Below the pieces are notes generated by a model. That model did not search any database, had not been told where the DNA came from, and saw only the letters and a list, made by a program, of their open reading frames with translations. Of a stretch of 64,000 nucleotides of DNA, positions 1 through 64,000 are shown piece after piece (positions within the stretch are counted from its first letter, which is position 1; each line of letters begins with the position of its first letter). The DNA comes from a plasmid. The translations under genes and the position numbers were made by a program. The stretch lies in the sequence record NZ_CP118918.1, one strand, 5' to 3'.

Positions 1-661
1 CGCCGGCGCCTAAGGGTGTGCGGTCGATCGGATCGGCTGGCTCGATGGTGCGGAACGGCGATGGTGCGGTCATATCATCGGGCAGCAGCGGCAGAGAGAG
101 GGTCACTGTCGGCGCCGTGGGCGAGAGTGGCCACCAGTCCGTTGAACCGTCGATTGCCAACCAGCCGTTGAGAATTCCGTAGATTCCGGCTGTGAGAGCT
201 GCTGCTGGAAGTTGTGCGAGCAGCCAGGGCGCAAGGACTGTACTGGCCAGGGTGTCCGAGGGGCGGTACAGCAGAACCAAAAGCACCCCCAGTGCCACTG
301 CTGCCCAGAGGAATGCGGGGATTGGGAAGGAGCGAAGCCGGTCAGGGATGAGCGATTCGCTACGGTGATAAATCAGCTTGCCCAGCGGCCAACCAAGGGG
401 AGCCAACACGGCCGCGGCGAAGACGATGACGACCTCCAGCACACCCTCGACGGTCTTGACGCCTCGAGTGAGCAGTGGGTGACTGGGGTGGTCGTTGTAG
501 GGGCTGGGTCGGGCGCCAGCGACGTCGCGGGCACGTCGGCGAATCCTTCGATTAAGCAGCTCGGCGCGGCGTATCTGCATGGAGAAGATGCCCGCGTGCT
601 CGGCAATCCATTCGCGGCGCAGTTCGTCGTATCGGTCAACACTCGATGTGAACACCATGTG
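1..661 (-). CDS. Partial hypothetical membrane protein; the 3' end runs off the window
   Basis: Manual translation of the minus strand from ATG at 661 gives MVFTSSVDRYDELRREWIAEH... with at least 3 hydrophobic helices and no stop down to position 1. It is absent from the ORF track because it is open-ended. It competes with the plus ORF 212..700. Confidence 0.35.
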
Positions 662-696
662 TTTACGTGTTGCCTTCTATTGCGTAATCTGTCAGC

Positions 697-1071
697 ATGA
701 TGGTCATGACGGACAGCGTAGCGATGGGCGGTGCGATGGTCTACCCCATCGCAGCGTTTCTGGTTGCGCTCGCTGCGATTGGCCTCCTGAGCTTGCTTTT
801 TGTGGTGCTGCTGGCGCTTGTGGTGCGCCGTCTGTGCCGCCGTACGGATCGGTTCGGCGCCACGCGCTGGAGTGATTCATCGGTAAACACTGTCGGTGGT
901 GGTTTTTCCCCGGTGGGTGGATCTGCACTGTGGCCGGCCGCGCTGGTCTATCAGGTTCCTGAGCCAGAGCGGGCCCAGCGACCCGGGCCGCGCGTCAGCC
1001 GTAGAGGCCAGCGCCGTCAGCTCAGTTCACGCAGTGCATCGACCTTGCAGCATGGCGAACGGGGACGGTAA
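697..1071 (+). CDS. Small single-pass membrane protein, first gene of the conjugation operon
   Basis: 124 aa with one strong TM helix (AAFLVALAAIGLLSLLFVVLLALVV). Its stop TAA overlaps the ATG of the next gene (TAATG at 1069-1073). Confidence 0.4.
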   Translation: MMVMTDSVAMGGAMVYPIAAFLVALAAIGLLSLLFVVLLALVVRRLCRRTDRFGATRWSDSSVNTVGGGFSPVGGSALWPAALVYQVPEPERAQRPGPRVSRRGQRRQLSSRSASTLQHGERGR

Positions 1072-2153
1072 TGACCCTTACCAATGACCAGTGGTCCGAC
1101 GACTTGGCCGCTGAGGACGACGACGGCTTCGGATTCCCTCAGGCTCCGACCTTCACCCTTCCCGCAGAGTCCCCGGCGGGTTACACCGATCTGGATGAGG
1201 TCGCCCCTGATCCGGCCGACGAACTCGCTGATAATGATTCTGGCGAGCGCGGATTCGGGGATTGCCGCGACCCCGAGGATGACTACGCTGATCCGGACGA
1301 AGGGGTAGCGGACCACGACGATTACCCGGTCGAGGGACAAGCCCTCAACGGACCTGTTGGTGGTGGCCAGACAGACGCGGCAGAACCGCGCCGGGCACGC
1401 AGGTTTGATGGCAAGGTCGCTGCGGGGTTCGCTGCTGCCGGGCTGGTAGCCGTGTTGGTGGCGATCGTCGGGGCGGTCGCCGTGTACGGCTCGGATGAGC
1501 CAAAACCGACCGGCGCTCCCAACGGGGCCGACGCGATGGCTTTGCCTCCGACGCGCTCGGCGGCGCCGGCGCCCGCAGCCGCTCCTACGCTGGACCGGCC
1601 GATTTCGTTCACCGCAGATGCCCTGGGCTCGTGCGCAGAGGGGTCGACCTCAGCACAAACGATGGCCGGCACAGATCCCCACGCGGCGTTCGTGTGTGTG
1701 CGCGGCGGCGGTGACGGCCAGGTCATCGACATCGAGCTTCCAGGTACGCACTTGATCACGGCGATTTCGGGTGAGTTTGGCTGGGTAGGAACCGATGCGA
1801 GCGGGTCGAAGCCGTGGTCGCAGTACCGGGTGGTTACCACGGTGCAGTACACGTTCAACGACACCGACGCCACGCTGGTGACCCAGGAAACCAAGAACGT
1901 CCACGGTGAAGCGGTGCAGCCGATTAAGCGGGTGCTGGCATCCAAGATCCGCATGTTGATCCGGGAGACCTCCCGGCCGCCAGCGCAGCCCGCAGGTGGT
2001 GCCAGCACGGCACCGACAAAGCCGAACGGACCGCTGGGCCTGGAGCTTCCGCAACTGCCGGGGGCGCTCGGCGGTGGGCAACAGAACAGCGATCCGGTCG
2101 ACGCCGCGTTCGCCATAAAGAGCTTGAAGATCATCGGCCACAAGCCGGTATAG
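1071..2153 (+). CDS. Conjugation-associated membrane protein with an acidic N-terminus, one TM helix and an extracytoplasmic domain
   Basis: 360 aa. The N-terminal 100 aa is Asp/Glu-rich. A TM helix at AAGFAAAGLVAVLVAIVGAVAV is followed by a Pro/Ala-rich linker and a globular domain. The gene is translationally coupled to its neighbours. Confidence 0.55.
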   Translation: MTLTNDQWSDDLAAEDDDGFGFPQAPTFTLPAESPAGYTDLDEVAPDPADELADNDSGERGFGDCRDPEDDYADPDEGVADHDDYPVEGQALNGPVGGGQTDAAEPRRARRFDGKVAAGFAAAGLVAVLVAIVGAVAVYGSDEPKPTGAPNGADAMALPPTRSAAPAPAAAPTLDRPISFTADALGSCAEGSTSAQTMAGTDPHAAFVCVRGGGDGQVIDIELPGTHLITAISGEFGWVGTDASGSKPWSQYRVVTTVQYTFNDTDATLVTQETKNVHGEAVQPIKRVLASKIRMLIRETSRPPAQPAGGASTAPTKPNGPLGLELPQLPGALGGGQQNSDPVDAAFAIKSLKIIGHKPV

Positions 2154-2171
2154 CGCCGAGGACACACCACC

Positions 2172-3119
2172 ATGGCAATGAGCCGCATCTGGCAGCAACG
2201 GATCAGCCGCACTCAGGGTGCGCTGACGAAGTTCGGGAAACCCGCAGTTCTGATTCTGGCGGCCCTGGCGGGCCTAAACGTGCTGTGGCAGTTTCTCTTT
2301 GCCACATCCCCTGACCTCAGCGAGCCATCACGGGCCGTGGTGAACCGCTCGGCGGTGGTCGGTGCGTTCGCCCAGGATTTCGTCGCGGTCTGGCTGGAGG
2401 CAAACACTCAGGACGCGGCCAGCCTGAGTCAGTTCATCAGCGTCGATCCCGCGTCCTTGACGCTGCCTTCCACTCCAGCAGTGGTCATCAACACCCCCAC
2501 GATCGTGGCCGTGTCATTGGAGGGCCTGGCAGGTCAGGAGGCCGACGCCGAGGTGTATTCCGTGGTCGTCGGTGTGACCCAGCGGCCCTATGAGTCAGCT
2601 GCACCGCACCGGGCGCTGTACCGGGTCCCCGTGCTGTGGTCGCGCTTCGGTCCCCGCGCCGCGAGTTTTCCGGCGCGCATCGGCGGACCGGGCGCGGGAG
2701 CAGACCTGCCGCTGAGCTACCCGAGCACGTTGAGTGAGGCCGACCCCGCCTACAGCACAGCGACGGGTTTCTTAAAGGCCTATCTGACCCCTGCCGGGGG
2801 TGTGGAGCAGTACGTCACCACGGACTCGATGATCGCCGGATTGGGCAATGCGTACGAAACCCTTTCCATACAGGGCGTTACCGCACTCGGCGTTCCCTCG
2901 TCGGTGCCTGCCGACGGTGAGCTGGCTCGTGTCTTGGTCCGCGTGACCGCAGTGAACTCTCAGTTCGCTCCCTCGCCGTTGGTCTACCCCTTGACGCTTC
3001 GCGGGGTTGGTGGGCGCTGGCTGGTCGCAGCGATCGACAAAGCCCCGGCGGTGTCCACCGATGACAGTCTCGTTCCGGCGGCGGTGTCCACCGACTGGAG
3101 CTCTGCAACACCGAACTGA
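2172..3119 (+). CDS. Membrane-anchored protein of the conjugation operon, possibly a TcpC-like T4SS component
   Basis: 315 aa with an N-terminal TM anchor (PAVLILAALAGLNVLWQFLFA) and a large extracytoplasmic domain. The topology and size resemble Gram-positive TcpC-like proteins. The family assignment is an inference. Confidence 0.5.
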   Translation: MAMSRIWQQRISRTQGALTKFGKPAVLILAALAGLNVLWQFLFATSPDLSEPSRAVVNRSAVVGAFAQDFVAVWLEANTQDAASLSQFISVDPASLTLPSTPAVVINTPTIVAVSLEGLAGQEADAEVYSVVVGVTQRPYESAAPHRALYRVPVLWSRFGPRAASFPARIGGPGAGADLPLSYPSTLSEADPAYSTATGFLKAYLTPAGGVEQYVTTDSMIAGLGNAYETLSIQGVTALGVPSSVPADGELARVLVRVTAVNSQFAPSPLVYPLTLRGVGGRWLVAAIDKAPAVSTDDSLVPAAVSTDWSSATPN

Positions 3120-3166
3120 CCGGCACGTCCAACCAGCGGCCGTGCCACAAGGGAAAGGGAACCGCA

Positions 3167-3439
3167 ATGACTGAAACCACCTTGGCCGCAGGCGATCTGC
3201 TGACCGCCATCCCATCGCTATGGGAATCGGCTCAGATACCGCTCGCGATCATCGCCATCTTCGTTGGAGGTGTTGCGGGCGCATTCGCGCTCGTGCGCGG
3301 GTTCGGCGCCGCGATGGGCAAGGTTCTCGGCGGGGTCGCAGTCGCAGCCATCATCCTCGGCGCGGTCGGCTTGGCCGTCTCACTGAAGACCACCGTGGAC
3401 AAGCACGGTGGGGGCATCACCACCGGGCAGTTCGGCTAG
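3167..3439 (+). CDS. Small two-TM protein, possibly a VirB2/TrbC-like pilin-type subunit
   Basis: 90 aa with two hydrophobic helices separated by a short loop. It has an RBS (GGGAAAGGGAACCGCAATG) and sits directly upstream of the VirB4-family ATPase. Confidence 0.45.
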   Translation: MTETTLAAGDLLTAIPSLWESAQIPLAIIAIFVGGVAGAFALVRGFGAAMGKVLGGVAVAAIILGAVGLAVSLKTTVDKHGGGITTGQFG

Positions 3440-3505
3440 CGCCCTGCCAGGCGTCGAGAGCGCCTGGAACCGAGCTGGTGTTTACGAGAAACTGGAGGTT
3501 ATGCA

Positions 3506-6337
3506 GTGGGTGAGAACAGCTTTCGCGGTCAAACAGCTCGGGTGTACGCCGATGTGCGCGACTTTCCCATCTATGTCTCCCACATCGATGACAACACTCG
3601 GTTGTGGTTCGCGCCGTGGCGTATCTGGGACGGCGCAACCTTCCTGATCGGTATCACCTCCACGGTCTGGGCGACCCGCAAGTGGCTTGACTCCGGACAT
3701 GCCATCGCCATCGCGCTGTTCGGTCTCGCGCTGACAGCAGCACTGACCGTCGCCGCACGCCAAATCCCGGTATCTCGACCCAGCCCGCTCTACCGGATCG
3801 GCTGGCTGCTCGGCGGACTGTTGCACACCCAGCGCAAGGCAGGGATCAACGGTGAGGGCGAGGCGGCGCTATCGCCGCCCAAGGAGGTGATCGGGAATCT
3901 CAGTTTCACCTCCGGAGGTGTCTACGCAGAGTTCATCGTGGACGGACAACCCGGCGGAATGATGCCCTACGCACTCAAGGACGCGATTGCGATGCGTCAC
4001 CGACCTTTAGTGCGCCAACTTCCCTCGGGGTTGCTGCTGTGGGGCTGCTGCGTGCGCCTGGACCACCGGCGGCTGCTGCGGTGGATGCTCTCGGGCTACA
4101 CCAATGAGCCTGCGTGGGTGCAGGAAGTCCGAGACTGGGAGGACTTCTTGACCATCGAGCCGTTCTACGAGCAGGTGTTCGGCATACGCGTGCCGGTGGA
4201 CTCGGGAGCCGCTGGACGATCCGGAGTGGGCGGCCTGGCCAAGGCGGCCACCGTCGTCGCCGGCCGCGACCCCGACGACCCGCGATCACTTGCCGGGTAC
4301 CAGGAGATGTCGGCCTCGATCCTGTCGAAGATTCCCGCCGAGTTCAACGCGCGACCGGCCACCCCGCGCCAGATCCACTGGTGGTATCGGCGACGGCTGG
4401 CCATCGGTGCGGTCAACGATCCTTTCCCGCACGGTGCCGGCGGTCCTGAGCGGCTTACCGAAGCCGACTTTGCGCCCGTGGTGCCGGCGCATTTCGACTG
4501 TGGCGATCAGGAAGCCCGCAAGAAGGACCGCCGCTGGTGGCGGCGTATGGTGCCGTCACTGGCCGCCGTGCTGGTGATTCGGGGCGCCCAGCGCCTGGAC
4601 AGCTTCCAAAGCATGCTGGCCGTAGCTCAGATTCCGCGCGGCGGGTTGGCCTATCCACGTGCGGAATACCTGCTTGCCGTCTACGACGTGGACACACCTG
4701 CCGACATCGACTGGATTCAACACATTTCCACCCGCCCGGCTGAGCAGGCGCTCACGCGAATCGACCGCGCTCAGCGCAACCTCGATGATCAGGCTTTCCA
4801 ACGGGCAGGCCGTCGCTCCAGCGACAGTGACCTCATTGAGCGCTACTCCTCGGCCGAGGAGTACAACGCCAAGCTGCGGGCGTCGAAGTTGGAGCGGGAA
4901 GTGGAGGCCACGACGGTGATCGCCGTCGGGGCGCGCTCGCGGGCCGAACTCGACGGGGCCTGCCAACTACTGCAAACGCACTTCGCAGAAGACCTCGACA
5001 TGACGTTGAGTCGACGTCGCGGCAGCGCCCAGATCGGGCTGTGGCAGACCGGGCTGGCAGGTAGTGAAGAGCGCAGCCCGCGCAGCCAATTCAGCCAACC
5101 GGCGACCACCACCGACTGGGCGCGGTTCTCGCCGCTCGTATCCAGCAAGCTCGGCCACGATACCGGGATTCTGTTCGCCCGCAATCTGTCCACCCGACGG
5201 CCGACCCCTGTCCTGATCGAACCCGAGGGCGCGAGCCGTCGGCGCCAGGTACCCGGAATGCTGTTCTACGGCCCGCCCGGAGGGGGCAAATCCCAAGGCG
5301 CGAAACGGGTGGTGAACGGGCTGATTGCCCGCGGCAATCAGTGCAGCATCCTTGATCCCGGTTCTAATCCCGAGTGGGTACGTGCGCTGGCACATCTGGG
5401 GGATCGGGTGGCCGTACTTGATCCCACACGCGGTCAAGTCTCCGTCGACGGGCTGCGCATCTTTCGCCGTGAAATCGCCGTTGAGCGCACCCTTGATCAC
5501 CTACTTCCCATGATGGGTGTCGAGCCCGATGCCGAGATCGCCCGCCAGCTCCGCTTTCTGCTGCGCCCCGATCAGCGGGTCGCCGAAAGCATGGGCGCTC
5601 TGGTGCGCTACCTGAACAGCTTGCAAGGAAGCGCATACAAGGAGTACGCGGAACTCGCTGCGCGGCTGGATATGTGGGCCAACATCGACTATCTGCGGGC
5701 AATGTTCAATGAGTCGCTGCCGATACCTCCGATCGCTGAGAAGGATGCGGTGATCTGGCTGACCGGCGACCTGGAGTTGCCGACGACCTCGCAGACCGAG
5801 GATCTACACCTCTACAAGCGTCAAACAGCGCGTGCACGTGCCGGTTTAGCCATCTACGGAATGATCGCTGGGCTCACACGGGAGAGCTACACCGGACCCA
5901 ATCGTCGGCCCGGCAAGTTCGGATGGTTCGTTGCCGAAGAAGCCCGGGCGTACTTCGCGTCGCCGGTCGGTCGCGAAGATGCCACCGAGTTGATCACCCA
6001 GGGACGCAAGCAGCGATACGGCCTGATCGGCATCGCACAGCATGTCGAGTATTTCGACGGGATTCCCACCAAAGACTTGCCGACGCGGGTCATTACACCG
6101 TTCAAGGCCTCTGCGCGAGAAGAAGCGACCGAAGAGTTCAAGCGCATCGGGATTGATCCCGATGAGTACCCCGAGGTCTTGAACCTGCGTACCGCCGAGG
6201 GTCACGGTTACGCCTACATGATTGACGATGCTGGCAGCACCGGTCTAATCGACATTCTGCAGCCAGTCCAGCCTGAGCTGCGGCAGGCCTTTGATACCCG
6301 CGGCTTGGAGGACGAGGCGCTGGAGCTGATGCGGTGA
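3506..6337 (+). CDS. VirB4/TrbE-family conjugative transfer ATPase
   Basis: 943 aa with N-terminal TM helices. Walker A is present (GMLFYGPPGGGKSQGAKRV). The C-terminal region carries the VirB4 signature pair: a DEAW-like Walker B (WFVAEEARAYF) and the RK...Q motif (TQGRKQRYGLIGIAQHV). The size fits the family. Confidence 0.8.
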   Translation: MGENSFRGQTARVYADVRDFPIYVSHIDDNTRLWFAPWRIWDGATFLIGITSTVWATRKWLDSGHAIAIALFGLALTAALTVAARQIPVSRPSPLYRIGWLLGGLLHTQRKAGINGEGEAALSPPKEVIGNLSFTSGGVYAEFIVDGQPGGMMPYALKDAIAMRHRPLVRQLPSGLLLWGCCVRLDHRRLLRWMLSGYTNEPAWVQEVRDWEDFLTIEPFYEQVFGIRVPVDSGAAGRSGVGGLAKAATVVAGRDPDDPRSLAGYQEMSASILSKIPAEFNARPATPRQIHWWYRRRLAIGAVNDPFPHGAGGPERLTEADFAPVVPAHFDCGDQEARKKDRRWWRRMVPSLAAVLVIRGAQRLDSFQSMLAVAQIPRGGLAYPRAEYLLAVYDVDTPADIDWIQHISTRPAEQALTRIDRAQRNLDDQAFQRAGRRSSDSDLIERYSSAEEYNAKLRASKLEREVEATTVIAVGARSRAELDGACQLLQTHFAEDLDMTLSRRRGSAQIGLWQTGLAGSEERSPRSQFSQPATTTDWARFSPLVSSKLGHDTGILFARNLSTRRPTPVLIEPEGASRRRQVPGMLFYGPPGGGKSQGAKRVVNGLIARGNQCSILDPGSNPEWVRALAHLGDRVAVLDPTRGQVSVDGLRIFRREIAVERTLDHLLPMMGVEPDAEIARQLRFLLRPDQRVAESMGALVRYLNSLQGSAYKEYAELAARLDMWANIDYLRAMFNESLPIPPIAEKDAVIWLTGDLELPTTSQTEDLHLYKRQTARARAGLAIYGMIAGLTRESYTGPNRRPGKFGWFVAEEARAYFASPVGREDATELITQGRKQRYGLIGIAQHVEYFDGIPTKDLPTRVITPFKASAREEATEEFKRIGIDPDEYPEVLNLRTAEGHGYAYMIDDAGSTGLIDILQPVQPELRQAFDTRGLEDEALELMR

Positions 6338-8454
6338 TGTCCGCCTACTGCGCGTGGCTTTATGAGCACCCTCGTCTGCGGCGGGCGTGGCTGATCACTC
6401 AGCTCCTGTGGGGAGGCTCGATGATGGCCCTGCTGACCGCCCCGCACGCGGTGGCGGCCGGGTTCGCTGGCGCGCTCAACTGGCCCAGCCCCATCGTGGA
6501 CACCTACGACCAGCCGGTGGGCACCTATTTCATCAGCACAGTGTCGATGCTCGACGCCATCCGCACCCAAGGCAGCGACGTCAGCATTATCGATCCGGGC
6601 TCCTGGATTCCCGCACTGACCGACCGCTTCGAAATCGCCATGACTTACAGCCAACTGGCCGTCATCCTCGGATGGTTCTGCGGATTCCTGGTCATGGTGG
6701 GTGCGGTCGGGATCTGGTTCATCAAGATCGCACTGGGCTCGGCATGGTTGGGCTGGCTGGCCGCACTGGCCGCGCCTGTGCTGGTCGCCATCAACAACCT
6801 CGTCGGTGAGTTTCAGATCATCCCGCTGGCACTGATCATCTGTGTCTTCATCGGCGGAATCATCGCCTTGACCAAGGGGTTCGGGCGCGGCGCCGGGGTG
6901 ATGTGCAGCGGATTCCTGGTGATCTTGCTGATCGGGTTTTTCCTCAACGACCCGGTGAAGGAACTCGGTGACAACGGCCTGCTCGCCGCCGGCCGCGCCA
7001 TCGGATTCGAGCTCTCGCTGGGTATCGCGAACAATGGCAGCTTCGACCCCTCGGGTAACGCCGAAGGCCAGGTCGAAGTGCTCTCGCAATGGATGGCCAC
7101 CACCCTGATTCGCCACCCCATTCAGATCGCCAACTTCGGCGGCGTGATCGACAACATTGACGGGTGCGCACAAGCCTGGAACGCCGCACTCAATGCATCG
7201 ACCGTCCTGACTCCCGCGACTCAGGCACTCGCACCGGCGGGAGCCCACGACGGTCCAGTTCAGGCCATGCGGGCGTGCGGCGCAAGCGATGCCTACGCCC
7301 ACGCCCACTTCCTCAGCGGCGAGACGATCGGGCTGATGTTCTTCATCAACTGCGTCGTGCTGGTGGTGCTGATGCTGCTGTGCTACATCGGCTGCGAAGT
7401 CATTCGGATCGGATTCAAGGCGTTCTGGAACGTGCTGGTGCTGGTGCCCGCCGCCGCGGTTGCGGTCGCACCAGGACCGCAGCGCGAGTTCGCCAAACGC
7501 ACCGCCATCAAACTGATTGTCCACGCCTTGGAAATGCTGTTCGCCACTGCGGCTTTCGGCATTGTCTTGGTGCTGATGTCGCGAGTATCGACCGGGAAAC
7601 TCGACGGGTTCGAGATCCAGCACCCCATCGCGATCCTGCTACTCATGCTGCTGTTCGCCGGCGGCGCGGTCTTCGGGTTCAGGGCGCTGATGCGAGGCTT
7701 CGGCGATCGGGGACTGCCGGGGCCGATGTCGGTGCTGCGCAAGACCGCTGCTGTCGGGGCCGGCCCCATGAGCTTCTACCCCGCGATGCGCGACATGGGC
7801 CGCTCCATGCGCCGCGACATCAACGCCGACGGGGTGGGTCTGCCAAGTTCAGGTAAGCCCGGCGATGAGGGAACCCGCGCCCCGGCAGCCAAGGGCCGCA
7901 AAGCACATCCCAATCCCGGCATCCCCGCCGAGAGTGGAGCATCACCGAGCACACCACCGCCATCGACAACCACACCCACCCCAGGCCCCGCACCCGCTAC
8001 GGGCGCACCCGCGGGCGGATCGGCCGCTGCCAGCACCGCGGCGCGCGGAGCAGCCACCGGCACTGGCAGTGCAGCGGCCGGCACAGGCGCGGCAGGCGGC
8101 GCTGCTGCGGGCGGCGGCGCGGCGGCCGCCGCGGCAGCCGGACCCGCCGCCCCTGTAGTCGCTGGAGCCGTGGTCGCGTCGAAGGTGATCGAACGTCAGC
8201 AAGCCAACAAAAGCCGCGACAACGGACCTGCTGCCCACGCCACCCCGAAGTCAGGCACAGGTTCTTCGGCCGCGCCGGGACGCGCTGGTGCTGCACCCAC
8301 CAACCGTCCCCCCACACCGCCGAATAGTCACACCGAGACGCAGCCGACACAGCAGCGCCCATCGGCGAAGCAATCTCCGGCGCCGAGTTCGAGCACCCCG
8401 AACGAGTCGCCCGGCCGCAAACCCCAGCCCCCGCAGGACGGCAGGACATCATGA
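6334..8454 (+). CDS. Polytopic inner-membrane protein, VirB6/TrbL-like, with a low-complexity Ala/Gly/Pro-rich C-terminal tail
   Basis: 706 aa. The ATG overlaps the previous stop (ATGATG). There are more than 8 predicted TM helices over residues 1-480, followed by about 200 aa of AGAP-rich low complexity. Confidence 0.6.
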   Translation: MMSAYCAWLYEHPRLRRAWLITQLLWGGSMMALLTAPHAVAAGFAGALNWPSPIVDTYDQPVGTYFISTVSMLDAIRTQGSDVSIIDPGSWIPALTDRFEIAMTYSQLAVILGWFCGFLVMVGAVGIWFIKIALGSAWLGWLAALAAPVLVAINNLVGEFQIIPLALIICVFIGGIIALTKGFGRGAGVMCSGFLVILLIGFFLNDPVKELGDNGLLAAGRAIGFELSLGIANNGSFDPSGNAEGQVEVLSQWMATTLIRHPIQIANFGGVIDNIDGCAQAWNAALNASTVLTPATQALAPAGAHDGPVQAMRACGASDAYAHAHFLSGETIGLMFFINCVVLVVLMLLCYIGCEVIRIGFKAFWNVLVLVPAAAVAVAPGPQREFAKRTAIKLIVHALEMLFATAAFGIVLVLMSRVSTGKLDGFEIQHPIAILLLMLLFAGGAVFGFRALMRGFGDRGLPGPMSVLRKTAAVGAGPMSFYPAMRDMGRSMRRDINADGVGLPSSGKPGDEGTRAPAAKGRKAHPNPGIPAESGASPSTPPPSTTTPTPGPAPATGAPAGGSAAASTAARGAATGTGSAAAGTGAAGGAAAGGGAAAAAAAGPAAPVVAGAVVASKVIERQQANKSRDNGPAAHATPKSGTGSSAAPGRAGAAPTNRPPTPPNSHTETQPTQQRPSAKQSPAPSSSTPNESPGRKPQPPQDGRTS

Positions 8455-9146
8455 CCGCTACCGGCATCTATCTCGGCTCAGAACTGAACACCACCGGGCG
8501 TGCTTACTGGGCTATGTCACGGATGGTCAATCACGGTTGGTCGGTTCTGAGCTTCGGACTCGACTACGGTGGGTGGCTGCGGCTTCGCACCCCATCGGGG
8601 GTGGAGTTGCCCGTGGCTGCCGATCCACTTGACCACACACCGTCCTCGCAACAGCCGGTACCGGGCCAGCCCGGTGCGCCGCTGCTGCCGCTGCACGCCT
8701 GCCGCTTGCTCCACCAATGCGCACAGCACCGCGGCGATGATGCGCACGGAGGCGACGACGCCGCCCGCACCATCGCCGCCCTGCTGCGCCTGGGCGTGCC
8801 CGCTGGGCGCGCGCATGCCGACGATGCGCGATGCCCGTGGTATCTGCCTCACGGGGCCGTGCAACCGGCGGCATCGGTGCGCCGCGCGTACTGGGCGGCG
8901 ACCACACTCACCGATGACTACGGATGGCGTATCACTGGTATCGATGCGCGAGGGTTCACCGCGGTCGGCCCCTACGACGCCGAGGAAGTCCGGTACCCGT
9001 GCGCTGCCGCGGCTGATTCCACCACCTCGGCACGGCTCGCGCGGCTGCTGCCTCATGTGCACAGCGACGGAGGGACCGACGAACTGCACCGACTGATCGT
9101 GGAACACCAGCAGGACCACCAGAGCAGGGCGGTGGCGCGATCATGA
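8451..9146 (+). CDS. Hypothetical protein
   Basis: 231 aa. The start overlaps the upstream stop (ATGA). I recognise no motif. Codon usage is consistent with its neighbours. Confidence 0.45.
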   Translation: MTATGIYLGSELNTTGRAYWAMSRMVNHGWSVLSFGLDYGGWLRLRTPSGVELPVAADPLDHTPSSQQPVPGQPGAPLLPLHACRLLHQCAQHRGDDAHGGDDAARTIAALLRLGVPAGRAHADDARCPWYLPHGAVQPAASVRRAYWAATTLTDDYGWRITGIDARGFTAVGPYDAEEVRYPCAAAADSTTSARLARLLPHVHSDGGTDELHRLIVEHQQDHQSRAVARS

Positions 9147-9964
9147 CCAGCCGCACTCTTCCCAGCGACCTTCCCCTGCTGCGCGTCCACGGTCGGGTCC
9201 GGGGGCACGCTCGGGTCACCGACGTGCGTGCCGCCGGTCCCGACATGTGTGGTGCTCCACACCGGCTAGGTGCCGACGTTGCGTCTCCCGCGCCCTGTGC
9301 CAGTGGCTCCGCTGCTTATCGTGCGGCGGCGGTGGTCGAGTATGCGGTGCGCCTCGCAGGAAGCGTTGACGAACTCGCACAGGCCCGTCGGGTCCTCACC
9401 GCAGCGGACTGTGACTGTGCACCTGAGGATTTCGGGTGCGTCCGACGCGTGCTGCAGGACGTTTTGGACACACCCGACCCGTGCGCAGAACACGGGTTGG
9501 CGATGGGTTTGACTGTGCGCAGGCCGTGGGCGTCAATGCTGCTGGTATCGAGTCAGATCGGCGGGAAGAACGTCGAGAATCGGACAGATTCCACCGACTA
9601 TCGCGGTCCGGTACTGATTTACGGTGGTACCCGCATCGACCAGGCTGGCATCGAACTCGGTGAGCAGCTGGGTATGCGAGAGATGGCCTTTCATTGCGAC
9701 CAGCAAGGCTGGCTCGGCGCAACCGTACTTGTGGACGTACATCGGGCCCAAGGGTGCTGCGCCCCGTGGGGGACGACTCCGTTTAACCCCGGCCAGCCCA
9801 AGTATCACTGGGTGTTCGAGTCTCCCGCACGACTGGCTGCGCGGCCATGGCACGACAACGCCAAGGGGTTTGACGGGCTGCGGCCGGTGTCGTGGTCGGC
9901 CCTGGTCAGCCGCAAGGCTGCACGGTACGCCCGGCGACAAGGAGTGTCCGGTGCATCCAGGTGA
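9143..9964 (+). CDS. Cys-rich protein with a C-terminal ASCH-like (PUA-fold) domain
   Basis: 273 aa. The C-terminal half (RRPWASMLLVSSQIGGKNVENRTDSTDYRGPVLIYGG...HWVFESPARL) matches the ASCH domain pattern from memory. The N-terminal half has several Cys pairs. Confidence 0.45.
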   Translation: MTSRTLPSDLPLLRVHGRVRGHARVTDVRAAGPDMCGAPHRLGADVASPAPCASGSAAYRAAAVVEYAVRLAGSVDELAQARRVLTAADCDCAPEDFGCVRRVLQDVLDTPDPCAEHGLAMGLTVRRPWASMLLVSSQIGGKNVENRTDSTDYRGPVLIYGGTRIDQAGIELGEQLGMREMAFHCDQQGWLGATVLVDVHRAQGCCAPWGTTPFNPGQPKYHWVFESPARLAARPWHDNAKGFDGLRPVSWSALVSRKAARYARRQGVSGASR

Positions 9965-10727
9965 GGGCGATGAGCAGGGCTGCTGGCAACAGTGGCGCAC
10001 CGACCGTGACCGCGACGAGCAACGTCGGGTAGCCCAGCAACGGCGCGACCGCAAGGTCCGCAACAAGCTCAGTCGCGTCGTGGACGTCCTTGACGAGCTG
10101 CTCGGCCCCGGTGAGCAGCAGCCCCGTTGCCTCGGTGAGGTCGCGGACTTCTATGGCGTGAGCCAGTACCGGCTCTCAGCGGTGCTTGAGAAGCACCGCG
10201 ACGAGTTCAGCCGAGATGGTTGGCAACCGCATCACCGTGGCCACGACGGGCACGACCTTTGGACTGACCGTGCTGTCGTACGAGCAGGACTGCTACTGGA
10301 AAAGTCCTCTGTAGCAGCCCATCTGCGGCACCTGCTCGGTGTAGGAGATATTCCGCTGGTGTACTCCCAAAGTGATGCCCGCCTGGCTGAATGCCGGCAG
10401 CTCTACAACAAGGCTCTGACGGTCGTTGCTGATATCCACGGCGAGTCCAGCACCGACGATCTGTGGCGAGCAATGCAGGGTGCGGATCGGTACGACCTGA
10501 TGGCGATGGTGATGACCTTGGCCTCCCTGACCCCCTACGACCGTCCCAGCTTGGGGCAGTGGCTACGCGACATCAGCGCCCTCACCACAAAGGACGGCAG
10601 TATCGCTCGCGGTCTGGCGCTGCTGATCCCTCAACGTCAAGCTATCGATGCGCGAAAACTCAAAGAGTCCGGGTCCGCACGATCGCACAGAGCGCGGGCC
10701 GACGACGAAGGAGCGGTGTGCCAATGA
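9951..10727 (+). CDS. Hypothetical protein
   Basis: Reassigned to GTG at 9951. The longer track ORF 9624..10727 overlaps the previous gene. About 258 aa. Its stop overlaps the ATG of the next gene (ATGA at 10724). Confidence 0.4.
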   Translation: MHPGEGDEQGCWQQWRTDRDRDEQRRVAQQRRDRKVRNKLSRVVDVLDELLGPGEQQPRCLGEVADFYGVSQYRLSAVLEKHRDEFSRDGWQPHHRGHDGHDLWTDRAVVRAGLLLEKSSVAAHLRHLLGVGDIPLVYSQSDARLAECRQLYNKALTVVADIHGESSTDDLWRAMQGADRYDLMAMVMTLASLTPYDRPSLGQWLRDISALTTKDGSIARGLALLIPQRQAIDARKLKESGSARSHRARADDEGAVCQ

Positions 10728-11560
10728 GTTCCGCGTCCCACGCTCGCTCACCGATAGCCGAACGGCGTACTCGCGCTGAGCAGACCGAACGGCAGATTGC
10801 CTGCCTGTTACCTCCGCACACCCACTACGTTCAACCACTCTCGGGAACGCTGGAAGTTCTGCTTCACAAGCCGTGCAGCCCGCTAGAGACGGTCAATGAT
10901 GTGGATTCCGAGCTGGTCACGTTCTGGAGGGTCCTACGCGATCGGCCCGACGACCTTGCGCGGGCCTGTTCGTTGACCCCGCACTCGCGGGTGGAGTTCA
11001 CCTCCGCGATTAGCGGTTCCCGACTTCCTCGTGACACCAACGAGGTGGAGGTTGCCCGACGAGTATGGGTCCGGCTCAATCATAGTCAAACTGGTGCTGC
11101 GCGGATGCGTCCGCAATGGCAGAACACCGCAGCGCACCGCAGGACGGCGCCGGGCCATGATACTGCCATTGCTCAGATGACCGAGGTCGCCACCCGAATC
11201 AAGAGGGTGAGCCTGGAATCGGCCGCTCCTGTGGAGCTGATCGACTCGGTTGCGCGCCAACCCGGGGTGTGCATCTACCTCGACCTGCGAACCGAGGTCT
11301 TCGGCGCCCAGGGCGCCAGTCTCATCCATCACGCACGCGTCGACCCGACGCAGGTACTTCGGGCCGCGTCGAAGGCGAAAGCTGCCGTCGTGATCCGCGC
11401 CGAGCGCGATACGGTAGCGCACAGTCCTGTACACAGCTGGGCGTGCACGCCAGTGGGGGAGCACCGGGATAGCGCCACGGTGCACTTGTGGTCAAACCGT
11501 GTGCTGTCGATGCAAGAGCGTCTTTTCGACCTTGGCGACTACGGGTGGGCAGCAACGTGA
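10724..11560 (+). CDS. Degenerate D12-class (Dam-like) N6-adenine methyltransferase homolog, predicted catalytically inactive
   Basis: 278 aa. The D12-class layout is recognisable (HYVQPLSGTLEVL...VNDVDSELVTFWRVLRD). The FxGGK motif is absent. Motif I FxGGG is degraded to PLSGT. The catalytic DPPY is replaced by DLRT (GVCIYLDLRTEVF). Confidence 0.6.
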   Translation: MSSASHARSPIAERRTRAEQTERQIACLLPPHTHYVQPLSGTLEVLLHKPCSPLETVNDVDSELVTFWRVLRDRPDDLARACSLTPHSRVEFTSAISGSRLPRDTNEVEVARRVWVRLNHSQTGAARMRPQWQNTAAHRRTAPGHDTAIAQMTEVATRIKRVSLESAAPVELIDSVARQPGVCIYLDLRTEVFGAQGASLIHHARVDPTQVLRAASKAKAAVVIRAERDTVAHSPVHSWACTPVGEHRDSATVHLWSNRVLSMQERLFDLGDYGWAAT

Positions 11561-11895
11561 CCACAGCCGACACCATCGCTATTCGCGAGCAGCTGGTCGC
11601 GGTGTTGCGGGCCGCCGAAGCACCGATGACTAGCGCCGAGCTGGCCAGCGTTCTACCGTGGCAGACCCACCGTCTCGATGTGGGCTGCGAGCTGGTGTGT
11701 CACGCACCTCGCCGGCCCACGGCGATGCGGGTGGTCGAGTGTCATCGAACCTGGCATCTGGTGAGTCGTCCGCGGTCCTCACAGGACTCGCGCACAGGGA
11801 TATATCGACATCTGAGGAGCTTGGCCCGTGCAGGGACCATCCGATCGATTGCATTGGGGCCGAGAAAAGTTCAGTGGGAGTTCGTAGGTGAATAG
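11557..11895 (+). CDS. Hypothetical small protein, possibly a winged-helix DNA-binding protein
   Basis: GTG start overlapping the previous stop. About 112 aa. No motif recognised with confidence. Confidence 0.35.
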   Translation: MTTADTIAIREQLVAVLRAAEAPMTSAELASVLPWQTHRLDVGCELVCHAPRRPTAMRVVECHRTWHLVSRPRSSQDSRTGIYRHLRSLARAGTIRSIALGPRKVQWEFVGE

Positions 11896-11905
11896 GAGAG
11901 TGACG

Positions 11906-12157
11906 ATGAGCAGGATCACCGTGTACACCAAGCCCAACTGCGTGCAGTGCACCGCGACGTTCAAGGCGCTCGACAAAGCGGGCATCACCTACGCGAAAGT
12001 CGACATCAGCGTCGATGCCGAGGCCCGCGACTACGTGATGGCCCTGGGCTACCTGCAAGCCCCCGTCGTGGTGGCCGGCGATGAGCACTGGAGCGGCTTC
12101 CGACCCGACCGCATCTCCGAAGTCACGGCTCCAGCACTCGCGCAGCTATCCATGTAG
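11906..12157 (+). CDS. nrdH: NrdH-type glutaredoxin-like redoxin, copy 1
   Basis: 83 aa. MSRITVYTKPNCVQCTATFKALDKAGITYAKVDISVDAEARDYVMALGYLQAPVVVAGDEHWSGFRPDRI carries the CVQC active site and the NrdH signature WSGFRPD. RBS GGAGAG upstream. Confidence 0.85.
   Translation: MSRITVYTKPNCVQCTATFKALDKAGITYAKVDISVDAEARDYVMALGYLQAPVVVAGDEHWSGFRPDRISEVTAPALAQLSM
11918..12128. repeat. Left arm of an inverted nrdH repeat pair; the partner lies at 26200-26425
   Basis: About 200 bp with 4 mismatches against the reverse complement of the nrdH copy 2 coding region. Similarity stops at the gene boundaries. Confidence 0.85.
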
Positions 12158-12189
12158 CGGTACAAACACTAGCGGGAGAAGAAGACCTC

Positions 12190-13398
12190 ATGACAGTCGT
12201 GGCGACCCCGTTTCAGGTCGGGGAACACGTGGTAGACGATGTGCATTGCCTTGAGGGACAACAGATTCTCCGAGAGGCCAAAGCAGCGAGATCACGCCCG
12301 CTGTGTTTGTGCCAGCCCGCCGGGGTACAGATGTATATCGCTGCCGCTGGCGACAGCCTCATTGTCAAACGAATGCCCGGCACGGCGGCCGCACATGACC
12401 ATCGGTGCCGGTCGTGGCTGCCTCCCAGCGAGCTATCGGGCTATGGCGCCGTTGCCGACCGGTCGATCGTTGACAACCCTGCCGACGGAACAACCACGCT
12501 GCGACTGGGATTTTCGCTGTCGAAGTCCGGCAATCGTGCCGCTCCAGAGCCTTCCGGATCGCCGGCAAGCGCGGTGCAGTCGGACGGCAACAAGTTATCC
12601 CTACGCGCTGTGCTGCACTATCTCTGGGATGAGGCGGAACTGACGACGTGGCACCCGGGCTTTGCGGGGCGGCGGCCGTGGGGTGTGGTGTACCGCCGGC
12701 TCCGGGATGCCGCCGATGGCAAGCTAGTCCGCAAAAGCCCCTTCGCCGCATCGTTGTTCATCCCGGAGCCCTTCTCGGCCGACTGCAAGGCCGAGATCGA
12801 GCAACGCCGGATTAAGGCTTGGGCTCCAGCGCGTAGACAGCCGGGGAAGCCCACCAAATTCCTGATCGGCGTGGGCGATATCAAGGCGATTGAGCCAGCC
12901 GCCCACGGGTTCAAGATGCAGGTCCGCCACCAGCCGGGCCACCCCTGGTTTCTCGATGAAGACCTGTACCGAAAAATGACCAAGCGCTTCGCCACAGAGC
13001 TGGAACTCTGGCAGATGGCTGATGCAGGTGACGTGCGGTTGGTGGCGGTAGCTACCTTCTCCGTGTCTCGGGCTGGTTACGCCAACGTAGAACAACTCTC
13101 TTTGATGACGACCGATCACAACTGGCTACCCTTCACCAGCGATGCCGAGCGCACCCTGCTGACAACTGCAATCGCAGATGATCGGTGTTTCCGGAAGGTA
13201 TTGCCTTACAACGGGAGTTCCACAGCCTTGGCCTCTTTAATCTTCACCGACACCGCCCCGGCGATAGCCGCATTCATCGATCGCTGTGGAGGCGAGGACG
13301 ACGACGACGACGAATCGATCGCGGGGCTTCCGGTCTGGAACTGGCGTACCGATGAAGATATGCCGGATTTGCCGTCACCTCTCGACGGTTCGGAATGA
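12190..13398 (+). CDS. Hypothetical 402-aa protein translationally coupled to a Dam methyltransferase
   Basis: RBS GGGAGAAGAAG. Conserved Cys/His cluster (CLCQP...HDHRC). Acidic tail (GGEDDDDDES). The stop overlaps the ATG of the Dam fragment (ATGA at 13395-13398). Confidence 0.55.
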   Translation: MTVVATPFQVGEHVVDDVHCLEGQQILREAKAARSRPLCLCQPAGVQMYIAAAGDSLIVKRMPGTAAAHDHRCRSWLPPSELSGYGAVADRSIVDNPADGTTTLRLGFSLSKSGNRAAPEPSGSPASAVQSDGNKLSLRAVLHYLWDEAELTTWHPGFAGRRPWGVVYRRLRDAADGKLVRKSPFAASLFIPEPFSADCKAEIEQRRIKAWAPARRQPGKPTKFLIGVGDIKAIEPAAHGFKMQVRHQPGHPWFLDEDLYRKMTKRFATELELWQMADAGDVRLVAVATFSVSRAGYANVEQLSLMTTDHNWLPFTSDAERTLLTTAIADDRCFRKVLPYNGSSTALASLIFTDTAPAIAAFIDRCGGEDDDDDESIAGLPVWNWRTDEDMPDLPSPLDGSE

Positions 13399-13607
13399 CC
13401 CCTTACCAGGTTGGAACAAACGCATTGTCAGCAACTGCCTTACGTCCGCCGTTCGCCTACTTCGGCGGTAAGCAGAAGATCGCCGTGGACATCGCCGAAC
13501 TGCTAGCAGGCCATAGCCACTACGTGGAACCGTATGCTGGCGGACTCTCAGTATTGCAACTATCAATCACTATGGCCGTCCACTCACCCGAACCTGATGC
13601 CACGTGA
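13395..13607 (+). pseudogene. N-terminal fragment of a canonical D12-class Dam N6-adenine DNA methyltransferase, truncated by an IS21-family insertion
   Basis: The 70-aa ORF carries the D12 signature motifs FAYFGGKQKIA and HYVEPYAGGLSV. Homology stops at about 13566. An istB remnant follows. Confidence 0.6.
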
Positions 13608-13649
13608 ACAGCGTTGCGCCGGACCCCATTGGGCCGTCAAATCAGACAT

Positions 13650-13939
13650 CATTCAACTGACTCTTGAGACAAGAGCTGGGCTACATGGAACTGGATCGCC
13701 GCGGCGCCGAGCTGCTGTTCCAGGTGCTCACCGAACGCGAAGAGAAAGCCTCGGTGGCCATTGCGTCAAACGAAAGCTTCTCCGGGTGGACCAAAACGTT
13801 CACCGACCCACGGTTGTGCGCAGCCATCGTCGACCGACTCACCTTCGGCGGCAACATCATCGAAACCGGCACCGACTCCTTCCGCCTAGCGCACACCCGC
13901 GCCAAGACCAGCAACCAGAACCAGCCAACCGGTGACTGA
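13650..13939 (+). mobile_element. IS21-family IstB helper-ATPase gene remnant, C-terminal about 90 codons only
   Basis: ELGYMELDRRGAELLFQVLTEREEKASVAIASNESFSGWTKTF...DRLTFGGNIIETGTDSFRLAH matches the conserved IstB C-terminus. There is no istA and no N-terminal istB. A GC dip occurs here. Confidence 0.7.
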
Positions 13940-14006
13940 GGATCTGCTCATCAAGCAGATCAGCTGCACCAGCGCTCCTCCGCCATGAGCCTCCACGGAC
14001 CCCTTG

Positions 14007-14423
14007 CTAGGTAACCAGCTCGGCAGCATTTCCGGTTGCTGGCGACGGTTCAGCCTCCCAGACAACGCACATGGGCAGTGTCCCAGTATCGAAGAACTCG
14101 CGAGCCGCTTGAAGCATCACACCGTGGTCGACCAAACACCGAGGAAAGAAGCCGACCGTGGCATCACCGCGGGCGAACTCCACTTCACCGCCGCCGGCAT
14201 CACCATCTCCCACACTGTGAAGCGGCGATTGGGATCGATCGTTGTCGGCAAACAGCAGCAGCCCGCCGCTTTGATGCCCCACCCCCAGCGACAAGGTTCC
14301 CGCCGAGCCAGCCACGCTCACCAACACCGGCGCAGACCCTGATTTCGCCAGTGACTCAAGACGAGACTCCAGCTCTTCAGCATCGTTGACGTGCACTTCC
14401 TGGTCATCCCAACGGAGCAACAT
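14007..14423 (-). CDS. Imm1-family polymorphic-toxin immunity protein with no cognate toxin gene nearby
   Basis: 138 aa. The pattern EEL..L..L...P.LVSV.G..G.LSLGVG...G.LLF.D......PLHSVG........EVEF..G.....FP...V.....L.AAREFF.TG.LP..V.W matches the Imm1 family as I recall it. Confidence 0.6.
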   Translation of the reverse strand: MLLRWDDQEVHVNDAEELESRLESLAKSGSAPVLVSVAGSAGTLSLGVGHQSGGLLLFADNDRSQSPLHSVGDGDAGGGEVEFARGDATVGFFPRCLVDHGVMLQAAREFFDTGTLPMCVVWEAEPSPATGNAAELVT

Positions 14424-14626
14424 TCCTCAATTATCCGTGAACGCGATCAAAGCGCCACCCGCTCCTCGAAGCACACCAACTCGGCGTCAGCTGCCCGGGT
14501 GACTCCCAAATTCGTGAGCACAATCGCCTCCAAGGACACCCTGGCGACTCCGAAATTCGTGATCAAACGACTCCCGAATCAACGATCAAAACCAGCCGCA
14601 ATCAGCGCGGAATAGGGCTTCCGCAC

Positions 14627-15067
14627 ATGTCGTACCCGCAGCGGACGATGGGGTACATGAACGAGAACAACAGCAACCGGTGTGTGATTCGCATTCTGGG
14701 TTTAGTTGACGGGACGCCAACCGATTTCGACGGCCAGTATGTGGTTGAGTACGACCCGAGCAGGACCGGCACGCAGCCAGTGACAGGTAAACCCATGCCG
14801 GTATTCCATCTGGTGACCACCCCCGATATCAGTCAAGCGACGCGGTTCACTCCCGACGAGACGGTCGACCTGTACCGCGCCGTAGACCAACGTAACCCGA
14901 TCCGGGCTGATGGTGAACCGAATCGCCCTCTCACTGCGTTCAGTGTGGAGACCGACACCCTTGCGGCGGCGCTGCCGCCTGCGGGATGGCACGTCGATCC
15001 GCACAATTCGCGCTACTGGCGCTGGTGGGACGGTACGGCCTGGACCAGCCATATCGCGGCGCGATGA
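14627..15067 (+). CDS. Hypothetical protein with a C-terminal DUF2510 motif
   Basis: 146 aa. The C-terminus GWHVDPHNSRYWRWWDGTAWTSH matches the DUF2510 signature, which is common in mycobacterial membrane-associated proteins. Confidence 0.5.
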   Translation: MSYPQRTMGYMNENNSNRCVIRILGLVDGTPTDFDGQYVVEYDPSRTGTQPVTGKPMPVFHLVTTPDISQATRFTPDETVDLYRAVDQRNPIRADGEPNRPLTAFSVETDTLAAALPPAGWHVDPHNSRYWRWWDGTAWTSHIAAR

Positions 15068-15124
15068 TTCGGCAGTAGCGCAGCCGGGGACGTTCACGGC
15101 GTCGAGCTGCGTGTTCACAGGTTC

Positions 15125-18100
15125 CTACCCACCTCGGCTGAATCCCTCGTCACGGTGAGCGGCGTTCCACATGCGGGTGTGGAGATCATGGGCGGTGGTG
15201 TTGCGCTGCTGGGCTTTTCGGTGGCGTTGCAGGGCGGTGGTGATGGCGGGTGTGTGGTGGTCGGGGTGTAGTCCGGCGGCTTGGGTGAGGGCTGCGTTGC
15301 TGTCGGGGCTGGCGTCGAAGTGGTTGATGCGGCCGGTGGCGGCGGTGAGCACTGGCGACCACCGCAGTTCGGTGTGTAGCAGTTTCAGTAGTGGGGCGGC
15401 CGGTGGTGGTGGCCAGGTGGCGGTGTTGGTGTCGAGCAGGATGATCCGGGCGTGGGCGGTTGCCGCGGTCTCGGTGAGGTCGGCGATCGTTTCGGGGGAA
15501 ATGTGTTCGGCGCGGTCGATGACGACGATGGTGCCCGGTGCGCTGTCGTGCAGGTCCAGGGTGGCGGCGTCGATGACTGTGTTGGCGATCGGGGACAGGT
15601 CCGCATTGTCACAGATGGTGGCGGGAGCAGCCCAGATCAGCGGACGCTGCGCGTCGTGGGCGGCGCGTTCAAGGTGTTTCATCATGGGCAGCAGCGCGGC
15701 CCGGTCGGAGGCGTGCGCGGCGGTCAGCACGAACGGTGCATCGGTAAGCCGTCGTAGGCGGTCGGTGTCGATGTCGGGGTGTTCGCTGATCGGCAGTCGC
15801 TCTTGGAAAGCATGTTGACCGGCAGCGTCGAGCACCCGCAGTTCGGTGTCGATGCGGGGCAGCAGCTCGGTGATGTGTTCGGCGGTGCTGCGCTGTGCAC
15901 GCGCGAATGCCTGTGCTGCGGCGAGCTCGGCGCGGTGGAGCTGGTCGCGCAGCGCTGCGCGGTCGGCGCGATGTCGGGCCAGCAGTGTGTCATCGTCGGC
16001 GCGGCATCGGCGCAGCAGTGCGTCGGCGTCGGCGTGGGTGACGATGTGCTCGCTGCCGCCGGCCGCGGCGGCGCGGGCTGCGGTGGCTTCGTCGAATGCG
16101 GGATGGAACTGTTCGGCGGGGCTGGTTGGGGGCAGCTGGTAGCTGGTCAGGAAGTTCAGGTGCTGGGTGGCCGAGGCGATATCGAGGGGGTCGGCGTCTG
16201 GGTCGGCGCGCAGGGTGTCGAGTTCGGTGCGGGCGTGGCCGATGAGTTCGAGGGCTTCGGCGTAGGTGGTTTCGGCGTGATGCCATTGGTCGAGCACGGC
16301 TTCGACGCGTGCCAGGAAAGGCCGGTCGGCGTCGGCCGCGGCGCGCATGCGCCGCAGTTCGTCGGTGGCGGCCAGGACGTGGGGTCCGCCACCGGCGGTC
16401 ACGTGGGCGGCCAAGGCGCGTACCTGGGCGTCGGCGGCGGCGTAGCGGTCGCGCAGCGCGTGGACGTCGGCGCGGTGGGCGGCCAGCGCGGCGGCGGGGC
16501 TGGGCCGCACGGTGCTCAGGCTGTCGAAGTCGATCCCTGTATCGGGGGTGAAGTAGTCGTCGGCGTGCTCGGGTGGGGGCAGTTGATCGTCGGGGGCGGT
16601 GGGCTCGGTGAGGTCGTAGTCGTCTAGTCCGAGTGCGGCGGCAAGGTTGTTGGGGTCGGCCAACACGTCGTCGTGAGCGTGCTGGCGCCCCGGTGGTGTG
16701 TTCTCGATGTCGGGGTGCAGATGGGCGAGTTCTTCGTGTTCCTCCGGTGTCAGGGGCGCGGTGTCGGGCAGGGGAATGTCGTGGTCATAGGGGTCGGCGG
16801 TGGTGAACACCTCGATCGAGTAGGTGAGCAGTCGGGCGTACTCGTCGGGCCGTAAATGGTGGGTCAGGTGGGCGTCGGCGTCATAGAGATGTTCGGCGGC
16901 CACATGCAGCAGATCGCGCGGTGTCCACTGGTCGGGGTCGGCGTTGCCGATCGCGGACACCAGTGCGGGGAAGGCGGGATCGGCGGCGATGGTTTCGGCC
17001 AGTTCGGTGCCGAACACGGTGTGCAGATCGGGTAGCCAGTCCGGGCGCAGCCCACCGTTGGCGGTCTCCAACACCGCTGGTGTGAGGGTGCCGCACAGTC
17101 GCCACCACAATGCGGCGGCGGGCAGTTCGTCGGGCAGCGGGCGCTCAGCGGCGACGGTGCGTACGAGTTGGGTGATGTTGACTCCGGTGCGCGCGGCCGC
17201 GGCCAGGTGGTGGGCCAGCTGCGGCCAGTAGGGGTCGTGGCGGATGTGCGGGTTGATGGAGTCGATGAGGGTGTCGTAGCGGTTGGTGGTGGCATCAGCG
17301 CCGATGAGTTCGGCGGCGCGTTGTTCGAGTCCGCGTTGGGCGGCGCGGGTGCGGGCGGGGTATTGCTCGGCGCCGGCGATGCGGGTGTCGTTGTCCTCGA
17401 CGGCGGTTGCGGCGCGATACACGGCCAGCTCGGCAGCCAGTTCAAGGTCTGTGCCGACCAGCGGTCGTGCCCATCGCGGCGCGGTCGCTGCGCTCCACTG
17501 GCGTGCGGTGGCGGTGACCTCGGCGGCCAGGTCGGTGACCCGCTGTGCGCGGGCGGCCAGGTAGGTGTGCCACTGCGGGTCGGCGGCCAGACGTTCGGGG
17601 ATGGCGGGCAGCCAGGGCAGTGGGCCGGCGCCACCGGAGTGTGCACCGGTCGGATCGAGGCGCCAGTCGATGACCGCGGCTGGGTCGGCGGCGTTGTCGA
17701 ATCCGCCGGAGGCGACCACTTTGTCGAGCCGTTTGAGGGGGTGGATGCCGGCGGCGGCGATCAACGCGAGGTGCTGGCGTAGCACCGGCCAGGCGGTAGC
17801 GGTGGTCAGTCCGGGCACGAGTTTCTCGGCGTGGGAATCCAGCTCGGCGTGCTGGGCGGGGCTCAGGCGTGATTCGGCGGCGGTGCCGACGGCGTGGGCG
17901 TACATCTGGGTGGCGGCGGCCAGGCGGGCAGCCGGGTCGGTGGCGGCGCGGGCCGCACTGGTGGCCGAGACTTGCGCAGCATCGCGGGCCAGGGCACGGG
18001 TCAATACGTCCACGGCGGTGTCGGGGTGGGTGGCTTTCGGCGACAGCACGCGGTGGGGGTCGTGCTCGGCGGTGGAGAAGTAGATGTGGTTGCCGTGCAC

Positions 18101-21037
18101 TCCGCGGGTCAGCGCGGTGTACACCTGTTGGCGGGTGAGTTGATCGGAGCCCACGGTGTGGCAGCGGTAGCGGGCGGTCGCGCCTTGGGTGGCGTCGATG
18201 GTGCGGGCGTAGCCCAGGGTGACGTGGGAGCGGACGTAGGCGGCGGGCAGCCGTAGATGTGCGTGTGACTCCAAGTGCGTGACGGTGATCGAGCCGTCCG
18301 GATCGACCTCGGTGACTTCCCAGCGGTAGCCGTTGCGCACGAAGTCGGTGGCACCCAACGCGAGGGTGCGATCGTTGTGTTTGGTGAACACGAGGTCCCC
18401 GACGCTGGCGCGGGCCCCGGCCATCAACACCGCTTCGATGCCGGTGGCGTGTTCTCCGAGTTCGGTCAGCCGGTGCAGCCGGGCGCGGTCGTTGAGTTCA
18501 GAAACCAGCTCGTGGGTCGGCGCCAACAGCAGCGAGTGCTTGTCCTCAGCGATGTCGGATTGCCATGCTTGGAACGCCATATCGGAGGCGGCGGCTTGGG
18601 TGCCGACATGCACGCGCTGGGCATCGAGATAGAACGCGATCCCTGATGGGTCGCCGTCGCGCAGCGCGAGACCGGCTTGGGCTTCGGAGGCCGAGGCGAA
18701 CCGCATCACCTGGGACAAGGTGATCGCCCCGTGCTCGTGGGCCAGGTCGCGCAGCACACCGCCGGCGCTGATCGAGGACAGCTGTTTGTCGTCCCCGACG
18801 AGGCGCACGCTGGCGCCGCGGGCCAAGGCGACCGCGATCATCGACGCCAGCGCCAACGTGCCGGCCTTGCCGGCTTCGTCCACGATGATCAAGGTGTTCT
18901 CATCGATCGCGTCGTACCACTGCCGGGCGGGGTCGCCGGGGGAGATGTCGGGATTGTCGGTGAGCCAGTTGAACTTATCGAGGGTGTCACCGACTTCGAC
19001 GTCGATTTCTTCGCGCAACAATTGCGCGGCACTGGCGCTGGGAGACAACCCGATGACGGTGCCCCCGGCGCCTTCCCAAGACCGGGCCAGCGCGGCCGTG
19101 GCGGTGGTTTTCCCCGACCCGGCCGGGGCCAACGCGAGCATCACGCGCTGCCCGCGGCACGCCATTTCGCGGACCAGTTGGGCTTGACCGGCGTTGAGTT
19201 CGCGGCGGTGCGCGGCCTGGGCGAGTAGCTCAATTTCGACATCGGCGGCGGGCACGGTGCGGCCGTCGCGCAGTGTGGCGGCGGCCAGGATTTGCCGCTC
19301 AGCGGCCAGGATTTCGGGGCTGGTGTAGGTCTGCGTCCCGGCTTGGCGGTACACGCTGGTCCCGTCGCGGCGCCGCAACACCGCGGGCTCACCGAGGTCG
19401 GTATCAGGACTGGATGCGTGTCGGATGCTGCGCGGTTCGGTCAGGGCGGCGTCGGTGATGAGTTCGGCGATGCCGTCGATTCCGGCGTGCCCGGTGACGC
19501 GGACCACCCGCAATGCTTCGGCCAGTACATGGGTGCGGTTCCAGGTGGACCGCGCTGCGGAGACGGTGGCGATGACCTGGGCGGCGCGGGCGTTGATCCA
19601 CCCTGCGGTGACCTCGGCGGGTGTCGTGGTGCGCCCGGCCAAGGAGCGGGCGATCATCGCGTTGACCGCTTCGTCGCTGCCCAGCAGGCCGACGGCTTGG
19701 GTGCGCCATTCTGCGCGTTGCTCGGCCAGCGATCGGGGTTCGTGTTTGGCGTCGCGGGTGGCCAGGGTGGCTTGTTGGAACATCGCGATCGACTCCGGGG
19801 TGGTCGGCTCGCGGCCGTGGGCGGCCTGAAATTTCTTGGCCAGCACCGCATATTCGGCGTCGATGGCGGCGCGGCGTGAGGACCACAGTTCGTTGAGTTC
19901 GCGGCTGACGCCGACGACTTCGCGGACCTCGCGCTTGCCTTCGCGGGCATCGCCGCGGGCGGCGAACCGCATCCCCAGCTCGTCGCCCAGGTAGGCCTCC
20001 AGGCGTGAGTTGTACAGCTCGGAGGCCGCGACGGTGGAGGCGTAGAGCGGGCGGCCATCGAGGGCGTACCAGCGGGGGATGCCGTCGGTGCCGCGGGCGC
20101 GGACCTTGTTGGAGATCGCGACGTGGGTGTGCAGGCCGGGGTCCGAGGCGCGGGTGTCGCGGTGGAGAAATTCGGCGGTGATGAAGCCTTCGGTGTCGAC
20201 TTGGGCGATTCCTTGGGCGCCGATGCGGGTGTAGGCGGCCTGATCTTGCAGGAAGTCCAGGGCGTCCTGGACGGCCTTGCGGTGGCATTCCTCGATCTGT
20301 TTGGCGATCGGTTCCGGGCACAGCGCGTACAGTGCGGACACGCTTTTGACCGGGGTGAAGGTCATGTCGTAGCCGGCGACCGAGGTGGTTTGGTCGCGGG
20401 TGCCGCGGGCGATGAACCCGGTCAGTTCGCGCTCGTCCAGGGGTGCGCGGCGGTGCTGTTCTTCGAACATGTCGGTGGCGATGTCGGTGCGCATCTGCGC
20501 CCGCACTGTCTCGTCAATGGCGGCGTTCCAGTGCGCACCGACCGACAGGTTGTGATCCCGATACGCCTCAGCGAGCCGCTGCTGCAGCTCGGTTTCGCCG
20601 GCGTTGACCCGGAACGGGCGACCGAGGGTGGTCGCGGTCAGCGCTGAGTTTTTGCGTGCCCCTTGGGCAATGAGCTGCTTGGTCAGCGCTGAGGCGTTCG
20701 GGTGCACCCCCAGCCCGAACAGGGCCTTCATCTGGTCCTCGGTGACCTCGGAGCCTTCGGCCACTGACCACAGTCGCTCTCCGGCGTCGGTACGGGTCCA
20801 GTTCTGCGAGCCCGCGGACAAGCCGGCCAGTCCGCGTCCGCCCCAGCGGCCCGGTGTCTCGCCCTTGGAGGAGTAGTAGTCGCCCAACGATTCCGGGCCA
20901 TGGGTGCGGTCGTGGGCAGCCACCTGCCGCACCAGGTACAAGTACCCGGAGCCAGCGGTGAGCTTGTGGATGCCCGCATTCACCTGCCCAGCGCACCGAT
21001 TTCTCACGACGAAACCAAGGCTGCTTTCCGCCAGCAT
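15125..21037 (-). CDS. MobF/TrwC-family conjugative relaxase fused to a RecD-like helicase (TraA-like), with a roughly 900-aa Ala-rich C-terminal extension
   Basis: 1970 aa. N-terminal TrwC relaxase motifs are present (HKLTAGSGYLYL, GDYYSSKGETPGRWGG, TFTPVKSVSALY, HTHVAISNKV). The helicase Walker A is LAPAGSGKTTATAAL. Confidence 0.9.
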   Translation of the reverse strand: MLAESSLGFVVRNRCAGQVNAGIHKLTAGSGYLYLVRQVAAHDRTHGPESLGDYYSSKGETPGRWGGRGLAGLSAGSQNWTRTDAGERLWSVAEGSEVTEDQMKALFGLGVHPNASALTKQLIAQGARKNSALTATTLGRPFRVNAGETELQQRLAEAYRDHNLSVGAHWNAAIDETVRAQMRTDIATDMFEEQHRRAPLDERELTGFIARGTRDQTTSVAGYDMTFTPVKSVSALYALCPEPIAKQIEECHRKAVQDALDFLQDQAAYTRIGAQGIAQVDTEGFITAEFLHRDTRASDPGLHTHVAISNKVRARGTDGIPRWYALDGRPLYASTVAASELYNSRLEAYLGDELGMRFAARGDAREGKREVREVVGVSRELNELWSSRRAAIDAEYAVLAKKFQAAHGREPTTPESIAMFQQATLATRDAKHEPRSLAEQRAEWRTQAVGLLGSDEAVNAMIARSLAGRTTTPAEVTAGWINARAAQVIATVSAARSTWNRTHVLAEALRVVRVTGHAGIDGIAELITDAALTEPRSIRHASSPDTDLGEPAVLRRRDGTSVYRQAGTQTYTSPEILAAERQILAAATLRDGRTVPAADVEIELLAQAAHRRELNAGQAQLVREMACRGQRVMLALAPAGSGKTTATAALARSWEGAGGTVIGLSPSASAAQLLREEIDVEVGDTLDKFNWLTDNPDISPGDPARQWYDAIDENTLIIVDEAGKAGTLALASMIAVALARGASVRLVGDDKQLSSISAGGVLRDLAHEHGAITLSQVMRFASASEAQAGLALRDGDPSGIAFYLDAQRVHVGTQAAASDMAFQAWQSDIAEDKHSLLLAPTHELVSELNDRARLHRLTELGEHATGIEAVLMAGARASVGDLVFTKHNDRTLALGATDFVRNGYRWEVTEVDPDGSITVTHLESHAHLRLPAAYVRSHVTLGYARTIDATQGATARYRCHTVGSDQLTRQQVYTALTRGVHGNHIYFSTAEHDPHRVLSPKATHPDTAVDVLTRALARDAAQVSATSAARAATDPAARLAAATQMYAHAVGTAAESRLSPAQHAELDSHAEKLVPGLTTATAWPVLRQHLALIAAAGIHPLKRLDKVVASGGFDNAADPAAVIDWRLDPTGAHSGGAGPLPWLPAIPERLAADPQWHTYLAARAQRVTDLAAEVTATARQWSAATAPRWARPLVGTDLELAAELAVYRAATAVEDNDTRIAGAEQYPARTRAAQRGLEQRAAELIGADATTNRYDTLIDSINPHIRHDPYWPQLAHHLAAAARTGVNITQLVRTVAAERPLPDELPAAALWWRLCGTLTPAVLETANGGLRPDWLPDLHTVFGTELAETIAADPAFPALVSAIGNADPDQWTPRDLLHVAAEHLYDADAHLTHHLRPDEYARLLTYSIEVFTTADPYDHDIPLPDTAPLTPEEHEELAHLHPDIENTPPGRQHAHDDVLADPNNLAAALGLDDYDLTEPTAPDDQLPPPEHADDYFTPDTGIDFDSLSTVRPSPAAALAAHRADVHALRDRYAAADAQVRALAAHVTAGGGPHVLAATDELRRMRAAADADRPFLARVEAVLDQWHHAETTYAEALELIGHARTELDTLRADPDADPLDIASATQHLNFLTSYQLPPTSPAEQFHPAFDEATAARAAAAGGSEHIVTHADADALLRRCRADDDTLLARHRADRAALRDQLHRAELAAAQAFARAQRSTAEHITELLPRIDTELRVLDAAGQHAFQERLPISEHPDIDTDRLRRLTDAPFVLTAAHASDRAALLPMMKHLERAAHDAQRPLIWAAPATICDNADLSPIANTVIDAATLDLHDSAPGTIVVIDRAEHISPETIADLTETAATAHARIILLDTNTATWPPPPAAPLLKLLHTELRWSPVLTAATGRINHFDASPDSNAALTQAAGLHPDHHTPAITTALQRHRKAQQRNTTAHDLHTRMWNAAHRDEGFSRGG

Positions 21038-21222
21038 CCGAACGGGCCGTGACCAAACCGTGACCTAAGTGCAAGAGGTGTGTGGGACCAAGCCAGGCTG
21101 GAAAGCAACGATGCAGGTCAACAGGGGTGAGACGGTGGTGAGGGTGAAATCAGGGGTGAGTGGGTGGCTGCGGAAGAAGGGAAGCGTGATTGCGTCGTAA
21201 GGGATGGCTAGCATCCGGAAAC
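21038..21222. promoter_or_regulatory. Candidate oriT and relaxase promoter region
   Basis: Intergenic region upstream of the MobF relaxase gene. Direct repeat CCGTGACC-AAA-CCGTGACC. Imperfect inverted repeat GCTTTCCGCCAGC / GCCAGGCTGGAAAGC. Positional inference only. Confidence 0.3.
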
Positions 21223-21834
21223 ATGGCTAAAGCAACGACGAAACATGCAGTGAAGCAGCGGGTTCTGGAGGCGCGGCGCGCCGAGAAGGCCGCACGGGAG
21301 GCGCGCGAGGCGGCCATTGTCGACGGTCTGTCGGAGTTTCTCGCCGAAGTTGACCGTGCGGCGGCGGTGGGGATGAAGCTCGAAGAGCAGGTAGCGGCGG
21401 CGCGCACGAAGGCCGCCGAACGTGTCGAGCGGATTGAACGGGAGACCGAGGAACGAATCGCCACGTTGACCGAGGCGGCGCGGGAGGAAACGGCGCGGTG
21501 TGAGCGGGCGGCCGGTGAGGCTGTGATGCGGCTACGGGGGCAGGGTGAGACGGTGGCGGCCATTGCGAGCCAGACGGGTCAGAGCCAGAACCGAGTGCGC
21601 GACTTGGGCAAGCTGGCGGTCGGCTCGCAGGACGCAGCTGAGGCGGCGGACCCTGACGGGGCGCAGGCAGGGCAGGCTGGGTCCATGCAGGACGGGGGAG
21701 CCGGCGCTGAGGATGCCGCGGTGGTGTCGGCCAGTGGAGTGGACGCAGGCACTGCTGGTGGAGAGCTCGGCGACAGGGAGGCGACCGACGCTGAGGAGCT
21801 GACGGTAGGCGCGGCCGCGAGCCTGAGCGCGTAG
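21223..21834 (+). CDS. Coiled-coil hypothetical protein
   Basis: About 203 aa. Charged heptad-like repeats (AREAREAAIVDGLSEF...ERVERIERETEERIA). Starts at the internal ATG of track ORF 21190..21834. Confidence 0.45.
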   Translation: MAKATTKHAVKQRVLEARRAEKAAREAREAAIVDGLSEFLAEVDRAAAVGMKLEEQVAAARTKAAERVERIERETEERIATLTEAAREETARCERAAGEAVMRLRGQGETVAAIASQTGQSQNRVRDLGKLAVGSQDAAEAADPDGAQAGQAGSMQDGGAGAEDAAVVSASGVDAGTAGGELGDREATDAEELTVGAAASLSA

Positions 21835-21848
21835 CGAGGCTTCGGCGG

Positions 21849-22376
21849 GTGGGCGCTTTGGCGCGGGAGTTGGCGGTTGATCCGGACCGCGACATGGCAG
21901 AGGTGGCAAGGTTTTTCAGCCGCGTGGTCGCAGGGCCGGGTCGCCAGGACTGCTGGCTGTGGACCGGTGCGATCGGTGATGACGGTTACGGTCGGTTCGC
22001 GATTCGCCGCGACGGCAGGCTGCGCATGGTGCGTCCACCGCGGTATGCCCTTGCGGTGGCCGCAGACGGTGCGGCACTCGATGGGTACGTGCGGGCGCTG
22101 CACGAGTGTGATGTGCCGATGTGTGTTCGTGTGATCACTGCCGACGAGTTGCGCGACGGGGTGCGGCCTCATGTGGTCGGTGGGACGCAGCGGGAGAACA
22201 TGGAGAGGATGGCGCGGGCGCGGCGCGGCGGGGGATCGCCTGCGGTGATCGCGCGCCAGGCGGGTGTGAAGGCACGGCGGGAGCAGGCGCTGGCGTTGCG
22301 TGCGGCGGTGCGTTCCGGCTGGGACGGCGCGGCGGTGGAGGCTGCGCTGTTGGGCGGCCAGCCTCGTCTATGGTGA
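21849..22376 (+). CDS. HNH endonuclease (HNH_3 type)
   Basis: 175 aa. CWLWTGAIGDDGYGRFAI...RPPRYA...LHECDVPMCVRVITADE fits the HNH_3 pattern C.W.G....GYGR......H.CDNP.C. Confidence 0.7.
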   Translation: MGALARELAVDPDRDMAEVARFFSRVVAGPGRQDCWLWTGAIGDDGYGRFAIRRDGRLRMVRPPRYALAVAADGAALDGYVRALHECDVPMCVRVITADELRDGVRPHVVGGTQRENMERMARARRGGGSPAVIARQAGVKARREQALALRAAVRSGWDGAAVEAALLGGQPRLW

Positions 22377-22461
22377 GCCTTCGGTAGTTCTAGTCCGCGC
22401 GATGGCCTGCGGGACTGGCCCGGGTGGGGCGGTCCCGCAGGCGGTGGCGCGGATGGGGCTA

Positions 22462-22683
22462 GTGGTCGGCGGTGGTGGCGATGAAGGCCTCGGCGTCGGT
22501 GAGGTAGTAGTCGGCGTGGCGGGTCTGGTCGGCGGTGGCGTCGTTGGCCAGGAGAACGGTGACGGCGTAGTCGCGGGCCGAGAGGGCGTATTGGCGGCGG
22601 CGGTGGGGGTCGTCGGCGGCAGCGACCGCGGCGTGGATGTCGGCTCGGGCGTAGGCCAGTGCTGCGGTGGTGGGGATGGGCAT
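22462..22683 (-). CDS. Small hypothetical protein
   Basis: 73 aa from an internal ATG. It is the last gene of the minus-strand nrdH-methyltransferase operon. Confidence 0.35.
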
Positions 22684-23075
22684 GATGGTTCTCCGTTTCG
22701 TGGTGTGACTTGGTGGTGCGCCGGTCGGCGCTGGGGTGCGGTCAACCGGGTGAGGGTGGGCGGTCAACCCCGAAGAGGCGGCGGCGGGTGGAGCAGGGTT
22801 TTCGGCCCGCGAGCGGCAGCGAGCTTGGTAGGGCCGAAAAGGTCACTCGGCCTGTGTAGGTCGACGTCGGTGTGGGTTGACCGGTCGGGCCCCCGGCCGG
22901 TTAGGCTGCGCCCCCTGCTGACGGTGTGAAGGTGAGGGGCTACGGATGCGCCCGCCGCGAGGCGGGCATCCGCGCCGCAGGCGCGCGGCCGAAGGGAACA
23001 TGCGAATCGCGCAACAAACCCCGCAGTGAACCCGTTGTTGTGGCGGTGGCGGGCTCACAGCACGCGCGGGAGCTA

Positions 23076-23600
23076 GGTAGCGCTCTGTGAGGCCAGAATG
23101 GCGTGGCGCATGGCCGCTTTGGGGTCGACGGCGATATCGAGGGTGTAGACGATCAAGTCGGCAAGGCGCGGAGCGCGGCCGTCGATCTCGGCGGCTTCGG
23201 CGATGGCGAGTTCGCATGCGATGGCGGCCCGCACGTTGTCCCCGGCGAGGCAGTAGGCGCATCCGGCGATAGTCAGTGCCTCGACGCGGGCGCTGGATCG
23301 GAGTTGGCGCGCGAAGCGCGTCCATAGCGACGCACCGGCATCAGGGTCGTTCAGTAGGAGGGGGAGCATCGCGTCGCGCAACGCCGGGCTGGTGGTGATG
23401 ATGATTGCGACGCGGCTGGCAAGGGTGCCGGTGGCCCGTCGGTGGCCGCTGAGGACGTTGGTGATGTATGTGAGGGTGTCGGGGACCGAGGGTGCGTGGT
23501 CGTCGCGGTTCACGGCGGGGTCGACGTGTTCGAATTCGCGCCGCAGAGCTTGGCGGGTATCGGAGTTGCTGTGGACGGGGTGTACGAGCCTGAGGGTCAT
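23076..23600 (-). CDS. Hypothetical protein
   Basis: 174 aa from the ATG at 23600, with RBS GGAGAA. Helical. No motif recognised. Confidence 0.5.
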
Positions 23601-23631
23601 GGTGTTCTCCGTTCGCGCGGGGTCGCGGATG

Positions 23632-23916
23632 TCAGCGAAGGCTCGCCAGGTGGTGGTTGAGGCGGGCGGCGACATCACGGGCGCGGGCATGGGGGTCGAG
23701 CGGATCGAAGTCGGTGCTGTAGGCGATCAGGCGGGGGCCGCTGGGCGTCCAGAGGTTCACGTCCCCCAGTTCGGTTGCGTAGAAGGGGTTATGAGCCTCG
23801 GTCCGCTGCTGGTGATGGGCGGGGGTGATCCCGTCGCGTTGGTAGGCGTGGATGCGGGCGGTGGTCAGCGGGAGGGCGATGGGGCGCCCGGGGGTGGCGG
23901 CGTGCTGTTCAGTCAT
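23632..23916 (-). CDS. Hypothetical small protein
   Basis: 94 aa. Strong RBS AAGGAG 8 nt upstream of the ATG. Lies directly downstream of the C5-methyltransferase gene. Confidence 0.5.
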   Translation of the reverse strand: MTEQHAATPGRPIALPLTTARIHAYQRDGITPAHHQQRTEAHNPFYATELGDVNLWTPSGPRLIAYSTDFDPLDPHARARDVAARLNHHLASLR

Positions 23917-23961
23917 CGGAACACTCCTTGGGTTGGGGGAGGGGGCTGGCAGTGCGGGCTG

Positions 23962-25503
23962 TCAGGTGGTGACGGTGGCGGGTTCGCCGGTCAGCGTTTC
24001 CACGACGAGTCCGACGAGATCGCGGGCGGCTGGTGGGGTGACGGCGTTGCCTGCCAGGCGGACTTGCTCTCGTCGGGTGCCGAGCATGCGGTAGTCGGTG
24101 GGGAAGTCCATCGCGGCGGTGATTTCGCGGGGCTCCAGCATCCGGAAGAACACGTCGTTGATGTCGATGTGCTGTGGCGGTGCGGGGGCGGGTCCGCTGG
24201 TGATCAGGCTGTGGCGCTCGACGGTGGTGACGGTGGGCAGGGCTTCGTTGGCAGGGGTGCTGCCGCCTTTGCCGTAGTAGCTCGTGATCAGGGGGCGGGG
24301 CTCGGTGGGGTTCCAGCGTCCGTGGAACACGTCGCCGCGTGTGACGGGGGTGTAGACCAGGCCGTGGTGGTTGCCGGATGCGGTGACCGTCGAGAGTGCT
24401 TCGGTGGTGCAGCGGGCATCGCTGGAGCCGCCGCGGAGTTCGGCGATGAAGGGCGCGAAGGCGATGCCGTCGTTCTCGCGGGTGGTTCGGGTGGCGATGG
24501 GTTGATCGACGGCGACAGCTTCGTTGCGCCAGGTGCCTCCGGTCGGGACCAGCAGCGCGGTCTCGCTGCGCGTGGTCATGGTGCGTGTCGGCTGGTCGAC
24601 CGGGGCGGCGTTCTTGCCGTCGCGTCCTTCGACGGGTACCAGCATGGGCTGCCAGTAGCGCTGGATTCCGGCGGCGATGCGGGCCATGGTCTTGTCGGCC
24701 AGGGGGCGGGTGCGCTCACCGATGCGTGTGCCGGTCAGTGACCAGTCGATGATGTCGGCGGCCGGGCGGTAGGTCGGCTCGATCACCTGGTTGCGGCACG
24801 CGACGTTGGGGCAGCGGTAGACGTACTGGGCGCGGTACTTACCCCACGGTGCGCGGTCGGTGCGCTTGAAGCTCTGGACGGCGCGGACCGGTCCGCAGGC
24901 GGGGCACACCGCGTAGGGGGACACGATCCGCTTGACGTCGGGGCGGGGATCGCCTGCGCGGGTGAAGATCGCATAGAACCGGTCTCTCGACTGGGGGGCG
25001 CCGCGACCGAGCAGTTGCGCATGCATTGAGTTCAGGTAGACCATCTGGCCGACGTAGCCGATGGATTCCATTGCCATGCGCCACGCCTGGAAGGGCGGCC
25101 AGAACACCACGTCGACCACGTTCTCCACGATCACGGCGCGGTACATGTGGTACTCGGAGAAGCGCACGACATCCCACATGGTGGCGCGGGAGCGCTCGGC
25201 GGCGGCCTCGGGGAGAATCTCGCCGAACAGATCCGGTTGGGCGTCTTGACGTTTGCGGCCCTGGGCGATGCTGTGCTTGGTGCAGCTCGGGCTGGCCCAC
25301 AGCAGATCAGTGGTGGGGAACAGACGCGGGTCAATCTGGGAGAGGTCGGCCTGAATGTGGTCGGTGTCAGGGTGATTGGCGCTGTGGGTTTCGATGGCCC
25401 TGTCCCAGTGGTTACTGGCGACCCTGGCCACGACGTTGTTGATCATCACAGCACCAGCCGTGGAGCCTCCAGCGCCGCAGTAGAGGTCGGTGATCGTCAG
25501 CAT
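23962..25503 (-). CDS. DNA (cytosine-5)-methyltransferase
   Basis: 513 aa. Motif I DLYCGAGG. Motif IV ASPSCT (PC motif). Motif VI ENV. Motif VIII QSRDRFYAIF. A large variable target-recognition region follows. Confidence 0.9.
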   Translation of the reverse strand: MLTITDLYCGAGGSTAGAVMINNVVARVASNHWDRAIETHSANHPDTDHIQADLSQIDPRLFPTTDLLWASPSCTKHSIAQGRKRQDAQPDLFGEILPEAAAERSRATMWDVVRFSEYHMYRAVIVENVVDVVFWPPFQAWRMAMESIGYVGQMVYLNSMHAQLLGRGAPQSRDRFYAIFTRAGDPRPDVKRIVSPYAVCPACGPVRAVQSFKRTDRAPWGKYRAQYVYRCPNVACRNQVIEPTYRPAADIIDWSLTGTRIGERTRPLADKTMARIAAGIQRYWQPMLVPVEGRDGKNAAPVDQPTRTMTTRSETALLVPTGGTWRNEAVAVDQPIATRTTRENDGIAFAPFIAELRGGSSDARCTTEALSTVTASGNHHGLVYTPVTRGDVFHGRWNPTEPRPLITSYYGKGGSTPANEALPTVTTVERHSLITSGPAPAPPQHIDINDVFFRMLEPREITAAMDFPTDYRMLGTRREQVRLAGNAVTPPAARDLVGLVVETLTGEPATVTT

Positions 25504-25525
25504 GGGGGGGTCCTCTCAACAATGG

Positions 25526-25573
25526 GTGATGGCTATAGCCTACCACAGAATGGATGGTGATAGCCATCCAATA
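25526..25573. promoter_or_regulatory. 48-bp palindromic operator/promoter element containing GGCTATAGCCTACCA, directly upstream of the C5-methyltransferase gene
   Basis: GTGATGGCTATAGCCTACCACAGAATGGATGGTGATAGCCATCCAATATG has terminal 10-bp inverted arms and an internal 10-bp palindrome GGCTATAGCC. Related copies lie at 26458-26481, 30312-30345 and 33253-33303. Confidence 0.6.
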
Positions 25574-25587
25574 TGTGGGGCTTGTGG

Positions 25588-26136
25588 TTAGGTCAGCTGG
25601 TCAAATAGGTCGAGCTGAGCGTCGGCACCGAGGTCGAGAACGCGGCGCAGCAGGGCGTCGGCCTGTTCGTGCATCTCTGTGGTGCGGCGGTAATGCTCGC
25701 GGTCTTCCTCGTCCGTGGGGTGGTAGCGAGAGCATGGTCGGCTGTGTGCGTTGGGGGGCGTGCGGGCGTGGGGGCAGCGGCACCACTGCCATGTGCGGTG
25801 CTGCTCGGCTCGGGTCGCGGTCAGCAGGTCAGCTATCTGGCTGCGCAGCGCGGTTGGCAGGGCCTGTCCGAGTCGTTGAATCTGAGTGGCGGTGACCGTG
25901 GCACGCGGGGGGCCGGAGCCGGGGCGGGGGCTGATGAACTTTGATCCGACGGTCCAGTAGCTGGTCATCCAGTCGGGTGCGCCGTGGGGGGCGGTCGGGC
26001 CGCTGGCGCCGCCTGCGCGGGCCAGCAGGGATCGCAGTGCGCGTTCCTCGAGGAATGCGTCCAGGAGGGCACTGCCTGATGATCTGCCGACGAACGCCAG
26101 GAGGTGGCGTTGGTCGGGTGTCAGCGTGGGGCGCAT
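25588..26136 (-). CDS. Cys-rich hypothetical protein between nrdH and the C5-methyltransferase
   Basis: About 182 aa from the ATG at 26136 (MRPTLTPDQRHLLAF...). The C-terminus has a putative Zn cluster CRCP...C..H. The longer track ORF would overlap nrdH. Confidence 0.45.
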   Translation of the reverse strand: MRPTLTPDQRHLLAFVGRSSGSALLDAFLEERALRSLLARAGGASGPTAPHGAPDWMTSYWTVGSKFISPRPGSGPPRATVTATQIQRLGQALPTALRSQIADLLTATRAEQHRTWQWCRCPHARTPPNAHSRPCSRYHPTDEEDREHYRRTTEMHEQADALLRRVLDLGADAQLDLFDQLT

Positions 26137-26170
26137 GCGCACAGCCTGACGAGGCAGTGCCGGTGGGCGC

Positions 26171-26437
26171 TCATGCGGGCATCGCTGTTGCATCGGGTGC
26201 GGATACCGCAGGGTTGCCGGCGGCCTTGATGCGGTCGGGTCGGAAGCCGCTCCAGTGATCATCGCCGGCTACCACGACGGGGGCTTGCAGGTAGCCCAGG
26301 GCCATCACGTAGTCGCGGGCCTCGGCATCGACGCTGATGTCGACTTTCGCGTAGGTGATCCCCGCTTTGTCGAGCGCCTTGAAAGTCGCGGTGCACTGCA
26401 CGCAGTTGGGCTTGGTGTACACGGTGAAGGTGGACAT
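26171..26437 (-). CDS. nrdH: NrdH-type glutaredoxin-like redoxin, copy 2
   Basis: 88 aa. MSTFTVYTKPNCVQCTATFKALDKAGITYAKVDISVDAEARDYVMALGYLQAPVVVAGDDHWSGFRPDRI. About 98 percent nucleotide identity to copy 1 over about 200 bp. The C-terminus differs. Confidence 0.85.
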   Translation of the reverse strand: MSTFTVYTKPNCVQCTATFKALDKAGITYAKVDISVDAEARDYVMALGYLQAPVVVAGDDHWSGFRPDRIKAAGNPAVSAPDATAMPA

Positions 26438-27013
26438 AACGCGCCTGCCTTTCTAAGTGGATGGCTATAGCCTACCATTAAAGCTAGGGCAAGTCAACGG
26501 GAAAACGGCCCTGAACTGGACCATTCGCGACACCTAAGGCCGCGACAGGCTCGACGCGAGCAGGCATGCGATGTCCGTGTCCTTCTTCTATCCAGGCGTA
26601 GTTCTACTGACGCGGGCACGGCTGAGGCCGGACGGATCGTAGGAAACAGCGGGAGGGGGCCCTGAGTGCATGACCGGCCAGTCCGGACATCGCGAACCTC
26701 GTGGGCCGCCGCAGGGGCCACCGCCTGCCGGCAGGTCGCGGTCTCTACATCCATCGTGATCAACAGATGATGGTCCAGGTTCCGACCTAAAACTGCCGGC
26801 CGGCCGGCAGCGTCTGTGAAATCGGTGGGATTCTGCAAGGCCGGTTATTTTTCGAAAGCGTTGGTAGGTGCTCCATCCCTAAGGTGTTTGCGGCCCGCCC
26901 CTGAGAGAGGGGCTAACTACGACGCATCCGTCGCCACAGTGCGGTGCGTATGCCGAGCCTCTCGGTCGTCCCAGCACAGAAAGCTCGAATACCTATATGA
27001 GGGTACAGATTTG

Positions 27014-27982
27014 ATGTTCCCACGTGTTCTCGCCGTCGTGGCCAGCGCACTGCTGACACTATTGCTGGCCGGCTGCACAGGCGACTCTGCAACGCCCAGC
27101 AATGAGCGTGGCGTCCCGGCCGCGCCACGGCCATCGGGCCCTGCTGGACATTCCGTGGACACCGTGACCCTGCAATTTTGCGGCCACAACCTTGATCCCA
27201 GTTGCACGCCGGGCAGCTATGTCGGGCCGTTCGTGTCGCTGACCCCCAACGGCGGGCATTGGGACGCCAACGGTAACCCCGTCAACGGAGGCCCGGTCGG
27301 CGCTGACGGTTCCACCGGCAACAACCTCACCCAGGAGTACTGCGCCCGCAACCAAGACCCCGCCTGCCCGATCGGCACTTTCGTTGCACCCAACGCGATC
27401 AAGAATCCCGACGGAAGCCACACCTACGTCGTCTGTGAGGGCACCATCTGCACCAACCCCAACCACGGCGGCGGTGATCCACCAGGGTATTGGGACGCCA
27501 ACGGTAACCCCCTCAACGGAGGCCCAGCCGGCGCTGACGGTTCCACCGGCAACAACCTCACCCACGACTACTGCGCCCGCAACCAAGACCCCGCCTGCCC
27601 GACCGGCACCTACGTCGCACCCAACGCGATCAAGAACCCCGACGGCACCAACAGCTACGTCGTCTGCGACGGCACCATCTGCACCAACCCCAACCACGGC
27701 GGCGGCGACGACTGTGACGGCACCATCTGCACCAACCCCAACCACGGCGGCGGCGATACACCCGACACTGACACCACTCCCGGCGACGACTCCATCGACA
27801 CCGACGAACCCAGCGATGCCGGCACAAATGACACCGGAGACACCGACCCGCCACCTGATTCCGACGATGGCCCCGCATTCGACGACACCCCGGAAAGCTC
27901 CAACGACGATGGTGTCATCGACGACACACCACCGGATTTCGACGACAGCACCGACACCGGCAGCTTCGACGACGGAAACTAG
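27014..27982 (+). CDS. Secreted lipoprotein with two and a half tandem 77-aa Cys-containing repeats and an acidic Asp/Thr/Pro-rich tail
   Basis: The ATG at 27014 gives a signal peptide with lipobox LLAGC. The repeat WDANGNP.NGGP.GADGSTGNNLT..YCARNQDPACP.GT.VAPNAIKNPDG...YVVC.GTICTNPNHGGGD has a 231-bp period at 27260 and 27491, with a partial third copy. Confidence 0.7.
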   Translation: MFPRVLAVVASALLTLLLAGCTGDSATPSNERGVPAAPRPSGPAGHSVDTVTLQFCGHNLDPSCTPGSYVGPFVSLTPNGGHWDANGNPVNGGPVGADGSTGNNLTQEYCARNQDPACPIGTFVAPNAIKNPDGSHTYVVCEGTICTNPNHGGGDPPGYWDANGNPLNGGPAGADGSTGNNLTHDYCARNQDPACPTGTYVAPNAIKNPDGTNSYVVCDGTICTNPNHGGGDDCDGTICTNPNHGGGDTPDTDTTPGDDSIDTDEPSDAGTNDTGDTDPPPDSDDGPAFDDTPESSNDDGVIDDTPPDFDDSTDTGSFDDGN

Positions 27983-28027
27983 ATGCGTGTGACGTGCTCG
28001 CGCAACGAGCAGCCTATTCGCTAGGCG

Positions 28028-28789
28028 CTATGCCCCTGCAGACAGAGTGCGGTAGCTGGTCGGGCTCATACCGACGCGTCGCTTGAACGTGGTGGAGAAG
28101 TGGCTTGGCGTGGAGAATCCCAGTGCAGCGGCGATCTCGGTGATGGTTACCGAACTCGCCGATAGCATCTCCCGTGCTCGCGCGATGCGTTGCTCGATTA
28201 GATACTGGTGCGGGGTTGTACCGAAGGCGGCTGTGAATGCTGGCAGGAACGTACTCGGTGTCATGTCCACGAGGTCGGCCAACCTGTTCAGATCGATACG
28301 ATGGTCCAGTTCGGTGTGCAGGTAGTCGATAACGATCTGCTGATCGTGGATTTCCATGCTGCGTTTGGGTTGGGCGAGACGCCGACGTACATCGGTCGCG
28401 GGGTACAGGTCGGCTATGTGCATCTGCATCGTCTGGGCCAGCGACTGCCGGAACAGCTGTGCTGCTGCACCCTCTTGAAGGGCCTGGCTGGCTAGGCGGT
28501 CCACCAGGCGGTGCAGCAGCGTGTCCGCGTGGCCGACACGAGGGTTGACATCCCTTCCTCCGAAAATAGCTGTGGGGACGGTGATTTCGCAGAATCCAAC
28601 TGTAGACCCACGTGCCAGCGCGGCGTAGCGCCGCTCGGCCGGGATCACCCACACGTCGCCCACACGCGGAAGGCAGGGGCCCGACGGCCCGTCCTCGAAC
28701 TCGATTTCCATCGACGCAAGATCCCCGCGGCGGTGCACGACGAACACGTGGTGAGGTTCCTGGAAGCACCAGTCGGTGGGCGCAGTCAC
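28028..28789 (-). CDS. AraC-family transcriptional regulator
   Basis: 253 aa. N-terminal cupin-like sensor domain. C-terminal AraC HTH (IDLNRLADLVDMTPSTF...TITEIAAALGFSTPSHFSTTFKRRVGMSPTSYR). Confidence 0.8.
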   Translation of the reverse strand: MTAPTDWCFQEPHHVFVVHRRGDLASMEIEFEDGPSGPCLPRVGDVWVIPAERRYAALARGSTVGFCEITVPTAIFGGRDVNPRVGHADTLLHRLVDRLASQALQEGAAAQLFRQSLAQTMQMHIADLYPATDVRRRLAQPKRSMEIHDQQIVIDYLHTELDHRIDLNRLADLVDMTPSTFLPAFTAAFGTTPHQYLIEQRIARAREMLSASSVTITEIAAALGFSTPSHFSTTFKRRVGMSPTSYRTLSAGA

Positions 28790-29041
28790 CCGTTCGGCGA
28801 CGAACCGGAAGTCCAGCCCTTGAACTGCAGGGTGCGCGCCGACACCACACTGCGATCAGAGCGCTTGCGGTGCCCATCCCAAACCTGCGTCCGTCCTGAA
28901 CCGCGCATTTCGAAAGTCTCCAGTTTTTCGAAGCAACCTGGCGATTAGGCCACGATAGCGGCCCCCGCCGCAGGTCGATCCGCGGTCTCGGATGATCGCA
29001 GGTCGGCTTCCCGGATTCACCTATCTGGCCAGTGCCTACGG

Positions 29042-29791
29042 CTAGAGGCTGAGGCCGTGGCTGGGCGGAGCGAGAGACTTGGCCCACCGGCGTTCTTGGT
29101 CAGTGACCTGTTCTGTTGAGCGAGGTTCTACGGTGTCCAGCAGCAGCGCTGTGAGGCGGCCGTACTGCCCGGTGCTGTGCCCGTGGTAGCGGGCGCCGAT
29201 GAACTCTTCCCGACGTGCGAGGAGCTGCACGCCATCGAGGGCGTAGCCGTATTTGCGGCATACGGTGGCCATCAGCATGGTTTGGCTGCGCGTGTTGCCT
29301 TCACGAAAGGGATGGACCTGATCGAGTTGCCCCCAGTGCCGGGCTATCGTCGGGATAAACGATTGTGGGGCAAGGTTTGCGGGGTCACTCAATGCGTGCT
29401 GGAGTTGGGCAAACACAGCAGTGGCCTGCTCCTCTACGAGACGCCCCGCTGGGTAGCGGTAGGTGACCCATGGAGCGGACCGGTCGTCGGGGGCGAAATT
29501 GACGACATCGCGCCACTGCTTTGCCATCGCGTTCTCCGGAACAACTCGCGTTGTTCCGGCCCACGCGTACACGTCCTGGAAGATGCGGTGGTGCACGCGG
29601 CGGTAGTAATCGAGGTCGACGGTCTCGGGAAGCGCGGAGTGGTCATCGAGGATGATGCCGCGCATGCGCGGCGCGACGGCATGCGCTTCGGCAACCGCTA
29701 GGTCGGGGTAGCTCTTGATGCCGAATTTGTTCTTGAGCACGCCTGGCGCATCAGGCCAGAAGTAGCTATCCCACGTGTCGTAGGACGTCAC
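29042..29791 (-). CDS. Fic-family protein, putative AMPylating toxin
   Basis: 249 aa with a canonical Fic motif, HPFREGNTRSQ. Confidence 0.8.
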   Translation of the reverse strand: MTSYDTWDSYFWPDAPGVLKNKFGIKSYPDLAVAEAHAVAPRMRGIILDDHSALPETVDLDYYRRVHHRIFQDVYAWAGTTRVVPENAMAKQWRDVVNFAPDDRSAPWVTYRYPAGRLVEEQATAVFAQLQHALSDPANLAPQSFIPTIARHWGQLDQVHPFREGNTRSQTMLMATVCRKYGYALDGVQLLARREEFIGARYHGHSTGQYGRLTALLLDTVEPRSTEQVTDQERRWAKSLAPPSHGLSL

Positions 29792-30003
29792 CTGTCCCTG
29801 AATCCCGGCTGTGTGAAGCGCGCGACCACCTCAGCGGCGGCCTGGTCTTCGTTGAGTTCACCACGGTCCATGCGGGCCAGGAGGTCGCGAACAGAGTCGC
29901 TGTCGGGGAACCCGGCGAGGCCGGCGGCGGCGATGGCCAGAGATGATGCTTCCTCTGGGGTGTAGGTCACCGGTCGGCGCTGGAGCTGGCTCATGAGAGG
30001 CAT
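29788..30003 (-). CDS. Putative antitoxin of the Fic protein (VbhA/FicA-like small helical protein)
   Basis: 71 aa. Its stop overlaps the Fic start (ATGA). Small acidic helical protein. The inhibitory S/TxxxE(G/N) motif is not cleanly present (TPEEA, GELNED). Confidence 0.45.
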   Translation of the reverse strand: MPLMSQLQRRPVTYTPEEASSLAIAAAGLAGFPDSDSVRDLLARMDRGELNEDQAAAEVVARFTQPGFRDR

Positions 30004-30370
30004 TGTAGTTTCTTTCGTTCGATGGGTTGCGTCAACGGAAAACGTGGGGTGCAGGTTCTGCGAGGCAGTCCACCCTGGAGTAGGCGGGGTATCGAGGCGA
30101 CCCTTAGCCCGGCCTACCTTCCAGAAGTGAGCCCAGCAGCGGCATGGGTCGCCGCCCCCATGCCCGCTGGCGTGAGCGTGTAGGCGATAGGTACGTCGCA
30201 GTGGTCCTCGTTGAGGCTGTAGGCGATCGGGGAGTCAACAGAAGCGCTGGAGTTCATGCGGGGCATCACCTCTCGTGTAGGAGATAGGGCTCACCGCCAT
30301 AAGTGGCGGCTGTCTATAGCCTATCAGCAATGGTAGGCTATAGACACCCTCACGGAGAGTTTGCCTACGA

Positions 30371-31558
30371 ATGAATGTCTGTGCCACAACAGAATTGGAA
30401 CTGTCCGGCCTACACGGTTCGCGTCCACCGTCGGTAGTGGTGTCCTACGGCCTCGGCCTCGATTCAACGTGCCTGCTGCTGCGGTGGCTGCGGGAACCCT
30501 CAACCCGCGACTTCGCCGTGGAGGACATGGTGGTGGTCACGGCGATGGTGGGAGACGAGTTCAGCTCTACTACGGTTGCGGTGGAGTCACTGATGCTGCC
30601 GCTGTTCCGAGAGTTTGGCGTTCGCTACGTCCAGTGCGCCCGCGGTCAGCGGGTTACGACGGCGGCTGGCGAAGGTGTTGTCGTGCTGGATGACTCGACG
30701 TATCCGCAGAAACTGTACGCGGAGGGCGCATACCGGCTGTCCGACGAGATGCTGTCTGCTGGCACGCTGCCACAGCTCGGGGGAGCACGGAAGTGCAGCA
30801 TGCATGCCAAAGGGTGGGCTTTGGACCCGGTGATTGCCAAACTCACGGCAGGGCAACCATATCGGCATGCCATTGGGTTCGAATTGGGTGAGCAGGGCCG
30901 GGCTGAAAAGGACCGCCGGTACAACACCACACAGCGCACCGGTTGGTATCCGTTGATAGAGGCTGGCTTTGACCGACAAGCCTGTCATGACTACGTGTCC
31001 GCGAACCTTGGTGTGGCGTGGGAAAAGTCGTGCTGTTCGTACTGCGTTTTCGCCCTGACGAGTGCACGTGGGCGCGCCGGGATGGTGGAGCGGTACCGTC
31101 AGGAGCCGGCGGCCGGGGCGCGGGCGATGCTCATCGAAGCGACAGCTCGGCGGCTCAACGCACGTCAGACGTTGATAGCGGGTAGCAGTGTGGCGCAGAT
31201 GGTCCGAGAGGCGGGCTTGACCGCGGTTGAAGACGAGTTCCGGCGGGTCTTCGCCGAGTCGGGTTTCGCAGTGTACGACGTCCGTCGTGTCACACCGGCG
31301 GGCGTGGGCGGTCGGCGGGGTGTGACGGCGCGGTCTGTCCGCAGGCTCGCTACTGGGTCCGAGGGCGCCATGGACGCATACCTTGCGGGTAGCCCAGGGC
31401 AGAGGGCGGTGGGGGCTGACCGCATTGTCCGGCATCACCTACCTGCTGGGCCGGGGTGCGAGCATTTCCGGGTGGTTGCCCCCGCCGTGGTAGAGGATAA
31501 GCAGCGCAAAGGATTTGATCGCATATGGGCTAACGCCAATAGCCCTTCGCTATTCTGA
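30371..31558 (+). CDS. PAPS-reductase/PP-loop superfamily protein with a degenerate P-loop
   Basis: 395 aa. The N-terminus VVVSYGLGLDSTCLL sits in place of the SGGKDS PP-loop. The downstream PAPS-reductase-family block PLIEAGFDRQACHDYVSANLGVAWEKSCCSYC follows the family pattern P[LI]..W....[VC]..Y.....L..N.LY..G..S.GC..C. Confidence 0.55.
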   Translation: MNVCATTELELSGLHGSRPPSVVVSYGLGLDSTCLLLRWLREPSTRDFAVEDMVVVTAMVGDEFSSTTVAVESLMLPLFREFGVRYVQCARGQRVTTAAGEGVVVLDDSTYPQKLYAEGAYRLSDEMLSAGTLPQLGGARKCSMHAKGWALDPVIAKLTAGQPYRHAIGFELGEQGRAEKDRRYNTTQRTGWYPLIEAGFDRQACHDYVSANLGVAWEKSCCSYCVFALTSARGRAGMVERYRQEPAAGARAMLIEATARRLNARQTLIAGSSVAQMVREAGLTAVEDEFRRVFAESGFAVYDVRRVTPAGVGGRRGVTARSVRRLATGSEGAMDAYLAGSPGQRAVGADRIVRHHLPAGPGCEHFRVVAPAVVEDKQRKGFDRIWANANSPSLF

Positions 31559-31706
31559 GCAGGTAGCAGTGTGCCTGCGCGGTCGAGTCCCCCGTCGGCC
31601 AGAGATCGCGGGCGCACTGCTATCCCCCTGTCGAACTGACCGGAGATAGTGGCGCAGCGGCGTAGTGGCGGCGAGCGGGAATTCAGATTCTACGAAGTCG
31701 TGGTGG

Positions 31707-32132
31707 TTAGTTGCTGCGCAGAATGTCGGTGACGCGGTGTTGCACAGCGGTCCAGTCCTCGGGTGGGAGCGCGGCGATGCCCGCGGTCCATCCGGCATTG
31801 GGGTCGATGTGATGGCGCAGCTCGGTGAAGCAGGCGATCTGGGGCAGCGCTCCAGTAGCGCTGAGGGTGCGGATACGGGCTACCACGTCGTGGGCGTGGC
31901 GGTCGATGTGGAGCCAGTAGGTCGCCGGGCGATGGGTGACAGCAGCCAGGTCGTCGTGTCGCACGTGGTGCCAGCTCAGGTAGGTCAGACCGTTGGTGAG
32001 TCGTACGCGTGCGACGGGGTGTCGATCGTCGACGCTGACGGCGTGGAACGGTCGGACGGCCGCCACGTAGGGGGCTGGGGTGGTGGGTGACTGGGCGTTT
32101 CGGTCTGGTGGGGGAGAGTCGAACGGGTCCAT
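31707..32132 (-). CDS. Hypothetical protein
   Basis: 141 aa. No motif recognised. Confidence 0.4.
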   Translation of the reverse strand: MDPFDSPPPDRNAQSPTTPAPYVAAVRPFHAVSVDDRHPVARVRLTNGLTYLSWHHVRHDDLAAVTHRPATYWLHIDRHAHDVVARIRTLSATGALPQIACFTELRHHIDPNAGWTAGIAALPPEDWTAVQHRVTDILRSN

Positions 32133-32165
32133 TGCAGTGGTGCCCTCCCTGGAGTCGCGGGCGGG

Positions 32166-32507
32166 TTAGGAGTCTTGCGCTGGCGTGGCCATGGCCTGCT
32201 CGATGCCTCTGGTGAGCGCAGCGACGGTGGTCTGCAATGGGGGCGCGATCTTTGCCAGAAAGACCACGGTGGGTGTACGTTCGCCGGCTTCCACGCCACG
32301 CAGGAAGATACGGTCGACGCTGGCCTGGTCGCTGAGGGCGCGTTGAGACAAGCCCAGGGTCTCGCGGCGCTGGGCGATGTTGCGGCCGACGACCGGCATG
32401 ATGCGTGCCAGCAGCGCGCGGTCGGCCTGCGCTTGCAGCTCACGGGCGGCCAGACCGGCGCGCTTGCGTTCCTCAGCAGTGGTGGTCACGGCTTTGGTCG
32501 GGGACAT
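32166..32507 (-). CDS. XRE-family helix-turn-helix transcriptional regulator
   Basis: ATG at 32507. About 113 aa. HTH: LGLSQRALSDQASVDRIFLRGVEAGERTPTVVFLAKIA. Confidence 0.65.
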   Translation of the reverse strand: MSPTKAVTTTAEERKRAGLAARELQAQADRALLARIMPVVGRNIAQRRETLGLSQRALSDQASVDRIFLRGVEAGERTPTVVFLAKIAPPLQTTVAALTRGIEQAMATPAQDS

Positions 32508-32618
32508 GGGCGGCGGTCCTTTCACGTGCGGTATCACCACCGCGACTTCTTGCCGATAGCGTACTCGCGGTGGTGGGTGAAAGGCTACCAACGGGCGCGG
32601 GTGGGTCACCGTGCTGAC

Positions 32619-33200
32619 TTATCCTTGGCTGGCGGGTTCTACCGCGGGTGCTGTGTCGTCACGGACCGGGAATGGGCTGGCTTGCAACGGTGCTCGGTCA
32701 TACGCTGGTGCGTATCGACCGTCACGGTCGTAGCCCCAGACATCGAATCCGTGCTCGTCAAATCGGTGGATTGCCGCCGCACCAGCGCACGTCATTTCGG
32801 CGCGGCAGGCCAAGCCGTTGCGATCGACCCATTCGAGGTCAGGGCTGGTCTCGGAGATCACCCAGTTAACGAGGGCTGTCTCGTCGGCCTCCAGCGGCCT
32901 GGACCGGGCGTCAGCCTCTCCGAGATACCAGTGAGTGCGGTCCTGCAATTGCCGGTCATGCTGACGGTCACCGTGGGCCTCGATGGCTGCGCGTTTCGTG
33001 GTGTAGCGGGTAGCGGTTCGTGGTGTCCCGTGCACGTCGACTATGGCCCAGCAGCGGTCGGACTTCTTGGCTACGGTCCACGTCGTGGGCAGGTTGTCCA
33101 GGTGGTCTCGCAGCGACCTTTCGAACGCGTCGAGCTGGCTGGCGCGGAGGCGGGCGTGGCGGGCATCCGCGTGTTCGGCCGGGGGCGGCTGAGTGTCCAT
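32619..33200 (-). CDS. Hypothetical protein
   Basis: 193 aa. Preceded by a copy of the CTATAGCCTACC motif element 55-100 bp upstream. Confidence 0.45.
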   Translation of the reverse strand: MDTQPPPAEHADARHARLRASQLDAFERSLRDHLDNLPTTWTVAKKSDRCWAIVDVHGTPRTATRYTTKRAAIEAHGDRQHDRQLQDRTHWYLGEADARSRPLEADETALVNWVISETSPDLEWVDRNGLACRAEMTCAGAAAIHRFDEHGFDVWGYDRDGRYAPAYDRAPLQASPFPVRDDTAPAVEPASQG

Positions 33201-33252
33201 GGAGCGCAGTCCTTTCCTCGGATGCTGTGGGGTATCGACAGCTTTCGCTATG

Positions 33253-33303
33253 CGGATTGCTATAGCCTACCACAAATGTGGATGGTTATAGCCGTCCAAT
33301 ATC
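33253..33303. promoter_or_regulatory. Second full copy of the 48-bp CTATAGCCTACC element, upstream of gene 32619..33200
   Basis: CGGATTGCTATAGCCTACCACAAATGTGGATGGTTATAGCCGTCCAATATC is about 85 percent identical to the element at 25526-25573. Confidence 0.6.
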
Positions 33304-33316
33304 GTGTCGGTGAGGG

Positions 33317-33886
33317 TTAGGCGGGGCAGGTCTCAGGCGACCACAAGCCGCGCGCCTCGTCGGCGGCGGCGAACTCGGCGGCCTGGAATTCCGCCTGGTA
33401 GCGGTGCGGTGTGTTGAAGGTGTACTCGTTGGCGTAGCCGCCGGCGATGAGGTCCAGATTGACCAGTTGCCCGGCGGTCGTCCAGACATACGCCAGGCCG
33501 CGCCCGTAGCGGTCGATGCGGTCCTGGCTGAGATCGTATTCGAGGTAGACCGACTGGCCGGTGAGCATCGCCTTGGTGTACTCGGATGCCTCACGCGAGA
33601 AACACTGAACCGGCTTGCGCGGATCAACGAGTTCAGGTGTGTCGACACCGATCAAACGGATAGTCGTTGGCGTACCGTCGATTTCGACCACAATGGTATC
33701 ACCGTCGATGACACGTACCACTGGAAAAGGGCCGTCGATCACAGCCGTGGCCGGCATCGGTGGATAGGTGGCGGTAGTGGCGGTGTGCGCCGTCCACGAT
33801 GATGGGCTGTGGCATCCGGCGAGCAGTATCGCGGCTGCACCCAGGAGTGCAGCCAGTGCGCGGCCAGCGGCAGACAGAGCGGTCAT
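33317..33886 (-). CDS. Thermonuclease (SNase/micrococcal nuclease) family lipoprotein
   Basis: The internal ATG at 33886 gives a signal peptide with lipobox LLAGC. SNase core: VIDGDTIVVEIDG...IRLIGVDTPE...YGRGLAYVW. Confidence 0.75.
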   Translation of the reverse strand: MTALSAAGRALAALLGAAAILLAGCHSPSSWTAHTATTATYPPMPATAVIDGPFPVVRVIDGDTIVVEIDGTPTTIRLIGVDTPELVDPRKPVQCFSREASEYTKAMLTGQSVYLEYDLSQDRIDRYGRGLAYVWTTAGQLVNLDLIAGGYANEYTFNTPHRYQAEFQAAEFAAADEARGLWSPETCPA

Positions 33887-33990
33887 GAGGGCATGGTGAC
33901 CGTTTCTCACGACGGATTCCAACAGATAGGCAGGTCGGTCAATCATGTTCTCTCCTAGTGTGTTCTATCGGGCACGGGGATCTCGGGCCT

Positions 33991-34344
33991 TCAGCGGCAC
34001 GTGATACACCGGCGGTGGTCCTCGGATGGCTGGCAGTCATCGCCCCACTCGCCCTCGTTGTGCAACCCCTCCATGCGGTCTGCGCATCCCCCGCAACACC
34101 CGGCCCAGCCCTGCCCGTCATCAAGGGATTCGCGACACCCTTCATCGAACGGGTCGCGGCACGCAGCATCGTCGTCACTTATGTCGAATCCGTCGAAGAT
34201 CGTTGCTATGGCATCAGGTATCGATGAATGAGGGATCGCCGCAGAAAGGCGTTCGAGCTGACCTGACGTGAGCCGGAAACCTGCCCAGTCGTCGGCTTGT
34301 TCAGGGGAAATCAATTGCAGGGCCACTACATCCGTTGTGCTCAT
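33991..34344 (-). CDS. Cys-rich acidic hypothetical protein
   Basis: 117 aa with CC..C and C..C clusters. Its 5' leader is near-identical to that of the Doc-like gene at 38925. Confidence 0.45.
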   Translation of the reverse strand: MSTTDVVALQLISPEQADDWAGFRLTSGQLERLSAAIPHSSIPDAIATIFDGFDISDDDAACRDPFDEGCRESLDDGQGWAGCCGGCADRMEGLHNEGEWGDDCQPSEDHRRCITCR

Positions 34345-34474
34345 AGCAATTAGTGTAGTCGGTTAATAGTGGCGTGGGAACACTTTTCGACACTACTTCC
34401 AAGGGAAGGGCAAGAAACTCGCGCAGCCCGATACGTTTGCGCTGACGCCACTTCCGCTGACGCTTTCAGGAGGT

Positions 34475-34897
34475 ATGCTCACAAGCGTGGCCGTGGTGCT
34501 TCATAGTTTGCGGGGATTTCCCCATACTGATATCGCTGCGCGGCTACCGCTGGAGCTGTCGGTGGCCGGACGGTTGCGCTCGGATCTGCCGGGTCGGTTT
34601 TGGTTGTGTCGAGTAGCGGCCGAGATGTGGTGCAGGCTGGACGAATCCACGGAGCGGAGCCATATCTGTGAAGCCCTCTTATCCGAGGATGGGAGTTCGT
34701 TGCGCGTGAGCGCACTGGTGGTGACTCCAGCGGCCAGTAATCAGGTTCTACAGTCCGGGATTGAGAACCTTGCGGTGCACGCTGCGGCGGTCCTCGACCC
34801 TGTTGTGGGCGAGTCAGGGGTGTTCAACGCCGCGCAGGTCGGTTACCTCGGGTGCGGACTGTTGGACGACGCGGCACGGGTGCCAACTCGGGTCTGA
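34475..34897 (+). CDS. Hypothetical protein
   Basis: 140 aa. Strong RBS CAGGAGG 5 nt upstream of the ATG. Confidence 0.45.
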   Translation: MLTSVAVVLHSLRGFPHTDIAARLPLELSVAGRLRSDLPGRFWLCRVAAEMWCRLDESTERSHICEALLSEDGSSLRVSALVVTPAASNQVLQSGIENLAVHAAAVLDPVVGESGVFNAAQVGYLGCGLLDDAARVPTRV

Positions 34898-34914
34898 GGT
34901 AACGCTGCCGCTGG

Positions 34915-44176: not shown

Positions 44177-47100
44177 CTACTTGGAAGACCAGGCATCAAT
44201 GACGAGTCTGCCGCTGGCAGTGAGCTCTTCGAGCCAGGCGAGGGCTTGATCTTCGTCGTCGTTACCCGATTGGGTGCGGTAGACATCAAGCAGGGCTCGG
44301 TTGACCCCGGGAACTAATCGGGCCCCGTCTCCGCACACTCGCAGGTGCCTCTGTTCTTCTTCGATCATGCGCCAGACTTCGCGGGCGTCCTTCCTGATGC
44401 GATCCTGAACGAAGGCGCAGTTGTCTTCGGGTGCAGCGAAGTATGTGGGCCGTAGATCAACTACCCCGTTGGATTCTGCTTCCTCAAGTTCCTCTCGGTG
44501 AAGGAAGTCGACGTCCGGGTGGTCGCAACCGAAGTAGCAGAGTAGCGGCGCGGCGTCTGCGCTGTGGGCCCGGTCCTGGATCACGCCACGAAACGGTGCC
44601 AGTCCGGTGCCAGCGCTGATGACGATTGCCGGTTGATCATTCTCCAGACGGAAGTCATCTGAGCACGGCAGCACGCGGCCCAGCACCGTGTCTCCTTGTT
44701 GCAGTTGGCGCACATAGGTGGAGGCAGTTCCGCGATATGTTCCCTCGCCTGACAGGTGAGGGGCATCGACAGCGGCCACCATCAAGTCGATGTGGCCTGG
44801 CTGCGCGGCCGGTGACGACGACACGGAGTACCGCCGCGGAGCCAGTGCCGGCAGCATAGCGAGGAAGGTGTCAACGCCGAGCTCGACGGACCGATAGCTT
44901 TCGAGTAGATCCAGCAGCGACACTCGAGCGGTCGTGATTCTGGCAGCGAACTCGTCGGCGTCGTCGACGAGCTTCTGTAGCGCGGTGCGCTCGGGCGGGC
45001 ATGAGCACCGCGCGATCATTGTCTCGATCTGCTCGATCGTGGCTGGGCTCTGCAGTTCCACGTATCGACTGAAGACCTCGCCCAAGGTGATGGGTCGTTC
45101 GGTGGGGATGTGATCCGGGACCCGACCGTGACGGTGGAGGATCACCAGCTCGGTGAGGTCGGTGCCGAAGCGGCGTTGCACTCGTGCGATCAGTTCGGCC
45201 GGGTTCTGTGGAAGCAGTGCAAGGTGATCGGCGGTGCGATACGTCGTCCCTGCTGGTAGTTCGAGGCGAAGAAACATCTTCGATCGCCCCAGTGGGTGCG
45301 TGGTGTCGACCAGTTCATGGGCCGAGACGACCGTCATCGGTTCGAGACCGTGCCTGCTCTGCAGGTCCTGGTCCAACGACCACACTGCTGACTCGATGGT
45401 GAGGCCGGCGTCGTGTTCATCCGGCGGCTCGGCGGTGATGCCGTCACGAGGCAGGATCGTCGCCCACAGGTCGGTGTTCCAGCGTTCGACTTCTCCGGTG
45501 AAGTCGCCGGCGACGTCTGCGGCGCCGCGGTCGATGAGCCGGTGCCCGCCGGCGGCTGATAAGCGTGCGTCGATCGTGGCGGGGACGTGTTGGTACGTGG
45601 CAGCCCAGTTGCGGTCACCGACTCCGAGGACTGCGTATCGCAGTCCGTCGAGGGAGCCAGGGGTCACGAATTCCAGCCAGGGCAGGAATTCATCGGCGTC
45701 GTCGGTGGGCTTGCCGTTGTAGGACGATGCCACCACCAGTACCACCGAGTCCGAACGCAATTGCCCGACCGCATCGTTCAAGGAACCCAGCGTTGCGTTG
45801 TAGCCGGCTTGTGTGGCGCGGTCGGTGATATCCCGGGCCAGTCGTGCCGATGTGCCCAAATTGGACCCGTGCAGCACCGTGAGCGTGGTTCCCAGCTCGA
45901 CTGCGTTGCCGGGCTGCGCCACCACAGTGCTGGCGTGGCGCCCGGTGTCGGCCGGCTGAACGCTGCGATCAGCGGGTAGGCGGCGGGCCAGCTTCAGCGT
46001 CAGGCCGCCCGGTTTGATCGTCAAGGCTTCGGTGATCTTGAGTTGATAGTTGGAGTAGTCGTTGAGGCGGTACCGGTGAATGATCATGGCCAGGACAAGG
46101 GTTGCTTCGTGGAGCGCGAATTGCCGTCCAATACAGGCGCGTTCACCGTTGCCGAAGGGCTTGTAGAGGTGCATGGGTCGTGTGCTGACGTTTTCGGTGT
46201 TGAAGCGCTCGGGATCGAATGCTTCAACGCTGTCGCCCCATTCGGGTGAACGATGCAGAGGCGGGGTGAGGATCGTTATAACGTCGCCGCGTTTGACTGC
46301 GTAGCGTCCGCCGATGACAGTGTCTTCGAAGGGTTCGACAGCGTAGCCGGGAGCTGTTGGCCACAGCCGAAGAGTTTCATTGAGGATCTGCTGGACGTAG
46401 GTCAACCGTCCGATGTCGGTGTAGGACGGATCGATGTCGTCCGAGGTTCCCCACAAGGTATCGACTTCAGCTTGGGCGCGGGCCAGCACCGTTGGGTTCT
46501 TGGCGAGGTAGTAGAGAGCAAAAGACATGGCACCGCTGGTGGTTTCGTGTCCGGCGACCAGGAAGGTGATGACTTGGTTGCGGACGTTCTCCGGGTCCAG
46601 GCGTTGCCCGGTGTCTTTGTCAGCAGTGTTGAGCATGCGGCCGAGCAGGTCGTCGGTGTGGTTGTCGCCAGATTCGAGGCGCTGGCGCACAACGTCGTCC
46701 ACCACGTTGTGCATCAAAGCGATGTCGCGCTCGTACTGCTCGCCGCTTGTGCGTTTGAACGCGTTCATGATCGGCAGGGTCGCCGCCAGACCTTGCGCGT
46801 GGTGCAGCGCTCGGCTCATGGCTTCGACAAAGGGATGAGGGGTCTCTCGCTGGAACGATTCCAGGTCGAAACCGAATCCGCACAGGCCGATGGTGTCGAA
46901 GGTCAACCGCGTCATGTCCTCCGGTATCTCTACTACTGAGGCAGCGGCTGCGTAACGGTCCCACCGATCGAGGAGCTTTCGCGCGACATCGACCATTGTG
47001 GTGTGGTACTGGCTCATAGCCTCGAGCGAGAACGCGGGGAGCAGAATGTTGTGGGCCTTGCGCCAGTTGGGTTCATCGTTGAAAGCGGTGAACAGGCCGT

Positions 47101-47371
47101 CGCCGCCGATGTCGCGCAGCTGAACTAGCTCGGTGTAGACGCTCTTACAGAACCTGGCGGTGTCCGAGAGTTCGGCCACCAGGTCTCCGTCCGAGACGAC
47201 GATCGTGTTGGTGTTCGCGATCCTCAGCCGCATGATCGGTCCCAGTTCCTTGGCCTGGGCCATCATCCACTGCATGGGGTTCTCGCGCGGGACGCTGAAG
47301 GTGTGCCCAACCAGCGGTAGTCCTGGTGGCTCGGGGATAGAGCCGAAGTGAGCAACAGGTGAGGTGGTCAA
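44177..47371 (-). CDS. Self-sufficient cytochrome P450 fused to an FMN/FAD/NADPH reductase (CYP102/BM3-like)
   Basis: 1064 aa. Heme-binding loop FGNGERACIGRQFA and EXXR. The C-terminal half has flavodoxin-like and ferredoxin-NADP reductase-like segments. Confidence 0.9.
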   Translation of the reverse strand: MTTSPVAHFGSIPEPPGLPLVGHTFSVPRENPMQWMMAQAKELGPIMRLRIANTNTIVVSDGDLVAELSDTARFCKSVYTELVQLRDIGGDGLFTAFNDEPNWRKAHNILLPAFSLEAMSQYHTTMVDVARKLLDRWDRYAAAASVVEIPEDMTRLTFDTIGLCGFGFDLESFQRETPHPFVEAMSRALHHAQGLAATLPIMNAFKRTSGEQYERDIALMHNVVDDVVRQRLESGDNHTDDLLGRMLNTADKDTGQRLDPENVRNQVITFLVAGHETTSGAMSFALYYLAKNPTVLARAQAEVDTLWGTSDDIDPSYTDIGRLTYVQQILNETLRLWPTAPGYAVEPFEDTVIGGRYAVKRGDVITILTPPLHRSPEWGDSVEAFDPERFNTENVSTRPMHLYKPFGNGERACIGRQFALHEATLVLAMIIHRYRLNDYSNYQLKITEALTIKPGGLTLKLARRLPADRSVQPADTGRHASTVVAQPGNAVELGTTLTVLHGSNLGTSARLARDITDRATQAGYNATLGSLNDAVGQLRSDSVVLVVASSYNGKPTDDADEFLPWLEFVTPGSLDGLRYAVLGVGDRNWAATYQHVPATIDARLSAAGGHRLIDRGAADVAGDFTGEVERWNTDLWATILPRDGITAEPPDEHDAGLTIESAVWSLDQDLQSRHGLEPMTVVSAHELVDTTHPLGRSKMFLRLELPAGTTYRTADHLALLPQNPAELIARVQRRFGTDLTELVILHRHGRVPDHIPTERPITLGEVFSRYVELQSPATIEQIETMIARCSCPPERTALQKLVDDADEFAARITTARVSLLDLLESYRSVELGVDTFLAMLPALAPRRYSVSSSPAAQPGHIDLMVAAVDAPHLSGEGTYRGTASTYVRQLQQGDTVLGRVLPCSDDFRLENDQPAIVISAGTGLAPFRGVIQDRAHSADAAPLLCYFGCDHPDVDFLHREELEEAESNGVVDLRPTYFAAPEDNCAFVQDRIRKDAREVWRMIEEEQRHLRVCGDGARLVPGVNRALLDVYRTQSGNDDEDQALAWLEELTASGRLVIDAWSSK

Positions 47372-47483
47372 GATGGGTTCCTTTCCGTGGCGGGGGGCTC
47401 AGGCGTGGCGACGGGTCGATAATGTGAGAGCTATCGCGGGGAAGTACCGCGCCAGACGTTCTTTGTGGCCCGCTGCGGGTCTG

Positions 47484-48527
47484 TCAGGGTTTGACCAGGA
47501 TGCGGATCGGGTTGCCTTCGGGTTCCTTGAGCATGTCGATGCCTCGTTGCACGTCGTCCAGCGGCACGATCTGACTGATCGAGCGAGAAAGGTCGAGGCG
47601 TCCGCGTGAGACGAGTGTCGCCAGAGTGCCGATGTCCTCGTTGTGGTAGCCGAGGTGTCCGAGTACCTGTCGGTGCCCGAAGTTGAAGTCTGACGTCGAC
47701 CCGAGGGAGGGAGTGTCGGCGCTCATACCGACACCCACGAGTTTGCCTCCCACAGCTACGGCGGCAAGTGCCTGCTCGAACGTCGTGGTCACCCCCACTG
47801 CGTCGAAGCTGACGTTGAGGTTTTCGCCGTCAGTGGCGGCGGCGATCTTGGAGATCAGTTCAGGATCGCGGGCATCGAAGGCATAGTCGGCACCGAGATC
47901 CAGCGCGCGGTCGAGCACAGCCGGTTTGATGTCGACGGCGATGATGGGTGCGGCGCCGACCAGGCGGGCTAGTTGCACGATGTGTGTACCGACCCCGCCG
48001 ACACCCCAGACGCCGACGGACTCCCCGACGCGCACGTTGGCGGTCCGTACTACGGCGCCGAATGGTGTTGACACTGCATCGGCGAGGATCGCGGCGTGCT
48101 CGAGCGAGACGTTGTCAGGAATTCGTGTGAGCCCGATAGCTTGTGCGACAGTGTATTCGGCCCAGCCGCCGTCGTAGCCGAAGGCCATGATGCTGGGGCT
48201 CAGGCAGTTCGCGGCGTCGCCCCGCGCGCATTTCGCGCATGTCCCGCAGGTGCGGCCCGCGGCCACCACCACGCGGTCGCCCACCGCCCAGCCCGATACG
48301 TCGGGTCCGAGGGCAGCGATGGTGCCCGACGCTTCGTGCCCCTGGGTGATGACGGGGAGTTCGGCGGGGAACGTGCCGTCTAGCAGGCTGAGGTCAGAAT
48401 GGCAGATTCCGCAGAACGCGACTTTCACCAAAACCTCGCCGGGGCCCGCGATGGGGATGGCGACGTCTTCGATGACCACTGTGCCGGTGTCGGCGTAGAA
48501 GCGCTGCGCGCGCATTGAATCGTTCAT
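47484..48527 (-). CDS. Zinc-dependent alcohol dehydrogenase (MDR family)
   Basis: The ATG at 48527 has RBS AAGGAC. GHEASG, the Zn-ligand Cys cluster CGTCAKC, and the Rossmann motif GVWGVGGVG. Confidence 0.8.
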   Translation of the reverse strand: MNDSMRAQRFYADTGTVVIEDVAIPIAGPGEVLVKVAFCGICHSDLSLLDGTFPAELPVITQGHEASGTIAALGPDVSGWAVGDRVVVAAGRTCGTCAKCARGDAANCLSPSIMAFGYDGGWAEYTVAQAIGLTRIPDNVSLEHAAILADAVSTPFGAVVRTANVRVGESVGVWGVGGVGTHIVQLARLVGAAPIIAVDIKPAVLDRALDLGADYAFDARDPELISKIAAATDGENLNVSFDAVGVTTTFEQALAAVAVGGKLVGVGMSADTPSLGSTSDFNFGHRQVLGHLGYHNEDIGTLATLVSRGRLDLSRSISQIVPLDDVQRGIDMLKEPEGNPIRILVKP

Positions 48528-48597
48528 AACGTGTCCTTGTCGTAGCTGAGTTGATGGACGACAGCGAGTCGTCGTTGGGTGGACGCGCTCGAGATAC

Positions 48598-49281
48598 TCA
48601 GAGTCCGCGCCCGTCTGCGTAACGGCCGTCGCCGAGACTGAGCAGGTGTTTGCGGACAGCGACGCGTGCACGATGGAGTCGCGACATGACCGTTCCCAGA
48701 GGCACTCCCGCGATTCGGGCTATCTCTTTGTAGCGGAAGCCCTCGATGTCTGCGAGGTAGAGAACGAGGCGTTGCGGTTCTGTGAGTCCTTCTAGTGCGT
48801 TCTTGACGTCGTCGTCAGCGACGGTGTCGAGGGCGGCCTGTTCGGCGGACCGGGCCGATGGCCCGAGGCGTTGACCGCGAGTTGATTCCACATCGTTGAG
48901 GCCACCGGTGAGCAGTTCCTCGGGCCGACGCGCACGTGCGCGGTAAAAACTGATCCAGGTGTTGGACTGGATTCTCAGCAGCCAGGCTTTGATGTTTGTT
49001 CCGGGCTGAAACGTGGAGAAGCCGGCGAAAGCCTTGAGCATGGTTTCTTGCACCAGGTCCTCGGCGTCGGCGTGGTTCCGAGTCAGCCTGCGGGCCACGC
49101 GGAGAAGGTCGTTGACCAGCGGAAGGACCGCTTCAGCGAAGCGCGCAGACGCCCCCACAGTGCCGGCGGCCTCGTCGGCCGTTCTCCGGTGCGGATGATC
49201 GCTCACAGCACGAGTCGGGGAAAGAGCCTCTCGGACAACGGACTTCGTTGAGCTCTCGTATGCGTCGCGCGTCGTTGTCAT
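48598..49281 (-). CDS. ECF (sigma-70 family) RNA polymerase sigma factor
   Basis: 227 aa. Region 2: DAEDLVQETMLKAF. Region 4: LVLYLADIEGFRYKEIARIAGVPLGTVMSRLHRAR. Confidence 0.85.
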   Translation of the reverse strand: MTTTRDAYESSTKSVVREALSPTRAVSDHPHRRTADEAAGTVGASARFAEAVLPLVNDLLRVARRLTRNHADAEDLVQETMLKAFAGFSTFQPGTNIKAWLLRIQSNTWISFYRARARRPEELLTGGLNDVESTRGQRLGPSARSAEQAALDTVADDDVKNALEGLTEPQRLVLYLADIEGFRYKEIARIAGVPLGTVMSRLHRARVAVRKHLLSLGDGRYADGRGL

Positions 49282-49689
49282 TTCAGCTCGCCTTTACATG
49301 TGGAAGGAGCCTTGCAGTAAGCGGTCCGGACGACGGCGGTGCTTCGAGTGGCACGATGGCATGACCCCGGTCGATGACATCGCCCGCCCGCTGCTGTGGC
49401 TGTCGACGGTATGACCCGCACACCCAACTGATGCCCCAACTCGTGCGGATTGAAGGCCGACGGGCACCAGACGTTGTGCGCCTCGATGGTGTCGATGACC
49501 TCGCTGTTCTTCGAAGCAGCTGCAGCCCTCAGGCCGTGGTGCGGCGGGCAGTCGAGGATGCTGGCGGGGCTTTCCATGTCCTCAGCGACATCCCAAGCGG
49601 GCCTCTTCCACGTGTCAGCGCGATGCCTGCTCAAGGGGCTTGCTCCCCGCTGCGGGGTCTCGCTGTGGATTTCATCCCTGGACGAATAC

Positions 49690-51231
49690 TCACGAACGAC
49701 GTGACCCCCCCGTTTCGCAGTGGCTGGGGTCGGGGCGATGGTTTTCCGCAGTGGACGGGTCCTGTCCGGGCTGCGCGTGTTCGGTCCTGTGGAACTGCAG
49801 CACTCCGTCGTCGATGGCGCGGTGTCGCATCGTGATGACGTCTTCGATGTAGTTCATGCCTTGTCGCCATGGTGCGCGGGGCCCGCTGCTGGGCATGCGG
49901 TCGAGCGCCCGTTTGACGTAGCCGGCCTCGAAGTCGAACAGCGGCCGGCGCGGCATCGTCAGGTCATCGGGGTGCGGCACGCAGCTGGTGTAGCCGTGGC
50001 TGTCCATGAAATCGATGAGCCGACACAGGTACTGGCTGACCAGATCGGCCTTCAAGGTCCACGAGGAGTTGGTGTAGCCCAGCGTGTACACGAAGTTGGG
50101 GACGTCGCTGAGCATCATGCCCTTGTAAGCGAAGGCCTCGGCTACGTTCACCCGATTTCCGTTGACGCGGAGGTCGATGCCGCCGAAGAAGAGTAGGTCC
50201 AGTCCTGTTGCGGTGACCACGATGTCGGCTCGCAGTGTTGTGCCTGACGTCAGCCGTATGCCTACGTCGGTGAAGGTGTCGATGGTGTCGGTCACCACTG
50301 ACGCCCGTCCGGACTTCAGCGATCGGAACAGGTCGCCGTCTGGGGCCGCGCACAGCCGCTGATCCCACGGCTGGTAGCTGGGGGTGAAGTGCGCATCGAC
50401 GTCGGCTGCCGGCAAGTGTTCAGCGACGTTCTTGCGCACCATTGCTTTGATGATGCTCGGGCACCGGCGGCTCAACTCATACACGGCCCAGGCCGTGGCC
50501 ACGTTCTTCCATCGCGTGAGCCGATAGGACAACTGTGAACCCACGAGCCGACGCAGGGTGTTGGCGATGACGTCCTGGGAGGGGACGGACATGATGTAGG
50601 TGGGCGAGCGTTGCAGCATCGTCACGTGAGCCGCGGACTTCGCGAGGGCGGGCACCAGCGTCACGGCGGTCGCGCCGCTGCCGATGACCACGATGTCCCG
50701 GCCAGAGTGATCGAGGTCCTCAGGCCACTGCTGCGGATGGACTACCCGACCCTCAAAGGTATCGATGCCCTTCAGTTCAGGGGTGTAGCCGGCATCGTAG
50801 GAGTAGTAGCCCGAGCACATGACCAGGAATGAGCACTCGAAGAACCGGGTGGTTTCCCCCGCAATCACCTTGACCCGCCAGGTCGAGGTGGCTGCGGACC
50901 AGTCGGCGGCCACGACCCTGTGCCCGAACCGGATGTGGGCGTCGATGCCGCTCTCGGTTGCCGTGGATCTGATGTAGTCCAGAATGGAAGCGCCGTCGGC
51001 GATGGACTTGGCGGCGGTCCACGGCCGGAACCGGTAGCCCAGGGTGTGCATATCGGAGTCCGAGCGGATGCCGGGATACCGGAACAGATCCCACGTACCG
51101 CCGATCTGCGGGCGTGATTCCAGAATGGCGAAGCTACGATCCGGATGCGCAGACTTCAGGTGGTGGGCGGTGCCGATGCCTGACAGGCCGGCACCGACAA
51201 TCAAGATGTCGAGTCGCTCCGCGGTGCTCAT
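49690..51231 (-). CDS. Flavin-dependent Baeyer-Villiger-type monooxygenase (EthA-like)
   Basis: 513 aa. The N-terminal FAD site ILIVGAGLSGIG and a second dinucleotide site IVVIGSGATA give the overall class B FMO/BVMO architecture. Confidence 0.8.
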   Translation of the reverse strand: MSTAERLDILIVGAGLSGIGTAHHLKSAHPDRSFAILESRPQIGGTWDLFRYPGIRSDSDMHTLGYRFRPWTAAKSIADGASILDYIRSTATESGIDAHIRFGHRVVAADWSAATSTWRVKVIAGETTRFFECSFLVMCSGYYSYDAGYTPELKGIDTFEGRVVHPQQWPEDLDHSGRDIVVIGSGATAVTLVPALAKSAAHVTMLQRSPTYIMSVPSQDVIANTLRRLVGSQLSYRLTRWKNVATAWAVYELSRRCPSIIKAMVRKNVAEHLPAADVDAHFTPSYQPWDQRLCAAPDGDLFRSLKSGRASVVTDTIDTFTDVGIRLTSGTTLRADIVVTATGLDLLFFGGIDLRVNGNRVNVAEAFAYKGMMLSDVPNFVYTLGYTNSSWTLKADLVSQYLCRLIDFMDSHGYTSCVPHPDDLTMPRRPLFDFEAGYVKRALDRMPSSGPRAPWRQGMNYIEDVITMRHRAIDDGVLQFHRTEHAQPGQDPSTAENHRPDPSHCETGGSRRS

Positions 51232-52097
51232 CGGGCCATCACCGTGCCCAGCCGCTTCGCCGCACGCGAGCTGAGAGCCGCTTGCACCGCGGCAATGCCG
51301 ATGGGGTAGCGGGTCGGTGCCAGCCGGACCAGCGCGTCGATGACCTTGGCGTCGATGCCGACGAGGATCCGCGACTGTCCTCGCTCGACCCCTTCGACGA
51401 TGATGTCCGCCGCCGCCTCCGGCGTCGTCATCGCAAGCGCTTCGAACTCTTCGGCGATGTCATCCGGTGTTCGTCCCCACCCTTCCGTGTCCTCACGGAG
51501 ACGGCCGTTGCGGGCGATGTTGGTTTTGACCCCACCGGGGTGGATGGTGACCGCCCGGACGCCCGTGCCGCGCAACTCGTGACGCAGTGACTCCGTGAAT
51601 CCACGCACGGCGAACTTCGAGGCGCAGTAGGCGCTCTCGTTGCCGACTCCGATGAGACCGTAGACGCTGGAGGTGTTGACGATCGCGCCGGCGGACTGAC
51701 CTAGCAACTGTGGCAGGAAGGCGCGCGTGCCGTTCACAACGCCTCGGTAGTTGATCTCGTGCAGCCAGTCCTCGTCGTCGCTGACACCGTTGCGGATGCT
51801 CGCGCTCAGGGCGACGCCGGCGTTGTTGAAGACCGCTCCGATCGGCGCGGGCGCCCACGATGCCACCTGCGCGGCGAACTCACCCACCGCCGCGGCGTCG
51901 CGTACGTCCACCACGTGGGTCAGGCACGCGCCAGAGAGCATCGACAAGGTCTCCTTGAGGCCGACCTCGTCGACGTCGGCGATTGCGACGGGACATCCCG
52001 CTGTCGAGAGCCGGTGCGCCAGCGCCCGGCCGATGCCGGAGCCGGCGCCGGTGATGACCACGGTCCTGCCGGTCAGTGTCGTTCTGCGATTGAACAT
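51228..52097 (-). CDS. Short-chain dehydrogenase/reductase
   Basis: TGAGSGIG cofactor motif. NNAG. Catalytic YxxxK (YCASK). Its stop overlaps the BVMO start. Confidence 0.85.
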   Translation of the reverse strand: MFNRRTTLTGRTVVITGAGSGIGRALAHRLSTAGCPVAIADVDEVGLKETLSMLSGACLTHVVDVRDAAAVGEFAAQVASWAPAPIGAVFNNAGVALSASIRNGVSDDEDWLHEINYRGVVNGTRAFLPQLLGQSAGAIVNTSSVYGLIGVGNESAYCASKFAVRGFTESLRHELRGTGVRAVTIHPGGVKTNIARNGRLREDTEGWGRTPDDIAEEFEALAMTTPEAAADIIVEGVERGQSRILVGIDAKVIDALVRLAPTRYPIGIAAVQAALSSRAAKRLGTVMAR

Positions 52098-52268
52098 CGG
52101 TGTTCCTCTCCAGATGCGGACGCGGGCCGCGGTGACGTGTCGCTTTTCCGCTCGTGCGAGGCGCGTGACCCCAGTCGATCGTCGGTACTACGGAGTACCT
52201 ACCCCATGGGTACTCTAGAGTACCCATGGGCGTCAAGCGACGTTGTTCGGGGACGGAGAGGCTTGTTG

Positions 52269-52694
52269 ATGAATGAAGATGGGGTGCGATACCCGGGAAA
52301 CCCCGGTGCCCGGCGTTTGCGCCGGGCCACGGGGGCGCGGGCGGGGACAACTCCTCTGGGTTTGCTGAGCTGCGCGATTACCGCCGAGGTGGGGGCGTCG
52401 CTGGCTATGCAGGCAGCAGTGGAACACCCCTGGTGGTATCTGGTGGTCGTCCTCGGGTATGGCGTCGGGTTTGCACTTCTGGTGCGCATTCTGAAGTCGG
52501 GCACGGCGGTCGGGGTGGCGTACGGCATTTGGGCAGCCAGCGGCGTCGCCCTGACCGCCCTGTGCGCCGCCCTGCTGTTCGGCCACACACTCTCCGGCAC
52601 GTCGGTGGGCGGCATTGCCCTGATCGTCGTGGGGGTCGTTCTGGTCGAGTGGGGCGCGCAGGCTGGTCACCGGCGGATCGGCCAGGAGCTCTGA
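52269..52694 (+). CDS. SMR-family small multidrug resistance transporter subunit, first of a pair
   Basis: Four-TM SMR core with the conserved Glu in TM1 (ITAEVGASLAMQ). The N-terminal extension and exact start are uncertain. Confidence 0.6.
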   Translation: MNEDGVRYPGNPGARRLRRATGARAGTTPLGLLSCAITAEVGASLAMQAAVEHPWWYLVVVLGYGVGFALLVRILKSGTAVGVAYGIWAASGVALTALCAALLFGHTLSGTSVGGIALIVVGVVLVEWGAQAGHRRIGQEL

Positions 52695-53011
52695 TGCAGT
52701 GGTGGATTCTAGGATTCGCGATCCTCAGCGAGGTGAGCGCGACTCTGTGCCTCAAAATCGCCGTGGACCGCGGCCGTCCGTCGTGGTACTTGGTCGTGAT
52801 CCTCGGTTACGTGATCGCCTTTTCCTGCCTGGCCCGTAGCCTGTCGCTCGGCCTGCCAATCGGGATCGCCTATGGCGTGTGGGCGGCGTGCGGAGTGGCG
52901 CTAACAGCGATCTTCGCACGGCTGTTCCTGCGAGAGCCGCTGACGCGGACCATGGCATGCGGCATCTTGGTGATCGTTGTGGGGGTGTGGCTCGTGGAGG
53001 CGGGGCACTGA
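52694..53011 (+). CDS. SMR-family small multidrug resistance transporter subunit, second of a pair
   Basis: 105 aa. MQWWILGFAILSEVSATLCLKIA. Four TM helices. The ATG overlaps the upstream stop (TGATG). Confidence 0.7.
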   Translation: MQWWILGFAILSEVSATLCLKIAVDRGRPSWYLVVILGYVIAFSCLARSLSLGLPIGIAYGVWAACGVALTAIFARLFLREPLTRTMACGILVIVVGVWLVEAGH

Positions 53012-53031
53012 CGCATCTGACCGTGTGAGTC

Positions 53032-53652
53032 TCAGGTCGGTTGCGGCGTGTCGACGTCAAGTGACAGCAGTGCCGCCGTGCTGGCTATCGCCAGATCCAC
53101 TCCGTCGGCGATCCGGCCGGATGACTGCAGGATGTCGGCGACGAGTTCATTCAGCGCGCCTTGGACCATCATCGCGTGCAGCCGGGTGGCGGGTTCGATT
53201 CCGGCGCGCCGAAACTGCTCGTTGTCGGTCATGGTGGTGATGAGGGAGGCGAAGGCGTCGTTGCTCTGGCGGATCACCGGCTCGGCGATCTCTCCCAGGT
53301 AGGGGAGTTCGCGAATGGAGCACAGGTGGACCGCCGGCCACCGTTCGACATGAGCGAAATAGACGCGGATCGCCTTGTCCACCTGCGACTTCCACGACAG
53401 TCGCGGGTCTACCGCCGCACGCAGATCCGCGATCAGACTGGCGTTGACATCCTTCATCAGCGCCAAGAGGGCGTCGCCTTTGGTCCCGAAGACACGGTAG
53501 AAGGTCCGACGAGATGCCTTGGCCAGGCTGACCACGTCGGTAACAGCGGTCTTGCGGTAGCCCTTGACTTCGATGGACTGCGCCAGGGCTCGGATTAGGC
53601 GCTCGTGCGCGTCGACGGGGACTGAGCCCGGCAGAGGAGCGGAATGACTCAT
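53032..53652 (-). CDS. TetR-family transcriptional regulator
   Basis: The ATG at 53652 gives about 206 aa. HTH: YRKTAVTDVVSLAKASRRTFYRVFGTKGDAL. Confidence 0.75.
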   Translation of the reverse strand: MSHSAPLPGSVPVDAHERLIRALAQSIEVKGYRKTAVTDVVSLAKASRRTFYRVFGTKGDALLALMKDVNASLIADLRAAVDPRLSWKSQVDKAIRVYFAHVERWPAVHLCSIRELPYLGEIAEPVIRQSNDAFASLITTMTDNEQFRRAGIEPATRLHAMMVQGALNELVADILQSSGRIADGVDLAIASTAALLSLDVDTPQPT

Positions 53653-53785
53653 CGCTGCGCGCCTTTTCCCTACGACGCCAGCCATGGACGGATTGTAGCG
53701 AGTCTGGGCCGCCGCTCGGCGGCGCAGACTCGCCTCAGTGCAATCGTCATCGTGGGCGCGGTGATCAGACCGAGGGTCGCCGCAG

Positions 53786-55392
53786 CTAGCCCCGCAGGTC
53801 CTTGCGCAGTATTTTCCCGGACGCCGACTTCGGTATGGCGTCGATGAACTCCACCCGGCGCACCTTCTTGTACGGCGCGACGTTGTCGGCCACGAACGCC
53901 ATGACCTGTTCTTCGTCGACGGTGGCGCCGGACTGCTTGACGACAAACGCTTTCGGGATCTCCTCACCGTCAGCATCGGTGACACCGATGACGGCGGCAT
54001 CGGCGATGCCGGGATGGGTCAGCAGCAGGGCCTCGAGTTCGGCGGGCGGCACCTGATACCCCTTGTACTTGATCAGTTCCTTGAGCCGGTCGACGATGTA
54101 CACGCAACCAGTGGAGTCCACACACGCCATGTCGCCGGTGTGCAGGAACCCGTCGCCGTCGATGGTCTCGGAAGTCGCCTTGTCGTTGCCCAGATAGCCG
54201 GCCATCACATTGGGGCCGGAGAACCACAATTCGCCGGCCTCGCTACGACCCGACTCCGGAATGCCGATTTCGGCGCCGGTTTCCGGGTTGATGATCTTGC
54301 TGACGGCATTCGGCACGGTCCAGCCCACTGAGCTCAGGGGCGGGGTCACCCCGACGCTTTGCTCACCACCGTCGAAGGGCATGCAGTGGCTCACCGGGGA
54401 GAGTTCACTCATCCCGTAGCCCTGCACAACCCGGCAGCTGATCCGCTTGGCGACGGCATGGCCCAGATCCTCGTCCAGGGGTGCGGCGCCCGACATGACG
54501 ACCTTCAGTGACGACAGATCGAACTGGTCGATGACTGGGTGCTTGGCCAACGCGACCGCGACCGGCGGGGCGATGTAGCCAACGGTGCATCGGTGGTTCT
54601 CGATGTTGGTCAGGAACTTCTGCAGATCGAAGGACGGCATGATGACCAGCCGGGCCCGGGCGCGCAACGCGGCGTTGAGCAGAACTGTCATCCCGTAGAT
54701 GTGGAAGAACGGGAGCACGGCGATGATCACGTCATCGGCGGTGATCCCCTGGATGGAACTGAACTGTGCGACGTTGGCCACGAGGTTGCGATGGGTGAGC
54801 ATGACGCCCTTGGGATTGCCCGTTGTCCCGGAACTGTAGGGCAGGGCCGCCAGATGTGTCGCGGCGTCGAACGAGACCATGGGGGCGTCGGCGCCGCAGG
54901 CCAGCAGATCATCGACACTTAGATGCTTGGCCGCAGCGGCTTCGCCGGCGCCGTCGAGCACTACTACCTCGCTGGGGGACAGGCCGGCGTGCGCAGCGCC
55001 TTCGGCGGCCTGGGGCAGCAGTGCGGAGACGGTGATGAGCATCGTGGCGTGCGCGTCGGTCAACTGCGTGGCAATGTCCTTGGCGGTGAACAGCGCGTTG
55101 ATGGTGGTGGCCGTCGCCCCGGCGCGCAGGATGCCGTGGAACGCGACTGCGAAGCCCGAGCTGTTGGGGGAGAGCAGGCCCACGACGTCGCCGACACCGA
55201 TTCCGCGGTCCGCCAGACCCGCGGCGAAGGCGTCGATCCGGGTGATCAGACCCCGGTAGGTCAGCTCGGTGCCCGTCGGGGCGTCCACCAGCGCCACTCG
55301 ATTGGCATCGGCGTCTGATAATTCGCCGAACAGGTAGTCGTAGACACCGGTGTCCGGAATCTCGACCTCAGGGTATGGGCTGGCAAATGTCA
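53786..55392 (-). CDS. Acyl-CoA synthetase / AMP-dependent ligase (FadD or 4-coumarate-CoA-ligase-like)
   Basis: GTG at 55392 with RBS AAGGAG. AMP-binding signature YSSGTTGNPKGVMLTH. The motifs GYGMSE, TGDMACVD and the terminal SGKILRKDLR are present. Confidence 0.85.
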
Positions 55393-55843
55393 CGACGCTC
55401 CTTGGGTCTCGAGTTGGGCGATGAATTCTCTTGGTGGCCACAACCGGTATGACCTGTCGATCAGCTTCGCCACCTCCTCCCGATCAGGGTTCGAGTCACT
55501 GCCGTCGCCGCAGATCCAGGCCCAACCAACAAAGGGACTCGGGTACATCAGGCAGAGGAACTTGCTGTCCTGGCTCATGCGGCCGCTCGGTCGGATCAAG
55601 GGGGAGTGGCCGTGGCGGACCATCTCGCCCGCCGACTGCTTGGAATGTCGCCCTACAGACCAAGCTCTCGGGGCGTGGAACATCGGCCTGCCGTGCGAGA
55701 TCTTATCGAGTGGCCCGGGGAAGCTCCGAGCGATTCGCCGCACGTCCTATCGGGCGGCAGCCGTATCGAGCAAGCCGCTGCTCGATCGTCCGCCCTATGC
55801 CCGAAGCCGCGCCGGTGATGACCGCAGTGTGGCGGCGAGCGGA

Positions 55844-56830
55844 TCAGGCCTCTGATGGTGCACCGCTTCTCCGTTTCTGGATGGTCGAGCTGAAGGTGCC
55901 TGGGGCGGCCGCAGCCTGGACATCGCCGCGCACTTGCGGCGGCAGGTCGGTGGTGCCCGCCTGGTCGGCGACGGCGTCAACGAGCTGCGGCCAGAACGCA
56001 GGAGGGTAGTCGTGGCCCAGTCCGGGTACGACCCACAGTCGCGAATGCCCGATGGCCCGGTGGGTGGCCCGGCCGCCCGATGTGGCGACCATCCGGTCGC
56101 GGTCTCCGTGGATCACCAGTGTCGGCGCGATTATGCGAGCGAGTTCGGCAGTGCGGTCGCCGGTGGCCAGTATCGCCGCAAGCTGCCGGGAGGCTCCGTC
56201 GGGGCTCGGGTCGCGGCGCCAGGCCGCAGCGGCGTGGTCGCGTATCCAGGCTTCGTCCTGCGGGAAGCCAACGGAGCCGATGTGAGCGTACGTCGCGACA
56301 TCGGCGTCGGCGGCCTCGTGGGCCGAGGACGGTGGCGAGGCGAGCATCCTCAACCAGGTCGACCAGGCGGGCCGTCCGATGCGCGGCGCACCGGTGGTGG
56401 AGAACATGGAGGTCAGGCTGGCCACTCGCTGCGGCCACCGGCTGGCAACGACCTGCGCGATCATGCCGCCCATCGACGCGCCGAAGACATGGGCCCGTTC
56501 AATCGCCAGCGCGTCCAGCAGCCCTACGGTGTCGCGGGCCAGGTGGTGGAGACCATAGGTATCGCTGGGGTAGCGACCGGTGAGCATGGCCAGCAGCCCG
56601 GGGGGCTTCGCGCTCGCGTGAGTCGACCGGCCGCTGTCGCGGTTATCGAAGCGAATCACCCGAAAACCGCGCCCGGCCAGTGCCTCGCACAGCGGTAACG
56701 GCCAGGACAGCAGTTGCTGGCCCAGTCCGGCGACGAGCAGCAGTGGCGTCGCATCGGCGTCACCGATCTGCTCGAAGCACAACGTGATCCCTTGGCCGAC
56801 ATCGGCGAACTCCTCACGGGGGTCGGTCAT
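55844..56830 (-). CDS. Alpha/beta-fold hydrolase
   Basis: The ATG at 56830 overlaps the upstream P450 stop. HGxxG-like segment and the nucleophile elbow GASMGG. Confidence 0.7.
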   Translation of the reverse strand: MTDPREEFADVGQGITLCFEQIGDADATPLLLVAGLGQQLLSWPLPLCEALAGRGFRVIRFDNRDSGRSTHASAKPPGLLAMLTGRYPSDTYGLHHLARDTVGLLDALAIERAHVFGASMGGMIAQVVASRWPQRVASLTSMFSTTGAPRIGRPAWSTWLRMLASPPSSAHEAADADVATYAHIGSVGFPQDEAWIRDHAAAAWRRDPSPDGASRQLAAILATGDRTAELARIIAPTLVIHGDRDRMVATSGGRATHRAIGHSRLWVVPGLGHDYPPAFWPQLVDAVADQAGTTDLPPQVRGDVQAAAAPGTFSSTIQKRRSGAPSEA

Positions 56831-58194
56831 CACGCCACGACCTCGCCGACCGCGGCGTCGACCCTGCCGACGACCTGCGGCACAGTGCGGCGATGCCAGA
56901 CGGCCCGGCCACCGTCGCCCGGGGTCCAGGCCACACCCCGGGAGCGCCACTTCTCGTCCGGGGCTGTCGTGGGGGACAGCTCATAGTCCTGCAGCAAGGT
57001 GCGCAACACGACGTTCATCTCCATGTCGGCGAAGGCGGCACCGATGCACCGGCGGGTGCCACCACCAAACGGAATCCAGGAGTACATACCGGGTTTGGCG
57101 CCAATGAACCGGTCGGGGTGGAACGTCATGGGGTCAGGGAAAACGTTCTCGTCGAGCTGTACCTGGTCGAGCGCGACCACAATCTGGTAGCCCGGCGGGA
57201 TCACCCACTGGCCCAGTTGCAGGGGCTCCCCGGCGATCATCCGCGCGACCTCGGTAACAACCGGCCGGGTGCGCTGGACCTCGAGCACCGTGGCTGCCAA
57301 CAGCTCGGTTCCACCTCGATCGATCTCCTCGACGAGTCGGTCGAGGAGCGCAGGATGGCGTCGCAGGCGTTCGACGGCCCAGGCAAGTGTGTTGGCCGTG
57401 GTCTCGTGCCCTGCGCCGAGCAGGGTGAAAAGCTCATCGGCGATCTCGGTGTCGGTCATCGCTTCGCCGTCCTCGTAGGTGCTCTGCACCAGCATGGCCA
57501 GGACGTCGTCGCGTTCGGACAGCGTCGGATCGGCGCGCGTGGCCGCGATGAGGTCGAGCACCACTGCGTCATACTCGGCACGCATCGAGCGGAATCGTGC
57601 CCAAGCCCCCCATCTGCGGTCGGGGTCGGCGAACGGTGAGGCGGTCAGCTTGGCTCCGAGTTCCACCATCGGCGGCATGATGCGTCGCAACTGCTCCAGG
57701 TGTGCGCCTTCGGCGCCGAGGACGGCGCGCAGGATGATGTTGAGCGTCAAGCGCATGAATGGCTCGGCGGACTCCATCTCCTCGCCCATCCGCCACGTCG
57801 TGGCCTCGCGGCGGGTCTCCTCGATCATGAGCTGCTCGTGGGCCCTCATCTGTCTGCCGTGGAAGGGCGGTACCAGGAGCTTGCGTCGGCGTCGGTGCGC
57901 TTCGCCCTCCAGTGCGAACGTCGACCCGGGCCCGAGGACGTTGCCGAGGTTGGGGACCCCGTTACCGGCGATCTCAGTACTGGCGGTGAAGAGTTCCTTG
58001 GTCAGATCGGCGGTGGTCAACACGACGCAGCGCCCGTAGGGCGCCATCTTCATGGTGAAGGTCGACCCGTGGCGGCACTGAAGTCCGGTCAGAAGACGTC
58101 TGCGGAAATAGATCCAGCCGGCGAGCAAAACCGGGCCGGGGAGCCTGGTCGCCTCCGGTAGGCGGGCCGCCGAGGGGGTAGTGAGCGAGTTCAT
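56830..58194 (-). CDS. Cytochrome P450
   Basis: The ATG at 58194 gives about 454 aa. AGHETT I-helix. EXXR. Heme loop FGGGTRRCIGAAFA. Confidence 0.85.
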   Translation of the reverse strand: MNSLTTPSAARLPEATRLPGPVLLAGWIYFRRRLLTGLQCRHGSTFTMKMAPYGRCVVLTTADLTKELFTASTEIAGNGVPNLGNVLGPGSTFALEGEAHRRRRKLLVPPFHGRQMRAHEQLMIEETRREATTWRMGEEMESAEPFMRLTLNIILRAVLGAEGAHLEQLRRIMPPMVELGAKLTASPFADPDRRWGAWARFRSMRAEYDAVVLDLIAATRADPTLSERDDVLAMLVQSTYEDGEAMTDTEIADELFTLLGAGHETTANTLAWAVERLRRHPALLDRLVEEIDRGGTELLAATVLEVQRTRPVVTEVARMIAGEPLQLGQWVIPPGYQIVVALDQVQLDENVFPDPMTFHPDRFIGAKPGMYSWIPFGGGTRRCIGAAFADMEMNVVLRTLLQDYELSPTTAPDEKWRSRGVAWTPGDGGRAVWHRRTVPQVVGRVDAAVGEVVA

Positions 58195-58401
58195 GTCTTC
58201 TCTCCCTTTCGACGTCGGGTACTTAACAGTACCCTCCGTACCGTACAGCGATGTGAGTGCCACCACAATGTTCGGTGGGTGCAAAGCCGGGGCGAAGAGA
58301 ATCCTGACCGGCAATCACCATCGAATCCGGTCGAGGTGGTGGCTGTCGTCCCGAGATTCCTTCGCCTGCGCCGCCCTAACTCTCGGAGTGAAACGGACCG
58401 C

Positions 58402-59184
58402 TTAGGCGCGAAGACGCACTCTGTCGGCAGCGAATTGCGCTGCTTCGGTGGTCATCCCAGCTGTGCGATATGCGCTGTGGGCGGAGCGTTCAAAGCCGTC
58501 TGGCGAGCACACCGGGTCCCCAACCATACAGAGGTCGATGGTCCGGTCGGCATACCGCGAGCCGATGGTAATGGGTGGGGCTGTTTGGACGAGCATGTGC
58601 ACAAAGCCTTGCGTGGGTTTGCCGAACAACACTACGGCGGCGACATGATCGGCGATCTCGGGTGGTAGCGGGCCCGTAATTCCGGGCGGCAGAGCGTATC
58701 CCGGCGGAACGACGTCGGTGGTGGTGTAGGCCGCCACGGCGGCTCCCTGTGAGTACCCGCCGAGCACGATCTGCGTTTCCGGGCATTGCGCGGCGATCGC
58801 CGCAACTCTGGTGCTCGCGTCGGCAACCCCGTCGGCCGCCCGGGGAAAATCAAGGGAGGCAGGATAATTCACGGGGTAGAGATCTACGGACTCATCGGGC
58901 AGATGGGCGCGCAGTGCGTCGACGAACGCTTGTCCTGTTTGCCCGGGTCCTGGCGCTTCGAAGGTGCCGCGAGCGAAGACCACCTCGACTCCTGGGCAGG
59001 GGTCGGCGGACGCCGCGGGGATGAGTGTCAACGACGACGCGAGGGCCGTCAGGGCTACCGTTAGCAGAAGGGGTAGGCGGCGTCGTCCGGCGTACGTCAA
59101 CGTTCCGGCCTTTTTGTCGGCGATGGTGGGATGCGAAGTCGATCGGAATCTACGTTGTCCAGACCTCAGGCGGGTGTCATGCAT
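58402..59184 (-). CDS. Cutinase-family secreted serine esterase
   Basis: Signal peptide. DPCPGVEVVFARGT and the GYSQGAAV nucleophile motif. C-terminal Cys pair. Confidence 0.8.
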   Translation of the reverse strand: MHDTRLRSGQRRFRSTSHPTIADKKAGTLTYAGRRRLPLLLTVALTALASSLTLIPAASADPCPGVEVVFARGTFEAPGPGQTGQAFVDALRAHLPDESVDLYPVNYPASLDFPRAADGVADASTRVAAIAAQCPETQIVLGGYSQGAAVAAYTTTDVVPPGYALPPGITGPLPPEIADHVAAVVLFGKPTQGFVHMLVQTAPPITIGSRYADRTIDLCMVGDPVCSPDGFERSAHSAYRTAGMTTEAAQFAADRVRLRA

Positions 59185-59405
59185 GTTGGTTCTCCAGTGG
59201 GAGTTCGAATGTGAGCTGAGGGGATCGCGAGCGCCACGAGACTGCGGTTGGTCGGCGCATGATTCATGGCATCACGATCGGATTGGTGGGCTGTGAAGGG
59301 TCTTGGCGTCGGCGTCGGCCAACCCCGGAGCGCCAGCTGGTGATCGCGGTTACCGCAACCGAGACAAGGGTCTGAGCGCCTGCACCTCAAGGGTAAGCAG
59401 CGGGC

Positions 59406-60716
59406 TCACTCTCCGCCGTCGTCGACGACGTTCTGCACGTCCTCTGGGGTCAGGAGTTGTCGCGTGGCGGCCGCGCGAGCTGCTGCCAGGTCAGGATTGT
59501 CGGAACTGGCGAAATCGATGGCCAGGGATCCGTTGAAGGTGGTGATGTACGCGCTTTCTGTCATGTGCAGGCCGGGGATGTCGAGTCCCTGTGGCGACTG
59601 CCATTGTTGATAGGATGCTGGGTGAAAATCGATGAGCGAAACGCTCGGCGGGGTAACGAGTTCGGGTATCCGCCCCCAGTTGGTGCTGCTCAGTGTTTCC
59701 CCGGGAGTCAGCACTGCGGGCAGTTCGGGGAACTCGTCATTGGATAGTGCCGCCACTAGTCCCAAGAGCTCGGCGATCATGCCTCGGTCCAGATCCGCTG
59801 CGAGCTTGGTATTGAGTTTGCGGGCCATCTCGTACATTCCGTCCCCAGCGACATCGGCCCCTGTCGCAAACACCGGGGCTATCACATTCGTGCCCTCGGT
59901 GAGTCCCACCGGCGGGTTCAGACGTGAGCGTAGGTCGACGGTGTACATGTAGGCGATCTCGCCCATGTCGACGGAACGTACCTGTGCTTCGGCGAGAATC
60001 AATGCGGCCGAGATGACGCCATTCACGGTCGTGTGCTGCGACCGGGCGTTGGAGATGAGCTGTGTTGTCTGCGCCGGCGTCAGCCGCAGCCGGATGAACT
60101 CGGCGGACGCAGCGTCGTTCGCGACGGTGGTGTCGCTGATGTCACTGCAGGGCGACGGAACTGAGCCCGACGATGTAGCGTCAAGATAACCGCGTGCCAG
60201 CAGCAGGGCCTCGGCCGACTCAGGGTACGGGTGGGGAGCTACAGCCGGGGATGGGCGTCCGGCAACGATATCGGTGTACATCGACCACAGCTGAGTGAGA
60301 AGGACCAGAGAATGCTGCCCGTCAGCCACGCTGTGGTGGGTGAAGAAGGCGACAGTAGTATCGCCTTCTCCTTCGGCGATGTGCACGGCGCACACTTGGT
60401 CTTGCTGGCGCATCGTCAAGCCACGCAGAGGCGGTGAGCCGCGCCCCGAGGTGACGGTCACGTAGGTGGGGTCAGCATCGTCTCTTTCTGCGGTGATAGC
60501 GTGCCGCCCGGTGCCCAGTGGGACTATTCGGGTGGCGAGCACTGGATAACACGATCGCAGTTGGGCAAGGGCGCGCGTCATCGCCGCGACATCGATATGC
60601 CCAGTTGCACGAACGCAGTATCCGACGAAGCTGCCAAAGCTGGCGTACACCTCCTCGCTCAGGTCCAGCGGACGAATCAGCGATTGGGTCGCTGCTGTCG
60701 CGCGGTGATCTGCCAT
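59406..60716 (-). CDS. Condensation-domain-type acyltransferase (PapA5-like)
   Basis: The ATG at 60716 gives about 436 aa with the HHxxxDG motif (FFTHHSVADGQHS) at the expected position. Confidence 0.65.
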   Translation of the reverse strand: MADHRATAATQSLIRPLDLSEEVYASFGSFVGYCVRATGHIDVAAMTRALAQLRSCYPVLATRIVPLGTGRHAITAERDDADPTYVTVTSGRGSPPLRGLTMRQQDQVCAVHIAEGEGDTTVAFFTHHSVADGQHSLVLLTQLWSMYTDIVAGRPSPAVAPHPYPESAEALLLARGYLDATSSGSVPSPCSDISDTTVANDAASAEFIRLRLTPAQTTQLISNARSQHTTVNGVISAALILAEAQVRSVDMGEIAYMYTVDLRSRLNPPVGLTEGTNVIAPVFATGADVAGDGMYEMARKLNTKLAADLDRGMIAELLGLVAALSNDEFPELPAVLTPGETLSSTNWGRIPELVTPPSVSLIDFHPASYQQWQSPQGLDIPGLHMTESAYITTFNGSLAIDFASSDNPDLAAARAAATRQLLTPEDVQNVVDDGGE

Positions 60717-60819
60717 TTTGAAAGTCCCTCTCGATTCATTGCGGATCCAACTTCGACCCACAATATCTGGGTCATGTGACCCGGGGTCACATGACCCAAC
60801 TTAGAGGTAGGCTGATCAG

Positions 60820-61488
60820 GTGTCAAAGAGTCTCCGATCACAGCGCGCCCTCGAACGTCGTCAGCAGCTCATCAACGCGGCGATAGAGGTGATCGCCGAC
60901 GTGGGGTTGGAAGCGACGACCACCCGCAAGGTGGCCGAGCAATCCGGCCTCCCGTTAAGTTCGGTGCACCACACGTTCACGGACAAAGACGAATTGATCT
61001 GCGCAGTCATAGATTTCGTTGGCGACCAAGTCGAAGCGCTGCGGCGCGATGCGCAACACCCGCAGGCTCGGAAACATTCGACACCCGAGAACGCGGTGCG
61101 CGAGGCGCTGTTTGTCTTCTGGAGCCTCGTCGAAGACGATCCGTCCTTCCAGCTGATGCAATTTGAGCTCATGATCTACTGTTTGCGCCACCCTGACTCG
61201 CACTGGATGGCGCAACGGCAGTACGACCGCAACTGCGCTCTTGTCGCCAATGCGTTGAGGACAGCGGTCGAGGGTACGGTCGCCGCGGGCGGTATTGACA
61301 TCGAGCAGACCGCTCGGCTGATCTTGGCTGCCCTGGACGGTATCGTGCTGCATTTCCTTGTGTATAGAGATCGCGAACGGGCCAAGATCGCGCTGGAGAG
61401 CCTAGCGAGTGCTTGTAGCCCGTACCTCACCGGGGGCCCGGGCTCGTACCGAGGTCCCAGATCGCTCCCAGCCACGCTGCGATTCTGA
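60820..61488 (+). CDS. TetR-family transcriptional regulator
   Basis: 222 aa. HTH: GLEATTTRKVAEQSGLPLSSVHHTF. Confidence 0.8.
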   Translation: MSKSLRSQRALERRQQLINAAIEVIADVGLEATTTRKVAEQSGLPLSSVHHTFTDKDELICAVIDFVGDQVEALRRDAQHPQARKHSTPENAVREALFVFWSLVEDDPSFQLMQFELMIYCLRHPDSHWMAQRQYDRNCALVANALRTAVEGTVAAGGIDIEQTARLILAALDGIVLHFLVYRDRERAKIALESLASACSPYLTGGPGSYRGPRSLPATLRF

Positions 61489-61504
61489 CCCTCGGAAAGG
61501 GTGA

Positions 61505-62616
61505 CTATCGCGAATCCTCCGGCGTAGACAGCACCGTGCCCTCGGGAGGCCGGGCTGTGCTGTCGCCCGCGACGAGGCGGAGTCGGCTCGTCACCTCGAT
61601 GGCCGCCGAAGGTTCGAGTGCGTCTTGGCCGGTGATGATGAGTTGCACCATGTACCTCGCACTGAATTCGAGATCGTGGCCGGCATCGCGGATCGCGCCA
61701 CGCAAATCGACTGTGCCGTAAGCAGAATCGCCATACCACTCACGCCCACCACCACTGGTGGTGGTGTCCTCGGTCAGGAACTGCTCGGCGACCGCGGCAT
61801 CGGAATTCTCGGTTCCGGCGGCCATGGTCAACGCCTCATCGGTGATGATCCCAGTCTCGGGTTCGGCCACCACATGCGCCCGACACCCATCCCGGTGTGC
61901 CTCAGGTGACTTACGGGTATGGCGGGCGTCGGGGTCGACCTGGGAGATCACCCCGTCCGGGGCGACCCGACGGGCCGATACGCCACCGCCCGTCGGTGCC
62001 GTCTGAGCCTTCAGCTGGTTCGACATCTTGGCCAACGCCGCCGCCACCATCTCCTCGGCAGCGATCTGCTCGTCAATCCCGGCCAGTGCCTCCAACAGGG
62101 CGTTCGCATCGTTGACCAGCGCCGAGACCAACGCGTCCTTGGCGCCGGGTTCCTCCCAGTCGATCTGAGGCTTCCCCGCACGGCTGTAGTCATGCCCGGT
62201 GCACACCGCCGCGATGGCCTCGCTGCCCCCGGGTACCACCCGCCCGACCCGGCGGATCGCCAAAATCAGCTGGGTGATGGTGTCCTGGGTGGCCACCGCG
62301 TCAGCCAGAATCGTGGAATCCACCGCCCGCCTACGCCGACCAGTCATCACCCCGGTCTGTGTGATCACCGCGCGTACCGCGTCGTTGATCCGCTGCGGCC
62401 GCTCCGATTTCGCCAGTCGTTGCGCCAGTACACCAGCGTCGACGGATCAAACCCCTTGTCGTCCAACGCCATCCCGGTAGCGACCTTCCACCGCAGATCA
62501 CACCGGACCGCCTCAGCGGTCTCGCGATCCGACAGGTCCTGCAACGTCTGCAACACCAGAACCGAGGCCATCACCGACGCCGGGATCGACGGCCGTCCCC
62601 TACCCGAAGTAAACAT
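61505..62616 (-). pseudogene. IS1182/IS5-like DDE transposase remnant, frameshifted and 3'-truncated
   Basis: The N-terminus matches a transposase_InsH_N-like block (GRPSIPASVMASVLVLQTLQDLSDRETAEAVRCDLRWKVATG). A frame change occurs at about 62365. The DDE region (DSTILADA...DPDARHTRK...DSAYGT) ends without the final E region. Confidence 0.55.
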
Positions 62617-63125
62617 GGCTGATCATCGCCTGGACTTGTTCGGCGACGGTGAGCTCGAGGATCCTGGTGGGTCATTTGGTGGCGCCGGGCAGTATGTTCG
62701 CGTTTTTGGTTTGTGCAGGGTGCGGAGCGGCCGGATCGGGAGTTGTTGGACGCGTAGCCTATTATCCCAGCTCACACCAACCCCACCACGAAGGCACGCC
62801 GATTATTCAGCGGCCTCCCAGATGCCGCGATGCTGACACTCCTCTGGCGCGCAGTTGTTGCATCAAACGCAATTCTTCCCATTTCTGACAGCAGATCGAA
62901 CGGTGAATGCCACACGTCTGGCAGTGCTGCGTTCCGATCAGCACACGTCCGGCGCCACCCCGTAGTGGATGCCCATTTACGCAGTACAGAGGGGGCGGCG
63001 GCTCCTCCCAGCCATGCCGCGTTCGACGCAACTCCATCCTCGCCATGCCCTAAGTTCCGGGATCGCTGGACCGAAGAGACCAAACAGCCCTGTAGATACA
63101 GTTGTCTACAGTTTATTCTGGGATC

Positions 63126-63362
63126 ATGTCTACACCTACAACAACGATCCGCGTACCGGTTACCACTCGTGATCGCCTCAATGCACAAGCCCGCGACCGC
63201 GGCATCTCCGTCGTCGCACTCCTCGACGAATGGTCCCACCGCGCCGAAAGGGACGCCGCCTTCGCCGAGGAACGCGCCGCCACCCGCGCAGAAGCCGCCA
63301 ACCCAGCCGTCATCGAGGAGGACCGCGACTGGGAACAGGCCGACGCCGATGGAATCGACTAA
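63126..63362 (+). CDS. Putative antitoxin of a MazEF-like pair
   Basis: About 78 aa with an RHH-like N-terminus ([27 protein letters not shown]). Its stop overlaps the MazF-like start. Confidence 0.55.
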
Positions 63363-63708
63363 TCCCCGCCGGGGCGAACTGTGGCTGGTCGCCTTCGGCG
63401 CCGGCCGCCCCGGCGAACCCGCCAAACACCGGCCCGCCGTCATCGTGTCGGCTGACGAACTCCTCACCGGCGATCCAGATCCCACCGAACTCGTCGTGGT
63501 GATACCGGTGTCGAGTTCGCGCACACCGACAAGCCTCCGGCCACCGATCACCCCCGATGAAGGCGTCGACACCAACAGCGTCGCAGTCTGCCGGGCAGTC
63601 CGAGGCATCGCCCGAGGACGACTACTGCGCCACCTCGGAACGCTCAACAGACCCACGATGAGCCACATCGAGAAGTCCGTGGCCCTCATCCTCGGACTCG
63701 ACCGATGA
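63349..63708 (+). CDS. mazF: MazF/PemK-family endoribonuclease toxin
   Basis: [32 protein letters not shown]...VVVIPVSSS matches the MazF/PemK signature. The 292-aa track ORF in this frame is real only in its last 120 aa. Confidence 0.75.
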
Positions 63709-64000
63709 CCCGGCCGCAAGCCCCGATGAGTTCGCGCCGAGCGCAGGTCCAGTCTCGGCGATGCCCCAGTGCCATCCTGGTAACGCTTCAAGCTGATCGC
63801 GCCGACGAGGGTGCAGCTTTCGGCGGCGCGAAGGCCGACGCATCTGGCGCACCCAGTCGCTCACATTAATGCCGTCCGGCGAGTGGTAATCAGCGGGTGG
63901 GTCGGCGTGGCCGTGCTCGGCCGCGAATGCCGCTAGCGCAGCGAAAGAGTCATCCCACGTTGATGCCTGGCGGAGATCCCACGACCAGCCTGGCACCGCT
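63622..64000 (-). CDS. Partial protein with a helicase-associated (HA) domain-like repeat; the 5' end lies outside the window
   Basis: The pattern [14 protein letters not shown]...LPGWHWG matches the HA-domain pattern G..LG.W...QR.......L...R...L..L.GF.W. Weak. Confidence 0.3.

What the first reader, a model, noticed from the sequence alone, without database searches (positions are those of the whole stretch)
10724..13939. A degenerate Dam-like pseudo-methyltransferase sits inside the conjugation operon, while the canonical Dam copy downstream is truncated by an IS21 remnant
Two D12-class adenine-methyltransferase homologs occur within 3 kb on the same strand.
- The complete homolog (10724-11560) has lost motif X (FxGGK) and motif I (PLSGT in place of FxGG). 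Its catalytic DPPY is DLRT. It is therefore unlikely to methylate DNA, yet its ORF remains intact, so it may have been repurposed, for example as a DNA-binding or regulatory factor.
- The downstream copy (13395-13607) has perfect FGGK and EPYAGGLSV motifs but ends after about 57 codons, where an IS21 istB fragment begins.

An intact enzymatic copy destroyed by an IS, beside an intact non-catalytic paralog, is an unusual configuration for a plasmid leading or anti-restriction region.
Basis: partly seen in the sequence, partly recalled or inferred. Interest (0 to 1): 0.6.

Follow-up and report, generated by a model that had tools for sequence, protein, structure and literature searches.

The report
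Dead Dam-like protein in conjugation operon
A family of mycobacterial conjugative plasmids carries, inside its DNA-transfer operon, a Dam-like protein that has lost its catalytic motifs yet is kept under purifying selection. A working Dam gene carried as cargo nearby has been destroyed repeatedly, here by an IS21-type insertion sequence.

Summary
Both observations are real.

ORF 10724-11560 (278 aa) is a true D12/Dam-fold homologue. It is about 40% identical to PF02086 proteins, and its AlphaFold model matches E. coli Dam, DpnM and T4 Dam. It lacks motif X (GGK), has a degraded motif I, and carries DLR where DPPY should be. It is not a decaying gene:
- The same degenerate state is shared by a single clade down to 37% identity.
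- The ORF is intact in 16 of 16 plasmid loci examined.
- dN/dS is about 0.2 in both halves of the protein.
- It always sits between the same two small genes in a TcpC/VirB4 operon, joined by 4-bp start/stop overlaps.

Related pRAW-like operons have both neighbouring genes but not this one, so it is a lineage-specific insertion or a loss in those plasmids.

The downstream Dam (13395-13556) retains only codons 1-54. An IS21-family right end abuts the last 21 bp of dam at 14594|14595. A later deletion removed dam codons 55-336 and the left part of the IS. The intact 343-aa Dam is variable cargo, disrupted independently three times.

The protein is most likely a non-catalytic DNA-binding accessory factor. 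That function is inferred, not shown.

The parts
10724..11560 (+). psDam: a 278-aa Dam-fold (D12) protein lacking motifs X, I (partly) and IV
   Evidence: Homology. Fold. Motif alignment. Purifying selection.
9143..9964 (+). p273: 49% identical to pRAW-like proteins that carry a precomputed DUF4326 hit; its C-terminal half is weakly ASCH/PUA-like
   Evidence: 49% identity to L085 6198-7004, which is annotated PF14216. Profile hit to TTHA0113 (1wk2) at E=0.011. phrog_3193.
9951..10727 (+). p258: a mycobacteria-restricted protein (phrog_2286). It may contain a small winged-HTH domain. Its stop overlaps the psDam start (ATGA).
   Evidence: The fold matches are not significant.
11557..11895 (+). 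A 112-aa winged-HTH-like protein. Its GTG start overlaps the psDam stop (GTGA).
   Evidence: Weak HTH_20/HTH_11 hits. Orthologue in pRAW-like operons at 43% identity. Sequence.
2172..9146 (+). Upstream genes of the same operon: TcpC-like (2172-3119), VirB4-like AAA_10 ATPase (3506-6337), p706 (6334-8454) and p231 (8451-9146)
   Evidence: Pfam hits. Overlapping ORF boundaries. Synteny in 15 loci.
11888..12157 (+). NrdH-like glutaredoxin, the first gene of the variable cargo module
   Evidence: PF00462 E=8e-15. Presence varies among loci.
12190..13398 (+). DUF1173 protein. Its stop overlaps the dam start (ATGA).
   Evidence: PF06666 E=3e-116.
13395..13556 (+). 5' remnant of a canonical Dam gene (codons 1-54, with motifs X and I intact). 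The ORF reads on to 13607.
   Evidence: PF02086. 89% identity to Dam343 of L001. Breakpoint.
13557..13660 (.). Unassigned filler between the dam breakpoint and the istB fragment
   Evidence: No match to L001 or to the IS21 element of L091.
13661..13939 (+). istB remnant (IstB residues 184-275 only)
   Evidence: PF01695 E=3e-20. tblastn gives 91% identity to IstB of pTY66_01.
14007..14423 (-). Imm1 immunity-protein gene, lying between the istB remnant and the IS right end (a likely passenger gene)
   Evidence: PF14430 E=4e-10. Position.
14500..14594 (+). Right terminal repeats and right end of an IS21-family element, ending ...TCAAAACCA
   Evidence: Matches both ends of the IS in L091: 5462-5556 direct at 80%, and 1196-1241 inverted at 93%.
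14595..14615 (+). Last 21 bp of the dam gene, including the stop codon
   Evidence: Collinearity with L001 resumes at 11046, and the dam stop is at 11066.
14627..15067 (+). DUF2510 protein
   Evidence: PF10708.
15125..21037 (-). MobF/TrwC relaxase-helicase, convergent with the operon
   Evidence: PF08751 E=1e-76 and AAA_30.

Best explanation
ORF 10724-11560 encodes a pseudo-methyltransferase. It descends from the actinobacterial Dam (D12) subfamily and keeps the whole Dam fold, including the N-terminal Rossmann strands, motif II and the helical/hairpin DNA-reading domain. It has lost the AdoMet/catalytic apparatus: GGK, the Phe of motif I, PPY of DPPY, and SGY.

Its position between p258 and a small winged-HTH gene of a TcpC/VirB4 mating operon is lineage-specific, through insertion there or loss from the pRAW-like plasmids. 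It lost catalysis early, and has since been kept as a translationally coupled core gene of the plasmid family.

It most likely acts without catalysis, as a DNA-binding accessory factor of transfer or establishment. It could work alone or with the two putative DNA-binding proteins that flank it.

The downstream canonical Dam is a separate, dispensable cargo gene. In this plasmid an IS21-family element inserted 21 bp before its stop codon. A deletion then removed dam codons 55-336 together with the left part of the IS.

What is shown: homology, fold, motif loss, purifying selection, synteny and the IS junction. What is inferred: loss of methyltransferase activity, DNA binding, and any role in conjugation.
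For: Homology and fold
- 1167 homologues, about 40% identical to PF02086 proteins.
- The AlphaFold2 model (pLDDT 81) matches Dam, DpnM and T4 Dam.

Motif loss confined to one clade
- 14 of the 120 nearest homologues lack DPPY, GGK and EPFxG together. Of the other 106, 105 keep DPPY.
- The clade is monophyletic in a neighbour-joining tree.
- A third, deeper member (P0143, 37% identity) sits in the same p258-psDam-wHTH context and has 'DMRPG' in place of DPPY.

Selection
- The ORF is intact in 16 of 16 loci.
- dN/dS is 0.15-0.37, similar to neighbouring genes.
- dN/dS is about 0.2 in both the 25-135 and 181-278 regions.
- 59 residues are conserved in both groups, mostly in residues 25-132.
- Ten new clade-invariant residues appear: R14, Q37, H48, L188, R189, Q196, G197, P208, R225 and V253.

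Operon context
- The order TcpC-VirB4-p706-p231-p273-p258-psDam-wHTH is constant in the loci long enough to show it.
- ATGA and GTGA overlaps and a Shine-Dalgarno sequence link the genes. No internal promoter or terminator was detected.
- pRAW-like operons have p273, p258 and wHTH but no psDam.

Independence from the active Dam
- Dam343 is intact in L001/L006, L005 and L007.
- It is absent from L003, L004, L012, L013 and L015.
- It is broken in three different ways: in the window, in L002/L008/L011, and in L009.

IS junction.
Against: - No experiment exists, and neither DNA binding nor lack of activity has been measured.
- The Asp of DPPY, motif II and the Gly of motif I are retained, so residual AdoMet binding cannot be excluded.
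- The new clade-invariant residues could form a different active site.
- The related pRAW-like operons work without this gene, so it is not a universal part of the transfer machinery.
- The identities of the flanking proteins as DNA binders rest on weak hits.
- The DNA-reading hairpin differs from the canonical enzymes at conserved positions (T130 to P, G131 to Q, R122 variable), so the ancestral specificity may be lost.
Confidence: 0.55

Rival explanations
1. It is the non-catalytic subunit of a heteromeric methyltransferase, in the manner of METTL14 with METTL3. It would supply DNA binding or allosteric activation to the active plasmid Dam encoded 1.8 kb downstream.
For: Both genes lie in the same operon and strand in this window and in L001, L005, L006 and L007. 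The DNA-reading half is the best conserved part of psDam.
Against: psDam is intact and under selection in plasmids with no second D12 gene nearby or on the record: L003, L004, L012, L013 and L015, and CP020810, which has only one place matching Dam343. It is also intact where Dam343 is broken, in the window, L002/L008/L011 and L009. Solved D12-family enzymes act as monomers (background knowledge, not tested here).
Confidence: 0.1
2. It is still an enzyme. It would use the Dam fold with migrated or new residues for a different reaction or substrate, for example another nucleic-acid modification, or AdoMet binding as a sensor.
For: Ten residues are invariant in the clade but differ from the canonical invariant residue. 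Several lie at former motif positions: R14, Q37, H48, R189, Q196/G197 and R225. The former catalytic half is as constrained as the N-terminal half. D59, D187 and G41 are retained.
Against: The motif IV loop is three residues shorter and lacks the aromatic residue that stacks on the flipped base. Motif X is gone. The loop at 194-204 and the N-terminus are predicted with low confidence. No known enzyme signature was detected.
Confidence: 0.15
3. It is a dead gene kept only as a translated spacer. The reading frame would be preserved because the downstream wHTH gene depends on translational coupling, not because the protein does anything.
For: There are 4-bp start/stop overlaps on both sides.
Against: Coupling would preserve an open frame but not the amino-acid sequence. 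dN/dS is about 0.2 throughout, and 80 columns are invariant across subclades that are 45-49% identical. A confident Dam fold is still predicted. pRAW-like operons couple p258 directly to wHTH without it.
Confidence: 0.05

Closest known systems
D12-class (alpha-group) N6-adenine DNA methyltransferases: E. coli Dam, T4 Dam, DpnM, PF02086/TIGR00571
   Same: Same fold and the same domain order: Rossmann core with an inserted helical/hairpin DNA-binding domain. Motif II is present. There is 35-49% identity to the actinobacterial members, and the closest structural matches are in this family.
   Different: It has no GGK, a degraded FxG, and DLR where DPPY should be on a shorter loop. SGY is replaced by R-x-x. 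It falls below the Pfam and TIGRFAM thresholds.
The plasmid's own cargo Dam (the 343-aa protein of pSMC-8_2, truncated in this window)
   Same: Same actinobacterial Dam subfamily and the same operon strand. The two are 41-44% identical over residues 12-194.
   Different: Dam343 has all the motifs plus a Cys-rich C-terminal tail. It is 50-63% identical to the canonical enzymes. It is accessory and has been lost repeatedly. psDam is a long-branch, monophyletic, fixed lineage and not a recent duplicate.
METTL14-type pseudo-methyltransferases (MT-A70 family; background knowledge)
   Same: A methyltransferase fold kept under selection after loss of the catalytic motif, with the nucleic-acid-binding role retained.
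   Different: A different methyltransferase family. METTL14 is an obligate partner of an active paralogue, whereas psDam persists without one.
Orphan and anti-restriction methyltransferases of plasmids and phages
   Same: A Dam-type gene carried by a conjugative element close to the transfer genes. The PADLOC MTase_II and oMTase models recognise the family.
   Different: Those proteins act by methylating DNA. psDam lacks the catalytic motifs, and a location in the leading region is not established.
IS21-family insertion sequences (istA-istB with multiple terminal repeats)
   Same: An IstB C-terminal fragment and a right end with repeated GACTCC-AAATTCGTGA motifs ending in CA. These match both ends of an intact element in pTY66_01.
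   Different: Only the right part survives. istA, IstB residues 1-183 and the left end are missing. An Imm1 gene lies between istB and the right end.

Membership tests
D12-class N6-adenine DNA methyltransferase (PF02086 / TIGR00571), for ORF 10724-11560 | Sequence homology and fold of the family | tested here: met
   phmmer gives E down to 1e-44 against PF02086 proteins. PADLOC MTase_II scores E=2e-21. Foldseek matches Dam, DpnM and T4 Dam at E=5e-10 to 1e-5.
D12-class N6-adenine DNA methyltransferase (PF02086 / TIGR00571), for ORF 10724-11560 | Scores above the curated family thresholds | tested here: not met
   No Pfam hit at E<=0.1. TIGR00571 gives 16.8 bits against a cutoff of 114.85.
D12-class N6-adenine DNA methyltransferase (PF02086 / TIGR00571), for ORF 10724-11560 | Catalytic motif IV, (D/N/S)PP(Y/F/W/H) | tested here: not met
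   'YLDLRT' aligns to 'YVDPPY' with a three-residue deletion. A regular-expression census found no such motif in the clade.
D12-class N6-adenine DNA methyltransferase (PF02086 / TIGR00571), for ORF 10724-11560 | AdoMet-binding motifs X (GGK) and I (EPFxG) | tested here: not met
   'AERRTR' replaces 'YFGGK'. 'YVQPLSGT' replaces 'YVEPFAGS', and only the Gly is kept. Motif II (ND) is kept.
D12-class N6-adenine DNA methyltransferase (PF02086 / TIGR00571), for ORF 10724-11560 | AdoMet-dependent methylation of adenine in DNA | not testable with these tools
   This needs DpnI/DpnII or long-read methylome assays.
Pseudoenzyme (a homologue of an enzyme that lacks the catalytic motifs but is maintained by selection) | Catalytic motifs are lost, while the ORF stays intact and under purifying selection across divergent lineages | tested here: met
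   Intact ORF in 16 of 16 loci. dN/dS about 0.2. The same degeneracy is seen in three subclades down to 37% identity.
D12-class Dam, for ORF 13395-13607 | Complete enzyme with motifs X, I, II and IV | tested here: not met
   Only codons 1-54 are homologous, covering motifs X and I. The remaining 849 bp are replaced.
IS21-family element | istA transposase, a complete istB ATPase, and two terminal inverted repeats | tested here: not met
   Only IstB residues 184-275 and the right terminal repeats are present. It is a remnant and not a mobile copy.

The most novel reading that the evidence does not exclude
This would be the first described D12/Dam-family pseudo-methyltransferase: a domesticated Dam that reads DNA without writing. 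It is fixed in the mating operon of a family of mycobacterial conjugative plasmids. It could occupy the ancestral target sites on plasmid DNA, for instance to shield them or to control transfer genes. Catalytic Dam copies on the same plasmids are lost again and again, which may mean that adenine methylation itself is disfavoured in these hosts.
Probability: 0.3. Interest if true: 0.65.

Novelty: new variant of a known kind. Interest (0 to 1): 0.5.

Why it matters
Public annotation calls members of this clade 'DNA adenine methylase' (for example P0008 to P0011). Methylome or anti-restriction inferences drawn from that name would be wrong.

A conserved catalytically dead Dam in a transfer operon is a tractable case of enzyme-to-binder domestication in bacteria. 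It also marks an uncharacterised three-gene block (p258-psDam-wHTH) in mycobacterial conjugation systems, whose accessory factors are largely unknown.

The contrast between a fixed dead copy and a repeatedly destroyed live copy gives a testable question: what cost does adenine methylation carry in these hosts?

Tried and rejected
- Direct PDB sequence searches with the ORF or with the clade profile found almost nothing. A mixed profile was needed for the transitive alignment.
- Pfam, NCBIfam and PADLOC gave nothing for p231, p258, p273 or p706.
- The p258 profile against the PDB hit only designed scaffolds, which I regard as spurious.
- The p258 AlphaFold2 model (pLDDT 68) gave no significant fold match. 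The top, non-significant hits were MerR/RacA/BldC-type winged-HTH domains.
- I asked whether canonical relatives elsewhere in Actinomycetota share the p258/p273/wHTH context. Of 68 such loci, none carries p258 or wHTH and only one has a weak p273 match, so the association is specific to this plasmid family.
- I tested the recent-tandem-duplicate idea for the two Dam genes. It is rejected: psDam is a long branch and is not sister to Dam343.
- GATC is not avoided in the window (413 observed, 316 expected). This probably reflects codon usage and says nothing about specificity.
- Literature searches for D12 pseudo-methyltransferases, and for a methylase in pRAW-type plasmids, found nothing relevant.
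- The translational-spacer idea is rejected on the dN/dS evidence.


Full report
**Context.** The window is plasmid-like mycobacterial DNA. Bases 9600-13556 are 95.5% identical to pSMC-8_2 and to an SMC-4 plasmid, and 81% identical to plasmid djl-10_1.

Genes on the + strand from at least 3506 to 13607 form one tightly packed operon:
- TcpC-like (2172-3119)
- VirB4-like AAA_10 ATPase (3506-6337)
- p706, p231, p273 and p258
- the Dam-like ORF
- a 112-aa winged-HTH-like protein
- NrdH
- DUF1173
- a Dam fragment

Nearly all neighbouring genes overlap by 4-14 bp. No internal promoter-like or terminator-like site exceeds chance. A 1970-aa MobF/TrwC relaxase (15125-21037) converges on the operon. 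'Inside the conjugation operon' is therefore justified. 'Leading region' is not established, because oriT was not located.

**The upstream homologue is real and really degenerate.** ORF 10724-11560 has a GAAGGAG Shine-Dalgarno sequence and an ATGA overlap with p258. All homologues start at the same Met, so the longer GTG ORF starting at 10463 is not the gene.

Curated models fail on it. Pfam gives nothing, and TIGR00571 gives 16.8 bits against a cutoff of 114.85. Other evidence is clear:
- phmmer finds 1167 relatives. From the 15th hit onward they carry PF02086, at about 40% identity.
- PADLOC MTase_II matches at E=2e-21, but only residues 22-178. The same model covers residues 20-273 of the intact plasmid Dam.
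- An AlphaFold2 model (pLDDT 81.4, pTM 0.80) has as its 24 significant PDB matches only D12-family structures: 7m6b, E. coli Dam, DpnM and T4 Dam.

The motif changes come from alignments with canonical actinobacterial enzymes. They are confirmed transitively against DpnM, 7m6b and E. coli Dam:

| Canonical | This ORF |
|---|---|
| PPFxYxGGK | SPIAERRTR |
| YVEPFAGS | YVQPLSGT |
| YVDPPY | YLDLRT (loop three residues shorter) |
| VVLSGY | VVIRAE |

Motif II (ND) and the Asp of motif IV remain.

**It is a conserved pseudoenzyme, not a decaying gene.**
- Among the 120 nearest homologues, exactly 14 lack DPPY, GGK and EPFxG together. Of the other 106, 105 keep DPPY.
- The 14 form one monophyletic long branch. 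They fall into two subclades that are 45-49% identical.
- An exhaustive profile search added a third, deeper member, P0143. It is 37% identical, has 'DMRPG' for DPPY and no GGK, and lies in the same p258-x-wHTH context.
- In the window plus 15 related loci the ORF is intact every time.
- Pairwise dN/dS is 0.15-0.37, within the range of the neighbouring genes.
- The median dN/dS is about 0.19 for residues 25-135 and 0.21 for the former catalytic half, 181-278.
- 59 residues are conserved in both the dead and the live groups. They lie mostly in residues 25-132, which cover the first Rossmann strands, motif II and the helical/hairpin DNA-binding domain.
- Ten positions carry a new clade-invariant residue where the enzymes have a different invariant one: R14, Q37, H48, L188, R189, Q196, G197, P208, R225 and V253.

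This pattern indicates a retained fold with a remodelled former active site.

**Genomic logic.** The order TcpC-VirB4-p706-p231-p273-p258-psDam-wHTH is constant in the plasmid loci long enough to show it.

Sixty-eight loci encoding canonical relatives elsewhere in Actinomycetota lack p258 and wHTH, and only one has a weak p273 match.

More distant pRAW-like operons have the p273 orthologue (49% identity, DUF4326 hit). It is followed directly by p258 and, in one of them, by the wHTH orthologue (43% identity) and then DUF2637. None has a Dam-like gene. psDam is therefore a lineage-specific presence between p258 and wHTH (an insertion there, or a loss from the pRAW-like plasmids) that is fixed in every locus of this family examined.

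The family of p258 is small and restricted to mycobacteria. Its model shows a confident helical N-terminal domain whose best, non-significant matches are MerR/RacA/BldC-type winged-HTH domains. The C-terminal half of p273 weakly resembles the ASCH/PUA-like protein TTHA0113.

**The downstream Dam.** In pSMC-8_2 the DUF1173 gene is followed, with an ATGA overlap, by a 343-aa Dam that has every motif. In the window, collinearity with that plasmid runs to 13556 (dam codon 54) and resumes at 14595, which is 21 bp before the dam stop.

The 1038 bp in between contain:
- 104 unassigned bases
- IstB residues 184-275
- an Imm1 gene on the opposite strand
- at 14500-14594, repeated GACTCC-AAATTCGTGA motifs ending ...CA

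Those motifs match both ends of an intact IS21-family element in pTY66_01, directly at its right end and inverted at its left end.

The simplest history is this. An IS21-family element inserted 21 bp before the dam stop. A deletion then ran from inside istB leftward to dam codon 55.

**The active Dam is dispensable cargo.**
- It is intact in L001/L006, L005 and L007.
- It is cut 12-13 nt upstream of the window's breakpoint, with different filler, in L002/L008/L011.
- It is cut at about residue 207 by another insertion in L009.
- It is absent from subclade-2 plasmids.

That makes three independent disruptions against three intact lineages, while psDam is never disrupted. This argues against psDam being an obligate partner of the active enzyme.

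**Mechanism.** Four things are shown: Dam fold, loss of catalytic motifs, purifying selection on the whole protein, and fixed translational coupling within a transfer operon.

The rest is inferred. The protein probably no longer methylates DNA, because the aromatic residue and prolines of motif IV and the AdoMet-contacting motif X are gone. It probably works through binding, most plausibly to DNA through the conserved reading domain, together with or alongside the flanking small putative DNA-binding proteins.

Three rivals remain: a partner subunit of the active Dam, a neo-enzyme using the new invariant residues, and a mere translated spacer. They are less well supported, for the reasons given in their own entries.

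**Novelty.** I found no description of a D12-family pseudo-methyltransferase, or of this gene in mycobacterial plasmids. Public records label clade members 'DNA adenine methylase'. It is a new variant of a well-known kind and not a new kind of system. It is moderately interesting, and it is directly testable.

Noticed in passing
window 13557-14594: The IS21-family remnant seems to carry a passenger gene. An Imm1 immunity-protein ORF (14007-14423, minus strand) lies between the istB stop and the right terminal repeats. The intact relative in pTY66_01 (L091) also carries about 1.7 kb of extra genes, including a TetR regulator, between istB and its right end.
   Followed up: partly
L002 10205-10330; L009 12968-15225; window 13543-13556: The cargo dam gene has been disrupted independently three times in sister plasmids. 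Two of the breakpoints are only 12-13 nt apart, just after motif I. This could reflect a hotspot, selection to keep the first 50 or so codons, or coincidence.
   Followed up: partly
L001 10035-11066 (the intact counterpart of window 13395-13556): The intact cargo Dam has a Cys-rich C-terminal tail (CPVC...CSPAC) that most relatives lack. It is always preceded by a DUF1173 gene with an ATGA overlap. In L005 the DUF1173 gene is split by a 6.6-kb insertion.
   Followed up: no
window 9143-9964: p273 is 49% identical to proteins that carry a DUF4326 hit in pRAW-like plasmids. Its C-terminal half looks ASCH/PUA-like (TTHA0113, E=0.011). PUA-like domains often read modified bases, which may be relevant next to a Dam-derived protein.
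   Followed up: partly
window 11895-15125, and the same interval in L003, L004, L012: The gap between the wHTH gene and the 3' end of mobF is a cargo hotspot. It holds NrdH-DUF1173-Dam, Imm1 and DUF2510 here, a Type ISP restriction-modification enzyme in L004, and almost nothing in L003.
   Followed up: partly
window 23962-25503 (-): A 513-aa ORF matches the C5-cytosine DNA methylase family only in its N-terminal 184 residues (profile positions 2-164 of 324). This may be a second incomplete or unusual methyltransferase on the plasmid, on the far side of mobF.
   Followed up: no
window 29042-29791 (-), 33317-33946 (-): A Fic/DOC family protein and a staphylococcal-nuclease-like protein are encoded between the transfer region and the metabolic cargo.
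   Followed up: no
window 44177-60761 (-): Metabolic cargo: a P450-flavodoxin-FAD/NAD reductase fusion (1064 aa), an alcohol dehydrogenase, a flavin monooxygenase, an acyl-CoA ligase-type AMP-binding enzyme, a second P450, and a PapA-like acyltransferase.
   Followed up: no
P0146 (metagenomic contig L093): Another relative has 'DPPT' instead of DPPY, no GGK, and 'VVLRSP' for 'VVLSGY', but still scores as PF02086. It may be an independent or intermediate degenerate lineage. The contig is too short to show context.
   Followed up: partly
window, whole: GATC occurs 413 times against 316 +/- 14 expected from dinucleotide shuffles. There is no avoidance. The excess probably reflects codon usage.
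   Followed up: no

Follow-up and report, generated by a model that had tools for sequence, protein, structure and literature searches.

An 18-bp putative promoter box with dyad symmetry, conserved in a mycobacterial plasmid module, as a candidate operator of an XRE-family repressor

An 18-bp near-palindrome, GGTAGGCTATAGCCATCC, recurs at four intergenic loci of the 64-kb stretch of plasmid DNA analysed here (the window), which carries ESX genes, T4SS genes and a MobF relaxase; its geometry is regular, it is conserved in related plasmids, and it is linked to the gene of an XRE-family protein. The best explanation, with a probability of about 0.65, is that the boxes combine promoter and operator functions in a single plasmid regulon under an autoregulated XRE repressor. 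Circuits of this kind are known from plasmids, and this group of plasmids had no described example. According to the proposed mechanism, five strong SigA-type promoters would use the extended -10 TGnTAGGCT, the left half of each gene-nearest box (TAGGCT) doubling as the -10 hexamer. This box would span roughly -14 to +4, and the second box of sites 1 and 4, which has no -10 and lies 25-26 bp upstream, roughly -39 to -22. A dimeric XRE-family helix-turn-helix (HTH) protein would most likely bind each dyad, probably cooperatively at paired boxes, as at adjacent phage operators, and by excluding RNA polymerase it would repress all five promoters, its own included. In a fresh recipient without repressor we infer a peak of expression after transfer, where the promoters would fire at full strength and yield a burst of orphan C5 methyltransferase, NrdH, Fic/VbhA, PAPS-reductase-like protein and repressor, expression declining as the latter builds up.

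The box and its promoters

With at most one mismatch, CTATAGCCTAYC gives 5 matches at four intergenic sites against 0.06 expected (mean of dinucleotide shuffles), and 0 of 100 shuffles reach five; the 18-mer GGATGGCTATAGCCTACC occurs 6 times when as many as 3 mismatches are allowed, with 0.01 expected. A PWM scan of the window returned the seven site 1-4 boxes of Table 1, every one intergenic, and since no other position in the 64 kb outscored the best shuffled sequence, neither the T4SS region nor the metabolic region has a box, as the preliminary description had stated. The recurrent palindromic motif which it reported is real and far more frequent than in random sequence, although it is better defined as an 18-bp box, itself holding a -10 hexamer, with the consensus dyad GG(T/A)(A/T)GGCTATAGCC(A/T)(T/A)CC. 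Paired boxes occur at three of the four loci, spaced 24-26 bp. Sites 1 and 4, formerly given as 48-bp elements about 85 percent identical, are indeed alike, with 41 identical positions in 51 aligned columns (about 80-85%). The segment 30312-30345 is not the perfect 34-bp inverted repeat once claimed: only 13-bp arms are perfect (TGTCTATAGCCTA / TAGGCTATAGACA), with 10 bp between them, and an alternative fold closes a 4-nt loop with a stem of 16 pairs, one of them G-T.

Table 1. Boxes, related elements and target genes in the window
Feature	Position	Strand	Details
CTATAGCCTAYC matches	25533-44, 26465-76, 30314-25, 30332-43, 33260-71	+, +, +, -, +	<=1 mismatch
Site 1 O1, promoter-proximal box GGTAGGCTATAGCCATCA	25527..25544	-	-10 TAGGCT at 25537-25542, TGg before
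Site 1 O2, upstream box GGATGGCTATCACCATCC	25552..25569	-	dyad without -10 hexamer
Site 2 O1, single box GGTAGGCTATAGCCATCC	26459..26476	-	-10 TAGGCT at 26469-26474
Small hairpin CCGCCA-taag-TGGCGG	30294..30309	+	abuts site 3 leftward box
Site 3 leftward box GATAGGCTATAGACAGCC	30308..30325	-	-10 at 30318-30323
Site 3 rightward box GGTAGGCTATAGACACCC	30332..30349	+	-10 at 30334-30339
Site 4 O1, promoter-proximal box GGTAGGCTATAGCAATCC	33254..33271	-	-10 at 33264-33269
Site 4 O2, upstream box GGACGGCTATAACCATCC	33280..33297	-	dyad without -10 hexamer
Degenerate box GGTAGCCTTTCACCCACC	32572..32589	-	TGgTAGCCT, 82 nt upstream of XRE ATG
C5 cytosine DNA methyltransferase, target gene	23962..25503	-	
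nrdH operon	25588..26437	-	nrdH 26171-26437; conserved 182-aa gene 25588-26136, phrog_12222
Fic operon	29042..30257	-	small ORF 30114-30257, VbhA-like antitoxin 29788-30003, Fic 29042-29791
PAPS-reductase-like protein, 395 aa	30371..31558	+	phrog_424, E 1.9e-5
XRE operon	31707..33200	-	193-aa gene 32619-33200, XRE gene, 141-aa gene 31707-32132
XRE-family HTH gene, 113 aa	32166..32507	-	HTH ~residues 40-100; recognition helix VDRIFLRGVEAG

Mycobacterial promoters follow a TANNNT rule for the -10, together with a preceding TGn. In all five gene-nearest boxes of the window TGnTAGGCT faces the adjacent gene, and would thus be an extended -10 of this type in five promoters at four loci; one of the five, that of site 2, also has a -35 hexamer (TTGACT, 26492-26497, 17 bp upstream of TAGGCT), which is kept along with the box in pSMC-8_2 and djl-10_1. 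Among 57 distinct -10-type boxes from 20 loci, 54 have the T forming TGn, a T conserved in such boxes only and not in others, and 53 are followed by a gene start within 130 nt, the start codon lying a median of 23 nt from the box end. The suggestion that the motif marks promoters gains support from this sequence and from the uniform distance to genes. Against it, an E. coli-type sigma-70 scan found no promoter at the boxes, because TAGGCT matches TATAAT at only 3 of 6 positions; the promoter assignment depends on the mycobacterial TANNNT and TGn rule.

The site 1 O1 box, which ends 23 nt before the ATG and is followed by the Shine-Dalgarno sequence GAGAGGA, is predicted to drive the C5 methyltransferase gene, beside which no restriction enzyme gene was seen, and the site 2 promoter would drive nrdH and then the 182-aa gene. 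At site 3, two -10-bearing boxes stand back to back, 24 bp apart, between divergent genes, the leftward one presumably serving the small ORF, the antitoxin and Fic, and the rightward one the PAPS-reductase-like gene. Site 4 O1 probably drives the XRE operon, in which the XRE gene stands between the 193-aa and 141-aa genes.

An operator role had been proposed for the motif; the box is not an operator only, as it supplies the extended -10 in every gene-nearest copy. The upstream boxes of sites 1 and 4 look like pure operators, the dyad GGATGG-N6-CCATCC being retained and the -10 absent; the centre of site 1 O2 lies at about -30 from the inferred start, and a box centred there could in principle serve activation rather than repression. 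Altogether, 27 boxes without TA at box positions 3-4, the start of the -10 hexamer, keep GGnnGGCTATAGCCAnCC, and conserved box positions are found downstream of the hexamer (ATAG, CA, CC). Across 35 distinct box pairs the spacing is fixed at 23-26 bp, mostly 24. Paired boxes resemble each other more than they do other boxes of the same plasmid, which protein binding alone does not explain.

Conservation, module and candidate regulator

Homologous plasmids do conserve the motif, a point which the preliminary description had left for checking: relatives on no fewer than 13 Mycobacterium/Mycolicibacterium replicons, as well as on Gordonia bronchialis pGBRO01, keep the boxes at the same promoters while flanks diverge. 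This is so even in plasmids with no more than about 82% coding-DNA identity to the window, and the spacers of 6-7 bp between paired boxes vary while the boxes persist at orthologous promoters. In a distribution scan with one genome per species, all 13 Mycobacterium/Mycolicibacterium loci had 2-6 boxes within 8 kb or less and carried genes of the same module, each short piece holding a subset only, whereas non-mycobacterial loci had a single seed match each; matches outside the Mycobacterium/Mycolicibacterium/Gordonia group are single chance hits. The module adjoins the MobF relaxase gene, towards which nearly all of its genes are oriented, and this orientation, together with the analogy to R388, suggests a leading region. 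The predicted target genes are not cargo, as had been supposed; they form a conserved backbone module by the relaxase gene that many Mycobacterium plasmids have and that Gordonia has in part.

The shared boxes and their linkage to the XRE gene argue for one DNA-binding regulator with a co-regulated gene set, as originally suggested, and of the two regulators then named the XRE protein is the best candidate, being most likely the autoregulated repressor that binds all boxes. Among DNA-binding genes, an XRE homologue alone is shared by the sampled box-bearing replicons, Gordonia included. In the window and in pGBRO01 it follows a box promoter, and a box also stands ~30-160 nt ahead of its coding region in eight further replicons (dioxanotrophicus type, pSMC-4_3, M. 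lentiflavum, M. nebraskense and a Mycobacterium MAG). Those of the dioxanotrophicus type and pSMC-4_3 have at this place a palindromic box and, 25 bp downstream of it, a TAG-type -10 hexamer (TAGGCT/TAGGAT/TAGACT). Co-occurrence alone cannot single out the XRE protein from the 141-, 182- and 193-aa proteins, since the module is inherited whole; the 141-aa gene comes after the XRE gene in Mycobacterium relatives where both were found, and no homologue of it was found in the Gordonia loci. Moreover, recognition helix and box type change together, in three classes drawn from few independent lineages: helix [V/A/L/I]DR goes with GG...CC boxes (14 replicons), VNR or IHR with TGTAnnCTATAGGCAACA boxes (pGD21-1, M. 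aubagnense), and TSR with GyACCyyATrGGGT pairs (pKB1, pJH63-1, pGKT3). A degenerate box within the XRE operon, with a PWM score of 7 that is not significant on its own, is a possible weak internal promoter and operator of the XRE gene. The other candidate, the AraC protein, was ruled out as box regulator; it belongs to an unrelated cluster with no link to the motif and is absent from the 40 kb of box-bearing pGBRO01 examined (L009).

Alternative readings of the boxes

The boxes might be promoters only, that is, a copied strong SigA cassette of extended -10 and initial transcribed sequence in which the dyad is incidental and no dedicated regulator acts. Duplication could spread such a cassette, TGGTAGGCT is the best-conserved part of the box, and the 5'UTR length is highly uniform, as the median of 23 nt shows; nevertheless, this is unlikely, given that the 27 boxes without TA where the -10 would begin retain both dyad arms at a constant 24-26 bp upstream of a -10, that in dioxanotrophicus-type XRE and VbhA promoters the good palindrome is the upstream box and the -10 lies in a degenerate one, and that the outer GG/CC, which covary with the XRE helix, are conserved beyond any RNA polymerase contact. 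A slightly less probable proposal concerns single-stranded DNA: if the transferred strand is as assumed, back-to-back box pairs such as site 3 could fold in the incoming strand into a double-stranded extended -10, a minimal Frpo analogue from which leftward genes would be transcribed ahead of second-strand synthesis. Single-stranded folding is strong (z -7 at site 3 of the window, -10.7 in pGBRO01, -12.4 in L006), an extended -10 works without the -35, which would lie past the loop, and the arms of certain plasmids extend to 25-33 bp, substitutions between L006 and L024 being mirrored. In addition, nearly all module genes face the relaxase, like leading-region genes (PMC11541004), and the Frpo/ssi elements of F-like and IncI plasmids are likewise inverted repeats with promoter elements, lying before co-oriented genes beside the transfer origin region (PMC11541004). 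Those are, however, long imperfect hairpins holding both -35 and -10 (PMC11541004), whereas good hairpins arise here from divergent pairs only, three of the four loci being without. Folding is not in excess at site 2 (z 0.1), weak at site 4 (z -1.6 to -2) and moderate at site 1, and because these sites carry the same box, a hairpin cannot account for the box family; besides, TGn would sit in the loop in the window, long arms are limited to one orthologue group and Gordonia, and correction of near-palindromes during replication could equalise arms without selection.

A switch like that of restriction-modification (R-M) controller (C) proteins, with one XRE dimer activating from the upstream box and a second repressing at the proximal box, appears decidedly improbable. 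C proteins are also small XRE-type HTH proteins with paired sites and a trinucleotide-TATA-trinucleotide core, they time expression after entry into a new host, and a methyltransferase promoter can be their target (PMC3488213, PMC2504287). Among solved proteins, C.AhdI and C.BclI are nearest to the XRE protein in sequence, a DNA methyltransferase is among the target genes, and the box core GGC-TATA-GCC recalls C-boxes, in which trinucleotides surround a central TATA, GAC-TATA-GTC (PMC3488213). However, the similarity to these proteins is weak (E 3e-4 to 6e-4) and of a kind common to HTH_3 domains. C-boxes are GACT-N3-AGTC at 15 bp spacing, against 24-26 bp here; the C gene shares its transcript with a restriction enzyme gene, and activation precedes repression (PMC3488213, PMC2504287). 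These three traits have no counterpart here, where no restriction enzyme gene was seen beside the methyltransferase gene. Site 2 and the divergent pairs lack an upstream activating box, yet have consensus promoter elements, and both box positions overlap the core promoter. It is very unlikely that the relaxase recognises the boxes, or site 3 alone, as a MOBF-type nic/oriT-like sequence, even though the plasmid's own relaxase is of the MobF family. The R388 nic region reads GGTGCG-TATTGTCT/ATAGCCCAG (PMC4814116 Table 1), and site 3 reads TGGCGG-CTGTCT ATAGCCTA, with the 11-mer TGTCTATAGCC identical and the 6-bp hairpin 30294-30309 immediately 5' of it, retained there in orthologues with different stem sequences. 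Seven nic sites in both orientations would nevertheless break the transferred plasmid; the CTATAGCC core alone is shared generally, and the T in GTCT is one of the variants at a position that varies freely; the hairpin lies 6 nt from the putative nick against 8 in R388; and dioxanotrophicus-type plasmids have it at another place. Whether this hairpin, positioned between about +5 and +20 in the leftward transcript, is an mRNA 5' stem-loop of the Fic operon or an IR2-like nic-site arm is uncertain. Finally, a short palindromic motif with several copies could belong to a MIRU-, REP- or MITE-like dispersed repeat, a suspicion raised beforehand that is now scarcely credible: the boxes measure just 18-43 bp, their distance and orientation to gene starts are always fixed, each orthologous promoter retains its own copy, the species-wide scan found clustered boxes only on mycobacterial contigs with this module, and Rfam gave no match.

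Known circuits of similar design

The promoter-operator regulon proposed here can be compared with several known systems. Adjacent operators also serve Cro/CI-type phage repressors, as at lambda OR1-OR2, where dyads of 17-18 bp with 6-7 bp between them (~24 bp centre to centre) are likewise bound by HTH dimers and overlap -10 and -35. Unlike those of lambda, the present sites are distributed among five promoters instead of being gathered in one control region, and neither an inducer nor a bistable switch nor a cleavable C-terminal domain is in evidence. In R388 (IncW, MOBF), for which the circuit logic was demonstrated by experiment, ArdK is a single repressor of five maintenance and establishment promoters (ardC, ssb and others), its own included, and a network with negative feedback only overshoots after conjugation (PMC3937220, PMC9723621), much as is proposed here; protein and operator sequence are unrelated and gene content is different, and the R388 circuit was measured experimentally. 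In clade II pLS20-family plasmids of Bacillus, the experimentally established Reg(p576)/EGeRS2 establishment regulon relies on a ribbon-helix-helix protein and on direct heptamer pairs (TTATCCCnnTTATCCC) flanking the promoter (PMC8708921), in contrast to the candidate repressor here, an XRE-type helix-turn-helix protein, and its putative 18-bp dyad operator containing the -10, in a host of another phylum. Both designs nevertheless place operators of one plasmid repressor at several strong promoters, four of them in p576 and its own included (PMC8708921), with establishment genes in several small operons as targets, and the logic proposed would be the same, a burst in the recipient followed by shut-off.

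The box and its promoters

The window belongs to a Mycobacterium plasmid of the ESX-plus-T4SS type, the nearest record being pSMC-8_2 (91.6% identity across half of the region), and between 22.4 and 37.5 kb nearly all of its genes lie on the minus strand, directed at the relaxase gene. A weight-matrix scan of the whole 64 kb found seven copies of an 18-bp near-palindrome (the box, consensus GGTAGGCTATAGCCATCC) at four intergenic loci, and no other score exceeded that of the best shuffled sequence. In fact, the motif CTATAGCCTAYC is matched five times in the window, with a mean of 0.06 in shuffled sequence and none of 100 shuffles reaching five, while its 18-mer form has six matches against 0.01 expected; it is these shuffle-based statistics which bring out the motif, since raw k-mer counts in the window are swamped by GC-rich codon repeats. 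The shared palindromic motif proposed in the preliminary description is thus present as described, but some of its details have to be amended: the repeat at site 3, given as a perfect one of 34 bp, consists of 13-bp perfect arms 10 bp apart or, described otherwise, of 16 pairs including one G-T pair, and the elements of sites 1 and 4, said to be about 85% identical, are indeed similar but agree in 41 of 51 aligned columns.

Five promoters are served by these loci. Site 1 precedes the gene of a C5 DNA methyltransferase and site 2 that of NrdH, followed by a 182-aa gene; site 3 is divergent, with a small ORF, a VbhA-like antitoxin gene and fic on one side and a PAPS-reductase-like gene on the other; and site 4 heads an operon composed of a 193-aa gene, an XRE HTH gene and, after the latter, the gene of a 141-aa protein with no family match. 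Family and PDB searches with the 141-, 182- and 193-aa proteins yielded no function.

Coordinates of the features discussed (positions in the window unless another record or locus is named)
Feature	Coordinates	Strand	Remark
nrdH, first copy	11888-12157	+	
MobF relaxase gene	15125-21037	-	1970 aa
Interval from relaxase gene to divergent gene at 21224	21100-21223		repeated GGTGAG
Shortened box-like GGATGGCTAGCATCC	21201-21215		contains TAGCAT; 8 nt from hexamer to ATG
Inverted repeat between convergent genes near relaxase gene	22394-22453		28-nt arms, 82% complementary; 4-nt loop
C5 methyltransferase gene	23962-25503	-	
CTATAGCCTAYC match, site 1	25533		
nrdH, second copy	26171-26437	-	
CTATAGCCTAYC match, site 2	26465		
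Small ORF	30114-30257	-	47 aa from ATG at 30257
Hairpin CCGCCA-taag-TGGCGG	30294-30309	+	abuts site 3
Possible oriT/nic region	30294-30323	+	
Inverted repeat of site 3	30312-30345		
CTATAGCCTAYC match, site 3	30314		
CTATAGCCTAYC match, site 3	30332	-	
XRE gene	32169-32507		HTH_3
CTATAGCCTAYC match, site 4	33260		
Gene of 589-aa protein	35715-37484		weak Sigma70_r4 match
Ninth box of pSMC-8_2	96,456 (L004 46456-46473)		TGgTAGGCTGTAGACAACC
Palindrome of a dioxanotrophicus-type plasmid	L006 14255-14335		arms of 31-33 bp
Palindrome of pGBRO01	L009 19994-20044		arms of 25 bp

All gene-proximal boxes, read towards their own gene, contain TGnTAGGCT followed by ATAG-nCAnCC. In mycobacteria the -10 element follows the rule TANNNT, a preceding TGn making it an extended -10; the hexamer TAGGCT, at box positions 3-8, fits this rule, and with the TGn before it would form an extended -10. 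Sites 1 and 4 each have a further box 25-26 bp upstream of the first (GGATGGCTATCACCATCC and GGACGGCTATAACCATCC), with both dyad arms but no -10 hexamer, spanning about -39 to -22 as judged from the sequence. If the -10 is taken as -12 to -7, the centre of the proximal box falls near -5.5 and that of the upstream box near -30.5, so that both are predicted to overlap the core promoter. Site 2 has TTGACT 17 bp upstream of the -10, a hexamer kept in two relatives, while at site 3 a pair of -10 boxes, spaced by 24 bp, stand back to back and face the divergent genes. An E. coli-type promoter scan of 22-38 kb gave no matches because TAGGCT agrees with TATAAT at three positions only, and is therefore uninformative for TANNNT-type promoters; an Rfam scan of the same interval gave no matches either.

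This anatomy recurs over 20 loci from the compared replicons, where the T of TGn is present in 54 of 57 distinct -10-type boxes, a gene starts within 130 nt downstream in 53 of them (median distance from box end to start codon, 23 nt), and 35 distinct box pairs are spaced by 23-26 bp. Conservation of that T is confined to the -10-type boxes; the 27 boxes without TA at the -10 position retain GGnnGGCTATAGCCAnCC.

Occurrence in related replicons

Boxes are found at the same promoters in pSMC-8_2, djl-10_1 and pSMC-4_1, as well as in p20-157661 and the M. dioxanotrophicus plasmid, whose coding DNA is about 82% identical to that of the window. Alignment of the orthologous upstream regions showed the boxes to be kept while flanks and 6-7 bp spacers vary, and the check on homologous plasmids which the preliminary description had proposed is thereby answered in favour of the motif. 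The boxes are a real, conserved regulatory element.

In pSMC-8_2, taken entire (114 kb), eight of the nine boxes lie 3.6-16 kb from the relaxase gene. The ninth forms a box-type promoter heading a 211-aa proline-rich ORF, absent from the PLSDB gene table; an 803-aa gene comes next, the ESX and T4SS genes lying further downstream, so that in this plasmid the regulon may extend to the genes of transfer. A single box locus is present in Gordonia bronchialis pGBRO01, between a C5 methyltransferase gene and an XRE-containing operon: a perfect palindrome in which GGTAGGCTATAGACACCC, identical to the 18-mer at window position 30332, stands twice.

A scan for GGTAGGCTATAGNCANCC with one genome per species returned at least 50 stretches. 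Among the matches listed, every non-mycobacterial locus has the seed match alone, and in each of the 13 Mycobacterium/Mycolicibacterium loci 2-6 boxes are clustered in 8 kb or less, the majority of them paired at a spacing of 24-25 bp; one gene module is common to these 13 loci, each short piece showing part of it. Two isolated single matches in viral contigs are noise. Five Actinomycetota MAG contigs (labelled Actinomycetota, Rhodoluna or Micrococcales) have the identical 18-mer GGTAGGCTATAGGCAACC once each, where it probably forms part of some conserved gene or RNA and has nothing to do with the boxes of the plasmids.

The methyltransferase gene is the sole gene which the phage records have in common with the window. 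It is 72-74% identical in nucleotide sequence to methylase genes in 69 Gordonia phage records, which suggests an exchange of this gene between phages and plasmids.

The XRE protein and the proposed circuit

Among the box-bearing replicons sampled, pGBRO01 included, the XRE gene is the only DNA-binding gene in common, the pGBRO01 protein (76 aa) being 54% identical to that of the window. It takes second place in the site 4 operon of the window and of the closest relatives; in eight other replicons (dioxanotrophicus-type plasmids, pSMC-4_3, M. lentiflavum, M. nebraskense and a Mycobacterium MAG) its coding region has a box within some 30-160 nt upstream. Moreover, the XRE promoters of the dioxanotrophicus-type plasmids and pSMC-4_3 have a good palindrome, e.g. 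GGGTGGATTTAGCCACCC, and 25 bp further downstream a TAG-type -10 hexamer (TAGGCT, TAGGAT or TAGACT), an arrangement indicative of autoregulation. The start of the recognition helix also changes together with the box: [V/A/L/I]DR accompanies GG...CC boxes in 14 replicons; VNR (M. abscessus pGD21-1) and IHR (M. aubagnense) accompany TGTAnnCTATAGGCAACA pairs 24 bp apart, plus one ahead of the XRE gene; and TSR (Gordonia pKB1, pJH63-1 and pGKT3) accompanies a pair of GyACCyyATrGGGT dyads. The XRE protein thus fits the part of cognate binder, given this co-occurrence and co-change of helix and box in a few independent lineages. The idea of a shared regulator, with XRE as a candidate, consequently holds, while the AraC protein also put forward is rejected, as in pSMC-8_2 it belongs to an unrelated cluster and the 40 kb examined of the box-bearing pGBRO01 yielded none. 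The 589-aa protein was rejected as common regulator, no homologue of it having been found in pGBRO01.

According to the proposed mechanism, XRE dimers would occupy one or two dyads overlapping the -10 and -35 at five strong promoters of four loci; such a repressor would limit its own synthesis and silence the module in established cells, whereas in a repressor-free recipient the promoters would fire until repressor builds up. Binding, repression and timing, like the position of oriT, are deduced here from sequence and by analogy. Control of five promoters including its own, with an overshoot after conjugation, has been measured for ArdK of R388 (PMC3937220), and Reg of p576 acts on four promoters including its own (PMC8708921). 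As in these systems, one operator motif stands at several promoters, in the window and in its relatives; by sequence it overlaps core promoter elements; and the regulator gene lies behind a motif-bearing promoter. The box regulon probably belongs to a known kind of plasmid circuit, whose logic is already familiar from R388, IncP and p576, and which was undescribed until now for mycobacterial or Gordonia MobF plasmids; a full-text literature search for GGCTATAGCC found no relevant paper. Regulons of the ArdK and Reg type have as targets genes of establishment or anti-defence in the region transferred first. Leading regions typically carry orphan methyltransferase and toxin-antitoxin genes (PMC11541004), and an orphan C5 methyltransferase, a toxin-antitoxin pair and a nuclease are found here beside the relaxase gene and co-oriented towards it; judged from this orientation and by analogy with R388, they may belong to a leading region. 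No nuclease gene was seen adjoining the methyltransferase gene.

Other explanations account for the boxes less completely. A pure promoter cassette does not explain the -10-less boxes, the conserved outer GG/CC or the link to the XRE helix. An activation-repression switch of the controller-protein kind is suggested by the best PDB matches of the XRE protein, C.AhdI and C.BclI (E 3e-4 to 6e-4, a generic HTH_3 similarity), and by a trinucleotide-TATA-trinucleotide core like that of C-boxes (PMC3488213), but spacing, box positions and the absence of a restriction enzyme gene oppose membership of that family: the C-box pair of restriction-modification systems reads GACT-N3-AGTC-N4-GACT-N3-AGTC with 15 bp spacing, whereas here GGC-TATA-GCC recurs at 24-26 bp, and the C gene precedes, and is co-transcribed with, that of the restriction endonuclease, whereas the XRE gene is followed by that of the 141-aa protein. 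A dispersed repeat (MIRU, REP or MITE), which the preliminary description had set as a test, is excluded by the fixed promoter geometry, every copy lying at promoters of one plasmid module and none being scattered independently of gene starts.

To our knowledge, almost nothing is known about gene control in mycobacterial ESX- and T4SS-dependent conjugative plasmids. The regulon can be tested concretely and at low cost, with one 113-aa protein, one 18-bp box and five promoters, and it points to the likeliest establishment genes, namely those of the orphan methyltransferase, NrdH, Fic/VbhA, the PAPS-reductase-like protein and the nuclease. Furthermore, the compact strong promoter, probably repressible, could serve as a mycobacterial genetic tool, and the three box classes with matching recognition helices make a small natural series for the study of HTH specificity.

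Structural readings of site 3 and neighbouring features

Site 3 and its counterparts show additional symmetry. At the divergent promoter beside the PAPS-reductase-like gene, long-armed palindromes occur in L006 and at the equivalent places of L007, L024 and L046; these and the pGBRO01 palindrome extend into both 5'UTRs, and where plasmids differ by substitutions the two arms have changed in mirror fashion (three such changes between the dioxanotrophicus-type L006 and L024). At the variable outer positions, in turn, a box agrees more often with its partner in the pair than with the remaining boxes of its plasmid. Both features could stem from the correction of near-palindromes in the course of replication, or else from selection for DNA structure.

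A single-strand hairpin promoter is physically plausible at site 3, where the plus strand folds with z = -7 (pGBRO01, -10.7; L006, -12.4), but site 2 (z = 0.1) and site 4 (about -2) fold no better than shuffled sequence and site 1 only moderately, so that a hairpin is unable to explain the box family; besides, Frpo/ssi elements are long hairpins which rebuild both -35 and -10 in single-stranded DNA, whereas that of site 3 has no -35. A relaxase site is suggested by the 11-mer TGTCTATAGCC of site 3, identical to the R388 nic core TATTGTCT/ATAGCCCAG (PMC4814116, PMC4176350), by the plasmid's own relaxase being a MobF and by the abutting hairpin: the R388-type MOBF nic region comprises a hairpin (IR2), about 8 nt and the core GTCT/ATAGC, and at site 3 a hairpin is followed, after 6 nt, by TGTCT ATAGCC (CTGTCT ATAGCC up to 30323), an arrangement seen at none of the other boxes. 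Nevertheless, seven boxes in both orientations cannot all be nic sites, the core CTATAGCC alone is general among boxes, and the hairpin could equally be an mRNA 5' stem-loop; the stretch may be a candidate oriT/nic site, or else a chance similarity together with such a stem-loop. A literature search on actinobacterial MOBF oriT gave nothing usable. When an oriT-like hairpin was sought beside the relaxase gene no nic-like site was seen, only the GGTGAG repeats and the shortened box-like sequence; this interval may serve as oriT or relaxosome region, or as a leaderless promoter.

It is improbable, albeit worth stating, that the back-to-back pairs (site 3 and the palindromes with 25-33 bp arms in pGBRO01 and dioxanotrophicus-type plasmids) have a further function as structured DNA on the single strand that is transferred. 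One form of it would be a minimal hairpin promoter, an extended -10 stem alone, letting mycobacterial RNA polymerase transcribe the leftward establishment genes ahead of complementary-strand synthesis; in the other the pair would be part of the MobF nic region, because the core TGTCT/ATAGCC equals that of R388 and a hairpin abuts it. If true, operator, promoter and transfer-related DNA structure would be fused within one 40-bp element.

Several minor observations concern the genes around the boxes. Both nrdH copies encode proteins about 74-75% identical to NrdH of Gordonia pGBRO01, and the second copy alone has a box promoter; the nrdH genes of the Gordonia and M. lentiflavum plasmids have an AT-rich promoter with TAGAAT instead of a box. 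The small ORF separates the VbhA-like antitoxin gene from the site 3 promoter, and its peptide appears to be conserved in djl-10_1, but the PLSDB table lists no gene for it. Finally, the inverted repeat between the convergent genes near the relaxase gene is probably a bidirectional terminator.
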